Shown: positions 1-61,975, counted from the whole stretch's first letter. The stretch: 61,975 bases of DNA, filler included, from 7 parts of 7 records of this genome joined end to end with filler, not necessarily neighbours in it, one strand, 5' to 3'. Notes: generated from the letters alone by a model not told the origin. Program-made: numbers and translations.

Positions 1-15
1 ATATTTTTTTAGCGT

Positions 16-168
16 TCATACTGCCCCCAATCAATACCTTTGCTTTCTAACTTTTTAGCAAGTTCCACCTTAGTGTGTTTGGATAATTGATCATTAACGC
101 TTGTTCTAATTTTTGAATTATTGCTAATTGCTGTACTGGATAGTAAAAAAGCAACCAGATGGTTGCTA
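16..168 (-). repeat. Cassette-boundary repeat, copy 1 (terminator plus start-less coding 3' end ...KGIDWGQYER*)
   Basis: Aligns with 1184-1337 (about 22 mismatches in the 117-nt coding part, near-identical over the hairpin part) and with 2998-3100. Confidence 0.95.
144..168 (-). terminator. Rho-independent terminator downstream of 233..1108
   Basis: Minus strand AGCAACC-ATCT-GGTTGCT followed by T-run. Confidence 0.85.
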
Positions 169-232
169 TAATCTTTTATATTAAACTCAAATGAGTTTAG
201 TGTATTCTCGTCATGCTTATGTTGATATAGTT

Positions 233-1108
233 TTATTTAATGAAAAAATTTTTTACCGTGTAAGAGTTGCGTATATAACTATTAATAATTAAATACCCAA
301 ACACATTGATTGAAGTCGTAATCAAGAAAGCTAATACAAGAATAATTTTTTCGCTAAAGCCTAGCATAGTAATAATGCTAATGATTCCTAGAATGAAATT
401 TATAATTGCATAAGAAAGAGTGTATATTATTATTCTGTCTGGAGCAAGTTTAGATCGTTTAAAAAACAAATAGAATATATATATTTGGAATAAAACCAAA
501 ATCGAAACTAAAGCAATCTGAATAAATCCGTAATCAGCATTTATCGATCGTCCTATATATATAATCATAGTAATTAATTGATAGACAATGACACCTAGAA
601 GTAGTAGTAAATAACCTTTAATTTTCTTTCCATGTGAGTTCTCTTCCAAGTCGCTACTCCAATTCATTATTTGTTGAATAATCATCTGGTTGTCGATCTC
701 AATTTCAGTAAGGTTATCGAGTGTTTGTAATATGCTCTGGTATACTTGTATATTCTCTTCACTGCTATAACAAATTATTTTAACTTTTTTGTATTTAGAA
801 GAAATTTCCAGAAATTCATTAACAGTAATTTCTGTAATATCGGAAATCTTGATGCGCTTTGGAAAAAGGTTACCTAATAGCAATTCATCATCACTTATAT
901 ATATTACATTTTTAACCTTTCTTATAAGTATAACGTAGAATGGAGCTAAGTATAAGAGAATAAGTAATGTTGCGAAAATATATAACCCAAAAGTCATATG
1001 ACTGCCCACGCCCGCCAATGGAATTGTAAAGTTTATTAACAGCAAGATAAACAAATATTTAAGATAAGTGGGTATTTTTCTATCTCTATATATTAAGAAT
1101 TTTTGCAC
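233..1108 (-). CDS. Hypothetical multi-pass membrane protein (cassette cargo)
   Basis: 291-aa ORF, about 6 hydrophobic segments, RBS AAGGGAG, own extended -10 TGaTATTAT at 1143-1151. Confidence 0.8.
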   Translation of the reverse strand: MQKFLIYRDRKIPTYLKYLFILLLINFTIPLAGVGSHMTFGLYIFATLLILLYLAPFYVILIRKVKNVIYISDDELLLGNLFPKRIKISDITEITVNEFLEISSKYKKVKIICYSSEENIQVYQSILQTLDNLTEIEIDNQMIIQQIMNWSSDLEENSHGKKIKGYLLLLLGVIVYQLITMIIYIGRSINADYGFIQIALVSILVLFQIYIFYLFFKRSKLAPDRIIIYTLSYAIINFILGIISIITMLGFSEKIILVLAFLITTSINVFGYLIINSYIRNSYTVKNFFIK

Positions 1109-1183
1109 AAATAGACTCCCTTATGTGGTGATTTATTGTAAAATAATATCATATTTTACTAAGAAAAGAAACAATTAAAACTC

Positions 1184-1337
1184 TCATACTGTCCCCAATC
1201 AATGCCTTTGCTCTCAAGCTTTTTAGCAAGTTCAACTTTAGCTTGTTTGGAAAGTTCATCGTTTGCGATTGTCCTAACTTTTGCATCATTGCAAATTGCT
1301 GTACTGGATAATAAAAAAAGCAACCAGATGGTTGCTA
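1184..1337 (-). repeat. Cassette-boundary repeat, copy 2
   Basis: Direct repeat of 16-168; encodes AICNDAKVRTIANDELSKQAKVELAKKLESKGIDWGQYE with no start codon. Confidence 0.95.
1312..1337 (-). terminator. Rho-independent terminator, same stem as in copy 1
   Basis: AGCAACC-ATCT-GGTTGCT plus T-run on minus strand. Confidence 0.85.
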
Positions 1338-1396
1338 CAGATCGTCAATAAAGGGAACAAACGCAAAACTTTTACCAATTTAAGAGGTTAGTTTTA

Positions 1397-1541
1397 CTTA
1401 CATCGTCAAAAAATTCTTTTGTTCCTTTCCAATACGATTCTCTGTATCCTTTGCTGAAAAGTCATAGCCTAATTCATTTTTGTTAATTTAAGCTATATCT
1501 TGGTAATCATTTAAACATATACTTCTAACTAATACTTCTAT
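1397..1541 (-). pseudogene. Truncated GNAT acetyltransferase remnant
   Basis: Translates IEVLVRSICLNDYQDIA*INKNELGYDFSAKDTENRI..., a GNAT-like N-terminus (IR...D..DI...ELGY) with an in-frame stop and no C-terminus. Confidence 0.6.
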
Positions 1542-1543
1542 TC

Positions 1544-2098
1544 TTAGTTTTCTTTTTTCACATATTCTGATTTCAGCATTCTATACTCAACTCTATCTTT
1601 TAATCTTCCGTTATGAAATATAAATTCTTTAAAATCAGCTTCTTTTATCATATTGCATTTTCTCATCACTTTTTCTGATGAGATATTTTCTTTAAAGCAT
1701 CCTGTAGAAATGCGATATACGTCATTTTCCTCAAAGGCAAAACGAATGATTTCTCTAACTGCCTCTGTCGTATAACCTTTATTGTGAAATTTTTCTAAAA
1801 TGAAATATCCTAAATGAACAAATTTACCAAGTTCTAAAAACTTTGTAACCGTATAGCCAGCACTTCCGATAAAGTTGCCTGTAGATTTTTCTTCAATGAC
1901 AAAAAAGTACCGCTCTCTTTTAGGGTTTTCAATCTGAGAAATTGTTTGTCTTAAGTTTTCTCTTGTTTCAGAAATATCTTTTGTCTGGATATCCTGTAAA
2001 TAATACATTAACTTTTCGTCAGACATGAGTTTGTGCATATTATCTATATCTGAAAGTTTTGGTTCTCTAATTATTAATTGATCTGTTTTTATAATCAA
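1544..2098 (-). CDS. GNAT N-acetyltransferase, RimJ/RimL type
   Basis: IKTDQLIIRE start, LGYFILEKFHNKGYTTEAV acetyl-CoA motif, ENISSEKVMRKCNM. Confidence 0.9.
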   Translation of the reverse strand: MIIKTDQLIIREPKLSDIDNMHKLMSDEKLMYYLQDIQTKDISETRENLRQTISQIENPKRERYFFVIEEKSTGNFIGSAGYTVTKFLELGKFVHLGYFILEKFHNKGYTTEAVREIIRFAFEENDVYRISTGCFKENISSEKVMRKCNMIKEADFKEFIFHNGRLKDRVEYRMLKSEYVKKEN

Positions 2099-2858
2099 AT
2101 TTTCGCTTATTCCTTTTTGAATTTTTAATAGTAGTGATTACGACGGAAGCTATAATTATAGCTATTGCAGTAACGATAGTGCTTTCGAGGTTCATATTTT
2201 CATAACTGTAATTTAAGTATTTGCTATCTCCTAAGAAAGTTAATATTGCATGTGGTAGGTTTACAATATAGGCTGTTATAATGCTATTAGTGATTCTATA
2301 ACTGATTCCGAATAAAATTCCTACCAAGAATAACGTAAGCAATGCTTCAAAATCAAGCCCGATAAAACTTTGTGCTGAATGATAAAGTGAAAAACATAAG
2401 CTTGATAACAGAATAGCTATTACTACACCAAATTGTTTTTCAAACCTAGAAAGTAAAATCCCTCTGAAAAAGATTTCTTCAAATAAAGTTGAAAATATCA
2501 TAGCAATAACAATATATATAATTTGACTGGTAGGTACTTGTGGTAATGTCAGAGTGAAGAATCGACTGCCGCATGTAACGATTGCAATTACTAAACCTAT
2601 AATAATTTCTTTTGGTACAATCGTTGTATTTAATCCAATGCTTCGTAAGGTGAGGTTTTTTCTTATCAACATAATATAGAGGGGTATCCATATACAAAAA
2701 ACTATGGCAAATATGCCATGATAGAATAAATAGAAAAGCCAAGTACCTAAAAAAATATCAGCTATATAATTTGCAGTCCAGCAAACAATCATCAAACCAA
2801 ATAATAGAATTGATTCGGTATTTTTTTGGAAGTGTATTAGTCTATTCGCTTTTAACAT
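2067..2858 (-). CDS. CPBP (CAAX/Abi) intramembrane metalloprotease
   Basis: FEEIFFRG and FSLYH motifs, multi-TM; extended -10 TGaTATAAT at 2889-2897. Confidence 0.9.
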   Translation of the reverse strand: MLKANRLIHFQKNTESILLFGLMIVCWTANYIADIFLGTWLFYLFYHGIFAIVFCIWIPLYIMLIRKNLTLRSIGLNTTIVPKEIIIGLVIAIVTCGSRFFTLTLPQVPTSQIIYIVIAMIFSTLFEEIFFRGILLSRFEKQFGVVIAILLSSLCFSLYHSAQSFIGLDFEALLTLFLVGILFGISYRITNSIITAYIVNLPHAILTFLGDSKYLNYSYENMNLESTIVTAIAIIIASVVITTIKNSKRNKRKFDYKNRSINN

Positions 2859-2997
2859 ATTACATCCTTATTGTATTATTTGCCATTAATTATATCATCT
2901 GTAAGATGTGAAGTCATCATCTATCTGCGCATCTCCATGATAAATATATTCTTTTAATATTTTTTCAATACCCCTATCTTTCATATAAACCTACTTT

Positions 2998-3105
2998 TCA
3001 TACTGCCCCCAATCAATCCCCCTATTCTCAAGCTTCTTAGTAAGTTCAATCTGTACTTGCTTGGAAAGTTCATCGTTTGCGATTGTTCTAATTTTTTATT
3101 GCTTA
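2998..3105 (-). repeat. Cassette-boundary repeat, copy 3 (coding part only, no terminator)
   Basis: Encodes KIRTIANDELSKQVQIELTKKLENRGIDWGQYEK*; similarity to copies 1 and 2 is lost near 3100-3108. Confidence 0.9.
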
Positions 3106-3252
3106 ATAGTTCGTTCGTACATAAGGCTCTTTTGTATTGATAATCTTCTGCAAGCTTAAAAATAGAATAGGCAAAAGTGAATAATTATAGGGACACTTGG
3201 CTGTATTATTGGTAAAAACTGAGTAAATTTGACAATTAACGAGCAAAAAGAG

Positions 3253-3289
3253 TTGCCCTATACCCTATGATTTGGTACAATCATACGGG
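3253..3289 (+). promoter_or_regulatory. Putative sigma-A promoter of the GT2 operon with overlapping inverted repeat
   Basis: TTGCCC(3253)-17 bp-TACAAT(3276) with TG extension; TATGATT/AATCATA inverted repeat flanks the -10; ATG at 3290. Confidence 0.5.
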
Positions 3290-5124
3290 ATGGCTGATAA
3301 AAGAGAATTAGAAAAAACACCAAAAAAATTATACGAGAGAAGATTGCTTCCCCACGCCCCTGATCCTGTAAAAAAAGAGACGGACGTGAAAGGCGTGGTA
3401 ACGTAAGATACGCATACAAACTTGGTAAATACACCAATGATTATTTTGACTTTGGTGTAAGATATGATACTGAATTTCCTGTCGAGATTATAAAATTTGA
3501 TGGTAAAAATATAAGATGCGTAGCGGAGAATATTTCTTCTAGTGGTATGCTGATAAAGGCATATGTAAAAGACTATAAGCGAATGAAAAACTCGTCACAA
3601 TTATCGCTTGTTTTTGAGGTGCCAGAAGGTTCGATTACCGAAAAATACCAGCGAAAAATCCGAATAAAAGCTTCGGTGAAAAGATGTTTTGTAAGAGAAG
3701 AAGCTAAAGGATTGGTCTATATTGCGCTTGAATTTAAAAACAACCTAAATGAGCATTTAAAAAAGAGTAAATGGATTTCGGATATTACCCTTTCAAGTAT
3801 AATGCTGGGTTTGATTGGATTATTAATCATCCTGTTGCGGGTTGATAGTATCATCTATTTTAAGAGCAGGCCGCTGGTTTATGCCTATAGTATTTTAACA
3901 GCAATATATCTGACAACTCGATATTTGTTTGCAATTTTTTATAGGAATGTCCCAATTGACCCAGAATACACACCCGGGGTTTCTATTGTTATTCCATGTT
4001 TTAATGAGGAAAAATATATTCACAAAACCATAACGAGCTGTCTTGATCAGAATTATCCGTTAGATAAAATTGAAGTTATTGTTGTTGATGACTGTTCAAC
4101 AGATCAGTCTGTTAGAGCGATTCAAAAATTCTATGATCATTTGATTGAAAATTTGGACGACGGCTATGATATAAAAAATCGCTTAAAATGCGTGTTTCTA
4201 AAAACGAATCAAGGGAAAAGATGTGCGCTGGCGGAAGGTATGAAAGTTGCGACGCATGATTTTATTACTTTTGTTGATTCGGATAGTTTTTTAGAACCAC
4301 TGGCAATACGGTTTTTGGTACAGCCATTTGTTGACCCTAAAATTGGTGCGGTAACAGGCAGAACGGATGTTGAGAATGCTTGGACAAACTGGATTACGAA
4401 GATGCAGGGTGTTAGATATTATATTGCCTTTAGGATATTAAAAGCAGCGGAATCCGTTTTTGATGCAGTTACCTGTTTGTCAGGTCCAATTGCTTGCTAT
4501 AGAAGAGATTTGCTAGAAAAGCATGTTGACGACTGGTTGAATCAGAAGTTTTTTGGTGTGCAAGCAACTTTTGGGGATGACCGTAGTATGACAAATTTTA
4601 TATTAAAACACAACCGAACGGTTTATCAGGACGCTGCGATTTGTAAAACAGTTGTTCCTTCCGAGATGAAACCGTTTTTAAAACAGCAGATGCGCTGGAA
4701 AAGATCTTGGCTAAGAGAGACGCTTCGTGCCGGTGGATTTATGTGGCGCAAAGAACCCTTTCAAGCACTTTCATTCTATGCTGGGTTTATTGTTCCGCTT
4801 TTGGCACCGTTTATTGTTATTTATAATCTAGTGTATATTCCTTTGACAAAAAACTTGTTCCCTGTTGTTTTTCTGACAGGTATATTGCTGATGAGCCTTT
4901 TGATGAGTGTTGTATACATGTTGATTAAAAGAAGTCGGATATGGTTATATGGGCTTGTGTTCTGTTTGTTTTATGAGTGTGTCCTTTTATGGCAGATGCC
5001 AATTGCTATATTGACATTTTGGAAAAAGACATGGGGCACAAGAGATACAAAAGAAGATGTGGAAGCTGAAAATAAACGCAAGGACTTTAAGAAAAGATTT
5101 TTTTATAAAGATGCTCGTAGTTAA
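3290..5124 (+). CDS. PilZ-domain-fused processive GT2 polysaccharide synthase (HAS/NodC/IcaA-like); frameshift at A7 run 3370-3376
   Basis: DDCS, DSDS, GDDR, QQMRW motifs and TM helices; frame upstream of 3547 reads RERRGNVRY...ENISSSGM (PilZ RxxxR and NxSxxG); one extra A joins it to ATG 3290. Confidence 0.85.
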
Positions 5125-5148
5125 AAACTGCGAAAAGAGGAAGAACTA

Positions 5149-6786
5149 TTGTCATTTGATTTAAAAAAGAAAAACAGAAATAAAGTTATAAGAACGATTA
5201 TTCAGATATGTATGCTGTTAAGCGTTGCATTGTTTTTTGTTAAAGTCACCTTTTTCCCTAAAAAATACGAAGAAAGCGATTCGGCAAACTGGAAGCAAAG
5301 TGACGGGTTTATTGCGCTATCATATGTTGGTGTTGCAAGAACATCAAACTACCAGCTTGTTTCTAAGGATCAGTTGTCGCAGCATTTATCTGCTTTAAAA
5401 AAAGCCGGCTATGTGACAATTGGCGTAGATGATATAGTTGCGTTTTATGAAAAAGGGCAAAAACTTCCTGATAAAGCGTTGTATATTATGTTTGAAGATG
5501 GAAGAAAAGATTCTATTATTTTTGCTGAGAAATTACTGAAAGAAAACAATTACAAAGCTACCATGATGAACTATGCATTTAATGTGGTAAATGATGATGA
5601 TGCTTTTGTTAAGAAAAAGGATATGTTGAACCTTGAAAAGAATACCTTTTGGGAAAATGGATCGAATGGATATCGCTTTTCTTATATCAATGTTAGAGAA
5701 ACAAAAGAGTTGACAGATGCAGATAATGACGGAGATTATAACGAGGAATATTTTGAGTATAATCATTACTTGATGGATTATTTAAGAGACCGTGATGGGA
5801 TTCCTGTTGAAGACTTAAAGGAAATGCGCGAAAGAATCAACTGGGATTATCATAAGATGAACAGTGTCTATACAAATGCCATAGGCTATGTGCCTAGTGT
5901 TTATGCAATTATGCATGCTGGTGGTCTTTTTAACAAAGTGGATTCGGATGTTGAAAAAGTAAATTTAGAAAATATATATCAAATGTTTGATGTTATGTTC
6001 AATCAGGAAGGATCTTGTTATAATAGTGCGCATCATAGTATCTATAATTTAACGAGAATGCAAGTGCAGCCAGATTGGAGTGTCAATCGACTCATTATGG
6101 AGATTGAGAACTACACAGACTTAGGAGTACCGTTTGTTGTTGGAGAAGATGCGGAATCTCGTCTGGAGGTAGTAAACGGCGTCGCTATGATTGATGAACA
6201 GGATATTGTATTAACTTCGGAATATGATGAAAAAGCATTGGTTAGATTAAAAGGAACGGATAATTGGCAGAACCTGAGAGTTCATGCCGGGATTGCAGGC
6301 AGAGAACAGGGCTATCAAAAAATTCTTTTGAGAAAAACCGATAAGACATATGTTGAAATTGATATAAATCAATATAAACTAAAGATAAGCGAAATGGCTA
6401 ATGAAAAAGGGATAACAGTACTCTATGATGATTTTTTACCAGGTGGTGAAAAAATGCAGCAAAATGATGACACGTTTGATTTAGAACGGGTTGATCAGAG
6501 CACAGAATATGCTGAAGCCGCAGATCAAAGCGATACATTTGAACTCAGAAAAAGAACAATGGCATCTGGGCTAGAACAAATTGTTTGGGATTTGGATATT
6601 GAGCTTGTGGGTAGTAAATTGGAAATCACAGTCAATAACATTTCCAATAAAAAAATTGTAGTGAATATAGATGAGCAGATTGAGGCTGGAAGTATCATGC
6701 TGAAAAGCTACAGTGATGAAGGCGGTTATGATGGGATATTTAACGACTTGAACGTTGAACTGATACTGGAAGAAGAGGGATCATGA
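5149..6786 (+). CDS. Membrane-anchored polysaccharide deacetylase-like protein (IcaB/PgaB-like, atypical motif)
   Basis: N-terminal TM; ALKKAGYVTI...KLPDKALYIMFEDG CE4-like motif; C-terminal beta-rich domain. Confidence 0.75.
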   Translation: MSFDLKKKNRNKVIRTIIQICMLLSVALFFVKVTFFPKKYEESDSANWKQSDGFIALSYVGVARTSNYQLVSKDQLSQHLSALKKAGYVTIGVDDIVAFYEKGQKLPDKALYIMFEDGRKDSIIFAEKLLKENNYKATMMNYAFNVVNDDDAFVKKKDMLNLEKNTFWENGSNGYRFSYINVRETKELTDADNDGDYNEEYFEYNHYLMDYLRDRDGIPVEDLKEMRERINWDYHKMNSVYTNAIGYVPSVYAIMHAGGLFNKVDSDVEKVNLENIYQMFDVMFNQEGSCYNSAHHSIYNLTRMQVQPDWSVNRLIMEIENYTDLGVPFVVGEDAESRLEVVNGVAMIDEQDIVLTSEYDEKALVRLKGTDNWQNLRVHAGIAGREQGYQKILLRKTDKTYVEIDINQYKLKISEMANEKGITVLYDDFLPGGEKMQQNDDTFDLERVDQSTEYAEAADQSDTFELRKRTMASGLEQIVWDLDIELVGSKLEITVNNISNKKIVVNIDEQIEAGSIMLKSYSDEGGYDGIFNDLNVELILEEEGS

Positions 6787-6787
6787 C

Positions 6788-7918
6788 ATGCGCATATGTA
6801 AGCTGATGATCATAGCGATGATAGCCTCTCTTTCCTTTGTGTTTTTAAATAGCTGTAGTACTAATATGATTGATGAAGCAATAGTAGAGAATGAAAGCAT
6901 AGAGATTGAAGAAGCAATAGTAGAGATTGATGGTAGTGAGGATGAAGCTATTGAGGTTTTTAGAGAACCTGAAGAAATCGGTGCTTATCTAGATTTTTGG
7001 TGTGTTTATTGGGATTATGCCGAAGGCTTATATGAGATGGACGACCTGCATGCTTTTGCACAGGCATATGATTTGCCTAAGGACATTCAATTTTGTTCAG
7101 CAGATATGTTTGCATTAGATTTTTACAGCGATATGAGCTTACACTTTTCTAATAAAGTTGATTTGAATCGATTTAAAACGGATAAAGAGAAATATATAAC
7201 GATTGTAAACGATGTTATAGAGCCTGATGGAAAAAATATTATTAAAGATGGAGAAATCATTACCAAAATTATGCTTTCCGATGAAAACAGGAAAAAGCAT
7301 ATGGAAGATATACTGACTTTTATGATGTCGCATGATTTTGACGGCGTTACACTGGATTATGAGAAAGTGGAAAGTCAAGCTTGGGACGCATATGCAACGT
7401 TTATTGATGAGCTAGGTCAGCTTTTGAAAAAGAACGGATATAAGTTAAGAGTGGTACTAGAAACTAGATGTCCGGTAGAAAAAATAGATTTTCCACAAGG
7501 ATATCAATATATTTTTATGTGTTACAATTTATATGGTTGGCACAGTGGACCTGGGCCAAAAGCGGATTATGCATATATTGAGCAGACGTGTGAACGTTTG
7601 AAAAATAATTTTGATGATGGTGCAATCGCCTTTTCGCTTGGTGGATTTGATTGGTACGGTGATGAAATTAATACATTAACGTTTACTCAAGCGCAAGAGC
7701 TTATTAAAACATATCAAGTAGAGATAAAAAGAGATGCCCAAAGTGAGGTTGCATATTTTGAATATCAGGATAGCGGCGTTAATCATACAGTTTGGTATTG
7801 TGATGGACAGACGTTAAACGGATGGATTGAGTCGGCAAAGAGCAAAGGTATATACAGTATTAGCATTTGGAGATTAGGCGGGAATTTGGTTATTGGAGAA
7901 GAGCATGAAGAAAAGTAG
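6788..7918 (+). CDS. GH18 family glycoside hydrolase lipoprotein
   Basis: Lipobox FLNSC, FDGVTLDYE catalytic motif, FMCYN, IWRLGG. Confidence 0.85.
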   Translation: MRICKLMIIAMIASLSFVFLNSCSTNMIDEAIVENESIEIEEAIVEIDGSEDEAIEVFREPEEIGAYLDFWCVYWDYAEGLYEMDDLHAFAQAYDLPKDIQFCSADMFALDFYSDMSLHFSNKVDLNRFKTDKEKYITIVNDVIEPDGKNIIKDGEIITKIMLSDENRKKHMEDILTFMMSHDFDGVTLDYEKVESQAWDAYATFIDELGQLLKKNGYKLRVVLETRCPVEKIDFPQGYQYIFMCYNLYGWHSGPGPKADYAYIEQTCERLKNNFDDGAIAFSLGGFDWYGDEINTLTFTQAQELIKTYQVEIKRDAQSEVAYFEYQDSGVNHTVWYCDGQTLNGWIESAKSKGIYSISIWRLGGNLVIGEEHEEK

Positions 7919-9350
7919 AAAAGGTTTGTATATTGGTTTAGCAGGTGTTTTTTTGCTAATGATGACAGGATGTGAAACAGAAGAAGCATATCCGATTCAA
8001 GAAAAGATAGGTGTATTTGAGGCGCAGACCGTATCGTACGATTCAATAGAGCTAAATAGCAAAGGTGAAAAAGCCGATGTAATAAAACATGTTATTACTG
8101 ATGAAAAAATCATGGCTTTGACGATAAAAGGAGTAGGTAACGAAGAAAGCTTGACTAAGCTTTTAGATGAACTTGATAAAAACGATGTAAAAGCTACTTT
8201 TTTTATAAAAGGTGAGCATGCAATCAAACAACCAGAATTGGTTAAAATGATTTTTGACCGCAATCATGAGATTGGAAATGCAACATTAAATAATATTGAT
8301 TTATCCGACAAGGGAAAAGACGTTGTATTAAATGAAATAGGCAAGTCAAAAGACTTGCTACAAAATATCACTGGTATTGTGCCAGAATACCTTAGCGTCG
8401 GTCACGGAAACACAACAGAAGATATCCAGTTGGCAGCTGCAGCATGCGGACACGATTATGTTATAGGCTTTAGTATTGTTCCACAAAAAGATGATGCAAA
8501 TGATGCTCAAAGCGTTTCGGATTTAGTTTTTAAACTAAAGCGTAGAGGAGATATCGTGCTTTTGAATATGGATCACTTTGAAAACACACCAGAGATGATT
8601 ACTCCGATAGTAGAAAAATTGGGCGAAAGAAACTTCAAACTTGGTCCAGTAAGCTCAATTATACCAGCATATGAGGAGCGAAAAGCCAACAAATTTGTAC
8701 CAGATAAAAACAGACACAAACAGGATTCGGAATATAATCTCATCGAAAGAGTAGAAGATATTGGTCCGTATGTTTGTTTGACGTTGGATGATTGGGCGAC
8801 TGACGATACGACAGATGATATGATGGATTTACTTGATTCATATGATGTTAAAGCGACGTTTTTTGTAAGGGCAAACGGTGTTGAACTTAACCCAAGCCTT
8901 GCTTACGCGATACACCAAAGAGGATTTGAAATTGCTAACCATACATATGCGCATGTTGATTTGAGAACCATGACCGAAGAAGAAATAAAAGAGGATTTAA
9001 CAAAAGCCCACGATATTATTGCAGATGCGATAAATACGGAACCTAAAAGATATCTTCGTCCGCCAAGAGGAGAAATCGACGAAAAAGTGTTGCAGGCAAG
9101 TGCCGAGTGTAACTTTGAAGATGTTATTATGTACGGTGTAAATGGGCATGATTATATCGAAACTAGGACAGCACAAGATATTTATGAATCGGTTATGGAA
9201 GATATTGGACCTGGACATTTTATTCTTTTGCATATATTAGATGGCAAACAGACAATCAATGCTCTGCCTATGATTATCGAAAGCGTTAGGGAGATGGGAT
9301 TGGAATTTGTGACAGTTGGGCAAATGATCGGGGACGATCCGATTGAGTGA
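7905..9350 (+). CDS. Lipoprotein with two NodB (CE4) deacetylase domains
   Basis: Lipobox MMTGC; domain 2 has LTLDD, HTYAH, RPPRG, LLH; domain 1 degenerate (LTIKG, NATLNN). Confidence 0.9.
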   Translation: MKKSRKGLYIGLAGVFLLMMTGCETEEAYPIQEKIGVFEAQTVSYDSIELNSKGEKADVIKHVITDEKIMALTIKGVGNEESLTKLLDELDKNDVKATFFIKGEHAIKQPELVKMIFDRNHEIGNATLNNIDLSDKGKDVVLNEIGKSKDLLQNITGIVPEYLSVGHGNTTEDIQLAAAACGHDYVIGFSIVPQKDDANDAQSVSDLVFKLKRRGDIVLLNMDHFENTPEMITPIVEKLGERNFKLGPVSSIIPAYEERKANKFVPDKNRHKQDSEYNLIERVEDIGPYVCLTLDDWATDDTTDDMMDLLDSYDVKATFFVRANGVELNPSLAYAIHQRGFEIANHTYAHVDLRTMTEEEIKEDLTKAHDIIADAINTEPKRYLRPPRGEIDEKVLQASAECNFEDVIMYGVNGHDYIETRTAQDIYESVMEDIGPGHFILLHILDGKQTINALPMIIESVREMGLEFVTVGQMIGDDPIE

Positions 9351-9409
9351 TATTAATTGTAAAAAACAAAACCAGTATATGTGTGGTTTTTGTTTATATA
9401 CTTCCTTAT

Positions 9410-9432
9410 AGCCGCATAAATATGCGGTTTTT
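9410..9432 (+). terminator. Terminator after EPS operon
   Basis: AGCCGCATA-AA-TATGCGGTT then T-run. Confidence 0.7.
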
Positions 9433-9825
9433 GTATTTTTGGATCTGTAATTTTTTCTAAAGGTTGAGATAAGGTCTGGGTAGGGATTGGAACAAGTAAA
9501 GCATTTAAATATTAATACCTATGACAAAATAGGGTGTTGAGCTGTTGTATATAACTTTTGTCAATTGGATAGTAAGGTTACTGTTTAGTAGTCGCATATT
9601 TTTTTAGAAATTTAATTGCGAAAATCTACTGTTTCACTTGGTGTTTTACCATCTAATAATATAAAAAAACAAACCATCTTTTCAAACAATAATTATTCGA
9701 TAAAATTAATTAATGTAAGTATTTTATATAAAAACAGCATTAATTGCTAGAATAGCCTTATTATTTAGTTTATCAATGTGTTAAAATATTTTTGTAAGAT
9801 GTAAAAAGACACAGTGAGGTAAACA

Positions 9826-10650
9826 ATGAAAGATCTATTTAGTATTGGAGAAGTAGCAAAATTATTGAATATGAGTATTACTACACTTAGATTTTATGAT
9901 CAATCTGGTCTGTTAAAGCCTTACTACATAAATGAATCAAACGGATATCGCTACTATAAGGTTGAGCAATTTCAAAAATTAAACACGATTAGATACCTAA
10001 AAGCCCTAGATGTGCCACTGGCGGACATAAAAAAACATCTTGAGGAGCGAAACATAGTAGATATATTGGCGATTTTGAAAACCCAACAACAAAGAACAAA
10101 CGAAAAAATAATTGAATTACAGAATATAAACAATAAAATAGCAAACAGAGTCTCTTTGATCAATTACGCTTTAAAAAAAAGAGAGGAGTTAGGCATAATT
10201 ATAGAAAGAGAACTGCCTAGCCGTAAGTGTGTTGTATTAAAGACAAAAATATATCCAGGAGATAATTTAGAAATTCCTATTCGAAAACTAGAGAATAGCG
10301 TTAATTTAGAAAATAGTATATTTCTTGGTAAAGTAGGTTTGTTTTTATCAAAAAACAAACTAGAAAACTATAATTTTAAAGAATACGATTCGGTTTTCTT
10401 ATTGCTTGAAGGCAAGCAAGTTGATTCTAAAATGGTCAAAGTTATCCCAAGTGGTTTGTATCTAACAATCTGCTTTAAAGGAAAACACGAGGATGCCCTA
10501 CCCTATTATCAAAAACTAATTGATTATATAGAAAAAAACAATATGGAAATACTGGACGATTCTATAGAAATAACACTGATTGATGATGGACTAACTACTA
10601 ACACAGAAGAATTTGTGACAGAGATTCAAATTATAGTAAAAAGACATTGA
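9826..10650 (+). CDS. MerR-family regulator with GyrI-like effector domain (BmrR-like)
   Basis: FSIGEVAKLLNMSITTLRFYD, NGYRYY, C-terminal TEIQI. Confidence 0.95.
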   Translation: MKDLFSIGEVAKLLNMSITTLRFYDQSGLLKPYYINESNGYRYYKVEQFQKLNTIRYLKALDVPLADIKKHLEERNIVDILAILKTQQQRTNEKIIELQNINNKIANRVSLINYALKKREELGIIIERELPSRKCVVLKTKIYPGDNLEIPIRKLENSVNLENSIFLGKVGLFLSKNKLENYNFKEYDSVFLLLEGKQVDSKMVKVIPSGLYLTICFKGKHEDALPYYQKLIDYIEKNNMEILDDSIEITLIDDGLTTNTEEFVTEIQIIVKRH

Positions 10651-10677
10651 CTCTCTGGTTACTAGAGAGTTTATAAT
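10647..10677 (+). promoter_or_regulatory. MerR-type promoter/operator for the dehydrogenase gene
   Basis: TTGACT-19 bp-TATAAT with dyad ACTCTCT-GGTTACT-AGAGAGT in the spacer. Confidence 0.9.
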
Positions 10678-10708
10678 TTTAGTAATAAGAATATGAAGGA
10701 GAACTTTT

Positions 10709-11692
10709 ATGAAGGCTATTATTTTGACGAATCCAAAAAGAGTAGAGAAATATAAAAAATACTGTAGCATACCTGATGATTTAGAAATGGTATACATGGA
10801 ACGATCTGTAAGCGACGATGAGATTCTTTTAAAAGCAAAGGATGCAGATTTTATATTTGCTGATGTTATTAAAGAGATATCTAGTAACTTGATAGAAAAT
10901 ATGCCTAATTTAAAATTAATTCATTCTGAAGGTGTTGGATATAACAAGATAGATGTAGAATCAGCAAAAAAAGCAGAAGTATATGTTTGTAATAATCCTG
11001 GAGTGAATTCTGGAGCGGTAGCGGAGCAAGCGATTATGTTGATGTTAGCACTATTAAGAAGCTTAATTGACGGCGATGAAAAAGTAAGAACAGGTTATCA
11101 GATTCAAGCTAAGGAACAAATGATTTTAACAGGAATAACTGAACTTGCTGATTGTCATGTTGGTTTGATTGGATTTGGTGCAATAGCAAAAGAAACCGCA
11201 AAAAGACTATCCGCATTTGGATGTAAAGTTAGCTATAATAGTAGATGCAGACGTTCTAAAGATGTAGAAAACGAGTTTGGTGTACAATATATAGAGATGG
11301 ATGATTTAATAAAAGAATGCGATGTTTTGAGTTTGCATGTTCCTGTTTCTGCTGAAACAACAAATATGGTAAATGGTGAGTTTTTAAGTAAAATGAAAAA
11401 AACCGCAATACTCATTAATACTGCGCGCGGCGAAATCGTAGAGCAACAGGCTTTAAAAGAAGCATTAATCAATCAAGATATTGCTGGTGCAGGACTGGAT
11501 ACACTCACGCCTGAACCTGTAACGTTAGATAATCCGTTGTTAAACTTACCAGAAGAATGTAAAAACACACTTGTGTTCTCTCCCCATATTGGAGGAACCA
11601 CAGAAGGTGCTTTTAGAAAAATGCACCAAGGAGTATGGAGCAACATTACTAAAGTGATGAATGGTGAAAAACCAGCTAATATTGTATATTAA
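10709..11692 (+). CDS. D-isomer-specific 2-hydroxyacid dehydrogenase
   Basis: GVGYN, GFGAIA, INTARG, SPHIGG motifs. Confidence 0.95.
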   Translation: MKAIILTNPKRVEKYKKYCSIPDDLEMVYMERSVSDDEILLKAKDADFIFADVIKEISSNLIENMPNLKLIHSEGVGYNKIDVESAKKAEVYVCNNPGVNSGAVAEQAIMLMLALLRSLIDGDEKVRTGYQIQAKEQMILTGITELADCHVGLIGFGAIAKETAKRLSAFGCKVSYNSRCRRSKDVENEFGVQYIEMDDLIKECDVLSLHVPVSAETTNMVNGEFLSKMKKTAILINTARGEIVEQQALKEALINQDIAGAGLDTLTPEPVTLDNPLLNLPEECKNTLVFSPHIGGTTEGAFRKMHQGVWSNITKVMNGEKPANIVY

Positions 11693-11800
11693 ATATCTAT
11701 AGTTTTAAACGGAGAAAATAAGAGCGCAGTTATATTTACTAAAGGCATATAAAGAAGGTGGAGAACATATGCTTTTTGGGTAAATCTAATCTGCTATTCT

Positions 11801-11831
11801 AAAAAGTCCATGCGAAAGCATGGACTTTTTT
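11801..11831 (+). terminator. Rho-independent terminator (bidirectional form)
   Basis: AAAAAGTCCATGC-GAAA-GCATGGACTTTTT. Confidence 0.9.
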
Positions 11832-11898
11832 ATGCAGTGAATAATAGAGAAATTATAATTCAAATTAAACAATATAATGTATATCATATATAAAATAT

Positions 11899-11976
11899 AT
11901 ACCCTATATTGTGTATTTGTCTTGACAAATGTTGGTGGGAATATTAAAATTTAAATACTCCTACAAGATGTTGTGT
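11899..11976 (+). promoter_or_regulatory. nrdD promoter flanked by two NrdR boxes
   Basis: TTGACA(11922)-17-TAAAAT(11945); ATACCCTATATTGTGT (11899-11914) and CTACAAGATGTTGTGT (11961-11976) resemble the acaCwAtATaTwGtgt consensus. Confidence 0.75.
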
Positions 11977-12042
11977 GAGCATATTTTTTAAAACGAAGAA
12001 TAGATGTAAGATATCTGTTCTTCTCATGAGAGGCGGATAAAG

Positions 12043-14382
12043 ATGTATAGAGTTATTAAAAGAAACGGTGAAATAGCAAATTTTAGTATAGCAAAAATTG
12101 CTGATGCGATTTCTATGGCGTTTGACGCAGAGGAGATGCAGTATAACAAGGATATAATAGATTTTCTGGCACTAAAAGTGACAGCGGACTATCAGGGAAA
12201 AATCAAGGATGATAAGATCAGCGTTGAAGAAATTCAAGACAGCGTTGAAAAAGTGTTGATAAAATCGGGTTATGCTGATGTGGCTAAAATTTATATTTTA
12301 TATAGAAAACAGAGAGAAAAAGTTCGTAATGCCAGTTCGACTTTGCTTGATTATAAGGAACTGGTTAATTCTTATGTCAATATCGACGATTGGCGAGTGA
12401 AGGAAAACTCGACTGTTACGTATTCTGTTGGCGGATTAATCTTGAACAACTCTGGCGCAATCACGGCTAATTATTGGCTGTCAGAGGTATATGATAGTGA
12501 AATAGCAGAGGCGCATCGTAATGCTGATATTCATATGCATGACATGGCTATGCTTACGGGTTATTGTGCTGGGTGGTCATTAAAGCAATTGATAAAAGAA
12601 GGATTAGGCGGTGTCGAAGGTAAAATCACATCATCTCCTGCAAGCCATCTATCTACCCTTTGTAATCAAATGGTTAATTTTCTTGGAATCATGCAAAATG
12701 AATGGGCAGGCGCGCAGGCTTTTTCATCGTTTGATACATACCTTGCACCTTTTGTGAAAACTGATGATCTTACTTATAAGGAAGTAAAACAGTGTGTACA
12801 ATCCTTTATTTATGGTGTAAATACACCAAGCAGATGGGGAACGCAAGCACCGTTTACAAATATAACTTTAGATTGGACAGTGCCAAGCGACCTTGCAGAT
12901 TTGCCAGCGATTGTCGGCGGCAAGGAGATGGATTTTAAATATAAAGACTGCAAAAAAGAGATGGATATGGTGAATAAGGCATTTCTTGAAATTATGATCG
13001 AAGGGGACGCTAATGGAAGAGGCTTCCAATATCCTATTCCAACTTATTCTATCACACGTGATTTTGATTGGAGCGATACTGAGAATAATCGTATGTTGTT
13101 TGAAATGACTGCAAAATACGGCACACCTAATTTTTCAAACTATATTAACAGTGATATGGATCCTAGCGATGTTAGAAGCATGTGCTGTAGATTGCGTCTT
13201 GATTTAAGAGAACTAAGGAAAAAAGGTGGCGGAGTTTTTGGCAGTGGTGAGAGCACAGGTTCTATTGGTGTTGTAACAATCAATATGCCGCGAATAGCAT
13301 ATCTAGCTACGGATGAATCGGATTTTTATCATCGTTTAGATAGGTTGATGGATATATCAGCACGTTCACTTGATACTAAAAGGACTGTCGTAACAAAATT
13401 GATGGAAGCGGGATTGTATCCTTTTACTAAGCGATATCTAGGTACTTTTAACAATCATTTTTCTACGATTGGACTTATTGGAATGAATGAAGTTGGTTTA
13501 AATGCTAATTGGATAAAGGCTGATATGACAAACGAAATCACTTCACAGTTTGCTCAGGATGTGTTGAATTATATGAGAGAACGATTGGTTAAATACCAAG
13601 AACAGTATGGGGCGTTGTTTAATCTTGAAGCAACACCAGCAGAATCTACGACTTATCGCCTTGCAAAGCATGATAAAAAAAGGTATCCAAATATCGTTAC
13701 TGCTGCGCAAGAAGGAGCAACACCATATTATACAAACAGCTCGCACATTCCTGTTGGAGCGACAGATGATGTGTTTGAAGCGTTGGAGTTGCAAGATAAA
13801 GTTCAGACGCTGTATACGTCTGGCACAATATTTCATGCATTTTTGGGTGAAAAAATTAGTGATTGGAACACAGCCGCAATACTGGTTAGGAAAATTTCTG
13901 AGAACTTTAAATTGCCTTACTATACAATTTCTCCGACATATTCTGTATGTAAAGATCATGGTTATATTGACGGAGAACATTTTACTTGCCCAACGTGCGG
14001 AAAAGAATCGGAAGTTTATAGCCGAATAACAGGATACTATCGTCCGGTGAAAAATTGGAATGAAGGTAAAAGACAGGAGTTTGAGGATAGAAAAGTATAT
14101 GAGGCTGAAAAATCGATATTAAATTCTGATAAGCAGATCTTAGAAGAAAGTAACAAAATGCTGTTGTTTACAACATCCACATGTATTAATTGTAAAGCTG
14201 CAAAGGAATCGCTTAAGGAAGTTGAAGCAGAGTATAAGGAAATGGATGCTAGAGAACATCAAGATTTAGTAGAAAAGCATGATATTATGAATGCGCCTAC
14301 TTTAATTGTTTTTAACAATACTAAAACAGAAAAATACGTCGGGCTTTCTGGTATAAGAGAATATGTAAGCAATGTGAATTAA
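12043..14382 (+). CDS. nrdD: Class III anaerobic ribonucleoside-triphosphate reductase with ATP cone and C-terminal glutaredoxin-like domain
   Basis: VIKRNG ATP cone, SMCCRL, ATPAE, Zn site CKDH...CPTC, RITGYY glycyl-radical motif, tail TCINCK...APTL. Confidence 0.95.
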   Translation: MYRVIKRNGEIANFSIAKIADAISMAFDAEEMQYNKDIIDFLALKVTADYQGKIKDDKISVEEIQDSVEKVLIKSGYADVAKIYILYRKQREKVRNASSTLLDYKELVNSYVNIDDWRVKENSTVTYSVGGLILNNSGAITANYWLSEVYDSEIAEAHRNADIHMHDMAMLTGYCAGWSLKQLIKEGLGGVEGKITSSPASHLSTLCNQMVNFLGIMQNEWAGAQAFSSFDTYLAPFVKTDDLTYKEVKQCVQSFIYGVNTPSRWGTQAPFTNITLDWTVPSDLADLPAIVGGKEMDFKYKDCKKEMDMVNKAFLEIMIEGDANGRGFQYPIPTYSITRDFDWSDTENNRMLFEMTAKYGTPNFSNYINSDMDPSDVRSMCCRLRLDLRELRKKGGGVFGSGESTGSIGVVTINMPRIAYLATDESDFYHRLDRLMDISARSLDTKRTVVTKLMEAGLYPFTKRYLGTFNNHFSTIGLIGMNEVGLNANWIKADMTNEITSQFAQDVLNYMRERLVKYQEQYGALFNLEATPAESTTYRLAKHDKKRYPNIVTAAQEGATPYYTNSSHIPVGATDDVFEALELQDKVQTLYTSGTIFHAFLGEKISDWNTAAILVRKISENFKLPYYTISPTYSVCKDHGYIDGEHFTCPTCGKESEVYSRITGYYRPVKNWNEGKRQEFEDRKVYEAEKSILNSDKQILEESNKMLLFTTSTCINCKAAKESLKEVEAEYKEMDAREHQDLVEKHDIMNAPTLIVFNNTKTEKYVGLSGIREYVSNVN

Positions 14383-14461
14383 GCAAAAACATCGCTTGGC
14401 ATTGGTATCACGTACATATTTATAATCAGCTTAAAAGCGATACAACCAAAAAGGTGACGGT

Positions 14462-15391
14462 ATGACATTACAACAATTAAGGTACATAATAGCAATAGTA
14501 AATTGTGGGTCTATAACAGAAGCGGCAAAGACGCTGTATATTTCTCAGCCAAGCCTTTCAATTGCTGTAAAGGAACTTGAAAAGGAAGTCGGCATTCAGA
14601 TTTTTTACAGAAGTTCAACAGGGATAACGCTTTCGGCTGATGGTGTCGAGTTTCTTTCTTATGCAAGGCAAGTAGTAGAACAAACGGAACTTTTGGAGCA
14701 AAGGTATACAAACAAAAAACCTTCTAAGCAACTTTGTTCTGTTTCAACACAGCATTATGCTTTTGCAGTTAATGCTTTTGTTAATCTTATTAAAAGCCTT
14801 GATGCGCATGAATATGAATTTACTTTGAGAGAAACAAGGACTTACGAGATAATAGAGGATGTACGTAATCTGAGAAGTGAAGTGGGTATTCTATACTTAA
14901 ATGCATTTAATGAAAAGGTAATTTTAAAGCTGTTAGCAGAAAATCACTTATCATTTAATCCTTTGTTTGAAGCAAAACCACATGTTTTTATTAGCAGAGC
15001 CCATCCCCTTGCGGATAAAAAAAGTGTAACCTTGACTGACTTAGAAAACTACCCGTGCCTTTCTTTTGAACAAGGAGAGTATAATTCATTTTATTTCTCA
15101 GAAGAAATATTGAGTACTGTGCCGCATGATAAATCAATTCGCGTGAGTGATCGTGCGACACTTTTCAATTTTCTTATTGGGTTAAATGGCTATACCATTT
15201 GCACAGGCGTTTTAAGCAGTGATTTAAACGGAGATGATATTCTCTCTGTACCACTTCAGTCAGAGGAAACCATGATAGTAGGTTGGATACAAAACAACAA
15301 AGTTCAGCTCAGCCATTTTGCTACAAATTATATATTGGGGCTAAAAAAACTAATCGTAGAATATGGCTATACGTTAGTTAAAGAAGCATAA
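14462..15391 (+). CDS. LysR-family regulator (probable Met/Cys regulator)
   Basis: MTLQQLRY...GSITEAAKTLYISQPSLS HTH; adjacent to metE/metF. Confidence 0.9.
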   Translation: MTLQQLRYIIAIVNCGSITEAAKTLYISQPSLSIAVKELEKEVGIQIFYRSSTGITLSADGVEFLSYARQVVEQTELLEQRYTNKKPSKQLCSVSTQHYAFAVNAFVNLIKSLDAHEYEFTLRETRTYEIIEDVRNLRSEVGILYLNAFNEKVILKLLAENHLSFNPLFEAKPHVFISRAHPLADKKSVTLTDLENYPCLSFEQGEYNSFYFSEEILSTVPHDKSIRVSDRATLFNFLIGLNGYTICTGVLSSDLNGDDILSVPLQSEETMIVGWIQNNKVQLSHFATNYILGLKKLIVEYGYTLVKEA

Positions 15392-15419
15392 AGTATAATA
15401 CATAGTATTGTTATTTGTT

Positions 15420-16283
15420 TTAAACAGGTACATATGAAGTTATTTCTTTGTGTATTTTTTGCGCAATATTTAAACTATTAAGTATATAAATATGAACGCC
15501 ATCAACGCCTTGCTTTAGTAAATCGATTATTTGATTTGTAGCATATTCAATACCCGCCTTGCGAAGAGATTGGGGGTTATCTTCGTATTTGTCGATAATA
15601 TAAATCAGCTTTTTTGGAAGGTTTACACCGCTAAGAGAAGACATGCGAAGAATTTGTTTTTTACTTATTATAGGCATTATACCTGCTTGCAAAGGAACAT
15701 CAATACCTTCAGATATTAATCTGTTTTTAAAACTATAAAAATACTCGTTATCGAAAAACATTTGAGTAATTAGATGATCAGTACCTGCATGAACCTTTGT
15801 TTTTAAATTTTCTATATCAATTTCAAAATTACTGGCTTCATTATGACTTTCTGGGTAACATGCACCAATAATGTTTAAGTTGCTGTTTTCCTTTATAAAT
15901 GAAACAAGGTCGCTTGCGTATCTAAAAGTTCCATTTGGGGTTACATTTTGTGTTGAATCTCCACGAAGAGCAAGGATATTTTCTATATTGCTTTTTTTTA
16001 ATGCTTCAATAAAATCAAGAGCTTGTTGCTTTGATAAATTAATACACGGAAGATGAGCTACACTCTCGATCTTGTGTTGGTTTTTAATTTGTGAGGCAAT
16101 GGATGTCGTTTTTCTGCTGTTCTCGCTACCGCCTGCACCAAAGGTTACACTGATAAAACTTGGGTTCAATGCCGTTAAGCCACTAAGAGTGGCATCTATA
16201 GTGCTTGGCTGAGCTTCTATTTTGGGTGGAAAAACCTCATAAGATATCACGGGTTTTTTGTTAAAAAACTTAATTGTTTTCAT
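15420..16283 (-). CDS. metF: 5,10-methylenetetrahydrofolate reductase
   Basis: [35 protein letters not shown]. Confidence 0.95.
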
Positions 16284-17202
16284 CAGTAAGCTCTCTCCTT
16301 ATAGTTTGCGCTGCAATTACCAAGTTTTTAAGGCTTGGTATGGTTTCTTCTTTGCCTCTTGTCTTTAGTCCACAATCTGGGTTCACCCATAACTTATCTG
16401 TTGGAATAGTTTCCAAGATATTGGTTAACACATTTTTAAGCTCATCGACACTAGGTATTCTTGGAGAATGAATATCATATATTCCTGGACCTATATCAGT
16501 TTTAAAATCGTTATCTTTTATTGACTGTAAAATAGTTAAATCTGACCTAGAAGCTTCAAAAGAAATAACATCTGCGTCCATATCATCAATTTCACAAATA
16601 ATATCATCAAATTCGCTGTAACACATGTGCGTGTGTATCTGTGTTTTAGCACTAACTGCACTATGTGTAAGCCTAAAAGCTGGAATAGTCCAATCAAGAT
16701 ATTCACTATTCCAATCGGATTTTCTTAGCGGGAGTTTTTCTCTTAAAGCTGCTTCATCAATCTGAATAATACGGATGCCATTCGATTCAAGATCTAGGAC
16801 TTCTTCGCGAATAGCAAGAGCAATCTGTAAGGCAGATTCTTTTAAAGAAATATCCTCACGCGGAAAGGACCAATTGAGAATTGTTATGGGACCTGTCAAC
16901 ATACCTTTAACTGGCCGTTGCGTTTGCTTTTGTGCATATACAGAATAGAATATCGTAATTGGTGCAGATCGTTTTACATCTCCCCAAATAATCGGTGGTT
17001 TTACGCATCTTGTACCATAAGATTGCACCCACGCACTTTTAGTAAATATATACCCATAAAGGTTTTCGCCAAAATACTCAACCATGTCACTTCTTTCAAA
17101 TTCTCCATGAACCAAGACATCAAGACCAATAGCTTCTTGCAAAGATAAACAATCGTCAATCTGATTTTTGATAAAAGCTTCGTATTGATCGCTGCTTATT
17201 TT
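16270..17202 (-). CDS. metE: Cobalamin-independent methionine synthase, C-terminal part (cut by contig end)
   Basis: [43 protein letters not shown]. Confidence 0.95.
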
Positions 17203-17302
17203 NNNNNNNNNNNNNNNNNNNNNNNNNNNNNNNNNNNNNNNNNNNNTTAATTAATTAANNNNNNNNNNNNNNNNNNNNNNNNNNNNNNNNNNNNNNNNNN
17301 NN
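17203..17302. other. Artificial contig spacer
   Basis: N-run, TTAATTAATTAA, N-run; composition changes across it. Confidence 0.98.
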
Positions 17303-17954
17303 GATCCAGTCCGCTGAAGGGTTCATCCATCAACAGGATCTCCGGGTCATTTGATAACGCACGTGCCAGACCAACCCTCTGCTGCATACCGCCGCTCAAG
17401 GCTCCGGGATAATAATCTTCCCAGCCTTTGAGTCCCACAGTCTCCAGAGTCTGCATGGCCTTTGCGTACCGTTCTCCACGGGGCATGCCCTTTATCTTCA
17501 GTCCGTAGGCAGCATTATCCAGGACAGTCATATGGGGAAGAAGTCCGTAGTGCTGGAAAACCATCCCGTAGGTGCTTTTCCTAAAATCCAGGAGCTTCTC
17601 CTGGCTCATCTTTGTTACATTCTTCCCGTTAATCTCAATAGATCCGGCGGTAGGATTAACCAGCCGGATGAGGTTCCGAATCAGCGTCGATTTCCCGCTT
17701 CCCGAAAGCCCCATAAGGATATAGAACTCACCCTTTTTAATTTCCAGGTTGACATTCCGCATCCCTATGACGCATCCGGTTTTTTTCTGGATTTCCTCTT
17801 TGGATTTACCCCGAAATTCCTTTTTCGTTACCCTTTTCGGATCACGTCCGAAAACCTTCCATAAATCTTTAATAACTACCTGAGGCGGTACAACCGCCTC
17901 AGGTGTCTCATTAACCGGTTCCGCAGAATCGGTTTTCATGATTTCTTCAGACAT
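17303..17954 (-). CDS. proV: Glycine betaine/proline ABC transporter ATPase (truncated by contig end)
   Basis: MGLSGSGKST, LSGGMQQRVGLARAL, LLMDEPFS. Confidence 0.9.
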
Positions 17955-17963
17955 CGATAACCC

Positions 17964-18914
17964 TTATTCAGCGAGAGCAGCCTTGACCCGTGCAGCGACC
18001 TCATCGGAGACCCACGCAGTCCAGACATCTTCCTTGTTTTTCAGGAACCATTCGGCAGCCTGGGTTGTATCCCAGTCTTCCGAGTCCATCATGGCAAGAA
18101 ACTCATTATTATCATCAACAGTGGTTGAGTATTTCTTAAGGAACTCGACGACATCGGGAGCCTTTTCCAGCATATCCTTGTTCACAAGGATGTTGACGTC
18201 CGCTTTATCATACTCGGAGCCGGCAAGGCGTACCATATCCAGCTTACCCAGAACAGCCGTGGGGGCCCAGTAATACCCAATCCAGGGTTCCCTCTTCTCA
18301 AAAGCACCAACCATTGTTCCAGCAAGAGCGGAGTTGGATCCGGCAATTCCCAGGTTGAATGTATCTTCCAGTCCGTTTTCAGCAAAAATCTTCTCTGAAG
18401 TCTCCATCTGAGTCCAGCCTGCAACACCACCATAAACAACACCCTTGTCAGGATCTTCCGGATCTTTGAAAAGATGGGCATACTTCGGCAGATCGGTAAC
18501 ATGCTTCAGGTCGGGTGCCAGAGCATCTGCGCCTTCTACCAGATAACGGGGAATCCACCAGCCCTGAGGACCATCGGGCAGATTCTCACCGAGATCAACG
18601 ATATCACCGGATGTCGTATACTTGTCATATACATCCCTGAAATTGGAGTGCCAGGACTCCATATCCACATCGACATCTCCCATGGCAACTCCCTGGATAA
18701 TCGGAAGTGTGTCACCCGTCATAAAGTCGGCTTTGTAGCCGTCCATGCCGTTTTCAATAATAAAAGCGGCAATTCGGTTATGCACCTGGACACTGTCCCA
18801 TGATACATCACCGAAAACGATGGTTGTTACATCACCTTCCTGATCTCCACCGGCTGTCAGCTGGAAAGAAAGAACAACGGCAAGGATTAATCCCAATACG
18901 ATTTTTCGTCTCAT
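17964..18914 (-). CDS. proX: Glycine betaine ABC transporter substrate-binding protein (ProX/OpuAC family)
   Basis: Signal peptide ending AGGDQE, SWDSVQVHN, GYYWAPT; RBS GAGGAG before ATG 18914. Confidence 0.85.
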   Translation of the reverse strand: MRRKIVLGLILAVVLSFQLTAGGDQEGDVTTIVFGDVSWDSVQVHNRIAAFIIENGMDGYKADFMTGDTLPIIQGVAMGDVDVDMESWHSNFRDVYDKYTTSGDIVDLGENLPDGPQGWWIPRYLVEGADALAPDLKHVTDLPKYAHLFKDPEDPDKGVVYGGVAGWTQMETSEKIFAENGLEDTFNLGIAGSNSALAGTMVGAFEKREPWIGYYWAPTAVLGKLDMVRLAGSEYDKADVNILVNKDMLEKAPDVVEFLKKYSTTVDDNNEFLAMMDSEDWDTTQAAEWFLKNKEDVWTAWVSDEVAARVKAALAE

Positions 18915-18937
18915 TTTTTTCTCCTCTGTAAATATTA

Positions 18938-18971
18938 TTAGAACCCTAACTTTATAGAGCTTTATTGTCAA
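18938..18971 (-). promoter_or_regulatory. Putative proX promoter with overlapping palindrome
   Basis: TTGACA-17-TAGGGT on minus strand; TTAG-N4-CTAA (18938-18949) overlaps the -10. Confidence 0.5.
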
Positions 18972-19151
18972 GCTGATCAACCTTGATTTTTCGTACAATA
19001 ACTATCTTAAAACTTTCAAATCCTTAATATACAATGATTTATCTATTATAATTTAACAAAAATCTAATTTATTATTTCAATTCAAATATTTAGTATTATT
19101 ACATGTTTACTTACTTTACAAAGGATTTCTAACAATGTTATTATCAACCCT

Positions 19152-19694
19152 ATGGAAAATCAGGATATGGCCGATGAGGTTGTCGGCACAATAAGACAGA
19201 TAATCAGGGCAGTTGATCTGCAGTCAAAAAAACTGACCAAAGCCTACGGTCTGACAGGACCCCAGCTTATTGTCCTTAAGGAGATCAAAAGGTCCGCAGA
19301 CAAACCTATCTCCGAAATAGCCCGCAATGTGAGTCTATCCCAGGCCACAGTTACTTCTATTCTGGACAGACTGGAACATCAGGAGTTTGCCAAACGCACT
19401 CGTTCCATTACGGATAAAAGGAAGGTCACCCTCTCGTTGACAGAAAAAGCCGAAGCTATTCTTGCGGCCAAGCCTTCCCTTCTTCAGGATGACTTTACCA
19501 GACGGTTCGATAAGCTCGATGGCTGGGAAAAGACTATGCTCCTCTCAAGCCTTCAGAGACTGGCTACGATGATGAACGCCGAAAACCTTGAACCGGTCCC
19601 TGTCCTTGTCAGCGGTCCCATCGAAGCCTCTTCCGGTGCGGTTACGCGATACCTGAATGATTCTGGCTCCGAAACAAAGGATGGTCATTTTTGA
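19152..19694 (+). CDS. MarR-family regulator, EctR/CosR-like
   Basis: IRQIIRAVDLQSKKL...GLTGPQL, SQATVTSILDRLE, DKRKV; divergent from proX. Confidence 0.85.
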   Translation: MENQDMADEVVGTIRQIIRAVDLQSKKLTKAYGLTGPQLIVLKEIKRSADKPISEIARNVSLSQATVTSILDRLEHQEFAKRTRSITDKRKVTLSLTEKAEAILAAKPSLLQDDFTRRFDKLDGWEKTMLLSSLQRLATMMNAENLEPVPVLVSGPIEASSGAVTRYLNDSGSETKDGHF

Positions 19695-19732
19695 AAATAC
19701 TGGTATGAAATTTATAAATCCAGGAGGTTTTT

Positions 19733-20302
19733 ATGTTTGAAGTACCTATCGCCCGATCGGATATTCATGTCCACCTTTCTTCAGACCACATCGAGGCCCT
19801 CTTCGGAGAGGGGCATAAGCTTACCAATGTTCGGGATCTGACCCTCCCGGGGCAGTATGCCTGCGCCGAACAACTGACAATCACCGGCCCCGAAGGTTCA
19901 ATCGACGGCGTGGTTGTAGTAGGTCCGGCCAGAAAGAAAACCCAGGTTGAAATCTCCCTTACCAACGGCATAAGCCTTGGAATAGATCCGCCGATACGAA
20001 AATCAGGGGATTTAGCCGGCTCTCCGGGCTGTATTATCACCGGTCCCTCGGGAAGTGTAACCATCGGCGAAGGTGTTATCGCCGCCAAACGTCACATCCA
20101 TATGCATACCGATCAGGCCCGTGAATGGGGCCTTTCCAACGGTCAGGAAGTCAGGGTGAAGATCCCCGGGCCCCGGGCCCTTATCTTCGACGAAGTTTTT
20201 TTAAGGGTCGGTGACGATCAGGCCCTTGAAATGCACGTGGATTTTGACGAAGGCCACGCGGCGGGAATCAAGGATTTCCAGCCGGTGGAACTCATCGTCT
20301 AA
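19733..20302 (+). CDS. pduL: PduL-type phosphotransacylase
   Basis: HVHLS, PGQYA, AKRHIHM, EMHVDFDEG. Confidence 0.9.
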   Translation: MFEVPIARSDIHVHLSSDHIEALFGEGHKLTNVRDLTLPGQYACAEQLTITGPEGSIDGVVVVGPARKKTQVEISLTNGISLGIDPPIRKSGDLAGSPGCIITGPSGSVTIGEGVIAAKRHIHMHTDQAREWGLSNGQEVRVKIPGPRALIFDEVFLRVGDDQALEMHVDFDEGHAAGIKDFQPVELIV

Positions 20303-20312
20303 AAACCTTCCC

Positions 20313-21674
20313 CTACTTCAGATATCCCAGCCACCTGTTCTGCCGGTCGATCATATGATCCACCAGGGCAGGTACACCCGTACAGTCATGGACGACGGGA
20401 TTAACAAGGAGCGCCTGAACAGCGGCATCACGACTCTCCTCAAGCACGGCCTGGGCGGTCAGATCGTAGGTTCCGCAGTAGTTTCTTAAGAGGGCGGCGA
20501 ATCCCCGGGGATAATCCGGGAAAGAAAGCCCCTTTATACCATTTGTCCCGACAACGGCGGGAACTTCTACGGCAATGTCTGACGGAAGACCGGGAATATA
20601 CCCGTCGTTCAGGATATTAACCGCCAGTTCCTCATGGCCCGAATCGGTAGCCAGGCCTTCAATTATGTAGACCAGTCTCTCCCGAATTTCATCTACAATC
20701 TCCGCCTCATCAGCAGCCGCCAGAGCGATCTTGTAATAGCTGTAGAAATCGAGGATTCCCTTGTGGTCGGCGACCTTATGGGCCCAGGGGATGTACTCTC
20801 CCAGATGACTGTCTACCGTAATGGGAAAGAGGTGAAAATTATCCATAATGAATTTAAAGAGGTAATGGTCACCCCAGGGTCTGACGGGAATCCCCGAATC
20901 CAGAAGTATCCGATCCTGTGCCCCCTCGGTGTGATGGATAATGCCTGTTTCCCTGTAGTAGGTCAGAATCTCCGAATAACCCGGTTCCTTTTCGAAGAAA
21001 GCAGGAGCCCTCTCCATAACATCCCCGTAGGCGTCGGCTCCGGAATCTTTATACTTCGCCTCAAGCATCACGCTGAAGTGGTTCAGCCCCGCCGCCCGAT
21101 AGAAGATATTATCCAGGGGAGTGTCGAGGATAGTCGGCAGGTTCCGGGCCAGAGAGGCAATCTCATGACACATTCCCACAAATTTCAAATCCGGAAACTT
21201 CCGCTTCACCGTGGTGGTGATGGCCGTCATTGGGTTTGAATAGCAGAAGACGTACGGATCGTTTGCCAGCTCTATAACATCCTGACAGATCTCAAGGATG
21301 GGTGGAATAATACGCAACGCGTGAAAGAGACCTCCTGGGCCTCCGTTTTCTCCATAGACCTGATCGATCCCGAACTGATGGGGAACTGTCCAGTCCATAT
21401 CCCAGAGTTCAAACCGATCACCGACCTCGATAGAGATTATGACGTGGTCGGCATTTTTCACGGCCTCTCTTCTGTCGGTTGTAGAGGTGATCGTAAAAGA
21501 CAGCCCTTTTTCTACCGCATACTCCCTGCCCTTCTTTGCCGTCAATTCCAGTGTTTCGGGGTTTATATCCATCAGGCAAATCTCGGATCCCGCAAGCACC
21601 TTGCTCTGAAAGATATCGCTCATCATTCCCAAACCGAACTGGGCGCTTCCCGCCCCGATTAATACTATCTTCAT
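20313..21674 (-). CDS. GH4 NAD-dependent alpha-galactosidase/alpha-glucosidase
   Basis: IGAGSAQF, GENGGPGG, YSNPM, GMCHE, AGLNHF. Confidence 0.9.
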   Translation of the reverse strand: MKIVLIGAGSAQFGLGMMSDIFQSKVLAGSEICLMDINPETLELTAKKGREYAVEKGLSFTITSTTDRREAVKNADHVIISIEVGDRFELWDMDWTVPHQFGIDQVYGENGGPGGLFHALRIIPPILEICQDVIELANDPYVFCYSNPMTAITTTVKRKFPDLKFVGMCHEIASLARNLPTILDTPLDNIFYRAAGLNHFSVMLEAKYKDSGADAYGDVMERAPAFFEKEPGYSEILTYYRETGIIHHTEGAQDRILLDSGIPVRPWGDHYLFKFIMDNFHLFPITVDSHLGEYIPWAHKVADHKGILDFYSYYKIALAAADEAEIVDEIRERLVYIIEGLATDSGHEELAVNILNDGYIPGLPSDIAVEVPAVVGTNGIKGLSFPDYPRGFAALLRNYCGTYDLTAQAVLEESRDAAVQALLVNPVVHDCTGVPALVDHMIDRQNRWLGYLK

Positions 21675-21714
21675 TTTCTTCTCCTGTGAAAACCGGTCTT
21701 TGCTGTGACGGAAT

Positions 21715-22806
21715 TCATGTCGTTTCTCTTTTCAAAAGTACCGGAGCCAACAGCTCCTGCACACATTTTTCATCATCACCTTTCTTTTCAAGGAGCCAGA
21801 CTATTCTTGCCGTGGCCCTTTCCGCAATCTCTTCCCGGGGCTGATGGATTGTCGTTATCCCCGGTTCGGTCAGAGTTCCTATAGGTGAATCATCAAAGCC
21901 GATGATCTTCACATCTGCAGGGACCCGGATACCAGCCTCCAGGCATCCGGTTAAAGCGCCGAAGGCCATCAGATCCGAATGGAAAAAGAGACCGTCGCCG
22001 GGCATCAGCTTTCCATGCGGACTCTCCCCGGCCCGCTCCAATATCATTTTTCGGGCCGATAAAAAAGTTCCGTCTATGAACACATCCTCGACCGCCGCTT
22101 CAGGGACTCCCAGAAACTCAAGTGCCTTATGAAAGCCGGCGGACCGGGCGGGGAACTCATTCAGAAACTCCGGCTCGTCCCTGCCGCTCCCGGCTCCTGC
22201 CCTGTCCTTACCGCAATCGGGGATGGTCACATTGAAAAACCTGCGGCACCCCTTTTCCCTAAGATGCCGGGCCGCAATTTTTCCTCCCAGCCTGTTGTCG
22301 GTGTAGAAGGCATCCAGGATCTCGGATATGAACCCTCCGGGCCGCAGGTGCACCTGGACCACCGGCATCTCCCACTTTCTTATCAGCTTATAATCCTCCG
22401 ACGGAATCTCACCATGGAGCACAAGAAACCCGTCTACCTTGTTCTGCCGGATCAGCCGCTCGATATTGGACTCGCCGGTATCCGGGTGACGGGCCTCTAC
22501 CAGTATCCCGTCCAGCCGACGGCTCTCCAGTTTTTTTCTCAAGTCCATAAAAAGCCGGTTTATGTAGAGGGATGAGTTAAAATCCTCCATTCCGGCAGGG
22601 AAAACAATCCCGATGACACTGGTCTTTCTTCGGCTTAAAGACCGGGCGTTTGAGTTGAACTGAAAATTATATTCCCGGGCCAGAGCTTTTATACGCTCTC
22701 TGGTGGCCTCGGTAACCCGGGGACTGTCATTCAACGCCCGGGAGACTGTGGAGTGGTTCACCCCGGCGATTTCGGCCAAATCTTTGACGGTCATATGCTT
22801 TTTCAC
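21715..22806 (-). CDS. LacI-family regulator
   Basis: TVKDLAEIAGVNHSTVSRALN, IGFDD, TTIHQP; likely GTG start at 22806 with RBS GAGGA. Confidence 0.92.
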   Translation of the reverse strand: MKKHMTVKDLAEIAGVNHSTVSRALNDSPRVTEATRERIKALAREYNFQFNSNARSLSRRKTSVIGIVFPAGMEDFNSSLYINRLFMDLRKKLESRRLDGILVEARHPDTGESNIERLIRQNKVDGFLVLHGEIPSEDYKLIRKWEMPVVQVHLRPGGFISEILDAFYTDNRLGGKIAARHLREKGCRRFFNVTIPDCGKDRAGAGSGRDEPEFLNEFPARSAGFHKALEFLGVPEAAVEDVFIDGTFLSARKMILERAGESPHGKLMPGDGLFFHSDLMAFGALTGCLEAGIRVPADVKIIGFDDSPIGTLTEPGITTIHQPREEIAERATARIVWLLEKKGDDEKCVQELLAPVLLKRETT

Positions 22807-22838
22807 AGTTTTTCCTCGTTCTATGAAGCTGAAACACA

Positions 22839-22893
22839 ATACACACGTGTGTATCAATACTTTTATGTTAAGCCGAAAAATCACATTTGTCAA
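22839..22893 (-). promoter_or_regulatory. Promoter and LacI-type operator of the lacI-GH4 operon
   Basis: TTGACA-17-TAACAT on minus strand; perfect palindrome ATACACACGTGTGTAT (22839-22854) with central CG just downstream of +1. Confidence 0.75.
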
Positions 22894-22984
22894 TCGCTTT
22901 AACATCCTCCCCAAAATACTGAATCAGAACCACAACCCGAGGAGTATTAATAGTTAAAAGCTGGTATAATACAAGGAGGATTGG

Positions 22985-23055
22985 ATGAAGAGGAGTGAAA
23001 ACCCTATGGCTGTAAATCCCGATGAAAAATACACCTACGCCGACTACCTGACCTG
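22985..23055 (+). CDS. N-terminus of probable Uma2-family endonuclease (truncated)
   Basis: RBS AAGGAGG; ...DEKYTYADYLT typical of Uma2 N-termini. Confidence 0.55.
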
Positions 23056-23155
23056 NNNNNNNNNNNNNNNNNNNNNNNNNNNNNNNNNNNNNNNNNNNNT
23101 TAATTAATTAANNNNNNNNNNNNNNNNNNNNNNNNNNNNNNNNNNNNNNNNNNNN
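23056..23155. other. Artificial contig spacer
   Basis: N-run with TTAATTAATTAA. Confidence 0.98.
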
Positions 23156-23223
23156 AAAGTATTCATGGAAAAATAATGGATTTAATAGTATAATATATAT
23201 GATTAATTAGCGAGGTACATTAA

Positions 23224-24015
23224 ATGACTTGGTGGCAAGCAATTATTTTGGGTTTAGTACAGGGGCTAGGTGAATTTTTGCCTATATCCTCTTCAGGACA
23301 TCTGGTATTATTCCAAAATATATTTAATATTGAAGGCGGCGAACTGGTATTTGATAGTCTACTGCATTTAGGAACTTTAGTTGCAGTATTCATAGTACTA
23401 TGGAAAGATATTTGGGAAATATTAAAAAAGCCTTTTAGAAAAGTAACATTAAATATAATTATAGCAACAATACCAGCGATTATTGCGGCATTACTATTTG
23501 AAGACTTTATAAATGAAGCTTTTGGAGGAAAATATTTAGGATGGGGCTTTTTACTCACTGCCGTAATCTTAGTTTTAACAACAAAAGTTATACAAGCAAG
23601 CAAAGACAATGATTTAGATGCCATTACAACTAAGCAGTCCTTAGCTATGGGCGTAATGCAAGCATTAGCTATATTGCCTGGTGTATCCAGAGCAGGTTCT
23701 ACTATATGCGGCGGATTATTTACAAAAGGTAATAGAGATGCCGTTACTAGGTTCTCATTCCTAATGTCTATTCCAGCAATATTAGGTTCAATAGTTTTCT
23801 CAATTAAAGATATTATTGAAATTGGTACTTCTGAAACCATCCTAGTCAGTAATGTAATATTAGGAGGGATTGCAGCAATTGCCGCAGGAGTATTATCATT
23901 AAAAGTAATGATCCACTTAGTTAGAAAAGGTAAGCTATGGATTTTTGGAATTTATGTATTTGTTTTAGGTGTAATAGTTTTATTTGACCAATACTTTTTA
24001 CATTTGGTATTTTAA
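23224..24015 (+). CDS. uppP: Undecaprenyl-diphosphatase
   Basis: QGLGEFLPISSSGHL, PGVSRAGST, FSFLMSIPA. Confidence 0.95.
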   Translation: MTWWQAIILGLVQGLGEFLPISSSGHLVLFQNIFNIEGGELVFDSLLHLGTLVAVFIVLWKDIWEILKKPFRKVTLNIIIATIPAIIAALLFEDFINEAFGGKYLGWGFLLTAVILVLTTKVIQASKDNDLDAITTKQSLAMGVMQALAILPGVSRAGSTICGGLFTKGNRDAVTRFSFLMSIPAILGSIVFSIKDIIEIGTSETILVSNVILGGIAAIAAGVLSLKVMIHLVRKGKLWIFGIYVFVLGVIVLFDQYFLHLVF

Positions 24016-24051
24016 TATAAATTATGATTATGTGGGAGAGAACACTTAAGG

Positions 24052-24729
24052 ATGCCAATAAAAGCTTTAACAATTGATTTGCACGGAACACTTGTAAAAG
24101 ATAATAATGTTCTTATGAGAGATATTTGCCAAAGGATAAATGCGAGCTCTCGGGTTTTTGAATCTACAGCAGCAAAGGTAGGTAGATCTTGGCTTGCATT
24201 ATCTGTAGAGTGCTCAGATATATGTTATGATGATAAATTTTTAAACGAGAAAGAATTAGAAAGAGTTATTTTAACAAGACTTCTTAATCAATATAGAAGC
24301 AGATTGGATCCTTACTTAATTCAGGAAGAGATTAGGTCAGAAAGCTTAAGACCAACTATTTACGATGATGCAAGATTATTTCTTACTAGGCTTCCTCTGC
24401 CATGCTATGTTCTGTGTAATGGTGACAGAAAATCTATTGAAAGTGCAGTTGATTACGCAGGATTAAACGTATCTGGTATTATATGTTCTGAGGATGCTAA
24501 AGCGTATAAACCAAATTATAGAATATTTGAGCATGCTGTGGATACTCTAAAATTAAACCCTACACAGGTTTTACACATCGGTGATTCTGTTAATCATGAT
24601 GTAATCCCCGCAAAAAAATATGGTATGAAAGCTGTACTAATAAATAGGTTTGGTCAAAAAATACCAAATGATTTAAATTGTGATATGGTATGTAGTTCTC
24701 TGCTAACATTGCGTTCTATTATAAAATAA
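24052..24729 (+). CDS. HAD-family hydrolase
   Basis: DLHGTLV, YKPNYRIF, HIGDSVNHD. Confidence 0.9.
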   Translation: MPIKALTIDLHGTLVKDNNVLMRDICQRINASSRVFESTAAKVGRSWLALSVECSDICYDDKFLNEKELERVILTRLLNQYRSRLDPYLIQEEIRSESLRPTIYDDARLFLTRLPLPCYVLCNGDRKSIESAVDYAGLNVSGIICSEDAKAYKPNYRIFEHAVDTLKLNPTQVLHIGDSVNHDVIPAKKYGMKAVLINRFGQKIPNDLNCDMVCSSLLTLRSIIK

Positions 24730-24744
24730 TTATTGGAGAATAAA

Positions 24745-25809
24745 ATGAAAAAGATCGTCTTAACAGGCGGCGGTACTGCTGGGCATGTAACCCCTAATTT
24801 AGCCCTAATACCCCTCCTAAGAGAAAAGGGATTCAGAATTTATTATATTGGTTCTTATAATGGAATGGAAAAGGATTTAATATCCGGTAAAAAACATATA
24901 CACTACTATGGTATATCTTCTGGTAAATTAAGAAGATATTTTGATGTAGAGAATTTTACTGATCCTTTCAGAATTATAAAAGGATATTTTCAGGCTAGAA
25001 AAACATTAAAGGAAATTAACCCATCTGTTGTCTTTTCAAAAGGTGGTTTCGTTAGTGTACCTGTTGTAATTGCGGCAAGACATTTAAAAATACCCGTTGT
25101 TATTCATGAAAGCGACTATACTAGCGGGCTTGCCAATAAAATTGCCTTGCCCTTTTCAACCACTATGTGTACAACATTTAAAGAGGCTGCAAAAAGAGCA
25201 GGAAGAAAAGGTGTTGTAACTGGTTCTCCAGTTAGACCAAGTATATTAGAAGGCGACCCTGAACGGGGCAGAATTATATGTGGATTTGAAGTGGGGCGAC
25301 CTATTATCCTTGTAATGGGAGGATCTACAGGCGCTTTAGCAATCAATAAATGTATTGATGAAGCTTTAGATGAAATGCTCTATAAATATCAAGTTATTCA
25401 TATAAGAGGAGTTTCAGATGTTAAAGCTGAACTAAAAGATAAAAGCGGTTATAGGCAGTTTGGATATGTAAAAGAGGAATTACCTCACTTAATTGCCTGT
25501 GCTGATGTTGTTGTATCGCGAGCAGGTGCTAATGCAATATTTGAGTTTTTGTCATTATATAAACCAATGCTATTAGTTCCGCTTCCAGCTAATGCAAGTC
25601 GTGGTGATCAAATGCATAACGCAAAATATTTTGAAAAGTCAGGTTATGCTAAATTATTAAGACAAGAATTCCTAAGTGTTACTAGCTTGTTAAATGGAAT
25701 AAAAGAAGTTTATGATAATAGATATACTTATGAAACAAATATGCGTTCTTCAGGTATGGGGAATGGATTAAATAAATTGTTTGAAGAAATATTGAAAGCA
25801 TCAAAATAA
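24745..25809 (+). CDS. murG: Lipid II GlcNAc transferase
   Basis: TGGGTAGHV, FSKGGFVS, MGGSTG, SRAGA, DQMHNA. Confidence 0.95.
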   Translation: MKKIVLTGGGTAGHVTPNLALIPLLREKGFRIYYIGSYNGMEKDLISGKKHIHYYGISSGKLRRYFDVENFTDPFRIIKGYFQARKTLKEINPSVVFSKGGFVSVPVVIAARHLKIPVVIHESDYTSGLANKIALPFSTTMCTTFKEAAKRAGRKGVVTGSPVRPSILEGDPERGRIICGFEVGRPIILVMGGSTGALAINKCIDEALDEMLYKYQVIHIRGVSDVKAELKDKSGYRQFGYVKEELPHLIACADVVVSRAGANAIFEFLSLYKPMLLVPLPANASRGDQMHNAKYFEKSGYAKLLRQEFLSVTSLLNGIKEVYDNRYTYETNMRSSGMGNGLNKLFEEILKASK

Positions 25810-25849
25810 ATTATATACATTAAAGAAAAGGACTAGGAAATAATAGAAT

Positions 25850-26392
25850 ATGACAGATAAACTAATAGAAAAGAAACTGGATAGTGAAATATTGTTTAAA
25901 GGTGCAATTTTTAATATCCAAAGGCAACAAGTAGTTTTACCAAACGGTAAAAAATCAATAAGAGACATTGTTATAAACCCAAACGCTTCTGCTATTGTAG
26001 CAATAGATGACGATAATAATGTAATAATGGTTAAACAATTTAGAGCTACTGCAGGTAAAGTGTTATTAGAGATTCCTGCTGGTAAACTCGATGAGGGTGA
26101 AGATCCTAAGAAATGCGCAATTAGAGAGCTTAAAGAAGAGACAGGATATGTGTCTGATAACATAAGATTTCTCTTTGCTCCTATGGTTTCTCCTGGCTTT
26201 GCAACAGAGCACATATACATCTATATGGCTACTGATTTGACATTAGGAGATATCGACCTTGATGAAGATGAATTTGTTGAAACAGTCAAAGTGCCTATCG
26301 ACAAAGTAATAAAAATGATAATGAATGGTGAAATCGAAGACAGTAAAACTGTTTCTGGTGTCTTAGCAGCCGCCAGAATATTAAAGGTATAG
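25850..26392 (+). CDS. nudF: ADP-ribose pyrophosphatase (Nudix)
   Basis: EIPAGKLDEGEDPKKCAIRELKEETG, SPGF, DEDEF, DSKT. Confidence 0.9.
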   Translation: MTDKLIEKKLDSEILFKGAIFNIQRQQVVLPNGKKSIRDIVINPNASAIVAIDDDNNVIMVKQFRATAGKVLLEIPAGKLDEGEDPKKCAIRELKEETGYVSDNIRFLFAPMVSPGFATEHIYIYMATDLTLGDIDLDEDEFVETVKVPIDKVIKMIMNGEIEDSKTVSGVLAAARILKV

Positions 26393-26393
26393 A

Positions 26394-28532
26394 ATGAATA
26401 TTAATGATAATGAATTAAATGAAATTGAAAGTAAAGTATTAAGTATTTTAAGTAGCTGGCAAGGCAAAATGCCAGATGAAATTGAATTGCTTGTAAAAAC
26501 TAAAAGCGACATTGACATTAAGAGCTTTAGAAAGTTCTTAAAGAAGCTTGAACAGCAAGGTAAGGTAATGCAAACTAACAAAGGAAAATGGGCATTACCG
26601 GTCAATATCGGTTACTTAGCAGGAACTGTTGATAGAAATCAAAAGGGTTTCGGCTTTTTAATCCCCTTTGATAATAACTTTGAAGATGTTTTTATAGCGT
26701 CAAGTAATTTAAAAAGTGCTATGGACGGCGACAGAGTTTTAGTAAATCTTATTACTAGACCTTATAAAGGAAAAAACAAAACCGAAGGAATAGTTTATAA
26801 AATATTAAAAAGAAATCAAAAGGATATTGTAGGTAGATTAGAGATAATACCTTCTGGCGGATTTGTAGTACCTGATAACAATAAAAATCCTCAAGATATT
26901 TATATTCCTAAAGGTAAATTAAACAATGCTCAAGACGGAGATAAAGTTGTAGCAAAAATCACATCCTATCCTACCAATAAGCGCTCCCCAGTTGGAGAAA
27001 TTATTGAAGTTTTAGGAAGTGCAAATGATATTGGAGTTGATATCTTATCTATCATCAGATCCCTAGGTCTAAGAGAAAATTTCAAACAAAAAGTACTCAA
27101 ATCAGCCGAAAAGCTAAGCACTCAAAAACCTGAGGATAGCATTGATGATAGGATAGATTTAAGAGATTCCGTCACTTTTACAATAGACGGTGCAGATTCA
27201 AAGGATTTTGATGATGCTGTATCTATTGAAAAGTTGTCAAAAGGCGTATACAGACTAGGAGTTCACATTGCTGATGTATCACACTACGTTACGCCAAATT
27301 CATATATAGATATAGAAGCGTATAAAAGGGCTACAAGCATCTATTTAATCGACAGAGTTTTGCCCATGCTTCCAGAAAGCTTATCAAATGGAATATGTTC
27401 ATTAAATCCTAATGTAGACAGACTCTGTTTAAGCTGTATTATGGATATTGATAAAAAAGGTAACGTTATAAACTATTATGTAGATAAAACCATAATTAAC
27501 TCTAAAGCAAGGCTTACCTACGATCAAGTTAACCTGCTTTTCGATGGAGATAAGCAAGTAAAAAAACAACTTAAACATGTTGCAAAACAGCTAATTCAAA
27601 TGAATGATTTGGCAAAAACTCTTAAGCAAAAGCGTATAAAACGTGGCTCACTGGAGTTAGATATTGACGAACCTCATATTATGCTTGATGATTCTGGCGT
27701 ACCAGTATCCGTATCTGCCAGAACAAGGGGTGATTCTCATAAGTTAATAGAAGAATTTATGCTATGTGCAAATGAAACTGTCGCTACCTACTTAAGTGAA
27801 AAAGAATTACCTTGTATGTATCGAATACATGAACAGCCAGATCCTGAAAAAATGCAAGAATTCGGAAGATTTTCTAATAATTTAGGATATCATTTAATGG
27901 GTTCTGCTGAGGACATCTCTCCAAAACAATTGCAGCACCTACTTGATGAAGCAAAGGAAAAGCCCGAAGAGGATGTGCTTCACAGAGTTCTTTTGAGGAC
28001 ACTGCAAAAAGCCAGATATTCACCTAGTAATATGGGGCATTATGGCTTAGCAAGCGATATGTACTGCCACTTTACATCCCCTATCCGGCGCTATCCTGAC
28101 TTAGTTGTACATAGGGTTTGCAAAGCTATTTTAGAACAAAATGATAAATACATAGCTAATATTACAAAATCAATCGAATTAAAAAGCGAACACTGCTCCG
28201 AAAAAGAACGTGATGCTATGCAAGCCGAAAGAAAAGTGGATGATTTGAAGATGACTGAATATATGTCATATCATCTAAATGAAGAATTTGAAGCTATTAT
28301 TTCTGGTGTCGCAGAGTTTGGCTTTTTCGTTGAGCTTCCTAATACAATAGAAGGTCTGGTTCATATGAATGAACTTACTGATGATTATTATATTTACTTG
28401 CAAGATGCTTACATGCTGCAAGGTGAACATACCAAAAAAACATATAAACTAGGTGATAAAGTAAAAGTTATATGCATTAAGGCTGATGTAGCGGAATGTA
28501 GAATAGATTTTGCTTTAGCTGAAGAACAATAG
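26394..28532 (+). CDS. rnr: Ribonuclease R
   Basis: CSD GFGF, TIDGADSKDFDDA, HFTSPIRRYPD, C-terminal S1. Confidence 0.95.
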   Translation: MNINDNELNEIESKVLSILSSWQGKMPDEIELLVKTKSDIDIKSFRKFLKKLEQQGKVMQTNKGKWALPVNIGYLAGTVDRNQKGFGFLIPFDNNFEDVFIASSNLKSAMDGDRVLVNLITRPYKGKNKTEGIVYKILKRNQKDIVGRLEIIPSGGFVVPDNNKNPQDIYIPKGKLNNAQDGDKVVAKITSYPTNKRSPVGEIIEVLGSANDIGVDILSIIRSLGLRENFKQKVLKSAEKLSTQKPEDSIDDRIDLRDSVTFTIDGADSKDFDDAVSIEKLSKGVYRLGVHIADVSHYVTPNSYIDIEAYKRATSIYLIDRVLPMLPESLSNGICSLNPNVDRLCLSCIMDIDKKGNVINYYVDKTIINSKARLTYDQVNLLFDGDKQVKKQLKHVAKQLIQMNDLAKTLKQKRIKRGSLELDIDEPHIMLDDSGVPVSVSARTRGDSHKLIEEFMLCANETVATYLSEKELPCMYRIHEQPDPEKMQEFGRFSNNLGYHLMGSAEDISPKQLQHLLDEAKEKPEEDVLHRVLLRTLQKARYSPSNMGHYGLASDMYCHFTSPIRRYPDLVVHRVCKAILEQNDKYIANITKSIELKSEHCSEKERDAMQAERKVDDLKMTEYMSYHLNEEFEAIISGVAEFGFFVELPNTIEGLVHMNELTDDYYIYLQDAYMLQGEHTKKTYKLGDKVKVICIKADVAECRIDFALAEEQ

Positions 28533-28625
28533 TTATCTAATTTTTACGAAGTTATTTATCTTCTATAAATCTTTTAGCATAATAGCAATTCTAACAGTCC
28601 TTTTTGTTTATTTAGTATTTAGCTA

Positions 28626-29963
28626 TTATCTTGGCGGAGCTTGATTATTATTGTCACCTGTATTATTCATCTTTAAAAAGAATACGATTATCAATCCTAT
28701 AATTGCAAGTATTAGCACAATTACTATTATCAGAAGCACAGTAAGCATAACATTGCCAGAGCTATTAGTAGATTGACTATTATTATTGTTATTATTATTA
28801 TTGTTGTTATTACTAGCTTGTTGATTTGGATTAATAGTAATCAAATCGACAGAAGCTTGGGTTGTTGCTACTGGTGCTTGTGTAGGCGCAGGAGTATCTG
28901 TAATAACAGGTGTAGCAGTTGGCTCAGGTGTGTCAGTTGGTTTAGGAGTTGGTGTATCTTGCTTTACAGGCTGGAACAATACTTTTGAATAATACTTTAT
29001 ATATTTTCCGTCATACACAGTATTTTTAATATAGTAGTCAGCACTTATATCAAAGGAGTATGTTTTGGTTGGGTCTAATCCTTCGAAAGTATAGGATGTA
29101 GCTGAACTTGAAGCAGAATCTAGCCATGCACCTTGGTTTCCGCTGGAATTTGGTGTGCATATTGAAAATCTTTGTATCTCGGCAACTGCACCGTTAGGGA
29201 AAGTGATAGTTGGCATCTCCTCCCATTTAGCTGTAGCAATACCTGATGTTTGGCATATTAGATAAAAATCTGCTTTGTTTAGTTGATATTGATAATCGGC
29301 TGTGGAGGTTGCAGCAATTAATGTATTAACAAAAGACGTATCCTCTATATCAAAGAAGCAGTAATTACATATTAATACATCTAGATTTAAATTTGAAAAC
29401 GATGACGGTAAAGTATCTATTCTATTAGCACTAATATCTAAGTATTTTAGGTTAGACATACTGCCGATTTCTGATGGTATAACTGTAACGCTTAATGCAG
29501 AAATATCCAATGCTTCGAGATTGGATAGTGATTTAAGACGCTTTAGTTCATGCCTTGAAGTAATTGGATTGTTTCTTAAAATAAGAGAATCCAAGTTGTC
29601 AAGACTTTCGATTCCTGTTAGACTTGTTATGTTATAGTTACTTAAATCCAATGTGCCGGTTAATGAACCGAGATAGTTTTCTGTTAGATCATTAGGGGCT
29701 ACACCTAACTCAGACATTAAAGCACCTTCCAAATTAGAGTCTTCAAAGTAGACAAGAGAGGAAGTGTCACTTGGGGCAGGGGTATATAATGGATAAAGTG
29801 AAAAATAAGTAATCTGCGGGACAGTTGCTATGATGCTTGGAATAGGTAAGAACGTAACAAATGAACCAGTCGTAGCTGCCTGTGCACTAATTACTGAAAA
29901 TAAAAGCACACATATAACCAAAGATAAGGTTAACACTTTCAGAGTTTTCTTTAAATACAACAT
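28626..29963 (-). CDS. Leucine-rich-repeat surface protein with FN3-like domain, PT linker, poly-Asn and C-terminal TM anchor
   Basis: Signal peptide, FEDSNLE cap, LxxLxLxxNxI repeats, TPTPKPTDTP, N10 run, hydrophobic tail. Confidence 0.85.
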   Translation of the reverse strand: MLYLKKTLKVLTLSLVICVLLFSVISAQAATTGSFVTFLPIPSIIATVPQITYFSLYPLYTPAPSDTSSLVYFEDSNLEGALMSELGVAPNDLTENYLGSLTGTLDLSNYNITSLTGIESLDNLDSLILRNNPITSRHELKRLKSLSNLEALDISALSVTVIPSEIGSMSNLKYLDISANRIDTLPSSFSNLNLDVLICNYCFFDIEDTSFVNTLIAATSTADYQYQLNKADFYLICQTSGIATAKWEEMPTITFPNGAVAEIQRFSICTPNSSGNQGAWLDSASSSATSYTFEGLDPTKTYSFDISADYYIKNTVYDGKYIKYYSKVLFQPVKQDTPTPKPTDTPEPTATPVITDTPAPTQAPVATTQASVDLITINPNQQASNNNNNNNNNNNSQSTNSSGNVMLTVLLIIVIVLILAIIGLIIVFFLKMNNTGDNNNQAPPR

Positions 29964-30169
29964 AATAAATTCTACCTCAAAAATATTTTTAACGACTATA
30001 TTATATATTAGAATAGTTTTATTTGCAATGCAAGCAATTGGTTGAGCTAATCAATAATGGATAAACAGTGATTGATAAATAAAAATGCAATTTATTTTAA
30101 TTTTACTGACAGTTCTATGCTTTACTAATTTATTAAAATGGGATTGTTGAAAAATAAAATTTTTCAACT

Positions 30170-30269
30170 NNNNNNNNNNNNNNNNNNNNNNNNNNNNNNN
30201 NNNNNNNNNNNNNTTAATTAATTAANNNNNNNNNNNNNNNNNNNNNNNNNNNNNNNNNNNNNNNNNNNN
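30170..30269. other. Artificial contig spacer
   Basis: N-run with TTAATTAATTAA. Confidence 0.98.
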
Positions 30270-30520
30270 AAAAATTTAGTTCAGACTTATGAAAAGAGGA
30301 GATACTTTCATAATAAGGAGTATCTTCATGTCTGGGAAATGAATAATTAAGAGTCCTGGATTTTCCATTTACCGAATGAAAGTTTAAAGGAAATGTTTTT
30401 GACTCATCTAAAAAAGTTTATTACTGGTTTTATTTAGAAAAAAATCGTTGAGAACAAACACAGGAATAAAACTAAAAAAATTAAAAAATAGATATTAATA
30501 TTTGTTTTGATGTTTTTCAT
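30270..30520 (-). CDS. N-terminal fragment of a membrane-anchored protein (frameshift in T-run, cut by contig end)
   Basis: RBS AGGAG, MKNIKTNINIYFLIF; continues in a shifted open frame to the contig edge. Confidence 0.4.
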
Positions 30521-30748
30521 GTTGACTCCTTAAATTCCTTTAATTCGAATCTATGATGATTAATTTATCTGTAAATAGTCTAACATATCATTCACTTATT
30601 TTGAAGAAAAATATATATTGTCAAAATAAAAGTTTTTTGATAACACTTGATTGTTGTGATTAAAAATGCTAAATACTACTTGTTTGCTATTGTGAAAAAT
30701 GTTAGAATTTAAAAGGTAAATTATGTTTTGAGATAAACTGGAGGAGAG

Positions 30749-31507
30749 ATGAAATTAGTTGATACACACTGTCATATATATGGGGACAGATATAAGGATG
30801 ATATAGATGAAGTACTAAAACGAGCAGGTAATGATCTTGAGTTCATGGTGAATATTGGCTATGATTTAGACAGTTCTTTAACAAGCGTAGAGCAATCTAA
30901 AAAATACAAATTTATTTATGCAACAGTTGGATATCATCCTACTGATATTAAGGGATTAACGGATGAAACTGCCGCTAGAATTCTAGAGTTAGCCAAAGAG
31001 AAAAAAGTTGTTGCCATTGGAGAGATTGGACTTGACTATCACTGGATGGAAGACCCAAAAGATGTTCAGGCCGCTGGATTTAGAAAACAACTAGAGATAG
31101 CAAGAGAGTTAAATAAACCTGTTGTTATTCATACTAGAGATGCAATGAAGGATACTGTTGATATACTAAATGAGTATAAAGATGTAGGAGGAATATTGCA
31201 CTGTTATCCAGGTAGCTATGAAACAGCTAAACAACTTATGGAGAGATACTATTTCGGAGTAAATGGTGTGCTTACGTTCAAAAACAATAAAAAAACAGTA
31301 GAAGCCTTTGCTAAAATACCAATTAATAGAATTGTTATTGAAACAGATGCTCCTTATTTAACTCCAATGCCGTTTAGAGGTAAGAGGAATGAGCCGGCGT
31401 ATGTAAAATATATAGCTGAAAAGTTGGCTGAAATTAAAGGAATATCTCTAGAAGAGGTAATAAGGATTACAACTGAGAATGCCAAAAAAGTATACAGAAT
31501 TAAATAA
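30749..31507 (+). CDS. tatD: TatD-family DNase
   Basis: DTHCH, GEIGLDY, IHTRDA, ETDAPYL, RGKRNEP. Confidence 0.95.
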   Translation: MKLVDTHCHIYGDRYKDDIDEVLKRAGNDLEFMVNIGYDLDSSLTSVEQSKKYKFIYATVGYHPTDIKGLTDETAARILELAKEKKVVAIGEIGLDYHWMEDPKDVQAAGFRKQLEIARELNKPVVIHTRDAMKDTVDILNEYKDVGGILHCYPGSYETAKQLMERYYFGVNGVLTFKNNKKTVEAFAKIPINRIVIETDAPYLTPMPFRGKRNEPAYVKYIAEKLAEIKGISLEEVIRITTENAKKVYRIK

Positions 31508-31537
31508 TAAAATTAATTAAAGAATTGAGGAATAAAT

Positions 31538-32352
31538 ATGTTAACTTGCCCAGTGTGTAAAGGGGAATTAGAAAAAGATAATAAAACCTATAGATGCGAA
31601 AATAACCATTGTTTTGATGAAGCGAAACAGGGTTACGTAAATCTACTGTTATCAAACAAAAAAATAGTAAAGCTCCTGGTGATGACCGTGAAATGATTCA
31701 ATCAAGAAGAGATTTTCTAAATCAAGGTTTTTATCAGGGTATATCAGATGAAGTAAACTCTATTATAAAGAGTTTAAGTGAAAAGAAAGATGAGTTTAAC
31801 ATAATAGATATAGGATGTGGAGAAGGATATTATACTAATAGGCTTAAAAATGAGCTTCCTGATTCAAATGTTTTAGGTTTAGATATCTCAAAAGAGGCAG
31901 TGATTTTTGCAGCGAGAACCTATAAAGAGATAGACTGGATAGTAGCCAGTGCAGTTGAGGTTCCAGTGCCTGACAAAAGTCAAGATGTGGCATTATGTAT
32001 GTTTACCAGATTAGCGCCAGAAGAGAACTGTAGACTATTAAAAGACAATGGAAAATTAATTATTGTTTCCACTGGAGAGTACCATTTAGTTGAACTAAAA
32101 GAGGTAGTTTACGAGAAACTTAAAATGGAGTATTTTTCACCTGTAGAAGAGATGAAACCATTTTTTAAACATGTCGAAACTGTTAATGTAAGATATAAAA
32201 AAGAGCTAAATACAAACGATGATATTATGAATCTATTTAATATGACTCCATATAAATGGAAAAGCCCTAGAGAGGGAGTCGAAAAACTAGAAAATACAAA
32301 CGATCTTAGCTTAACAATAGAAGTAAATATAGATATATTTGAGAAAGCATAG
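31538..32352 (+). CDS. rlmA: 23S rRNA m1G methyltransferase RlmA-like (frameshift at A7 31658-31664)
   Basis: CPVC...CENNHCFD Zn finger, GYVNLL, PGDDREM, DIGCGEGYY, MTPY. Confidence 0.85.
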
Positions 32353-32360
32353 GTGTCTTT

Positions 32361-32729
32361 ATGGATTTATTAGGTTTAGGAAATGATATAATTGAGATCG
32401 AGAGAATAAAAAAAGCAATTGAGAAAAACTCAAGATTTTTGACGAGAGTTTTTACTGAAAAAGAGATAGAAGTTCTGGGAGTTAAAAGTAATCCGTATAA
32501 CTCATATGCAGGTAGATTTGCAGCGAAAGAAGCTGTAGCAAAAGCATTTGGTACAGGAATTAGAAATTTTAATCTTACAGATATTGAGATTTTGAATGAT
32601 GATTTAGGAAAACCATATGTTTGTTTAAAAAATGATCTAAAAGAAATGTATAAAGATTACGACATAATGTTGTCGATATCTCATAGTAGAGACAGTGCGC
32701 TTGCTACGGCTATTTTGTATAAAAAATAA
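32361..32729 (+). CDS. acpS: Holo-ACP synthase
   Basis: GNDIIEI, AGRFAAKEAVAKAFGTG, SISH. Confidence 0.95.
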   Translation: MDLLGLGNDIIEIERIKKAIEKNSRFLTRVFTEKEIEVLGVKSNPYNSYAGRFAAKEAVAKAFGTGIRNFNLTDIEILNDDLGKPYVCLKNDLKEMYKDYDIMLSISHSRDSALATAILYKK

Positions 32730-32758
32730 TATCGTTTAAGATAAATGCGAGGTAGATT

Positions 32759-33226
32759 ATGTTAATTATGGAAGATGTTTATGAAAGAATAGAATTTTAT
32801 ATAAGCGGAATATCAGATAAGTTAGCTCGATTAGAGGATATACTATATATTGCGCAAACTGAGCTAGGTTACTTGCCAATTAAAATTCAAGAGTTTATAT
32901 CTGAGAAGACTGAAATATCTTTGGCTGATATTCAAAACTGTATCATAGAATCTTCATCACTAGAGGGTGAAGAGGACAGCGCTATAACTATTTTGGTGTG
33001 TGTAGGAGCAAGATGTAGTAGTAGAGGAAGCAGAGATATATTAAAAGAGTTTGAAAGGCAGCTGGAGATAAAAGCTGGAAGTAAAACAGCTGATGGAAAA
33101 ATAAAATTGGATGTAAAGAACTGCTTTGGAAAATGTGCAGTTGGACCAAATGTATTTGTAGACTCAAAACATTATAGAGGTGTGAGTGAAGAAGATGTAG
33201 ATAGAATAATTCTAGAAATTGATTAA
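32759..33226 (+). CDS. NuoE/HndA-like [2Fe-2S] protein
   Basis: AQTELGYLP, CVGARC, CFGKCAVGP. Confidence 0.8.
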   Translation: MLIMEDVYERIEFYISGISDKLARLEDILYIAQTELGYLPIKIQEFISEKTEISLADIQNCIIESSSLEGEEDSAITILVCVGARCSSRGSRDILKEFERQLEIKAGSKTADGKIKLDVKNCFGKCAVGPNVFVDSKHYRGVSEEDVDRIILEID

Positions 33227-33354
33227 CTCCTTTTCACTACACATAGAGGTTTTTTTATGATATAATTTTGGGTACTTTGATGTGATAATTTTATTGAAAA
33301 TTTAATAAGAAACTTTTATGAAAATAAACATATTTCAGAAGGAGAAAAGATATC

Positions 33355-34551
33355 ATGAAAAAAAATTAGTAACACTTTTACTGATTTTATTAACTAGTGT
33401 AATTTTAGCTGATAATTTTGGTGCAGATATATTTAATCAAGAGACAGATATTTACTTTACTTCAAAAGAGGTAAATATTTATGATTTGGAAAATAATGAT
33501 CTAAAGGAATTAAAGCAAATACTTGATGAATATAAGTTCTTTAAAGGAATAAATATATATGAACAATTAAAAAATAGAGAGTACAGTGTTGTTTATGAAA
33601 GAACAGGTCAAAGTAAGAAGTTCTTTATATTGATATCATTAGCTGGAGAAACAATCTCTCTTCCGGATAATGGTTTTGAGACAGAAGAGATGAATGATTT
33701 AGTTATCAAATATACCCTTGGTGATGAGCAGTATATCTATGCTTACGACGAAAATCAACTTATTTTATCAAATGATATGACTCTATTTTTCCTTACTATA
33801 GAATCAGATGTTAATGAAAAAAAATCATTAAATCAAAAAGAAAAGTTCGCAGAGATGATGAATGAAGATTTAGACTTTGCCTATAAGTATTATGTTGAAA
33901 CGGAAGACTTAGTTGATGAAAAATATATATCCTTAGCAAAAGCTTATTTCGAGTTAAAGAGTGGAGGGTTTATTAAGAAAGATTACCTTCTAGATGGTAG
34001 TGAAAGAGAGTACAAAACTTTTGATTTAACAGATTATATTTATAATAACTATTCTGAAATCCAATTAGGTATAGATTCTAAAATTGTAAAATCGGGAGTA
34101 AAGAGATTAATACCTGAATTTAAACTTTATGACGAGAGCAAAATAGATATGTACTTAAAAAATAACTTGGAGATGGCAGTTAACGTAAAAATAGAGGTCG
34201 GCGAATATACCCTTATTACTTTAGGAGATTATGCTAGCACAGAAGAGTTTATAAAACAAATGTTCGGTGAAGCTATTTTTTATAATGGAGAGATCGAACT
34301 TACTGATGCAGAAACATATAAATATTATGAGCTTCCTTTGCTATTTAGAAAAATATATTTTTGAAGCTGGAAGATTTTTAATGTTAACCGATAATTTAAA
34401 TATAGTAGAGATGTTTTCTAATGCTGAGATTTACAATGAAAATTTCGTAGATACTTTAAACTATGACGAAGTAACTATTAAAAATAATAAACTACTGATT
34501 AAATCAAATGCAGAGAATATTTTATTAGAGATTGAAAATTATATTAAATAA
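33355..34551 (+). CDS. Hypothetical exported protein (frameshifts near 33358-33365 and 34358-34362)
   Basis: RBS AAGGAG then ATG 33355 plus signal-like LVTLLLILLTSVILA; ORFs 33318..34364 and 34267..34551 join at homopolymer runs. Confidence 0.55.
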
Positions 34552-34599
34552 AGAGGAAATTTAGATTTATATCTAAAAAAATGATTAAGGAGATACTAG

Positions 34600-35700
34600 A
34601 TGGATATTTTTGAAATAAAAAGAACGGTTGAAGATATAGCGTCCCAAATTGAAGAAAACAGGAGGCATCTTTGACTTAGAGGTTAAAGAGGAGAAAATTA
34701 AGGAGCTTGAAACTAAAACTTTTGAGGCTGATTTTTGGAGTGATAAGCAAAATAGTGAGAAAGTTATAAAGGAGTTAAATGGTTTAAAGGAAACAGTTGC
34801 TAAATATAATAAACTTGAAAGCAAATGCGAAGAGGTACAGCTTTTAATTGAGTTTTATGAGAGTGGAGAAACTGAATTTGAAGCAGAACTATTGGAAAAA
34901 TCAAATGACTTAGAAAAAGAATCAGAAGAGTTTAATATTTCGATGCTTTTGGATAGTGAGTATGATGTTAATAATGCAATAGTTACTATTCATTCAGGAG
35001 CAGGTGGAACAGAAGCTTGTGATTGGGCAGAGATGCTTTTAGACTTTATGATAGGTGGTGTAGTTCAAAGAAGTATAAGATAACGATACTTGATAGCTTA
35101 GCAGGTGATGGAGCTGGCTACAAATCAATTACGTTTATGGTAGAGGGAAACCTTGCTTTTGGTTATCTAAAAAGTGAAAAAGGAGTACACAGGTTGGTTA
35201 GAATATCTCCTTTTGATTCAAATAAAAGAAGACATACATCTTTTGCATCTATTGACGTTGTACCGGAAGTAGATGATTCCATTGAGATAGAAATTAATCA
35301 AGTAGATTTAAAAATAGATACATATAGAGCCAGCGGAGCAGGAGGTCAACATGTTAACATGACTGATTCTGCTGTAAGAATAACGCACCTACCAACGAAT
35401 ACTGTTGTAACCTGCCAAAATCAGAGGTCACAATTAAAAAATAGAGAAACTGCTATGAAAATTCTAAAATCAAAACTGTTTGAATTAGAACTAAAGAAAA
35501 AAGAGGAAGAACTTAAGAAACTGAAAGGTGAGCAAACAGAGATCTCTTGGGGTAATCAAATTAGGTCATATGTTTTCCAACCATACACAATGGTAAAGGA
35601 TCATAGAACTAATTTTGAATCTGGAAATGTTCAATCAGTAATGGATGGAAATATAGATGGATTTATTAACGAATATCTTAAATGGATAAAAAATAAGGAG
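34600..35700 (+). CDS. prfB: Peptide chain release factor 2 with programmed +1 frameshift (plus a probable sequencing frameshift near 35036-35041)
   Basis: MDIFEIK...RRHL then [33 protein letters not shown]. Confidence 0.95.
34660..34675 (+). other. prfB programmed +1 frameshift signal
   Basis: Internal SD AGGAGG, 3-nt spacer, CTTTGAC. Confidence 0.92.
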
Positions 35701-35800
35701 NNNNNNNNNNNNNNNNNNNNNNNNNNNNNNNNNNNNNNNNNNNNTTAATTAATTAANNNNNNNNNNNNNNNNNNNNNNNNNNNNNNNNNNNNNNNNNNNN
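35701..35800. other. Artificial contig spacer
   Basis: N-run with TTAATTAATTAA. Confidence 0.98.
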
Positions 35801-35802
35801 TT

Positions 35803-36618
35803 ATTGATAATCAGACTTCATTTATCCCTTCAGTTAAAACTCTGGAGTATGTAATTCAGCATAAGTTTGGTACTGTAGATAATGGTTCGTCAGATCTTTG
35901 GGGAGTTTTTGCCCCAGGAGCAAATGTTCGGTTTGGCATAAATTATGTCGTTGCCAATAATATTCAGATTGGGTGGGGAATTACTAAAAGGAGAATGATG
36001 AATGACTTTAATGCAAAGTGGACAATTTTTGAGCAAACAAGAAATAATACAATTCCCGTTTTTGTAACTGTTTTTGCAAATGCAGCATTAGATGGGAGAA
36101 ATAAAGATGATTTTGGTGAATTGTATGATTTTGAGAATCCTCAAGAAATGTATAATTATGAATTTAGCCACAGATTCTCATATTTTGCTCAGTTAATTAT
36201 TGGACGTAAACTAACCGATGCATTTAGTGTTCAAACAGGTGTTAGTTTTTCGCATGCGAACTTAGTTGATATCTGGCATGATCACGATCGAGTGGGATTG
36301 CATTTTAATGGTCGTGCAAAAGTTAGTCCACAAGGTGCAATCATTTTTAATTTGGATATTCCTCTTGAGATCGAAAAAATTTCAGAACAACACCCTGAGT
36401 GGAATGCCACAAATACTCCAGATTGGAATGGACCTTATCATCCAAAACCAAATTTATCATTCGGTTATGAGATTTCTACAAGCACTCATGCTTTTCAAAT
36501 TTTTGCCGGGAATTCTTCGGGAATTCTTTTGCAGGACATAATGATGAATAATTACAACAAGATTAAAAAGGATAACTTTGCTATAGGGTTTACAATCACG
36601 AGATTGTGGAGCTTCTAG
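35803..36618 (+). CDS. Outer-membrane beta-barrel, DUF5777-like (5' truncated)
   Basis: Frame open from contig start (IDNQT...IQHKFG), EISTSTHAFQIF, C-terminal GFTITRLWSF. Confidence 0.75.
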   Translation: MDNQTSFIPSVKTLEYVIQHKFGTVDNGSSDLWGVFAPGANVRFGINYVVANNIQIGWGITKRRMMNDFNAKWTIFEQTRNNTIPVFVTVFANAALDGRNKDDFGELYDFENPQEMYNYEFSHRFSYFAQLIIGRKLTDAFSVQTGVSFSHANLVDIWHDHDRVGLHFNGRAKVSPQGAIIFNLDIPLEIEKISEQHPEWNATNTPDWNGPYHPKPNLSFGYEISTSTHAFQIFAGNSSGILLQDIMMNNYNKIKKDNFAIGFTITRLWSF

Positions 36619-36629
36619 TATTAATTAAA

Positions 36630-37058
36630 ATGAGAGATATGAAAAATAACAGAAACACGTTGGCATTTTTAGTTATTGTTTTTGCATGTGGGCTTTTATT
36701 CTCATTTGTAACTGTTCAGGATAAAAAAGACGGTGGATCTTGGGATATTCCTGAAAAGTACAAAAACATGGAAAACAAGTATAAAGAAGATGCTTCCCTT
36801 AATAAGGTTGGGAAAATACTTTATTTAAAACATTGTAGATCTTGTCATGGAAGCAAAGGTGAAGGTGATGGACCTAAAGCTGCAAGTTTAAAGACTGCTT
36901 TAAAATCATTAAAAGCTGCAGAGTTTCAAGCACAATCAGATGGTGTAATTTACTATCAATCAATAATTGGGAGAGATGAAATGCCTAACTATGAAAGCAA
37001 AATTCCCGATGAAGAAGATCGATGGGCTCTTGTGAATTATATTCGGACTTTAAAATAA
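36630..37058 (+). CDS. Monoheme cytochrome c
   Basis: Signal peptide, CRSCH, GEGDGP, distal MP, RWALVNYIR. Confidence 0.92.
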   Translation: MRDMKNNRNTLAFLVIVFACGLLFSFVTVQDKKDGGSWDIPEKYKNMENKYKEDASLNKVGKILYLKHCRSCHGSKGEGDGPKAASLKTALKSLKAAEFQAQSDGVIYYQSIIGRDEMPNYESKIPDEEDRWALVNYIRTLK

Positions 37059-37066
37059 GAATGGAT

Positions 37067-37094
37067 AACCGGGGGCATACCACTCCCGGTTTTT
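37067..37094 (+). terminator. Hairpin/terminator
   Basis: AACCGGG...CCCGGTT then T-run. Confidence 0.6.
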
Positions 37095-37096
37095 AA

Positions 37097-38053
37097 ATGG
37101 TAAAAATGAGCTTACTACGTTTTTGTTTACTATTGATATTTTCTTTGTTCCTTAATCCAATTGCAATTGCTGAGGAGCAAAAACTTACTGAATCCAATAA
37201 ACATTGTTTGGAGTGCCATTCAAACCAGACATATACATTCTACAATGAGTGGATGGATACGAAAAGTATAAGGATGATGAATCCTTTTTACATTATTGAT
37301 TCAGTACGATTTGTAACTGGAGTTCACGGAGGCTTTAATTGTTTTGATTGTCATTCTCCCGATTACGAAACCTATCCACATAATGCCGAACTCAAACTGG
37401 AACCGTTGAATACATGTATTGATTGCCATGGAGGAGATGAAACATATGCAGATTATCAGTTTGATAAGATAGAAGAAGAGTTCAGTAAAAGTGTTCATTT
37501 CGAAATAAGCGGTGAAAGTTTTACTTGTTCAAAATGTCATAATCCTCATTATTACAAAACTACAGCTCGAATTAGTGGTCAGATTAATGAGATTGTAGAC
37601 TATAACAATACAATCTGCTTGTCCTGTCACAATGATTATTTGAAGTATCAAACAGTTGCAGGATCGAATTTACCACAACTCAGCCAGGTTCATGATTGGT
37701 TGCCAAATCAGGAATTACATTTTCAACATGTGAGGTGTATTGAATGTCACACACAGGTTGTTGATTCATTTCTGGTATCACATAATATTATGCCCAAAGA
37801 ACAGGCTCTGGAAGATTGCAATGGATGCCATTCTGCTAATTCTTTACTAAAGGCATCGCTATATAAGTATCAGAACATTCAGGCTCGTTCCGAAGAAGGA
37901 AAATTGGGTGCATTGATATCTAATGAGGCTTACATTATTGGGGCAAATCAGAATCCAATATTGAAATTATTGAGTTGGATTATTTTTGGTATTACACTTT
38001 TAGCAATTGCTATTCATTGGTTGCTTCGAATTACAAAAAGGAACAGGTCATGA
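37097..38053 (+). CDS. Heptaheme cytochrome c with C-terminal TM anchor (CbcA-like)
   Basis: 7 CxxCH (CLECH, CFDCH, CIDCH, CSKCH, CLSCH, CIECH, CNGCH), signal peptide, C-terminal TM with His. Confidence 0.88.
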   Translation: MVKMSLLRFCLLLIFSLFLNPIAIAEEQKLTESNKHCLECHSNQTYTFYNEWMDTKSIRMMNPFYIIDSVRFVTGVHGGFNCFDCHSPDYETYPHNAELKLEPLNTCIDCHGGDETYADYQFDKIEEEFSKSVHFEISGESFTCSKCHNPHYYKTTARISGQINEIVDYNNTICLSCHNDYLKYQTVAGSNLPQLSQVHDWLPNQELHFQHVRCIECHTQVVDSFLVSHNIMPKEQALEDCNGCHSANSLLKASLYKYQNIQARSEEGKLGALISNEAYIIGANQNPILKLLSWIIFGITLLAIAIHWLLRITKRNRS

Positions 38054-38691
38054 AAGAAGATAAAAGAATATATTTTTATCCGGTGTGGCTTCGGGTCTGG
38101 CATGGAGTTAACGCATTGGGGATAATTGGTTTAATTATTACAGGTATAAGGCTGCAGTATTCAGATCTTCTGTTGTTACCCATGAGTTTTGGGTTGGCTG
38201 TTAGCTTGCACAATATTTTAGGAATTATTGTATCTGTAAATTACCTATTATTTGTAATTGGGAATATGGTAACAAGCAATAAGAAATTTTATAAGATTAA
38301 GCCAAAAGGACTAGTTAAGAGGGTGAAAAAACAGAGCCAGTTTTATATGTCTGGATTAATGAAAGGAGACGAACCTCCATTTCCGCTTTCTGAAAAACGG
38401 AAGTTTAATCCACTTCAGAAATATTCCTATATTGCTGTAATGTACCTTTTAATGCCACTATTAATCATTTCAGGAGTTGCGTTGTTATTTCCCGAATTAA
38501 TAATTCAGGAAGTTTATTCATACAGTGGAATTTTTCTAACTGCTTTTTTGCATGCTGGAATCGGTTTTTTCATTTCAATATTTTTAATAATTCACTTGTA
38601 TGTTGCATCGATTGGGAAAAGTCCTCTCGATAATTTTAGAAGTATTATTGATGGATATCACGGTGTTACTCCTAAGGAAAAAAAGAAATAA
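38050..38691 (+). CDS. Four-helix di-heme cytochrome b (FdnI/HydC, CbcB-like)
   Basis: RVWH, LHNILG, KFNPLQK, FLHA, IIHLY; overlaps the upstream stop (ATGA). Confidence 0.9.
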   Translation: MKEDKRIYFYPVWLRVWHGVNALGIIGLIITGIRLQYSDLLLLPMSFGLAVSLHNILGIIVSVNYLLFVIGNMVTSNKKFYKIKPKGLVKRVKKQSQFYMSGLMKGDEPPFPLSEKRKFNPLQKYSYIAVMYLLMPLLIISGVALLFPELIIQEVYSYSGIFLTAFLHAGIGFFISIFLIIHLYVASIGKSPLDNFRSIIDGYHGVTPKEKKK

Positions 38692-38747
38692 GTTTTTGGG
38701 AATTTGGAATGTGAAACATCGTTAAAGTAATTTTTAAAACTATTCTT

Positions 38748-40249
38748 ATGAAGTTACCGAATTCCGTTAAAAACTTAACAAGTATAATTGGAGCTTCTGT
38801 TGCTTTAATTTGTCTGTGTGTTATTATTATACTTTTTGCTGTGTCGTCATTGTTCAATCTGGGTAGTTCCTATATAGGGATCTTTATTTATATTGTTTTA
38901 CCCATAGTTCTCTTTTTCGGACTTGTTTTAATCCCGATTGGTATTGTGCGGCAAAAAGAAAACAAAAAAAATACGCTGATGAAGAGAAACTAGAGGAATG
39001 GCCAGTAATTGACATGAATCGTCAGTCTGTTCGAAATGCAACTATGATTTTTGCAGCTGGGACTATTTGCTTCTTGGTTTTGTCCTCCATTGGCAGTTTT
39101 GAGGCATTTCATTTAACCGAATCCAATGAGTTTTGCGGAAAGCTTTGTCATCAGGTAATGAAACCTGAGTATGTTGCTTATCAAGGATCACCGCATGAGC
39201 GGGTTGATTGTGTTGAGTGTCATGTAGGCTCAGGAGCTGGATGGTATGTAAAAAGTAAGATGTCTGGTTTGTATCAGGTCTATTCCGTTTTATTTGATAA
39301 ATATCCAAAGCCCATACCTACCCCAATAACCAGCTTACGACCTGCTCGCGAAACTTGTGAAGAGTGCCATTGGACAGAAAAATTTTATGATCGGAAAGTA
39401 AAAACCAAAAAATCATATATGGCAGATGAAAGCACAACTGAGTGGGATATTCATTTGTTAATGAAAACAAGTGCTACTTATAGTGCTCAAGGTCTACAGG
39501 AAGGGATTCACTGGCATATTAACCCAGATGTGAAGATTGAGTATAGGGCAGATGTTGAAGATCGTAGCATTATCCCATGGGTTCGATATACCAATTTAAA
39601 AACAGGAGAAATACACATTTATACTGATGATTCAATACAAAGTAATGAAAGCCATTTGGATACCTTGGAACTTCGAGTAATGGATTGTATTGATTGCCAT
39701 AATCGTCCTGCACATAATTACCGAACTCCAGCTAATTTTATTGATGATATGATTACAGCCGGAAATATCTCCAAAGATTTACCTGATGTTAAGGTGGTTG
39801 CTATGGATGCTTTGAATACTGAGTATTTTAATACAGATACTGCATTGGCTGAAATTAAGGCGTATGTGAAAGAATATTACGAAATTATGTATCCAGAGAT
39901 TTTGGATAATAAAAAGGCATTGCTGGAAGAAGCAATAGCTTCAATACAAGAGGGTTTTAGAAAAAATATATTTCCAGAGATGAAAGTCAACTGGAAAGAA
40001 TATCCGGTTCATTTAGGTCATTTAGAAACAAATGGATGTTATCGGTGTCATAATGATCAGCATAAAACTGAAGATGGACGAGCGATATCACGAGACTGTA
40101 ATTTATGTCACAATATTTTGGCGCAAGGTACAGCTGATGAAATGGAATTTACTTTAGCAAATGAACCTTTGGAATTTAAGCATCCAATAAATATTAATGA
40201 AGAATGGAGAAATACTTTTTGTTCTGAATGTCATTTTAGTTTATACTAG
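38748..40249 (+). CDS. NapC/NirT-family multiheme cytochrome with three N-terminal TM helices (ImcH-like); frameshift in A-runs 38953-38971
   Basis: ORFs 38748..38993 and 39014..40249 join with one extra A; CGKLCH plus 6 CxxCH; LRPARETC, GIHWH. Confidence 0.85.
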
Positions 40250-40368
40250 TAGTAGAGTTGCGCTTTGAATTTATTAAGCTCAAATCTGCTAACATACTTC
40301 AGTCATATATTTGATTGGGGTATTTTTATGAGAAGTTTTAGCTAATTTGTTAGATAAAGGCTATTAAT

Positions 40369-43328
40369 ATGAAAAAACATATTTCTGCACTTTTTTCAAT
40401 GATGACCACGTCGGTATTGATTGTAATTTTTGGGGTTTCAATTGCTTATGCAACATTTATTGAAAATGATTATGGCACTCAGGCAGCCAAAATACTTGTT
40501 TATAATGCGTGGTGGTTTAATATTTTATTGGGATTATTGTCCATTAATTTAGTAGGAGGTCTTTTTTATCACAAGGCGTTTAAGTTGAAGCGTTGGAGTA
40601 TGGTTCTTTTTCATATTGCTTTTGTTGTAATATTGGTTGGAGCTGGGATTACACGCTTTTATAGTTTTGAAGGGATGCTTCATATTCGTGAAGGAGAGTC
40701 GAGTAATCTTTTGGTTTCGGATGAAGTTTATGTTCAGTTTAAGGGGGCAGGCGTAGATGAAGAAGTAGAAAACGAATGGAAAGTTCAGTTATCGCCATAT
40801 ACCGATTCAAATTTTGAAGAAGAGATTGAGCTTGGCAACTCAGAGATAGAACTTGCAGATCTTTATTACGTTCCTTCTGCAATTCAGAATGTTATTGAAG
40901 ATATGAATGGGAAGCCTCTTATCTCTTTAATTTTACTAGAACCTTCAAAAACCAGAAAAGATTTGGTCTTGAGCCTGAATGAAGAATACGTAAACAATCG
41001 ATTTTCTATAAGTTTTGAAGGCAATCAAAATGAGAATTCACTATACATAAGCAGACAGGCAGATAGCCTAATTATGATACCCCACGATTCAATTCGTATC
41101 ATTTCAATGATGGGTGAAAGTGAAGAAGTGCTTGCTCCTGGGAAAGCAGTGCAAATTCTTCCAAGAAAAATGTACCAGTTTGAAGAAACTCTTTTTGTGT
41201 TGAAATCATATCTATCCAAAGGCAGAACGATTTTAAGTACGGTTAAAAATGATTCGGGAGCGCAGTTGTTGGATGGTATTCAGCTTACAGCACGAGCGAA
41301 TGGTGATGAAAAACAAATTGTATTATTTGGGAAGAAAGGATTGGGTGGAGAACCTGTTTTAGCAGAAGTTGGGGGAATTCCTTTTAAGATTTCTTTTGGC
41401 TCAAAGATTATTGAACTCCCATTTGAGTTAGTGTTAAATGACTTTCAATTGGAGAGGTATCCTGGCTCAATGAGTCCTTCTTCATACGCCAGTGAAGTGA
41501 CGCTGGTAGATAAAAAAAATAATATTAAACTTCCGTATCGAATATATATGAACAATATTTTGGATTATGGAGGGTATCGTTTTTTTCAATCTTCGTACGA
41601 TCAGGATGAAAAAGGAACAGTACTTTCTGTTAGTCATGATTTTTTAGGAACTGTTGTTACATATCTGGGATATTTTATGATGACCTTAGGAATGATATTT
41701 ACTTTCTTTAATCGTAAAAGTCGTTTTCATTCATTGTTAAGATCAAGTTCACGACTCAAAGAAGCTAAGACGAAAGCAATCGTTGGAGTAGGTTTGTTTT
41801 TATTGTTATTAGTTCCTGAACTTGCTTCTTCTCAGCAATACAACCCGACAAAACTTGATAAGAAACACGTATCGACATTTGATGAGTTGATTGTTCAGGA
41901 CAGTCGTGGACGAGTGAAGCCTGTAAATACACTTGCATCTGAATTACTTCGAAAGCTAATTCGTAAAAATAATTTTGAGGGTTCGTCCGCTTCCGAAGTG
42001 TTTTTAGGAATGTGTGTTCAGCCTGAGTTGTGGAAAAACGTTCCAATTATTAAAGTTTCAAATACAGAATTGCAAAGCCAACTGGGGCTGCATGATAAAT
42101 ATGCCTCTTTTAATGATTTTGTTGGAATTAGTTCAGGAGATTATAAGCTTCGTAAACTTGTAGATGAAGCTTATAAAAAGAAGCAAACTGAGCGTAATAA
42201 GTTTGATAAAGAAGTGATTAATGTTGATGAACGCGTGAATATTTGTTACCAGGTTTTTAATGGTGATTTTTTAAGGGTTTTTCCTGATGAGAATGATACA
42301 AATAATTCATGGATTACTGAAAAACAGTATTATCAGCAAAAAATGAATCGGGGAAAGGAAATGCTATTGTCTAAATATTTTTCTGCGGTTAGTACTGCAA
42401 GTTCAACCAATGATTATGTTTTTGCAGAGGATTATTTGAAACAAATACAGGCATTGCAAATTGAAAAAGGAAAAGAAATAATTCCATCGGAGAAGAAAAT
42501 AAAGTTGGAGATATTTTATAACCGAAATAACATTTTTAATCTCTTATTTAAGCTATGTGCCGTCTTTGGATTTTATCTATTGATTTTGCATTTGCTGCAA
42601 ATCTTTAAAGGCAATATTCGCATTAAACTACTTTTAGTACCTGGAGTTGTTTTGGTGTCACTTGTATTTTTGGTTTTCTCAGCCGGATTGGCTCTTCGGT
42701 GGTATATTTCAGGGCATGCTCCGTGGAGTAATGGTTACGAAACAATGCTTTTTGTTGCATGGGCAACAATGCTGTCAGGTTTTATCTTTATGAAACGTTC
42801 ACCAATAACCTTAGCTGTAACCTCCATTTTATCATCATTGGTTTTAATGGTTGCTGGAATGAGTTGGATGAATCCTGAGATTACTAATTTGGTTCCTGTA
42901 TTAAAATCATACTGGTTGATTATTCATGTTGCAATTATAACAGCAAGTTATGGTTTTCTTGGTATAGCTGCATTACTTGGATTTTTAAACCTGATTTTAA
43001 TGATTCTACGTACTCCAAAGAATATTAGAAATTCATCTTTTACCATTGTTGAAATATCAATAATTATAGAGCTTGCATTAATAATTGGATTGATTCTTTT
43101 AACAGTTGGTGCTTTTATTGGTGCTGTATGGGCAAATGAATCTTGGGGACGTTACTGGGGCTGGGATCCCAAAGAAACCTGGGCTTTGATAACTATTCTG
43201 GTTTATTCATTTATCATTCATTTAAGAAAAGTTCCAGGCATGTTTTCAAACTTCATTTTGAGCGCGCTTTCGTTAGTAGGTTTTAGTTCGGTGCTTATGA
43301 CTTTCTTTGGGGTAAACTATTATTTGTC
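40369..43328 (+). CDS. ccsA: Fused system II cytochrome c biogenesis protein CcsBA (3' truncated)
   Basis: ATFIENDYG, YRFFQSSYD, GHAPWSNGYE, WANESWGRYWGWDPKETW. Confidence 0.93.
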
Positions 43329-43428
43329 NNNNNNNNNNNNNNNNNNNNNNNNNNNNNNNNNNNNNNNNNNNNTTAATTAATTAANNNNNNNNNNNNNNNN
43401 NNNNNNNNNNNNNNNNNNNNNNNNNNNN
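43329..43428. other. Artificial contig spacer
   Basis: N-run with TTAATTAATTAA. Confidence 0.98.
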
Positions 43429-43528
43429 ATATTATATTAGATGTTCATATGCAACTGGAATAGAGGAAATAAAAGAGTCAATCAGAAAAATAGGGAATTT
43501 TGTTAGTAAGTTAGAAGTTGTCGGATAA
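43429..43528 (+). CDS. C-terminal end of a class I/II PLP aminotransferase
   Basis: YIRCSYATGIEEIKESIRKIGNFV...*. Confidence 0.7.
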
Positions 43529-43563
43529 TTTATTCGAATTATAAAATAGTAGCAGATTTTTTG

Positions 43564-43590
43564 AGCCTTTTTAATAAAAGGCTTTTTTTT
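43564..43590 (+). terminator. Rho-independent terminator
   Basis: AGCCTTTT...AAAAGGCT then T-run. Confidence 0.8.
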
Positions 43591-43841
43591 AAAAACCAAA
43601 CTGACGATTTTCTAAAAATGTCAAATGTCACGTATTGTAAAAACAGTCGACGTTAATATTTAGCGACTAAACAAATTTTATTTGATATCTAAATAAAGAA
43701 TATTTAATTATAAACAATAAAAATGAAGAAAAAATTTGAAAAAAGCTCGACGTTAAGGTATACTTTATATGGATAAAAAATGTATAAATTTGTAAATAAA
43801 AAAAGCATTTAATATAGTTAAATATTTAAGAAAGGAAAAAG

Positions 43842-44309
43842 ATGGATAAAAAAGAATTTTCAGAATTTTTGTATAGGGGATTGATGCCTAGACATTTGGT
43901 AATATCCTACAGAGAGTTGGAGTATTTTATTAATCAAAGGTTGGAACCATTTGACTTATATAGAGTTGAAGGTTTATACTTGCTATTATTGCATTTTAAT
44001 GAAGGAAAAAATCAAAAAGAAATATCTGAAATGATGAAAACTGATAATACTCTAACAAGTAAGATATTAAAAAAATTAGAGGGTAAAAAATTAATACGAA
44101 AAGAAAAAGACGACTATGACAAGAGAGAGAAAAACATATTTCTGACTCCTCATGGAAAGGATATAATCCCTGGCCTGTTAACAGTATATGAAGAGATTGG
44201 TACAACTGCATTAAATGGAATAAAAATGCAGGATTATTTGACTGCTTTGGATACCTTAGAAAGAATTATTGAGAATTTACATAGTGAGAATGAAAAAATA
44301 AAGAATTAG
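43842..44309 (+). CDS. MarR-family regulator
   Basis: NQKEIS...LKKLEGKKLI...DKRE...LTPHG. Confidence 0.9.
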   Translation: MDKKEFSEFLYRGLMPRHLVISYRELEYFINQRLEPFDLYRVEGLYLLLLHFNEGKNQKEISEMMKTDNTLTSKILKKLEGKKLIRKEKDDYDKREKNIFLTPHGKDIIPGLLTVYEEIGTTALNGIKMQDYLTALDTLERIIENLHSENEKIKN

Positions 44310-44359
44310 GTTAAATAGGCTGAAAAATTAATAAATTGCTTATTTTTCTGTTAAATAAA

Positions 44360-44406
44360 ATAGCTAGATTAAATGAATATAATTCGTTTGATCTAGCTAT
44401 TTTTTT
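44360..44406 (+). terminator. Long hairpin terminator
   Basis: ATAGCTAGAT...ATCTAGCTAT then T-run. Confidence 0.75.
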
Positions 44407-44516
44407 ATTTACTATTTATAAATATTCTTGTAAGAATTAAAATAATTTGTTAAGATAGGATCATAAAATAAAAAAGTAAACTTTACTTTAAAAAATGAAT
44501 ATTGGATGTGGGAAAA

Positions 44517-45994
44517 ATGCAGAAAAGAAAGTTAATCGTTAATACTCTATTAATAGTGATCCTTACAATGGCTCTAACCATTGTATATAGGGCAACTACA
44601 TGTAAATCAAAGCAAAAAAAATTCTAAAAGAAAATAAGTTAATTAAAGTCAACAAAGATGCTATTACAAATTTGTCAGAAGCATTTTCATATGAAACTAT
44701 CTCTCACAAGAATCCTTCTCTTGTAAATGATGATAAATTTAAAGAATATTATGATTTTTTATTGAAAACATTTCCTAGAGTTCATAATAATTCTGAAATA
44801 ATTGATATAGAAGGAAGTCGGATATATAGGTTTGGTAACGGCAATGAAAATGGGGATAAACGACCAGTGGGATTTTTTACTCATATTGATGTAGTTCCAG
44901 TAGATGCTGAGAGATGGAAATACCCTCCTTTTGATGGGGAAATTGCAGAAGGATACGTATGGGGAAGAGGTGCATTGGATATAAAATCTAATGGTTTGGC
45001 AATATTTGAAGCATTAGAATATTTAATAGCTAACAATCAAGAGTTTGATAGAGATATTTACTTTATAATAAGTAATGATGAAGAAACTGGAGGTTTAGTT
45101 GGTACAAAATCAATGGCTAATTATTTAAGAAATAAAGGAATTCAATTTGAGTATTTGATGGATGAGGGTGGATTTGTTATCAATGATGCTATAGTTGAAG
45201 ATCAAGATATAGCTTTTGTTGGAATAGCTGAAAAAGGCTATTTAAGTGTTAAGTTAACAGTAAAAGGAGAGACTGGTCATTCCTCTATTCCGAGTAAATC
45301 TGCAATAACAACATTATCTGAATTAATATTAGATATTGAAAAAATGAGTAAAGACAATTTTCCTCTTGAGATAGATGGAGCTACTCAAAAGATGCTGGAG
45401 TATTTAGCTCCTGAGATGAATACTAGCTATAGAGCTTTAATGTCAAATCTTTGGATAAGTTCTGAGTTTCTTGAAAAAGCTCTAAGTAAAAACCCTTCCT
45501 TTGCGGCAATGTTACATACTACATTTGCTCCAACAATATTGAACTCGGGATCGCAAGAAAATGTGATGCCAAGTAGCGCCGAAGTGATAATTAATTTTAG
45601 AATAATACAGGGAGATAGCATAGAAAAGATAGTTTCATTAATTAAAGAGGTGATTTCCAATAAAAAATATAAAAATGTTACTTTAGCCCTATCTGAGTTT
45701 ATAAGTGAACCTTCAAAAATTTCCTCTGTTGATAGCCTTGAATTTAATTATATAGCTGAAACCGTTCGAGAGTTATATCCGGAAGTTATAGTAGCTCCAT
45801 ATCTAGTGACTGGTGCAACTGATTCGAGATATTTTGGAGAAATAAGTAATAATGTATATCGATTTACACCAATTAGGATAGAGAAGTTGCAAACTAAGGA
45901 GATTCATGGAATTAATGAAAAAATAGCTGTAGATAGTTATCAAAAAGCGATAGAGTTTTATATTCATTTTATTGATAAAACTTCGATGAAGTAG
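44517..45994 (+). CDS. M20 peptidase (carboxypeptidase S/PM20D1-like) with N-terminal anchor; frameshift at A8 44614-44621
   Basis: HIDVVP, GRGALDIK, DEETGG, DEGG, GHSS, GATDSR, HGINE. Confidence 0.9.
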
Positions 45995-46016
45995 TTAATA
46001 CACTAAATTTCAGCTA

Positions 46017-46054
46017 AAAGCTTTGCATTTTGTTATAGCAAAATGCAAAGCTTT
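46017..46054. terminator. Bidirectional terminator
   Basis: AAAGCTTTGCATTTTG-TTATAG-CAAAATGCAAAGCTTT between convergent genes. Confidence 0.85.
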
Positions 46055-46126
46055 GTTTATATTTTTAGAAAATATAAACTGCACTACTAAACCATTCGCC
46101 AATATTCATTTTTGAGAAACTTAATA

Positions 46127-46321
46127 TTAATCTCCCAATATAGAATTAATTTCATCTGGAGTAAATTTACCAGATGAAATAATATATTCTGAGACGCACT
46201 CTACACAGCATTCTTCTGAATTAATTTCATCAGGTGTAGAAAGACACACTTTTGGACAGAATTCATTTTCTATCATAAATTCAATCATCTTAAAATATAA
46301 GTTTTGCATTTTTTTGTCCAT
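46127..46321 (-). CDS. Small Cys-rich hypothetical protein
   Basis: 64 aa, strong RBS GGAGGTG, CPKVC and CCVEC, internal TPDEINS duplication. Confidence 0.7.
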   Translation of the reverse strand: MDKKMQNLYFKMIEFMIENEFCPKVCLSTPDEINSEECCVECVSEYIISSGKFTPDEINSILGD

Positions 46322-46417
46322 AACTCACCTCCAACATTGAAATTTTAAGTTCATAACTACCACTTTAAACTAAACCATTTGGCGGAGGAAAAAGTCAGCA
46401 AATTAAAAAAATTTAAC

Positions 46418-46447
46418 AAAAAAAGTCGAGCACTATGAGCACCCGAC
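46418..46447 (-). terminator. Terminator/attenuator upstream of the small ORF
   Basis: Minus strand GTCGGGTGCT-CAT-AGTGCTCGAC then T7. Confidence 0.6.
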
Positions 46448-46695
46448 GATATATCAACTATTAAACAATTATTATTTAACTATTTTTGTAAAACAAAATA
46501 GGAATGACGTTAAAAACCTATTCATTCAAAAAAACAAAAACGGAAAAAATTCACAACATAATTAAATTACACTAACGAGGCAACTTATTGGCGTAAGTTA
46601 CAAAAAAAGGTAATTCAGAAATGATATTTAAAAAACCAAAGGGAAAAACATCCCTTATACTTTTCAAAATATCATCGTTATGATATAATTGTATC

Positions 46696-46773
46696 AGTCG
46701 CATATGGTACTCTCATTACCTGGTAGCGATTAGATAGGCCAGGGTTTTGGCGAACCTTGGTCTTTCGTATTTT
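46696..46773 (+). ncRNA. Candidate ~80-nt two-hairpin small (antisense) RNA
   Basis: TGaTATAAT at 46681-46689; hairpin AGTCGC..GGTA/TACC..GCGATT; hairpin AGGCCAGGGTT-TTGGCG-AACCTTGGTCT; T-rich tail. Confidence 0.5.
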
Positions 46774-47237
46774 ACAATTACTGTTATTATTTTATTTTAA
46801 ATTCAGTTTATTAAAAAATGTGTCATTAGTGACAATTTCCTCCATTCAAATTTTAACATACGAAGGCGTTTAAAATCAAGATATAATTTAGAAAATGAAA
46901 AAAGTTGACGAAAACGAATTCCTTTTAATATTATATAAAAGAATTTTCATGTTTTTTTGTATATCAAAAAAATAATGCAACGATTAAAAGAAAAATAACT
47001 ATGTGTATTGTTGAATTTGACAATATATATAAAGTTTATATAATAGTTGACCATAAACATGAATTGTGATATACTTAACTAGAAAATAATAGTTGCTATC
47101 GTCAATTAAAATATAGATATCAGCATTCTATACTTCACTTGATAATATTAAATAATACTGCGTACTTAAAATTATATTCGTTAATAAATATAGAGAACTG
47201 ATAACAGGAATTAATACATAAGGAAAAGGAGAAAAAA

Positions 47238-48104
47238 GTGAAAATATCTAGGGAATGTATACAGTGTTTAGCAAGACAGGCAGTTGAAATAGCAGAAGAA
47301 GCAACACAAGAGCAAGAGAAACAAGAAGAGATTATAAGAAGATCGTTAAAATCATTAAGTAAAATTGATTTTAATCAAACAGCTCCAGAAGTTGCATATG
47401 AAATGCACCAGCATGCAAAGGAGATAGGTGGGAATGATGATCCATATGAGAAATTAAAGGATGATTTCAATCAAATAGCAGAAGAAATCTCAAATAGAAT
47501 TGTCGATGAAAATTGGATAAGTCATACAGAAGATGAATTTGATATAGCATGTAGATTAGCCATAGCGGGAAATATTATTGACTTTTCACTTGGTCTTGAC
47601 TTGGAGTACGGTGATATATTGAAATCAGTAGAGGAAAGTCTACAAAAAGAATTATTTGGTACAGGTTCAGAAGAGTTGAAAAAAGCAGTTAATAGTGCGA
47701 AAAAAATTATGTATATTGCGGATAATGCCGGGGAGATAATTTTTGATAAATTTTTATTAAATCAACTTCCAAAAGATAAAATAACTTTTGTTGTAAAGGG
47801 TGGAGCTATTGTAAATGATGCAACAATGAAAGATGCAGAGAGTACAGATGTAACTAAACTTGTAAAAGTTATTGATAATGGACATAATGCTCAGGGTACA
47901 ATTTTATCGGTTTGCTCAGAGAACTTTGTAAAGGAGTTTAATAAATCTGACTTGATTATAAGTAAAGGTCAAGCAAATTTTGAAACATTAAGTGATATAT
48001 CAGACAAGAATATATTCTATTTATTGAGAGCAAAGTGTAAATCTGTCGCGCGCGAATTAGGGTGCAAACACATGGATTATGTGTTAACAAATAAACTAGT
48101 ATAA
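47238..48104 (+). CDS. DUF89/ARMT1-like damage-control phosphatase
   Basis: ECIQC, DPY, AGNIIDF, DNAGE, NDAT, SKGQANFETL. Confidence 0.92.
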   Translation: MKISRECIQCLARQAVEIAEEATQEQEKQEEIIRRSLKSLSKIDFNQTAPEVAYEMHQHAKEIGGNDDPYEKLKDDFNQIAEEISNRIVDENWISHTEDEFDIACRLAIAGNIIDFSLGLDLEYGDILKSVEESLQKELFGTGSEELKKAVNSAKKIMYIADNAGEIIFDKFLLNQLPKDKITFVVKGGAIVNDATMKDAESTDVTKLVKVIDNGHNAQGTILSVCSENFVKEFNKSDLIISKGQANFETLSDISDKNIFYLLRAKCKSVARELGCKHMDYVLTNKLV

Positions 48105-48110
48105 TATACG

Positions 48111-48142
48111 ATAACCTTATCTATGTAGATAGGGTTATTTTT
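48111..48142 (+). terminator. Rho-independent terminator
   Basis: ATAACCTTATCTA-TG-TAGATAGGGTTAT then T-run. Confidence 0.8.
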
Positions 48143-48271
48143 GTATACTTTAATCTATTTTTAGCTAGCTTGTGATTGGAAAAAATATTAAGTGAAATTT
48201 CTGGATGATCGAAAAAACAGTTCAGCAAGCTCTCCAAACTGAATTGATATTTCTCGCTCATTCTCTTCTGA

Positions 48272-48964
48272 TTAAAATTTATTTTTAAAATATGAATCTA
48301 AATTATCTTGAATCTCGCCGTTCTCCTCCATCTCTTTGAGAACTTTAGTAAGCTTAGGAACAATGTCCTTATGTTTTTTATGAAGGTAGTGATATAAATA
48401 TATTGTTTTTAGCGGTGGGTCAAGCATCCTAATTCCTTTATATTTTTTACTTGCTATAACTTTTAAACCATCAAAATTGGTGGTTAAAATAAAGTCAAAT
48501 CTTCCAGATTCTAAGTTTTTATAGATTAAGCTTTCGTCATTGACTATAAAAACAGAAAAGTCTTTTAGGAATTCTTCGTATAGAACTATTCCCCTTTTTA
48601 TTCCAAATTTATATTTTTTCAATTTGTTTAAATCATCAATGTATAAGTCGTGTTTAGCTGAAAAAAGTCTAAGCTCAAACCAGATTATTGGAACATCAAT
48701 TCTAATTAAATTTGGATAACTATTTTCAATATTTTTTATTCTTCCAGTTTCTCCATCTATTCTTCCAGAGTTTGCTTCGATTAGCGCACGTTTAGCAGGT
48801 AAAAGAACGAATTCGATATCATACCCTATTTTTCTATATGCTGTCTTTAATATGCTAGTTGACGGCTCTGTTAATGCTGTATCAATTAGAGGAAAAATAA
48901 GCTTTTCCCTCTCAAAAGTTGAAATAACCAATATGAAAAAAATAATGATAACCGGTTTTTTCAT
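48272..48964 (-). CDS. Family 3 solute-binding protein
   Basis: LPAKRALIEANSGRIDGE, YHYLHKKH, EMEENGE. Confidence 0.85.
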   Translation of the reverse strand: MKKPVIIIFFILVISTFEREKLIFPLIDTALTEPSTSILKTAYRKIGYDIEFVLLPAKRALIEANSGRIDGETGRIKNIENSYPNLIRIDVPIIWFELRLFSAKHDLYIDDLNKLKKYKFGIKRGIVLYEEFLKDFSVFIVNDESLIYKNLESGRFDFILTTNFDGLKVIASKKYKGIRMLDPPLKTIYLYHYLHKKHKDIVPKLTKVLKEMEENGEIQDNLDSYFKNKF

Positions 48965-49146
48965 TGCTACTCCCCCTTATTTACTCTCTCCTAAATTCTC
49001 TTCCGTTTAAATTATACGTTATATTTCATCCTAAAATATAAAATTTGATAAAAAAACTAAAATTCGTAATCAATTATGGGTATTGAACGCAATAATTATA
49101 AATGATATAATTAGATGTAATTTGATCAAAATAGACTAGGAGGATT

Positions 49147-49842
49147 ATGAAAAAATATAATTTAAGCTCACTATATAATATGCGGGATTTGGGAGGTTAC
49201 TTAACCGATGACAAACAATTAACGATACATGGAAGAATAATCAGAAGCGATTGTCCAAAGCAATTTAGTGACGAGGATATTTATAAACTTGGAAAGCTAA
49301 ATATAACACAAATAATAGATTTAAGAAGTGACGTAGAAAGTAATGCAAAAGTAAGTGCATTTAAAGATTTGGAAGGTGTTAACTATCATAAAATTCCATT
49401 TAGCATGGGAGATATCGCTCCTAAGTTAGAGGAAGACATACCTAAATCATACCTAGCAATGTATGAGGATTTTACAATAATAAGGAAAGTATTAGAATTG
49501 ATTGCGAATAATCAAAGTGGCGCAACAGTTTTTCATTGTGCTGTCGGAAAAGATAGGACAGGTATTATTAGCTCAATTTTATTGAAATTATGTAATGTCA
49601 GCAAAGAAGATATATTACTAAACTACGAGAAATCCTATGAGAACTTAAGAGTTGTAATTGAGAAAATGCATAGAGAAAATCCAACCCTTCCGAAATGGCT
49701 TGGTCAATCAAAAGCTGAGTATTTAGATAAAGCTTTAGAGCTATTAGAAGAAAAATATGGTAATTTTGAAAACTATATTAAGAAAGTTGGAATTATAGAA
49801 AATGATATAAAGTTGATAAGGGATAAGCTGGTAAAGAAATAG
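49147..49842 (+). CDS. Tyrosine-protein phosphatase (Y_phosphatase3 type)
   Basis: NMRDLGGY, IDLRS, HCAVGKDRTG. Confidence 0.92.
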   Translation: MKKYNLSSLYNMRDLGGYLTDDKQLTIHGRIIRSDCPKQFSDEDIYKLGKLNITQIIDLRSDVESNAKVSAFKDLEGVNYHKIPFSMGDIAPKLEEDIPKSYLAMYEDFTIIRKVLELIANNQSGATVFHCAVGKDRTGIISSILLKLCNVSKEDILLNYEKSYENLRVVIEKMHRENPTLPKWLGQSKAEYLDKALELLEEKYGNFENYIKKVGIIENDIKLIRDKLVKK

Positions 49843-49843
49843 T

Positions 49844-50692
49844 ATGAAAGAGGAGAAATCTATGGATAAGATTGCAATTTTAGGTCCCGCTAATACTTTT
49901 ACAGATTTAGCAGCTACACAATATATGAATAAAAGAAATTTAAACATCTCGCGGAATTATTACACAACAATTACGAAAGTCTTTAACGCAATAGGAAAAG
50001 ATTGTAGGTATGGAATTATTCCGATAGAAAATACAATTGATGGTTATGTACAGGTTTCATTGGATTTACTTGCAAAGGGAAATCTTCAGATAGTATATGA
50101 AACAATTTTACCTATTGAATTTGTTTTTATTTCAAAAGTAAAAAAACTTGAGGATGTAAAAACACTTTTCCTTCAGTTCAAAACACATAATCAATGTTTA
50201 AATTTTATTGAAACACTTGGCGATGTTGATATAATAACAACAGCAAGTAATGGAACAAGCTATATGGAATATTTAGAAAATAATAACTGTGATGCCGTTA
50301 TTATTCCAAGGCATATTTTAGATTCACGAGCAAACTATGGGTTTATAAATGAGAATGTTGAAGACACTGAAGAAAATGAAACTAGATTTGTAATTTTATC
50401 TAAAAGCTCTGAAAGAGAATATACGAAGTCAGTTAAATGGAGAAGCTCTTTTGTAATAAAGCATGAGGGTGATCGACCGGGATTACTTAGTGATATTTTA
50501 AATGTTTTTTCAACCTTAAATATTAACCTAAAATCAATTATATCGAGGCCTAATAAAAAGGGGTTAGGGAAATATAATTTTTTTATTGATATTGAGGGGT
50601 GCTATGAAAATGATATAATCGTAAAAAAAGCGATTGAGATTATTAAGCGGGATAATAATATTAAAATACTTGGAAGTTATTATGTGGTTTAA
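49844..50692 (+). CDS. pheA: Prephenate dehydratase with ACT domain
   Basis: LGPANTF, PIENTIDG, NETRF, DRPGLL, SRP, LGSY. Confidence 0.9.
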   Translation: MKEEKSMDKIAILGPANTFTDLAATQYMNKRNLNISRNYYTTITKVFNAIGKDCRYGIIPIENTIDGYVQVSLDLLAKGNLQIVYETILPIEFVFISKVKKLEDVKTLFLQFKTHNQCLNFIETLGDVDIITTASNGTSYMEYLENNNCDAVIIPRHILDSRANYGFINENVEDTEENETRFVILSKSSEREYTKSVKWRSSFVIKHEGDRPGLLSDILNVFSTLNINLKSIISRPNKKGLGKYNFFIDIEGCYENDIIVKKAIEIIKRDNNIKILGSYYVV

Positions 50693-51239
50693 GGTTAATA
50701 AATTTAATGATAAGCCCAAACTTAGATTAGCAAAACAAGAAGATATCAATGGTATACTGGAAATAGAAAAAGCGTGCTTTGCTCTTGAAATTTGTGAAAG
50801 TGAAGAGGTGTTCTTGGAGAGGATAGATGTGTTTTGCGACGGTTTTTACGTTCTTGAAATTAATCATCAAATTATTGGCTACATATCCACTGAACTGTGG
50901 GATTATAGAGCGGAGATAAACCCAAATATATTTGAACTAGGTCACTCGATTAAAGAGGTTCACACTCTTCTAGGAAATGAACTTTACATTTCTTCAATGG
51001 GATTACTTCCTCAGTATAGAGGAAATGGATTAGGAAGCTTACTATTTGAAGATAGTATAAGGGCGATACAGAAAAAGTTTACGCAGATTAACTTCCAAGT
51101 TTTAATAGTATCAGAAGAATGGAAAAAAGCTGTAAATATATATAAAGGAAATAATTTTAAGGAGATTATGCGTTTAGAGAATTTTTTTGAGTTTAATAAC
51201 CATAAAGAAAGTGCACTTGTTATGAGGAAAGAGTTATAG
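50682..51239 (+). CDS. GNAT N-acetyltransferase
   Basis: LEIEKACF, YISSMGLLPQYRGNGLG. Confidence 0.88.
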   Translation: MWFKVNKFNDKPKLRLAKQEDINGILEIEKACFALEICESEEVFLERIDVFCDGFYVLEINHQIIGYISTELWDYRAEINPNIFELGHSIKEVHTLLGNELYISSMGLLPQYRGNGLGSLLFEDSIRAIQKKFTQINFQVLIVSEEWKKAVNIYKGNNFKEIMRLENFFEFNNHKESALVMRKEL

Positions 51240-51287
51240 AAAGCTTTGTTAAAATAAATTTAAGCAGAGAGAAAGGAGTGTATTAAA

Positions 51288-51734
51288 ATGGCTGTTTATA
51301 CAAAGAAAAAAACTTATAATCTAAAAGGTAGAATGAGTACGGATCTACTGGACGATGATATTAGAAGATTTGTTAAGGAGAGTGGAATAAAAGAAGGATA
51401 CGTAATGGTATTTGTAGCAGGTTGTGTAGCAGCACTCATGGTAAATGAAGATGAACCTGGTGTTAGAGGAGCTGATTTGAGACACTTATTTGATAAAGCT
51501 ATGGGTATCCCTTACGGTGACGGCTTTGCAGATGGAACTCCATATAAACACCATGAGATGTGGCACGATGATAATGGTGCAAGTCACTTAAGATCAATGT
51601 TGTTACAACACTCATTATCAATACCAGTACTAGATGGAGAAGTCCTCTTAGGCCCTTGGCAGAATGTATTTTTAGTTGAGTGTGATACTGGTCCAAGAAC
51701 TAGAACTCTTTGGTATCAAGTGCAAGGCGAATGA
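51288..51734 (+). CDS. YjbQ/UPF0047 family protein
   Basis: NEDEPG, YKHH...NGASHLRS, LGPWQ...ECD. Confidence 0.9.
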   Translation: MAVYTKKKTYNLKGRMSTDLLDDDIRRFVKESGIKEGYVMVFVAGCVAALMVNEDEPGVRGADLRHLFDKAMGIPYGDGFADGTPYKHHEMWHDDNGASHLRSMLLQHSLSIPVLDGEVLLGPWQNVFLVECDTGPRTRTLWYQVQGE

Positions 51735-51894
51735 GAGAAAATAATAAAAAGGGATATTATATATCACCATGAAACAGAATAAACCAAAGTTTATTGAGTT
51801 TATGGTGAGATAGATAAATTAGCTGAGACAATCAGAATAAAAAAAGAGAATATAAATATCTGTAAACAGATATTCACTTTTAATAAAGAAAACA

Positions 51895-52458
51895 ATGGAG
51901 AGAGAAATGAATATAATAATTAGAAGACCATCGAAATATGAACAGGAAAAAATAAACCAATTTTTCAAATATGTGGTAACAGATACTTTCGAGCAAAATG
52001 AAATAATGAAATATAAGGATGTTATGTTAGAAGAGATTGAGTCTAAGCAAAGAAGTTTAGCTGAAGATTTTGATACAGGTGGAAGAAAGAAATTTTTCTT
52101 AGTTGCAGTTTGTGGTAGTGAGATAATAGGAACTGCTGCCACAGGTATTGCAAATGAACGGATAGAAATAATAAGTGAAAACAAGTATACTGGAATGAAT
52201 GAGCTTGGTTCAGTTTTAATAAATCCGAATTATCAAAAACGAGGTGTTGTAAATAAACTATTGGCAAAACTCTTTGAAGAGTTGATTAATAGGGAAATTG
52301 AAGAGATATGTTTTGATAGTGGCTATGAAATTGCTCAAAAAGTTTGGACTAAGAAATTTGGCTCTCCAGAATACTTCATGAAAGATTATTGGGGAGAGGA
52401 TGCTCATCATATGGTTTGGAAAATTAACATTAAAGATGAACTAGAAAAGTTGAGATAA
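51895..52458 (+). CDS. GNAT N-acetyltransferase
   Basis: ELGSVLINPNYQKRG, DSGYEIAQKVWTKKFG. Confidence 0.88.
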   Translation: MEREMNIIIRRPSKYEQEKINQFFKYVVTDTFEQNEIMKYKDVMLEEIESKQRSLAEDFDTGGRKKFFLVAVCGSEIIGTAATGIANERIEIISENKYTGMNELGSVLINPNYQKRGVVNKLLAKLFEELINREIEEICFDSGYEIAQKVWTKKFGSPEYFMKDYWGEDAHHMVWKINIKDELEKLR

Positions 52459-52582
52459 CAAGTTTTAAATTAATAAATTAACTTGTTATGTTATAAGGCA
52501 TTTTATGATATAATGAGTTTTGTTAGTAAAAATTTGCTAGCAAATGAAGATGAAGTTTCGAGTATCAGAAGGAGATTTTTTA

Positions 52583-52989
52583 ATGACAAATAAAATGACA
52601 GTTTATAACAATAACTCGTTTATCTATTATTTAGGAGTTGCTTGTTATGCTTACGCAGCAAACAATTTATTAGGACATATCGCAGCATTAGTCTTTGGAG
52701 TGTATCTATTCTTTAAAAGAGGAAAAATGAAGATTGAAGAGAACCAGTTAGTTATATCATCTAAAGATGGTGATGATATAGTTAAGATAGAAGAGATTGC
52801 TGAGGCATATAAGTATAGATGGAAAAAAAGAGCTAAAATTATGATTAAGTTGAAGACAGGAAAAGAGATTGAATTTCCTAAGAGAGATCCACTAGTTTCT
52901 AAAAATGTGGACATTGCAGTAGAAATTATCAACAATATCATGCAAAATAAACCAGTAAATGGGGAAAAACTAATCAGTTTAAACAAAAA
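52583..52989 (+). CDS. Hypothetical membrane protein (3' truncated)
   Basis: RBS AAGGAG, two short TM segments then soluble domain. Confidence 0.6.
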
Positions 52990-53089
52990 NNNNNNNNNNN
53001 NNNNNNNNNNNNNNNNNNNNNNNNNNNNNNNNNTTAATTAATTAANNNNNNNNNNNNNNNNNNNNNNNNNNNNNNNNNNNNNNNNNNNN
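52990..53089. other. Artificial contig spacer
   Basis: N-run with TTAATTAATTAA. Confidence 0.98.
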
Positions 53090-53234
53090 AAAAAAAGCAC
53101 TTTAAAGTTCAATCAAATGAACTCTAATGTGCCAATGTTATGATCTTTATGTGGGATTCCACTCCATAAACACTGCTCATTTTAATTTAGATAATGATAT
53201 TAAATCTTACGCACTTTAGCAAGTCTTATTTGGT

Positions 53235-53717
53235 ATGACAAATCCTGGATACCATTTGTCACGGATATTTAACAGGAAAATATCATCCGGAAGTAAGTAC
53301 TGGTACATACTCCGGGATGGTAAAAATATTGTAGGATTGTTCCGTGACAACAGCGGTTCCAAACGACTGATTCGAGCTTTTAGTACAGATAATGGCCGAA
53401 GCTGGAGCGATCTTGTCAGAACGAACTTTCCGGATGCTCAAAGTAAGTTTAATGTTGTACGCACATCACGTGATTACTATGTACTGGTTTCAAATGCGAA
53501 CCCACAGCGCCGTGATCCGCTCACTTTATCCATCAGTCGGGATGGCCTGGTTTACACCAAAATGTTTTATCTGGTAGGGGGACGGCATATCGATTATCCA
53601 CACATCATTGAGAATGATAAAAGCCTTTATATCTCATTTTCAGGAGCCAAACAGACGCTTGAAGTGCTGAAGGTAGACCTGGACGACCTGGATAAACTAA
53701 TGATGTCATCCAAATAA
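53235..53717 (+). pseudogene. C-terminal fragment of a BNR/Asp-box sialidase-like protein
   Basis: STDNGRSW and SRDGLVY Asp boxes, RDPLTL, DYPH; too short for a full beta-propeller. Confidence 0.6.
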
Positions 53718-53974
53718 GTGGATGAAATTGTGATATTAAACAAAAAGGGTGGAGGCAAGAGTTAGTTCTATCTAATGGTATTCGATAGCAAGATTCACTG
53801 CTTTTCAATGTTTGCTTGATTCAGTCAAGTGCGTTTTTCACCCTGTCTGCACATGCGTATTGCATGAACAAAATGATCGCCATCTTTGAGACCGCAGTAG
53901 GAAGAGTCACTTATTTTATGTTGCCGGTTTATACTTGATTTCTCAAAAAAAATATTTTATTCGAGATATTTTCC

Positions 53975-54031
53975 TTGACTTTGTTACAAGATATCAGTTA
54001 ATTTAATTAACTGGTTGTATATACAACCAGT
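53975..54031 (+). promoter_or_regulatory. Promoter with GntR/FadR-type operator
   Basis: TTGACT(53975)...TAATTT(53999); perfect 22-bp palindrome ACTGGTTGTATATACAACCAGT (54010-54031). Confidence 0.75.
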
Positions 54032-54239
54032 CATTTATTACTATTACTTTAGACCCAAAACTGTAACAGCCCACATTTTTGCATCATTTATATTTTAGAT
54101 AAATTTTTACTATAGTTGAATGAGTCGAACTCACATTGCGTCAGAATTATCTATATCTTTTCTTTTTCTTTATTAAAAGTTAACAATAAATCATTATAAT
54201 TTTTTAATTGTTAGGCATGGAATTAAACGTAGGAACGCT

Positions 54240-57122
54240 ATGAACGCACAACATGTTTTCCGCTCAATTTTAATCCTTATGCTTTTAGGATTTATGACGA
54301 CTGCCATACCAGGTACCACAGGTAAGATTGCCGGTCGTGTTATAGATTCTGAAAGCGGCCAGGGATTGCCTGGAGTAAATGTAATTTTAATGGGCACAAA
54401 CACTGGCTCTGCAACGGATGCCGATGGCTATTATCGGATTATCAATATATCACCTGGATCCCATGATCTGCGATACTCCATGATTGGTTATGGAATGGTA
54501 ACAGTCAATGGTGTACTTGTGAATATTGACCGCACAACAACACAGAATATTTCATTGTCCACTGAAGTCATTGAAGGTGAGACGATAGTTATTTCAGCAG
54601 ACCGGCCATTGATAGAACGGGACCGCACAAACACAGCGGCATACGTGAGTTCGGAAACCATCAATGATTTGCCTGTTCAGGAAGTATCCGAGATTATTCA
54701 ATTACAAGCTGGTGTGGTAACGGGTTCCAGCGGAGAATTACATTTTAGAGGAGGCCGTGAGCGTGAGGTTGCCTATCTTATTGATGGTATCTCTGTGTCA
54801 AATGCCTTTTCTCAATCCGGTGGAAGTAATGTCGCTATTGAAAACTCAATGATCAAAGAACTTCAGGTCATTAGTGGAACATTTAATGCCGAATACGGTT
54901 CAGCCCAATCCGGTATTATCAATGTTGTTACAAAAAATCCGGAAAAAGAATTTCACGGTCAGGTTCAATTCTTTTCAGGAGACTATATCAGTAACAACAC
55001 AGACCGATTTATTGGCATTGATAAAATAAACGCATTAAACGAATACGATTTTCAGGCGACTCTATCTGGCCCGTTATTTCACAAATCTCTTGGTTTTTTT
55101 GCAACGGCACGTTATAACAATGATGATGGGTATCTAAATGGAGAACGAAGGTACAACCAGGAAGATGGCTGGGCAATAGATGCCTACAGGCACTGGTTCA
55201 CGCAGCGATATGCCGGCCAAATTTCAGATGTGGGGCGCATACCCGTACCGGACGAGCTTAAAACCGGCGATTTCGAAAATGTGGCAATGAGTTCAAATGA
55301 AAAACTATCCTTTACCGGTAAAATAAATTTTATTCCTACTCCTACCATTGGCCTTACCTATACACTCATTGCATCCAATAGTGAAGGTCAGGGTTATAAT
55401 GATGACTGGCGATATGCTCCGGATGGTCGAACGAAAGGTTATGGAAATTCATATCACCATTTTCTTGCATTTCGCAATAATCCTTCCCCAAATATGTTTT
55501 ACAATTTACGGGTTTCATCGCAATTTAATCATTCTGAATCTTATCTCTATGACGACGCAAAGGTGGCTGAATATCCAGGAGATAGCGGCTATTTACCTCT
55601 TGGAGCCACTGATGATCAAACTGGTTTTGTACAGGGAGATAACCAGTGGGGCAAAGGGTATACTGACCGAAACGTTCTCGTTGTGAATGGAGATATCAAT
55701 TGGCAAATTGATAAATATAATTTTATAAAGGTTGGATTTGAAGCGAAACAGCATGATATTCATTATAATAATCGACCTTTGGTAGAAACCGAATTATGGA
55801 AGAGTTATAAATACACCAATGCCATCAGTGGTAAAGGATTAGATTTTGATGAGTATTGGGATCTTATGGACGACTATTGGAGAAATTGGTCTGATTTATA
55901 TGATTCTCCCAAACTCCGGTTAGCTAAAAAGACAGACGGAAACTATATTGATTATGACAGAACACCTTTGGAAGCGAGCGTCTATATACAGGATAAAGTT
56001 GAATTGGGCGAACTCGTTCTTAATGCTGGACTTCGCTGGGATGCCTTTAAACCCAATTCAAAAACATTGGTGAATAAAAGAACTCTCTCCAACGATATTG
56101 GAGAAGATACAAACCTGAAAGAATCCGAAATTAAACAACAACTCAGCCCACGAATTGGATTTTCTTTTCCAATTTCCAATGAGGGTGCATTCCATGTTTC
56201 CTATGGGCACTTTTTTCAGATGCCAAGTTTTTCAAAGCTTTTTGAACGGCCTGTAGACGAGACGATGACGCCTCTGTTATTAGAGGATGCCCGTCTAGGT
56301 GATCCTGACCTGGAACCGGAAAGAACCATTGCTTACGAAATAGGCTTGCAGCAACAACTTAATTATGAATTTGCACTTGACCTGACTCTTTTCTATAAAG
56401 ATATTCGTAATCAGTTAGGTCTGGAAGCCGTCAAAACCGCCGATGCTGTTGGTTATACGCGTTATGTTAACAGAGACTATGGCAATATTAAAGGTTTTAC
56501 GTTGGCTTTTGAAAAGCTTCGCACTGGTTTATTTTCCGGTGGGATTGATTATACTTTTCAATATTCAAAAGGTAGTGCTTCAAGCCCTGACTTTTTACAA
56601 TTAATAGAGCTAGCTTCCCGGCTTAGCGGAGAATCGGTTCAGTTCCCGGAACGACAAATATTACCGTTGGATTGGGATCAGCGCCACACTGTGAATGTAA
56701 ATATGAGTCTTACAAAACCAGATAATTGGGCTATAAGCTTAATCGGAAAATGGGGTAGTGGATTGCCTTATTCACCATCAAGTGTAGAACAATTACAGCT
56801 ACCTGATCGGGAATTTAAAAACAGTGCAAGAAAACCCATATCCTATAATCTGGATGTAAAAGCAAGAAAACAATTCAAAATCGGAAATTTTAACTATTCG
56901 GTTTTTTTACGAATTTACAATTTACTTGATCATTTAAATGAAAACAGTGTTTATTCTGTAACAGGAAGAGCCACTGAAAATGCAAGATTACCCGGAGATC
57001 AGGCAATTCAACTGGAAATGCTGCAACGAGGCGGGCAATTTACCATGGATGAATGGGATAATCGCCCCAGCTGGTTTTCCAGACCACGTCAGGTCCAAAT
57101 GGGATTATCCATGCGTTTTTAG
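54240..57122 (+). CDS. TonB-dependent receptor with N-terminal carboxypeptidase-regulatory-like domain
   Basis: GTTGKIAGRVID, RGGR..E..YLIDG, FNAEYG..SGIINVVTK plug, SPRIGFSFPI, C-terminal F. Confidence 0.93.
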   Translation: MNAQHVFRSILILMLLGFMTTAIPGTTGKIAGRVIDSESGQGLPGVNVILMGTNTGSATDADGYYRIINISPGSHDLRYSMIGYGMVTVNGVLVNIDRTTTQNISLSTEVIEGETIVISADRPLIERDRTNTAAYVSSETINDLPVQEVSEIIQLQAGVVTGSSGELHFRGGREREVAYLIDGISVSNAFSQSGGSNVAIENSMIKELQVISGTFNAEYGSAQSGIINVVTKNPEKEFHGQVQFFSGDYISNNTDRFIGIDKINALNEYDFQATLSGPLFHKSLGFFATARYNNDDGYLNGERRYNQEDGWAIDAYRHWFTQRYAGQISDVGRIPVPDELKTGDFENVAMSSNEKLSFTGKINFIPTPTIGLTYTLIASNSEGQGYNDDWRYAPDGRTKGYGNSYHHFLAFRNNPSPNMFYNLRVSSQFNHSESYLYDDAKVAEYPGDSGYLPLGATDDQTGFVQGDNQWGKGYTDRNVLVVNGDINWQIDKYNFIKVGFEAKQHDIHYNNRPLVETELWKSYKYTNAISGKGLDFDEYWDLMDDYWRNWSDLYDSPKLRLAKKTDGNYIDYDRTPLEASVYIQDKVELGELVLNAGLRWDAFKPNSKTLVNKRTLSNDIGEDTNLKESEIKQQLSPRIGFSFPISNEGAFHVSYGHFFQMPSFSKLFERPVDETMTPLLLEDARLGDPDLEPERTIAYEIGLQQQLNYEFALDLTLFYKDIRNQLGLEAVKTADAVGYTRYVNRDYGNIKGFTLAFEKLRTGLFSGGIDYTFQYSKGSASSPDFLQLIELASRLSGESVQFPERQILPLDWDQRHTVNVNMSLTKPDNWAISLIGKWGSGLPYSPSSVEQLQLPDREFKNSARKPISYNLDVKARKQFKIGNFNYSVFLRIYNLLDHLNENSVYSVTGRATENARLPGDQAIQLEMLQRGGQFTMDEWDNRPSWFSRPRQVQMGLSMRF

Positions 57123-57190
57123 TAAAGAATTAAAAAGAAAACAAACTCCATTATAACAGAAAAGAGAACTTTTTAAAAAAGGAAACGGCA

Positions 57191-60100
57191 TTGAGAGTTA
57201 AAACGAGAACAAAACTGGTCATCGCATTTTTGATGAGTCTTTTTCTGATTCTATTTTCCGGCTCTATACAGGCTGAGGAGGAATCAGTTAAAGCCCAGTA
57301 TCCAAAAGATAATAGCTCCGCTGGTTTAAGCTGGGTAAATAGCCGAGACTTTTCTTCGAGCTTGTTTAAATCAATGGCTGATGAAGGTTGGCAGAGATAT
57401 ATTCGACTTTCAAAGCATGATGGTAATTTGGTTGAAACCGGTTGGGTGAACCAGGGACAGCTTGCAGATGGCTATATCAGTGGACCATCCTGGCCAATGA
57501 CATGGCCAAAAGGTACTGGTGTGGAATATGGTTATGCTTTTGTATTTTTTGTGGCCGGAGAGGTGACTGACGCAAACGGGAATCTGATCCACATTGTCTC
57601 GGATCGTTTTCACCGAGGTGATCTTGAGCAATCTCCGGACAAGAGTCACTGGTATGATTTTAAACCCTTGCCTTATTATTTTAATAATCACCATTTGTCA
57701 ACAGACGAATGGGATATCGGTGGTATTACTGAGGATGTTGGAGTGGATGGTGTTCCAAACACCAATGATTTTGGCGAGGGTGATGGTGAACTTCAATTAG
57801 CTGAAGATTTTAATCGAAATGGTGTACTCGATAATAGCCTGGTTAATGTGACAGAATGGGCTGCAATGAGTCATCTTCGGGAAACATGGCCAACATGGTG
57901 GCCGGCACAGAGCTATGCTGGTGATGATCGTGCCGTTGGCGAACAGCGACCAGGTCCGGCAGCCGGACGCTGGAATGGAGAATACGGTTATTATATTCGT
58001 GCTGATCAGGAATCATACTATGTTATGGATGATCACGAAAATGATGAATTTGAATATTATCCTTTTGTGCTTCCTGGAACGGATCAGCCGGATGATCGTC
58101 CCTGGCCTGAAGGCAGACGGGGATTGGGTATTACAGTTGAAGTTCGTAATTACCAATGGGTCGCACGATTGGCCGAAGATATTATGATCTCAATTTATGA
58201 TATTACCAATTATGGTAAAAAACTTAATAAAGTGGTTGTTGGAATGTACAGCGACGTGGATGTTGGTGGCAGTAGTGGTGGTGATGATGCTGACTTTGAC
58301 GTGGTTGATGATATTACCTATGTGTGGGATAAAACCGGTCTGGCCAGTCAGGGATTACCAACAGGTTATTTTGGTTTTGCCTTTTTGGAAAGTCCGGGCT
58401 TGTCAGAAAACAGAAAAGATGACGATGACGATGGTATGGTCGATGAGAGCCAGTACAATTTGATTGATGAGGATAATGACTGGCGAACATGGGAAGATGT
58501 CAATGGTAACGGTGTGTGGGATAATGAGGATGTCAACTTTAACGGTGAACTAGATGCTAGTGAAGATCTGAATGAAAATGGTAAACTGGATATTGAGCCT
58601 GTTTGGGATGATGTCGGAAATGATGGTATCGGACCCGAAGATGAGGGCTATGCAGGTCCTGATGCAAATGGCAGTGAAGCGAACGGGGTACCAGATCAAA
58701 ATGAGCCAAATTTCGGCAGTGCGGATAATGACGAGTCCGATCAGGTTGGTTTAACCTCCTGGTATCTTAAGGATGTGGACAGCCGTGTCGGAATGGACGA
58801 AGAATTCTGGGAAGTTGAACTTCAACCCGGAACATTTGAAATAGACGAAGAATATACACGCGATGTGGCCTTTGATTATGGTTCCGGATTTATTGAGATT
58901 GAACCGGGAAGAAAGGGAACACAGCGTTATGCTATTGCCTGTTTGTTTGGTAATGATGAAAATGATATCTTCCGTAATAAACGGACAATGCAAAAAATAT
59001 ATGATTCGGATTACAACTTTTCAAAACCGCCTCGCCTTCCGGTTTTATCAACCATTGTAAGCGATCAGAGGGTAGTACTCATGTGGGACGATGGTGCTGA
59101 AAAATCCAAAGATCCTATTTATGGTCAGGATTTTGAAATGTACAAAATATACAAAAGTACAGATCCCAATTTTAGTGACATCAAAACGATTTCTGACGCT
59201 TTTGGGAATCCCTTATTGTTTGAACCATTAGCACAATTTGATTTAAAAGATGGATTATTTGGTCCTCATCCTATTCCTATAGGTGGTGGTGCCGAATCTA
59301 ATGGACTCGACCTTGGTGTTTCCTATGATATGGGAACAGACAGTGATCTTCGCCACACCTTTGTGGATACAAATCTGACAAATGGCCGAACATATTATTA
59401 TGCGGTAGTTGCAGTCGACAAAGGATATGATTTCGATTTTTTTGAAAAAGGTTTAACGGATAGGCCCAATTTAGCACCAAACAGCCCAACAGAATGTTCA
59501 GCTGTAATTCAAACCGATCCATTAGGTAGACCTATGTTTATCGGTCGGAATTGCGCTGTTGTTGTGCCGGTTGAGCCTTCAGCCGGTTATGTTAAACCAC
59601 AAGCAGAATCCGGGGTTGAGCATGTTTCAGGTATCGGAACCGGTACTGTTGGAATTGAAGTCATGATTCCCGATAGTATAAAACAGGACCACTCTTATCG
59701 ACTCGAGTTTCAAGATGATGCTTCCATTGAGGAATTTGATGATTTTTACAAGACAGGTATGACAAAAGGAGCCGTGCTGGTTGATGAAACTTCTGGCGAT
59801 ACTCTTTTAGCTGCGGATTTCGATATCAGCGGTTATTCATTGGATGATCAGATCTTTGATGGTTTTAAATTGGTTATGGATAATGATGATTCAATCTCTG
59901 TTGAATGGTCCGGATGGTTTAAAGGACGATCAAATGTTGCCGGTGATCCGCGTGGATATGATCAGCAGACGAGAGCCATTCCCAGGGACTATGAGGTAAG
60001 GGTTTTGGATATAGGTGCTGATACATCCTACTCAGCCGTACCCGGTCGTGATAAAACCACAAATTTTACATTAATGGATGTTACAGATCCGGACAGTATA

Positions 60101-60736
60101 TTTAATGCTGTTTTTGGTTTCACCGATTTTGCTGAAGATCCTGATTCATTAATAGGTATTCTCAGTCACGGTGATGAGATTGCCATCAAAGCAGCTCCAC
60201 TTGTTTATACCGTTGGCGGCGTGGTAAATTATATCTATACTGAAACGTCCTGGCGAATCAAGTTTGCCCTGCCTCGTGGCATGGAACCAGATGCACAGAT
60301 TCTCCCTAAAAATGGTGATATCTTTAAATTCAGTACAAATAAGCCATTTGATCGAAATGATGTGTTTGAATTTAAGATGATCGGTGGAAATGTTGTACTC
60401 GATAAAGGCGAAGATGTTCTGAATAATATTTATACCGTGCCTGATCCTTACATCGCAGCAAGCACATTGGAGCAACGATTGGTGAGACAGGATCTTGGAA
60501 GAGGTGAAAGACGAATCGATTTCGTGAATCTTCCTGCGGATTGTAAAATATCCATTTTTACCAGTTCAGGTCGCCTGGTGAGAGAAATTTTCCACTCATC
60601 CACGGTGGATCGCGGTAGAGAAGCCTGGGATCTTAGAACCAAGGATGGTTTGGAAGTCACCCATGGTATTTATTTTTATCATGTTGATGCACCTGGTATT
60701 GGCACAAAAATCGGAAAATTGGCAATTATTAAATAG
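57191..60736 (+). CDS. Large exported Asp-rich protein with FN3-like domain and T9SS-CTD-like C-terminus
   Basis: Signal peptide, DxNxNG repeats, NGRTYYYAVVAVD, IYTVPDPY...WDLRTKDGLEV..GIYFYHV..GK.AIIK. Confidence 0.8.
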   Translation: MRVKTRTKLVIAFLMSLFLILFSGSIQAEEESVKAQYPKDNSSAGLSWVNSRDFSSSLFKSMADEGWQRYIRLSKHDGNLVETGWVNQGQLADGYISGPSWPMTWPKGTGVEYGYAFVFFVAGEVTDANGNLIHIVSDRFHRGDLEQSPDKSHWYDFKPLPYYFNNHHLSTDEWDIGGITEDVGVDGVPNTNDFGEGDGELQLAEDFNRNGVLDNSLVNVTEWAAMSHLRETWPTWWPAQSYAGDDRAVGEQRPGPAAGRWNGEYGYYIRADQESYYVMDDHENDEFEYYPFVLPGTDQPDDRPWPEGRRGLGITVEVRNYQWVARLAEDIMISIYDITNYGKKLNKVVVGMYSDVDVGGSSGGDDADFDVVDDITYVWDKTGLASQGLPTGYFGFAFLESPGLSENRKDDDDDGMVDESQYNLIDEDNDWRTWEDVNGNGVWDNEDVNFNGELDASEDLNENGKLDIEPVWDDVGNDGIGPEDEGYAGPDANGSEANGVPDQNEPNFGSADNDESDQVGLTSWYLKDVDSRVGMDEEFWEVELQPGTFEIDEEYTRDVAFDYGSGFIEIEPGRKGTQRYAIACLFGNDENDIFRNKRTMQKIYDSDYNFSKPPRLPVLSTIVSDQRVVLMWDDGAEKSKDPIYGQDFEMYKIYKSTDPNFSDIKTISDAFGNPLLFEPLAQFDLKDGLFGPHPIPIGGGAESNGLDLGVSYDMGTDSDLRHTFVDTNLTNGRTYYYAVVAVDKGYDFDFFEKGLTDRPNLAPNSPTECSAVIQTDPLGRPMFIGRNCAVVVPVEPSAGYVKPQAESGVEHVSGIGTGTVGIEVMIPDSIKQDHSYRLEFQDDASIEEFDDFYKTGMTKGAVLVDETSGDTLLAADFDISGYSLDDQIFDGFKLVMDNDDSISVEWSGWFKGRSNVAGDPRGYDQQTRAIPRDYEVRVLDIGADTSYSAVPGRDKTTNFTLMDVTDPDSIFNAVFGFTDFAEDPDSLIGILSHGDEIAIKAAPLVYTVGGVVNYIYTETSWRIKFALPRGMEPDAQILPKNGDIFKFSTNKPFDRNDVFEFKMIGGNVVLDKGEDVLNNIYTVPDPYIAASTLEQRLVRQDLGRGERRIDFVNLPADCKISIFTSSGRLVREIFHSSTVDRGREAWDLRTKDGLEVTHGIYFYHVDAPGIGTKIGKLAIIK

Positions 60737-60756
60737 TTCTGGAGCAACTAAAAGCT

Positions 60757-61805
60757 ATGAAAAAATACACATTTGTAATATGTGCCCTGATCACGCTTTG
60801 TATTGGTTCAGCCTGGGCTCAAAAGAAGAGACTCCATTTCAGTTCGTTCAAGACGTTTCTGGAGTGGGCACAAGTGCTGCTACTTTTTTAGAAATTGGTA
60901 TAGGTGCACGTGCAACAGCTTTGGGAGGGGCTTACGCCTCCGTCGCTAATGATGTCAGTGCATTGTATTGGAATCCTGCTGGTATTGCCTGGATAGATGG
61001 AGTCCAAAGCGAGTTTATGCATACGGAATGGCTGGCAAACACCAGTTTTGATTTTGTAGGAATCGTTGTTCCCGTGCCGATGATTCGTTCTTCCTTTGGT
61101 GTCAGTTTTACCAGCCTGGATTATGGTGAGGCTCCGGTAAGAACGGTTGATAGGCCGGAAGGTACTGGAGAGAAATATGGCGCCAGGGACATTGCCATTA
61201 CGCTTTCCTACGCCATGGCCTTAACAGACCGATTCTCTTTTGGACTAAGCGGGAAATATATCAGCCAAAAGATTTGGAGTGAAACAGGTACTGCCGCAGC
61301 CATTGATGTTGGTGTTTATTATAATACCATGCTCAAGGGACTGAAAATTGGAGCCAGCATGAGTAATTTTGGTTCTGAAATCACTTTGGATGGCCGTCAT
61401 TTGACAACTATTGTTGATCCGGATATTCAGGTGGAAAATTTTGACCGGGTACCGGTAAATTACAAGACAGGCGAATATCAACTACCTCTTCTGTTCAGAG
61501 TTGGTATCTCTTACGAACGTGCTTTTGGGAGCCTGGGCAAAGCTTTGTTCGCGGTTGACGTAAATCATCCAAGTAATACCACTGAAAGTATAAATTTGGG
61601 CTTTGAATATGGTTTTGCAAATATGTTCTATTTTAGAAGTGGATATCAAAATATGTTTGAGCGTGATGGCATAAATGGACTCACGCTTGGCGGTGGTGTC
61701 GATTATTATTTGCGAGGCAGAACTGGTATTCGATTGGACTATTCGTGGTCGGATTGGGGGCTTCTTGAAAATGCTCAGCGATTTTCACTGGGTATAAAGT
61801 TTTAA
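60757..61805 (+). CDS. PorV/PorQ-family (UPF0164) beta-barrel; frameshift at A4 60821-60824
   Basis: Signal peptide MKKYTF...SAWA from ATG 60757; GTSAATFLEIGIGARATALGGA, YWNPAG, C-terminal F. Confidence 0.85.
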
Positions 61806-61835
61806 CACCTCTTTATTATTATAAAGCCTGTGTTT

Positions 61836-61871
61836 TGGTTCCAGCTCTTTTCGAGCTGGAACCAATTTTTT
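61836..61871 (+). terminator. Rho-independent terminator
   Basis: TTGGTTCCAGCTC-TTTC-GAGCTGGAACCAA then T-run. Confidence 0.9.
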
Positions 61872-61975
61872 GTTATTTACTATGTTCGTTTGGAAAACAT
61901 TAAATTTTATTAATATCCTAAACAACGTAAAACCAATCCTGATGCAAAATTAACACGTATTTTTGTAGTTGAAGG

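Follow-up and report, generated by a model that had tools for sequence, protein, structure and literature searches.

We analysed a window of 61,975 nucleotides, the whole stretch of DNA under study, and found that the three direct repeats which delimit unrelated accessory genes between positions 9 and about 3111 are, by homology, the 5'-truncated last 35–50 codons of a MobL/MobP3-type relaxase gene. In related metagenome contigs, the site right after the stop codon of this relaxase gene is a hot spot for cargo within the conjugation cluster. Our preferred reading, to which we assign a probability of roughly 0.45, is that cargo modules were inserted serially behind the relaxase coding sequence, that every insertion brought in a further copy of the gene end, and that the relaxase body was lost later. 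The whole case is that of a single low-depth metagenome locus.

The repeat and its parent gene

The repeats lie on the minus strand at 168..9 (copy 1), 1337..1180 (copy 2) and about 3111..2991 (copy 3), where the sequence-only reading had described them as delimiting unrelated accessory genes, and none was found elsewhere in the 62-kb window. A repeat search returned them as one family (16–150, 1184–1318 and 2998–3132, with 84% and 63% identity to the first copy), together with a separate exact 24-nt repeat at 145–168 and 1314–1337. When up to three mismatches are tolerated, the 23-mer GGNATTGATTGGGGNCAGTATGA matches the window of 61,975 bases at three sites, each of them a repeat copy and read on the minus strand, and the hairpin TAGCAACCATCTGGTTGCTTTTTT has two exact matches; any match to either was seen in 0 of 100 shuffles. 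Similarity ends in all three copies immediately past CAGTATGA and begins sharply at TAGCAACC in copies 1 and 2. The abrupt edges proposed earlier are therefore retained after CAGTATGA in three copies and at the hairpin in two, whereas copy 3 has no hairpin, and the near-identical end of about 37 bp shrinks to the 24-nt hairpin block, with weak similarity upstream of TAGCAACC. A short repeated unit (about 150 nt) with a palindrome at one end could also be a scattered MITE-like repeat or the end of an insertion sequence, which is hardly credible here: the only three copies in 62 kb stand side by side and point the same way, the unit derives from coding sequence with homology to relaxase C-termini, terminal inverted repeats are absent, and neither blastn of positions 1–3300 against plasmid and phage collections nor a search of viral contigs by pattern and by relaxase alignment gave a match.

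In copy 1 (9..168, minus strand), the hairpin block at 168..145 is followed by about 50 relaxase-derived codons running to GIDWGQYER and the stop TAA at 11..9, and phmmer alignments of its 61-aa read start at residue 12–14, corresponding to HL/VAFLLSS. Copy 2 (1180..1337, minus strand) has an identical hairpin block at 1337..1314, again followed by relaxase-derived codons, but its T-run is one T longer, which puts it in a different frame from copy 1; its read extends 7 codons beyond ...GQYE, the last of them at 1164..1162, and is closed by a TAG at 1161..1159. Copy 3 (2991..3111, minus strand) retains 34 intact relaxase-derived codons (3095..2994) up to GIDWGQYEK and the stop TAG at 2993..2991, preceded on the 5' side by about 15 nt of further homology with indels and an in-frame stop, so that homology starts near 3111. 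A decayed hairpin was considered for copy 3 and rejected, since its upstream 84 nt align with the hairpin region no better than shuffles do (score reached by 83 and 224 of 500). Four nucleotides past copy 3, at 2973..2985 on the minus strand, lies an orphan 13-mer, TATGAAAGATAGG, which repeats the region around the relaxase stop codon, with two matches in the window, both at the end of copy 3, against 1.94 expected in the whole shuffled window. Independent Logan contigs of one sequencing run agree with the window without differences and span copy 3 on both sides (2869–3234) as well as the stretch that leads out of copy 2 through the promoter to the beginning of the membrane-protein gene (892–1352). 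Across the boundary between copy 2 and the end of the GNAT cassette, the overlap amounts to no more than 15 nt. This run, X1, the only one with the sequence and probably the source sample, had 0.78 of the sampled words and consisted of contigs only, at a depth of about 4; nothing from its sister run X2 was placed on the window. Neither circular forms nor excision joints were seen in these contigs, a result that does not speak against excision.

The parent gene was identified from the protein reads. The 44-aa read of copy 2 aligns over 98% of its length, at 77% identity, with the very last residues of P0001 (418 aa) and of P0002 (420 aa), and P0002 passes the Pfam MobL model PF18555 with 50.3 bits against a cut-off of 28.5. 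An HMMER scan with the 61-aa read of copy 1 against 1.84 billion representatives gave four matches at E up to 0.001, all in the PF18555 domain, three of them at the protein C-terminus and one internal (residues 165–210 of P0005, in which the C-terminal half of a relaxase is joined to an unrelated C-terminal stretch). A profile search returned 20 longer proteins, 17 with PF18555 and some on Mb-size NCBI contigs, and tblastn of P0002 against plasmids returned 40 records, 37 from Bacillus, all annotated as MobP3 relaxases and all below 60% identity (about 24%). Among GTDB species representatives, the 44-aa alignment gave 35 and five full relaxases gave 148 pattern stretches, none of which was confirmed. 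The repeated unit of terminator plus gene 3' end recognised in the sequence-only reading is thus borne out by a terminator-like hairpin and a gene end that can now be named as that of a MobL-type relaxase. No ORF in the window has the N-terminal nuclease domain, catalytic Tyr and HUH motif of a functional relaxase, no relaxase family was matched among the 52 ORFs, and in tblastx of L001–L008 against the window only the three repeats match. The copies in the window are remnants and not genes.

The hairpin on the minus strand has a terminator-like score, with a 7-bp stem containing four G–C pairs and followed by a T-run, and its RNA folds reach –10.4 and –10.3 kcal/mol (z about –2.3). Its right arm is the relaxase-homologous GGTTGCT with the T-run (codons VAFL), its left arm comes from the 13-nt left part common to copies 1 and 2, and by pairing the two arms give the junction its terminator-like palindrome. 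The hairpin might also be an oriT-like site, with the junction made by a relaxase, but the putative oriT region of L001, L003 and L007, on the 5' side of their small genes, has repeats of its own, ATCGGATTTT motifs and CGAATCGC..GCGTTTCG, and contains nothing like it, and it differs from the inverted repeat at the pLS20 nic site as given in the available part of the source (PMC5313138).

With its terminator-like hairpin and a reading frame retained with third-position bias, the repeat might be a working unit, either a small protein made of the relaxase C-terminal tail or a terminator and leader element before each accessory gene, and 50-aa ORFs with the same domain are called elsewhere (P0011 from NCBI, P0012 on a 17.6-kb JGI contig). 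We consider this quite improbable. No start codon or ribosome-binding site before the read is conserved across copies 1–3, which argues against a free-standing small gene: downstream of the last stop, the reading frame of copy 1 has no in-frame ATG, GTG or TTG, the sole candidate in copy 2 is a TTG within the stem, and copy 3 opens past a stop with no start codon. P0011 and P0012 begin at what is a native internal Met of their relaxase lineage (...LIMNIAFMLS in P0022, P0023 and P0025), so that these ORFs may be truncated or contig-edge calls, and an Rfam search of positions 1–3600 gave no relevant match (one chance hit, E 0.14).

Cargo in the window and in related loci

Cargo A, between copies 3 and 2, comprises genes for a CPBP/Rce1-like intramembrane protease of 263 aa (2067..2858, minus strand; PF02517, E 7.6e-17) and a GNAT acetyltransferase of 184 aa (1544..2098, minus strand; PF13302, E 1.7e-25). 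Cargo B, between copies 2 and 1, encodes a 291-aa membrane protein with a GTG start (233..1108, minus strand), for which 0 families were matched in Pfam, NCBIfam and PADLOC and the best Atlas score was 0.85, below the lead level of 0.9, with weak PH-domain-like leads at 0.76; PADLOC found nothing for any of the three cargo proteins. The cargo is therefore as the sequence-only reading had it, except for its "GNAT remnant", a short broken reading frame after the GNAT gene (1401..1538, minus strand), which matched 0 Pfam families at E up to 1 when 1538..1401 was read through its stop with X. An extended –10 promoter for each unit had also been proposed. The promoter scan recovered a site for the CPBP gene (2889..2917, minus strand; ATGACT, 17 nt, TATAAT with TG; 10 of 12 matches), although promoter-like sites were not enriched overall (20 found versus 19.3 in shuffles), whereas the TGATATTAT extended –10-like box and the AAGGGAG ribosome-binding site on the 5' side of cargo B were both read by eye. 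Each module measures 1.0–1.7 kb and lacks integration and transfer genes, and the cargo on the two sides of a repeat has nothing in common by sequence. As anticipated, no integrase or transposase was detected, and neither was a relaxase-size ORF, with 0 of the 52 ORFs of at least 100 aa in the 62 kb matching such an NCBIfam family (10 of them were also compared with Pfam). Genes for a TonB-dependent receptor and of the PorV type were observed at the right end of the window.

Nine loci on related metagenome contigs were compared. Where the relaxase is intact, the gene order is two small genes, relaxase, a 216–218-aa gene and the coupling protein: in L001, L003 and L007 a full relaxase is preceded by two small ORFs, and on the 3' side of the relaxase the 216–218-aa ORF is followed by the gene for a T4SS coupling protein (PF02534, E 2e-60). 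Directly past the relaxase stop codon, L002, L006 and L007 have nothing (14-nt gap), whereas L001 and L008 carry MazE/PemK, L005 carries an isochorismatase gene, and L003 and L004 have an insert of 308 nt, so that the cargo at this hot spot ranges from none over MazEF and isochorismatase to a small membrane ORF. None of the eight loci L001–L008 has a second long copy of the 3' end, and no second array was found in the nine related contigs. The cargo in relatives has either no flanking repeat or one of only 13 nt, and repeat length is therefore not fixed as would be expected for one dedicated integrase. A short duplicate of the relaxase end stands beside cargo at 788–800 in L005 and at 2985..2973 in the window, and the 13-nt duplicate in L005 is explicable by selection alone, because the final codons of the relaxase and the ribosome-binding site of the following gene share sequence. 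The cargo tail of L005 was also considered as a decayed long copy of the 3' end and rejected, since only a 13–15-nt motif aligns and the alignment is not significant. L002 has a frameshifted relaxase that is cut off near codon –120 and lies behind an unrelated gene, and the N-terminus of its coupling protein carries a phosphofructokinase piece; this truncation at another point demonstrates that random truncation does occur in this relaxase family.

Origin of the copies

Over the last 33 shared codons, differences at the three codon positions number 5, 2 and 12, 4, 3 and 10, and 7, 5 and 13, a third-position excess with binomial p of 0.007, 0.027 and 0.042. For copy 2, identity is 84% with the real relaxase of L001, compared with 81% for copy 1 and 83% for copy 3. 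The copies are thus as distant from each other as from a real relaxase, which indicates different relaxase alleles as their source. An origin from different alleles fits independent acquisition better than local duplication, and to this extent the independently acquired cassettes of the earlier proposal gain support, although no circular junction, recombinase or second array was found and their mobility is putative.

Copies 1 and 2 start at the same nucleotide with 24 identical bases and therefore have one truncation junction in common. The first 40 aligned columns are identical at 38 of 40 positions against 95 of 120 afterwards (Fisher p 0.026, for a boundary picked after seeing the data and from two copies only), and an ungapped comparison over 42 nt gives 81% versus 81%, owing to a one-base indel. 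Local duplication of one truncated remnant with its hairpin, followed by gene conversion or homologous recombination with incoming relaxases and by exchange of cargo, would account for the identical junction and for a near-identical 5' block that deviates from the LSRG motif, which reads SRG or SRA in 5 of 5 aligned relaxase loci and in all 16 longer proteins listed except P0030. It would likewise account for the variable part being the one that still resembles functional relaxases, and for copy 2 reading AATGATGCA at the 3' end of the 5' block, the same as L001. However, several separate events would be needed (the duplication, two or three conversions and the cargo replacement), RecA-type recombination works poorly on about 100 nt of 70–85% homology, and nothing is shared by the cargo on either side, which renders this course of events unlikely.

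The same data can be read as tandem integration of whole conjugative or mobilizable elements, each decayed to a relaxase 3' end plus adjacent cargo, with no cassette-type insertion. Decay and mosaic junctions do occur in the relaxase family (the truncation and the coupling protein of L002, the P0005 fusion), the copies derive from different alleles, and a relaxase end with cargo is a natural neighbourhood, as cargo directly follows the relaxase in relatives. On the other hand, two independent deletions would have to share their end nucleotide and the same 24-nt hairpin block, and no other gene of such elements was traced between the copies by tblastx of L001–L008. We regard this explanation as conceivable but doubtful.

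We favour serial insertion, in which the parent would have been a conjugative element of the L001–L008 kind. Small modules, each with its own promoter, cargo gene or genes and terminator, would insert one after another past the relaxase stop codon, and every insertion would leave an extra relaxase 3' end, so that the gene end becomes a direct repeat around each module, much as cis-mobilizable elements (CIMEs) build up by tandem accretion where a target gene ends. A later deletion would then have removed the relaxase body and everything upstream, cutting into copy 3, and the outcome would be a chromosomal relic adjoining a polysaccharide operon. This order of events, the site-specificity of insertion and a recombinase encoded elsewhere are what we infer for the locus. 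Counting against accretion, the window has no recombinase, relaxase body or other conjugation gene, and the region upstream of copy 3 (3111–3546) has no relaxase coding sequence, while the model requires an intact relaxase before the deletion; the later deletion would presumably explain the missing target gene.

A more far-reaching version, which we offer as speculative, is a cargo-capture platform in the conjugative element, in which recombinase-less cassettes would stack in the MobL relaxase 3' end, with an enzyme of the host element acting on them in trans, a functional analogue of an integron with the tail of the relaxase gene as its "attI". Each cassette would bring a new C-terminal tail to replace that of the relaxase, together with a promoter, cargo and a terminator doubling as palindromic recombination site, and the relaxase C-terminus would be re-written at every capture.

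Comparison with known systems

The array in the window does not appear to be an integron. Like one, it orders unrelated accessory genes split by a recurring, partly palindromic unit and has no recombinase inside the cassettes, but no IntI, attI or attC-type site was recognised in the 62 kb and the recurring unit is the remnant of a coding gene. That unit contains one palindrome of 7 or 8 bp and shows, by eye, no paired R''-L''/L'-R' layout. Integron cassettes are mostly promoterless and stand under a common Pc, whereas the cargoes here each have their own –10 box with TG and a terminator-like hairpin behind. The Xer dif/pdif modules (28 bp, XerC–6 nt–XerD) have a consensus layout of 11-6-11, while the palindrome in the window reads, by eye, 7-4-7 or 8-2-8. 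The anonymous recombination site and integron analogy of the sequence-only reading hence give way to the 3' end of a relaxase gene.

The genomic islands at ssrA in Dehalococcoides reportedly form tandem stacks, each bordered by a repeated piece of the ssrA 3' end, and are said to carry integrases. According to the available part of the source, they integrate site-specifically at this conserved single-copy tmRNA gene, so that their target, unlike that in the window, is an RNA gene (PMC3146451). The closest model is the stacking of integrative elements and CIMEs by tandem accretion at a target gene's 3' end, as outlined for ICESt1/ICESt3-type elements in the accessible portion of PMC5704250. In both cases, direct repeats with the 3' end of one gene bound stacked accessory modules, the modules are devoid of their own integration and transfer genes, and the repeats stem from different incoming copies (PMC5704250, same portion). 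The window differs in that its gene end comes from a conjugative-element relaxase and not from a tRNA or housekeeping gene, in having no intact target gene, and in its modules of 1.0–1.7 kb with no integrase remnant, for which excision is only putative. The same portion describes IMEs which integrate in conserved ICE genes, such as traG of Tn5252-type ICEs, or at the oriT nic site, and here too mobile cargo would land in a conserved conjugation gene of another element; these IMEs, however, encode a serine or tyrosine recombinase and usually disrupt their target, whereas the window has no recombinase and a duplicated gene end (PMC5704250). As far as the available parts of the sources go, the pLS20/MOBL relaxosome resembles the parent system in that the parent gene belongs to the PF18555 family and two small genes precede the relaxase, like the two auxiliary genes of pLS20 (PMC5313138, PMC5675868). 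The plasmid MobP3 relaxases, of which those of Bacillus thuringiensis plasmids are nearest, differ in having about 24% identity to the parent family, of which the window keeps the last 35–50 codons only.

A narrow literature search returned no paper on insertion into, or duplication of, a relaxase gene 3' end. Cargo hot spots are known in the conjugative elements of Firmicutes-type bacteria, and to our knowledge the route by which small promoter-bearing modules enter conjugative elements is mostly unknown. In the locus described here, such a hot spot coincides precisely with the stop codon of a MobL-type relaxase gene, and the gene tail forms the repeated border of stacked modules. If insertion is site-specific, conjugative elements would have a new way of capturing cargo, orphan relaxase tails would provide a simple search handle for cargo in metagenomes, and the relaxase C-terminal tail, ending in the strongly conserved GIDWGQYER, would be swapped at each capture. 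Should only decay be involved, the locus would still explain a class of short "hypothetical proteins" as relaxase tails (P0006–P0012).

Anatomy of the repeat array

A repeat search of the window recovered three direct copies on the minus strand, at 16–150 (copy 1), 1184–1318 (copy 2) and 2998–3132 (copy 3), together with a 24-nt exact repeat at 145–168 and 1314–1337. This 24-nt hairpin block, TAGCAACCATCTGGTTGCTTTTTT, occurs only at these two places in the window, even with 3 mismatches allowed. From the three copies, the exact repeat and a 23-nt motif of the repeat end, which was found in 0 of 100 shuffles, we conclude that the array of repeated units described in the sequence-only reading is real. 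All 3 matches of the motif in the 61,975-base window lie on the minus strand and inside repeat copies, and it is highly improbable that the repeat is a MITE or the end of an IS. The alignment edges are sharp: likeness ends after CAGTATGA in all three copies and begins at TAGCAACC in copies 1 and 2. Copy 3 has no hairpin, and the sequence upstream of it does not surpass shuffles when aligned with the hairpin region.

As cargo, copies 3 and 2 enclose genes for a CPBP/Rce1-like protease and a GNAT protein, and copies 2 and 1 a gene for a 291-aa membrane protein without a family; the additional GNAT remnant of the earlier reading found no Pfam support. On the minus strand the hairpin resembles a terminator, as had been proposed, while the near-identical cassette end of 37 bp reduces to a shared block of 24 nt, the hairpin block itself. 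The array has a G+C content of 29%, compared with ~36% next door, and no recombinase was found in the window. It should be noted that the whole case is one low-depth metagenome locus, whose array may run on to the left of position 1. The sole sequencing run containing the locus, X1 (contigs, depth ~4), showed no joints, which carries no weight either way. Just upstream of the hairpin of copy 2, a stretch of 70 nt (1348–1417) recurs in an X1 contig of ~70x depth, whose flanks are unlike the window on both sides, the locus itself being at ~4x; this is a short piece common to the window locus and a more abundant genome or element.

The repeat and MobL-type relaxases

One minus-strand reading frame is kept in all three copies, ending in ...ELAKKLESKGIDWGQYE and a stop codon. 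In a search of longer proteins, the 44-aa read displayed 77% identity to two proteins, of 418 and 420 aa, at their extreme C-terminus, both with a weak MobA/VirD2 nuclease match and one passing the Pfam MobL relaxase model PF18555. An HMMER scan of 1.84 billion representatives returned four matches, all in the same domain, three of them at the protein C-terminus and the fourth, in P0005, internal (residues 165–210). Another 8 short and 20 long proteins came from profile searches, PF18555 being present in 17 of the 20. Forms of 50 aa also occur, P0011 and P0012, the latter on a 17.6-kb contig. Taken together, these matches show that the repeat, previously regarded as a gene 3′-end module, is the tail of a relaxase gene of the MobL type, a family defined on pLS20 (PMC5313138). 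In-register homology extends to the codons VAFLLS (IAFA[I/L]S in real relaxases), which constitute the right arm and T-run of the hairpin, so that the hairpin sits at the truncation point. We additionally considered an oriT-like junction made by the relaxase; however, putative oriT regions of the relatives are unlike the hairpin. Since the copies have neither a start codon nor a ribosome-binding site in common, they are remnants and not small genes, and a functional small gene or leader is very unlikely. The copies were also rejected as a functional relaxase gene, only the gene tail being present. In P0005 (331 aa, on a JGI contig of 7340 nt), the C-terminal half of the relaxase passes immediately behind ...GIDWG into 121 unrelated residues, which by eye resemble a conjugation ATPase end.

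Over the 33 codons common to the three copies, differences by codon position numbered [5,2,12], [4,3,10] and [7,5,13], a third-position excess (binomial p 0.007–0.042) that real relaxases also display among themselves, for example [2,2,14] between the related metagenome loci L001 and L002. Copy 2 is as near to the functional gene of L001 (84% identity) as to copy 1 (81%) and copy 3 (83%). The allelic origin of the copies is thus shown: they come from different relaxase alleles, having diverged while still coding for relaxase, and do not stem from recent local duplication. The upstream junction is nevertheless exactly identical in copies 1 and 2, which agree in 38/40 of the first aligned columns and in 95/120 of the later ones (Fisher p 0.026, for a 40-column boundary picked after inspection of the data). 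The block shared by these two copies deviates from the LSRG motif, which is present, as SRG or SRA, in all five aligned relaxase loci and in all 16 longer proteins compared except P0030; the block therefore evolved free of relaxase constraint. With an identical junction and different alleles, the units are consequently mosaics of a common junction block and allele-specific tails. Local duplication combined with gene conversion is improbable.

Proposed events at the relaxase 3′ end

The relaxase tail was found in nine metagenome contigs. In L001, L003 and L007 the whole relaxase lies behind two small ORFs, similar to pLS20, where two auxiliary genes reportedly precede the relaxase (PMC5675868). 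Downstream follow a 216–218-aa ORF of no family and a T4SS coupling protein (PF02534, PF12696), and L001 carries a sortase gene upstream. What comes after the relaxase stop codon varies: nothing in L002, L006 and L007, where the next gene begins 14 nt on, MazE and PemK in L001 and L008, an isochorismatase in L005 and a 308-nt insert in L003 and L004. A family of conjugative elements thus has a cargo hot spot at this site. Some of its members reside on NCBI contigs of Mb size, with P0023 and P0025 sharing one of 3.07 Mb, and thus at least some of these elements are chromosomal. The relaxases P0018, P0022, P0027 and P0028 likewise lie on large contigs.

We propose, with a probability of roughly 45%, that cargo modules accreted in series at the relaxase 3′ end and that the relaxase body was lost afterwards. 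Modules of promoter, cargo and terminator would insert in succession, every insertion leaving one further copy of the relaxase 3′ end, and a later deletion would remove the relaxase body, cutting into copy 3. The recurrent junction together with different alleles would most simply result from site-specific recombination; we infer this specificity, the order of events and an enzyme, whereas the anatomy and the allelic origin are observed. The cassette could either bring a replacement relaxase tail or carry the tail as its att arm. Two orphan 13-mers of the stop-codon region agree with repeated events at the relaxase stop codon, TATGAAAGATAGG at 2973–2985, 4 nt after copy 3, and AATGAAAGGCAGG at 788–800 of L005, flanking the isochorismatase module. 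The latter also provides the following gene with its ribosome-binding site and may simply preserve this site and the relaxase stop.

Against serial accretion, the repeat length varies (0, 13 or 110–155 nt), and a second long copy of the relaxase 3′ end is absent from L001–L008. The differently truncated relaxase and mosaic junctions of L002 furthermore indicate that random decay occurs in the relaxase family. An array of decayed whole elements in tandem is rather unlikely; besides the repeats, the window shares no other homology with the related loci. L002 is a decayed mosaic element (1–140 and 1251–1370): its relaxase, 5′-truncated at ~codon -120 and frameshifted in an A-run, follows immediately after the final part of an unrelated ORF for a membrane protein, and its coupling-protein ORF opens with a phosphofructokinase-like piece (PF00365, residues 4–40).

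The closest working likeness to the array is offered by CIME accretion arrays. The IME review PMC5704250 describes how elements accrete in tandem at a target gene's 3′ end and decay to cis-mobilizable elements, and it also reports IMEs landing inside conserved ICE genes. In contrast to these arrays, and new here, are the relaxase gene tail as target and the very small modules without a recombinase. The array is not an integron, since IntI and attI are absent from the window, the recurring unit has by eye no attC layout, each cassette has a promoter and a terminator of its own, and a remnant of a coding gene forms the border. The boldest reading, an integron-like capture platform with the relaxase tail as landing site, is rather unlikely.

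Surroundings of the array

Outside the repeats, the window consists of ordinary chromosomal sequence, with nrdD, metF, murG, RNase R, prfB, acpS and others. Adjoining the array, a plus-strand operon (3547–9350) encodes a NodC/PgaC-like glycosyltransferase, PgaB-like and GH18-like proteins and a double polysaccharide deacetylase. Its product is likely an exopolysaccharide of the poly-N-acetylglucosamine or chitin-like type. Within 16270–22914, G+C climbs from ~0.35 to 0.44–0.53 at 18–22.5 kb, covering alpha-galactosidase and LacI-type regulator genes. Here, the metE ORF is limited to its C-terminal 290 aa (profile positions 465–748 of 750) and the proV-like ORF beside it to the N-terminal part. 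The window may consist of joined contigs or contain a foreign island. At 34649–35748, prfB extends over two frames that overlap, in keeping with the known programmed +1 frameshifting in release factor 2. A cluster at 36606–43380 holds multihaem c-type cytochromes, a thiosulfate-reductase-type cytochrome b and a large CcsB-type biogenesis protein. At 54240–61805 (G+C ~0.42) we observed a TonB-dependent/SusC-like receptor, a 1181-aa ORF of no family and a PorV/PorQ-family gene, an unusual pairing with a sporulation-type deacetylase and MobL remnants.
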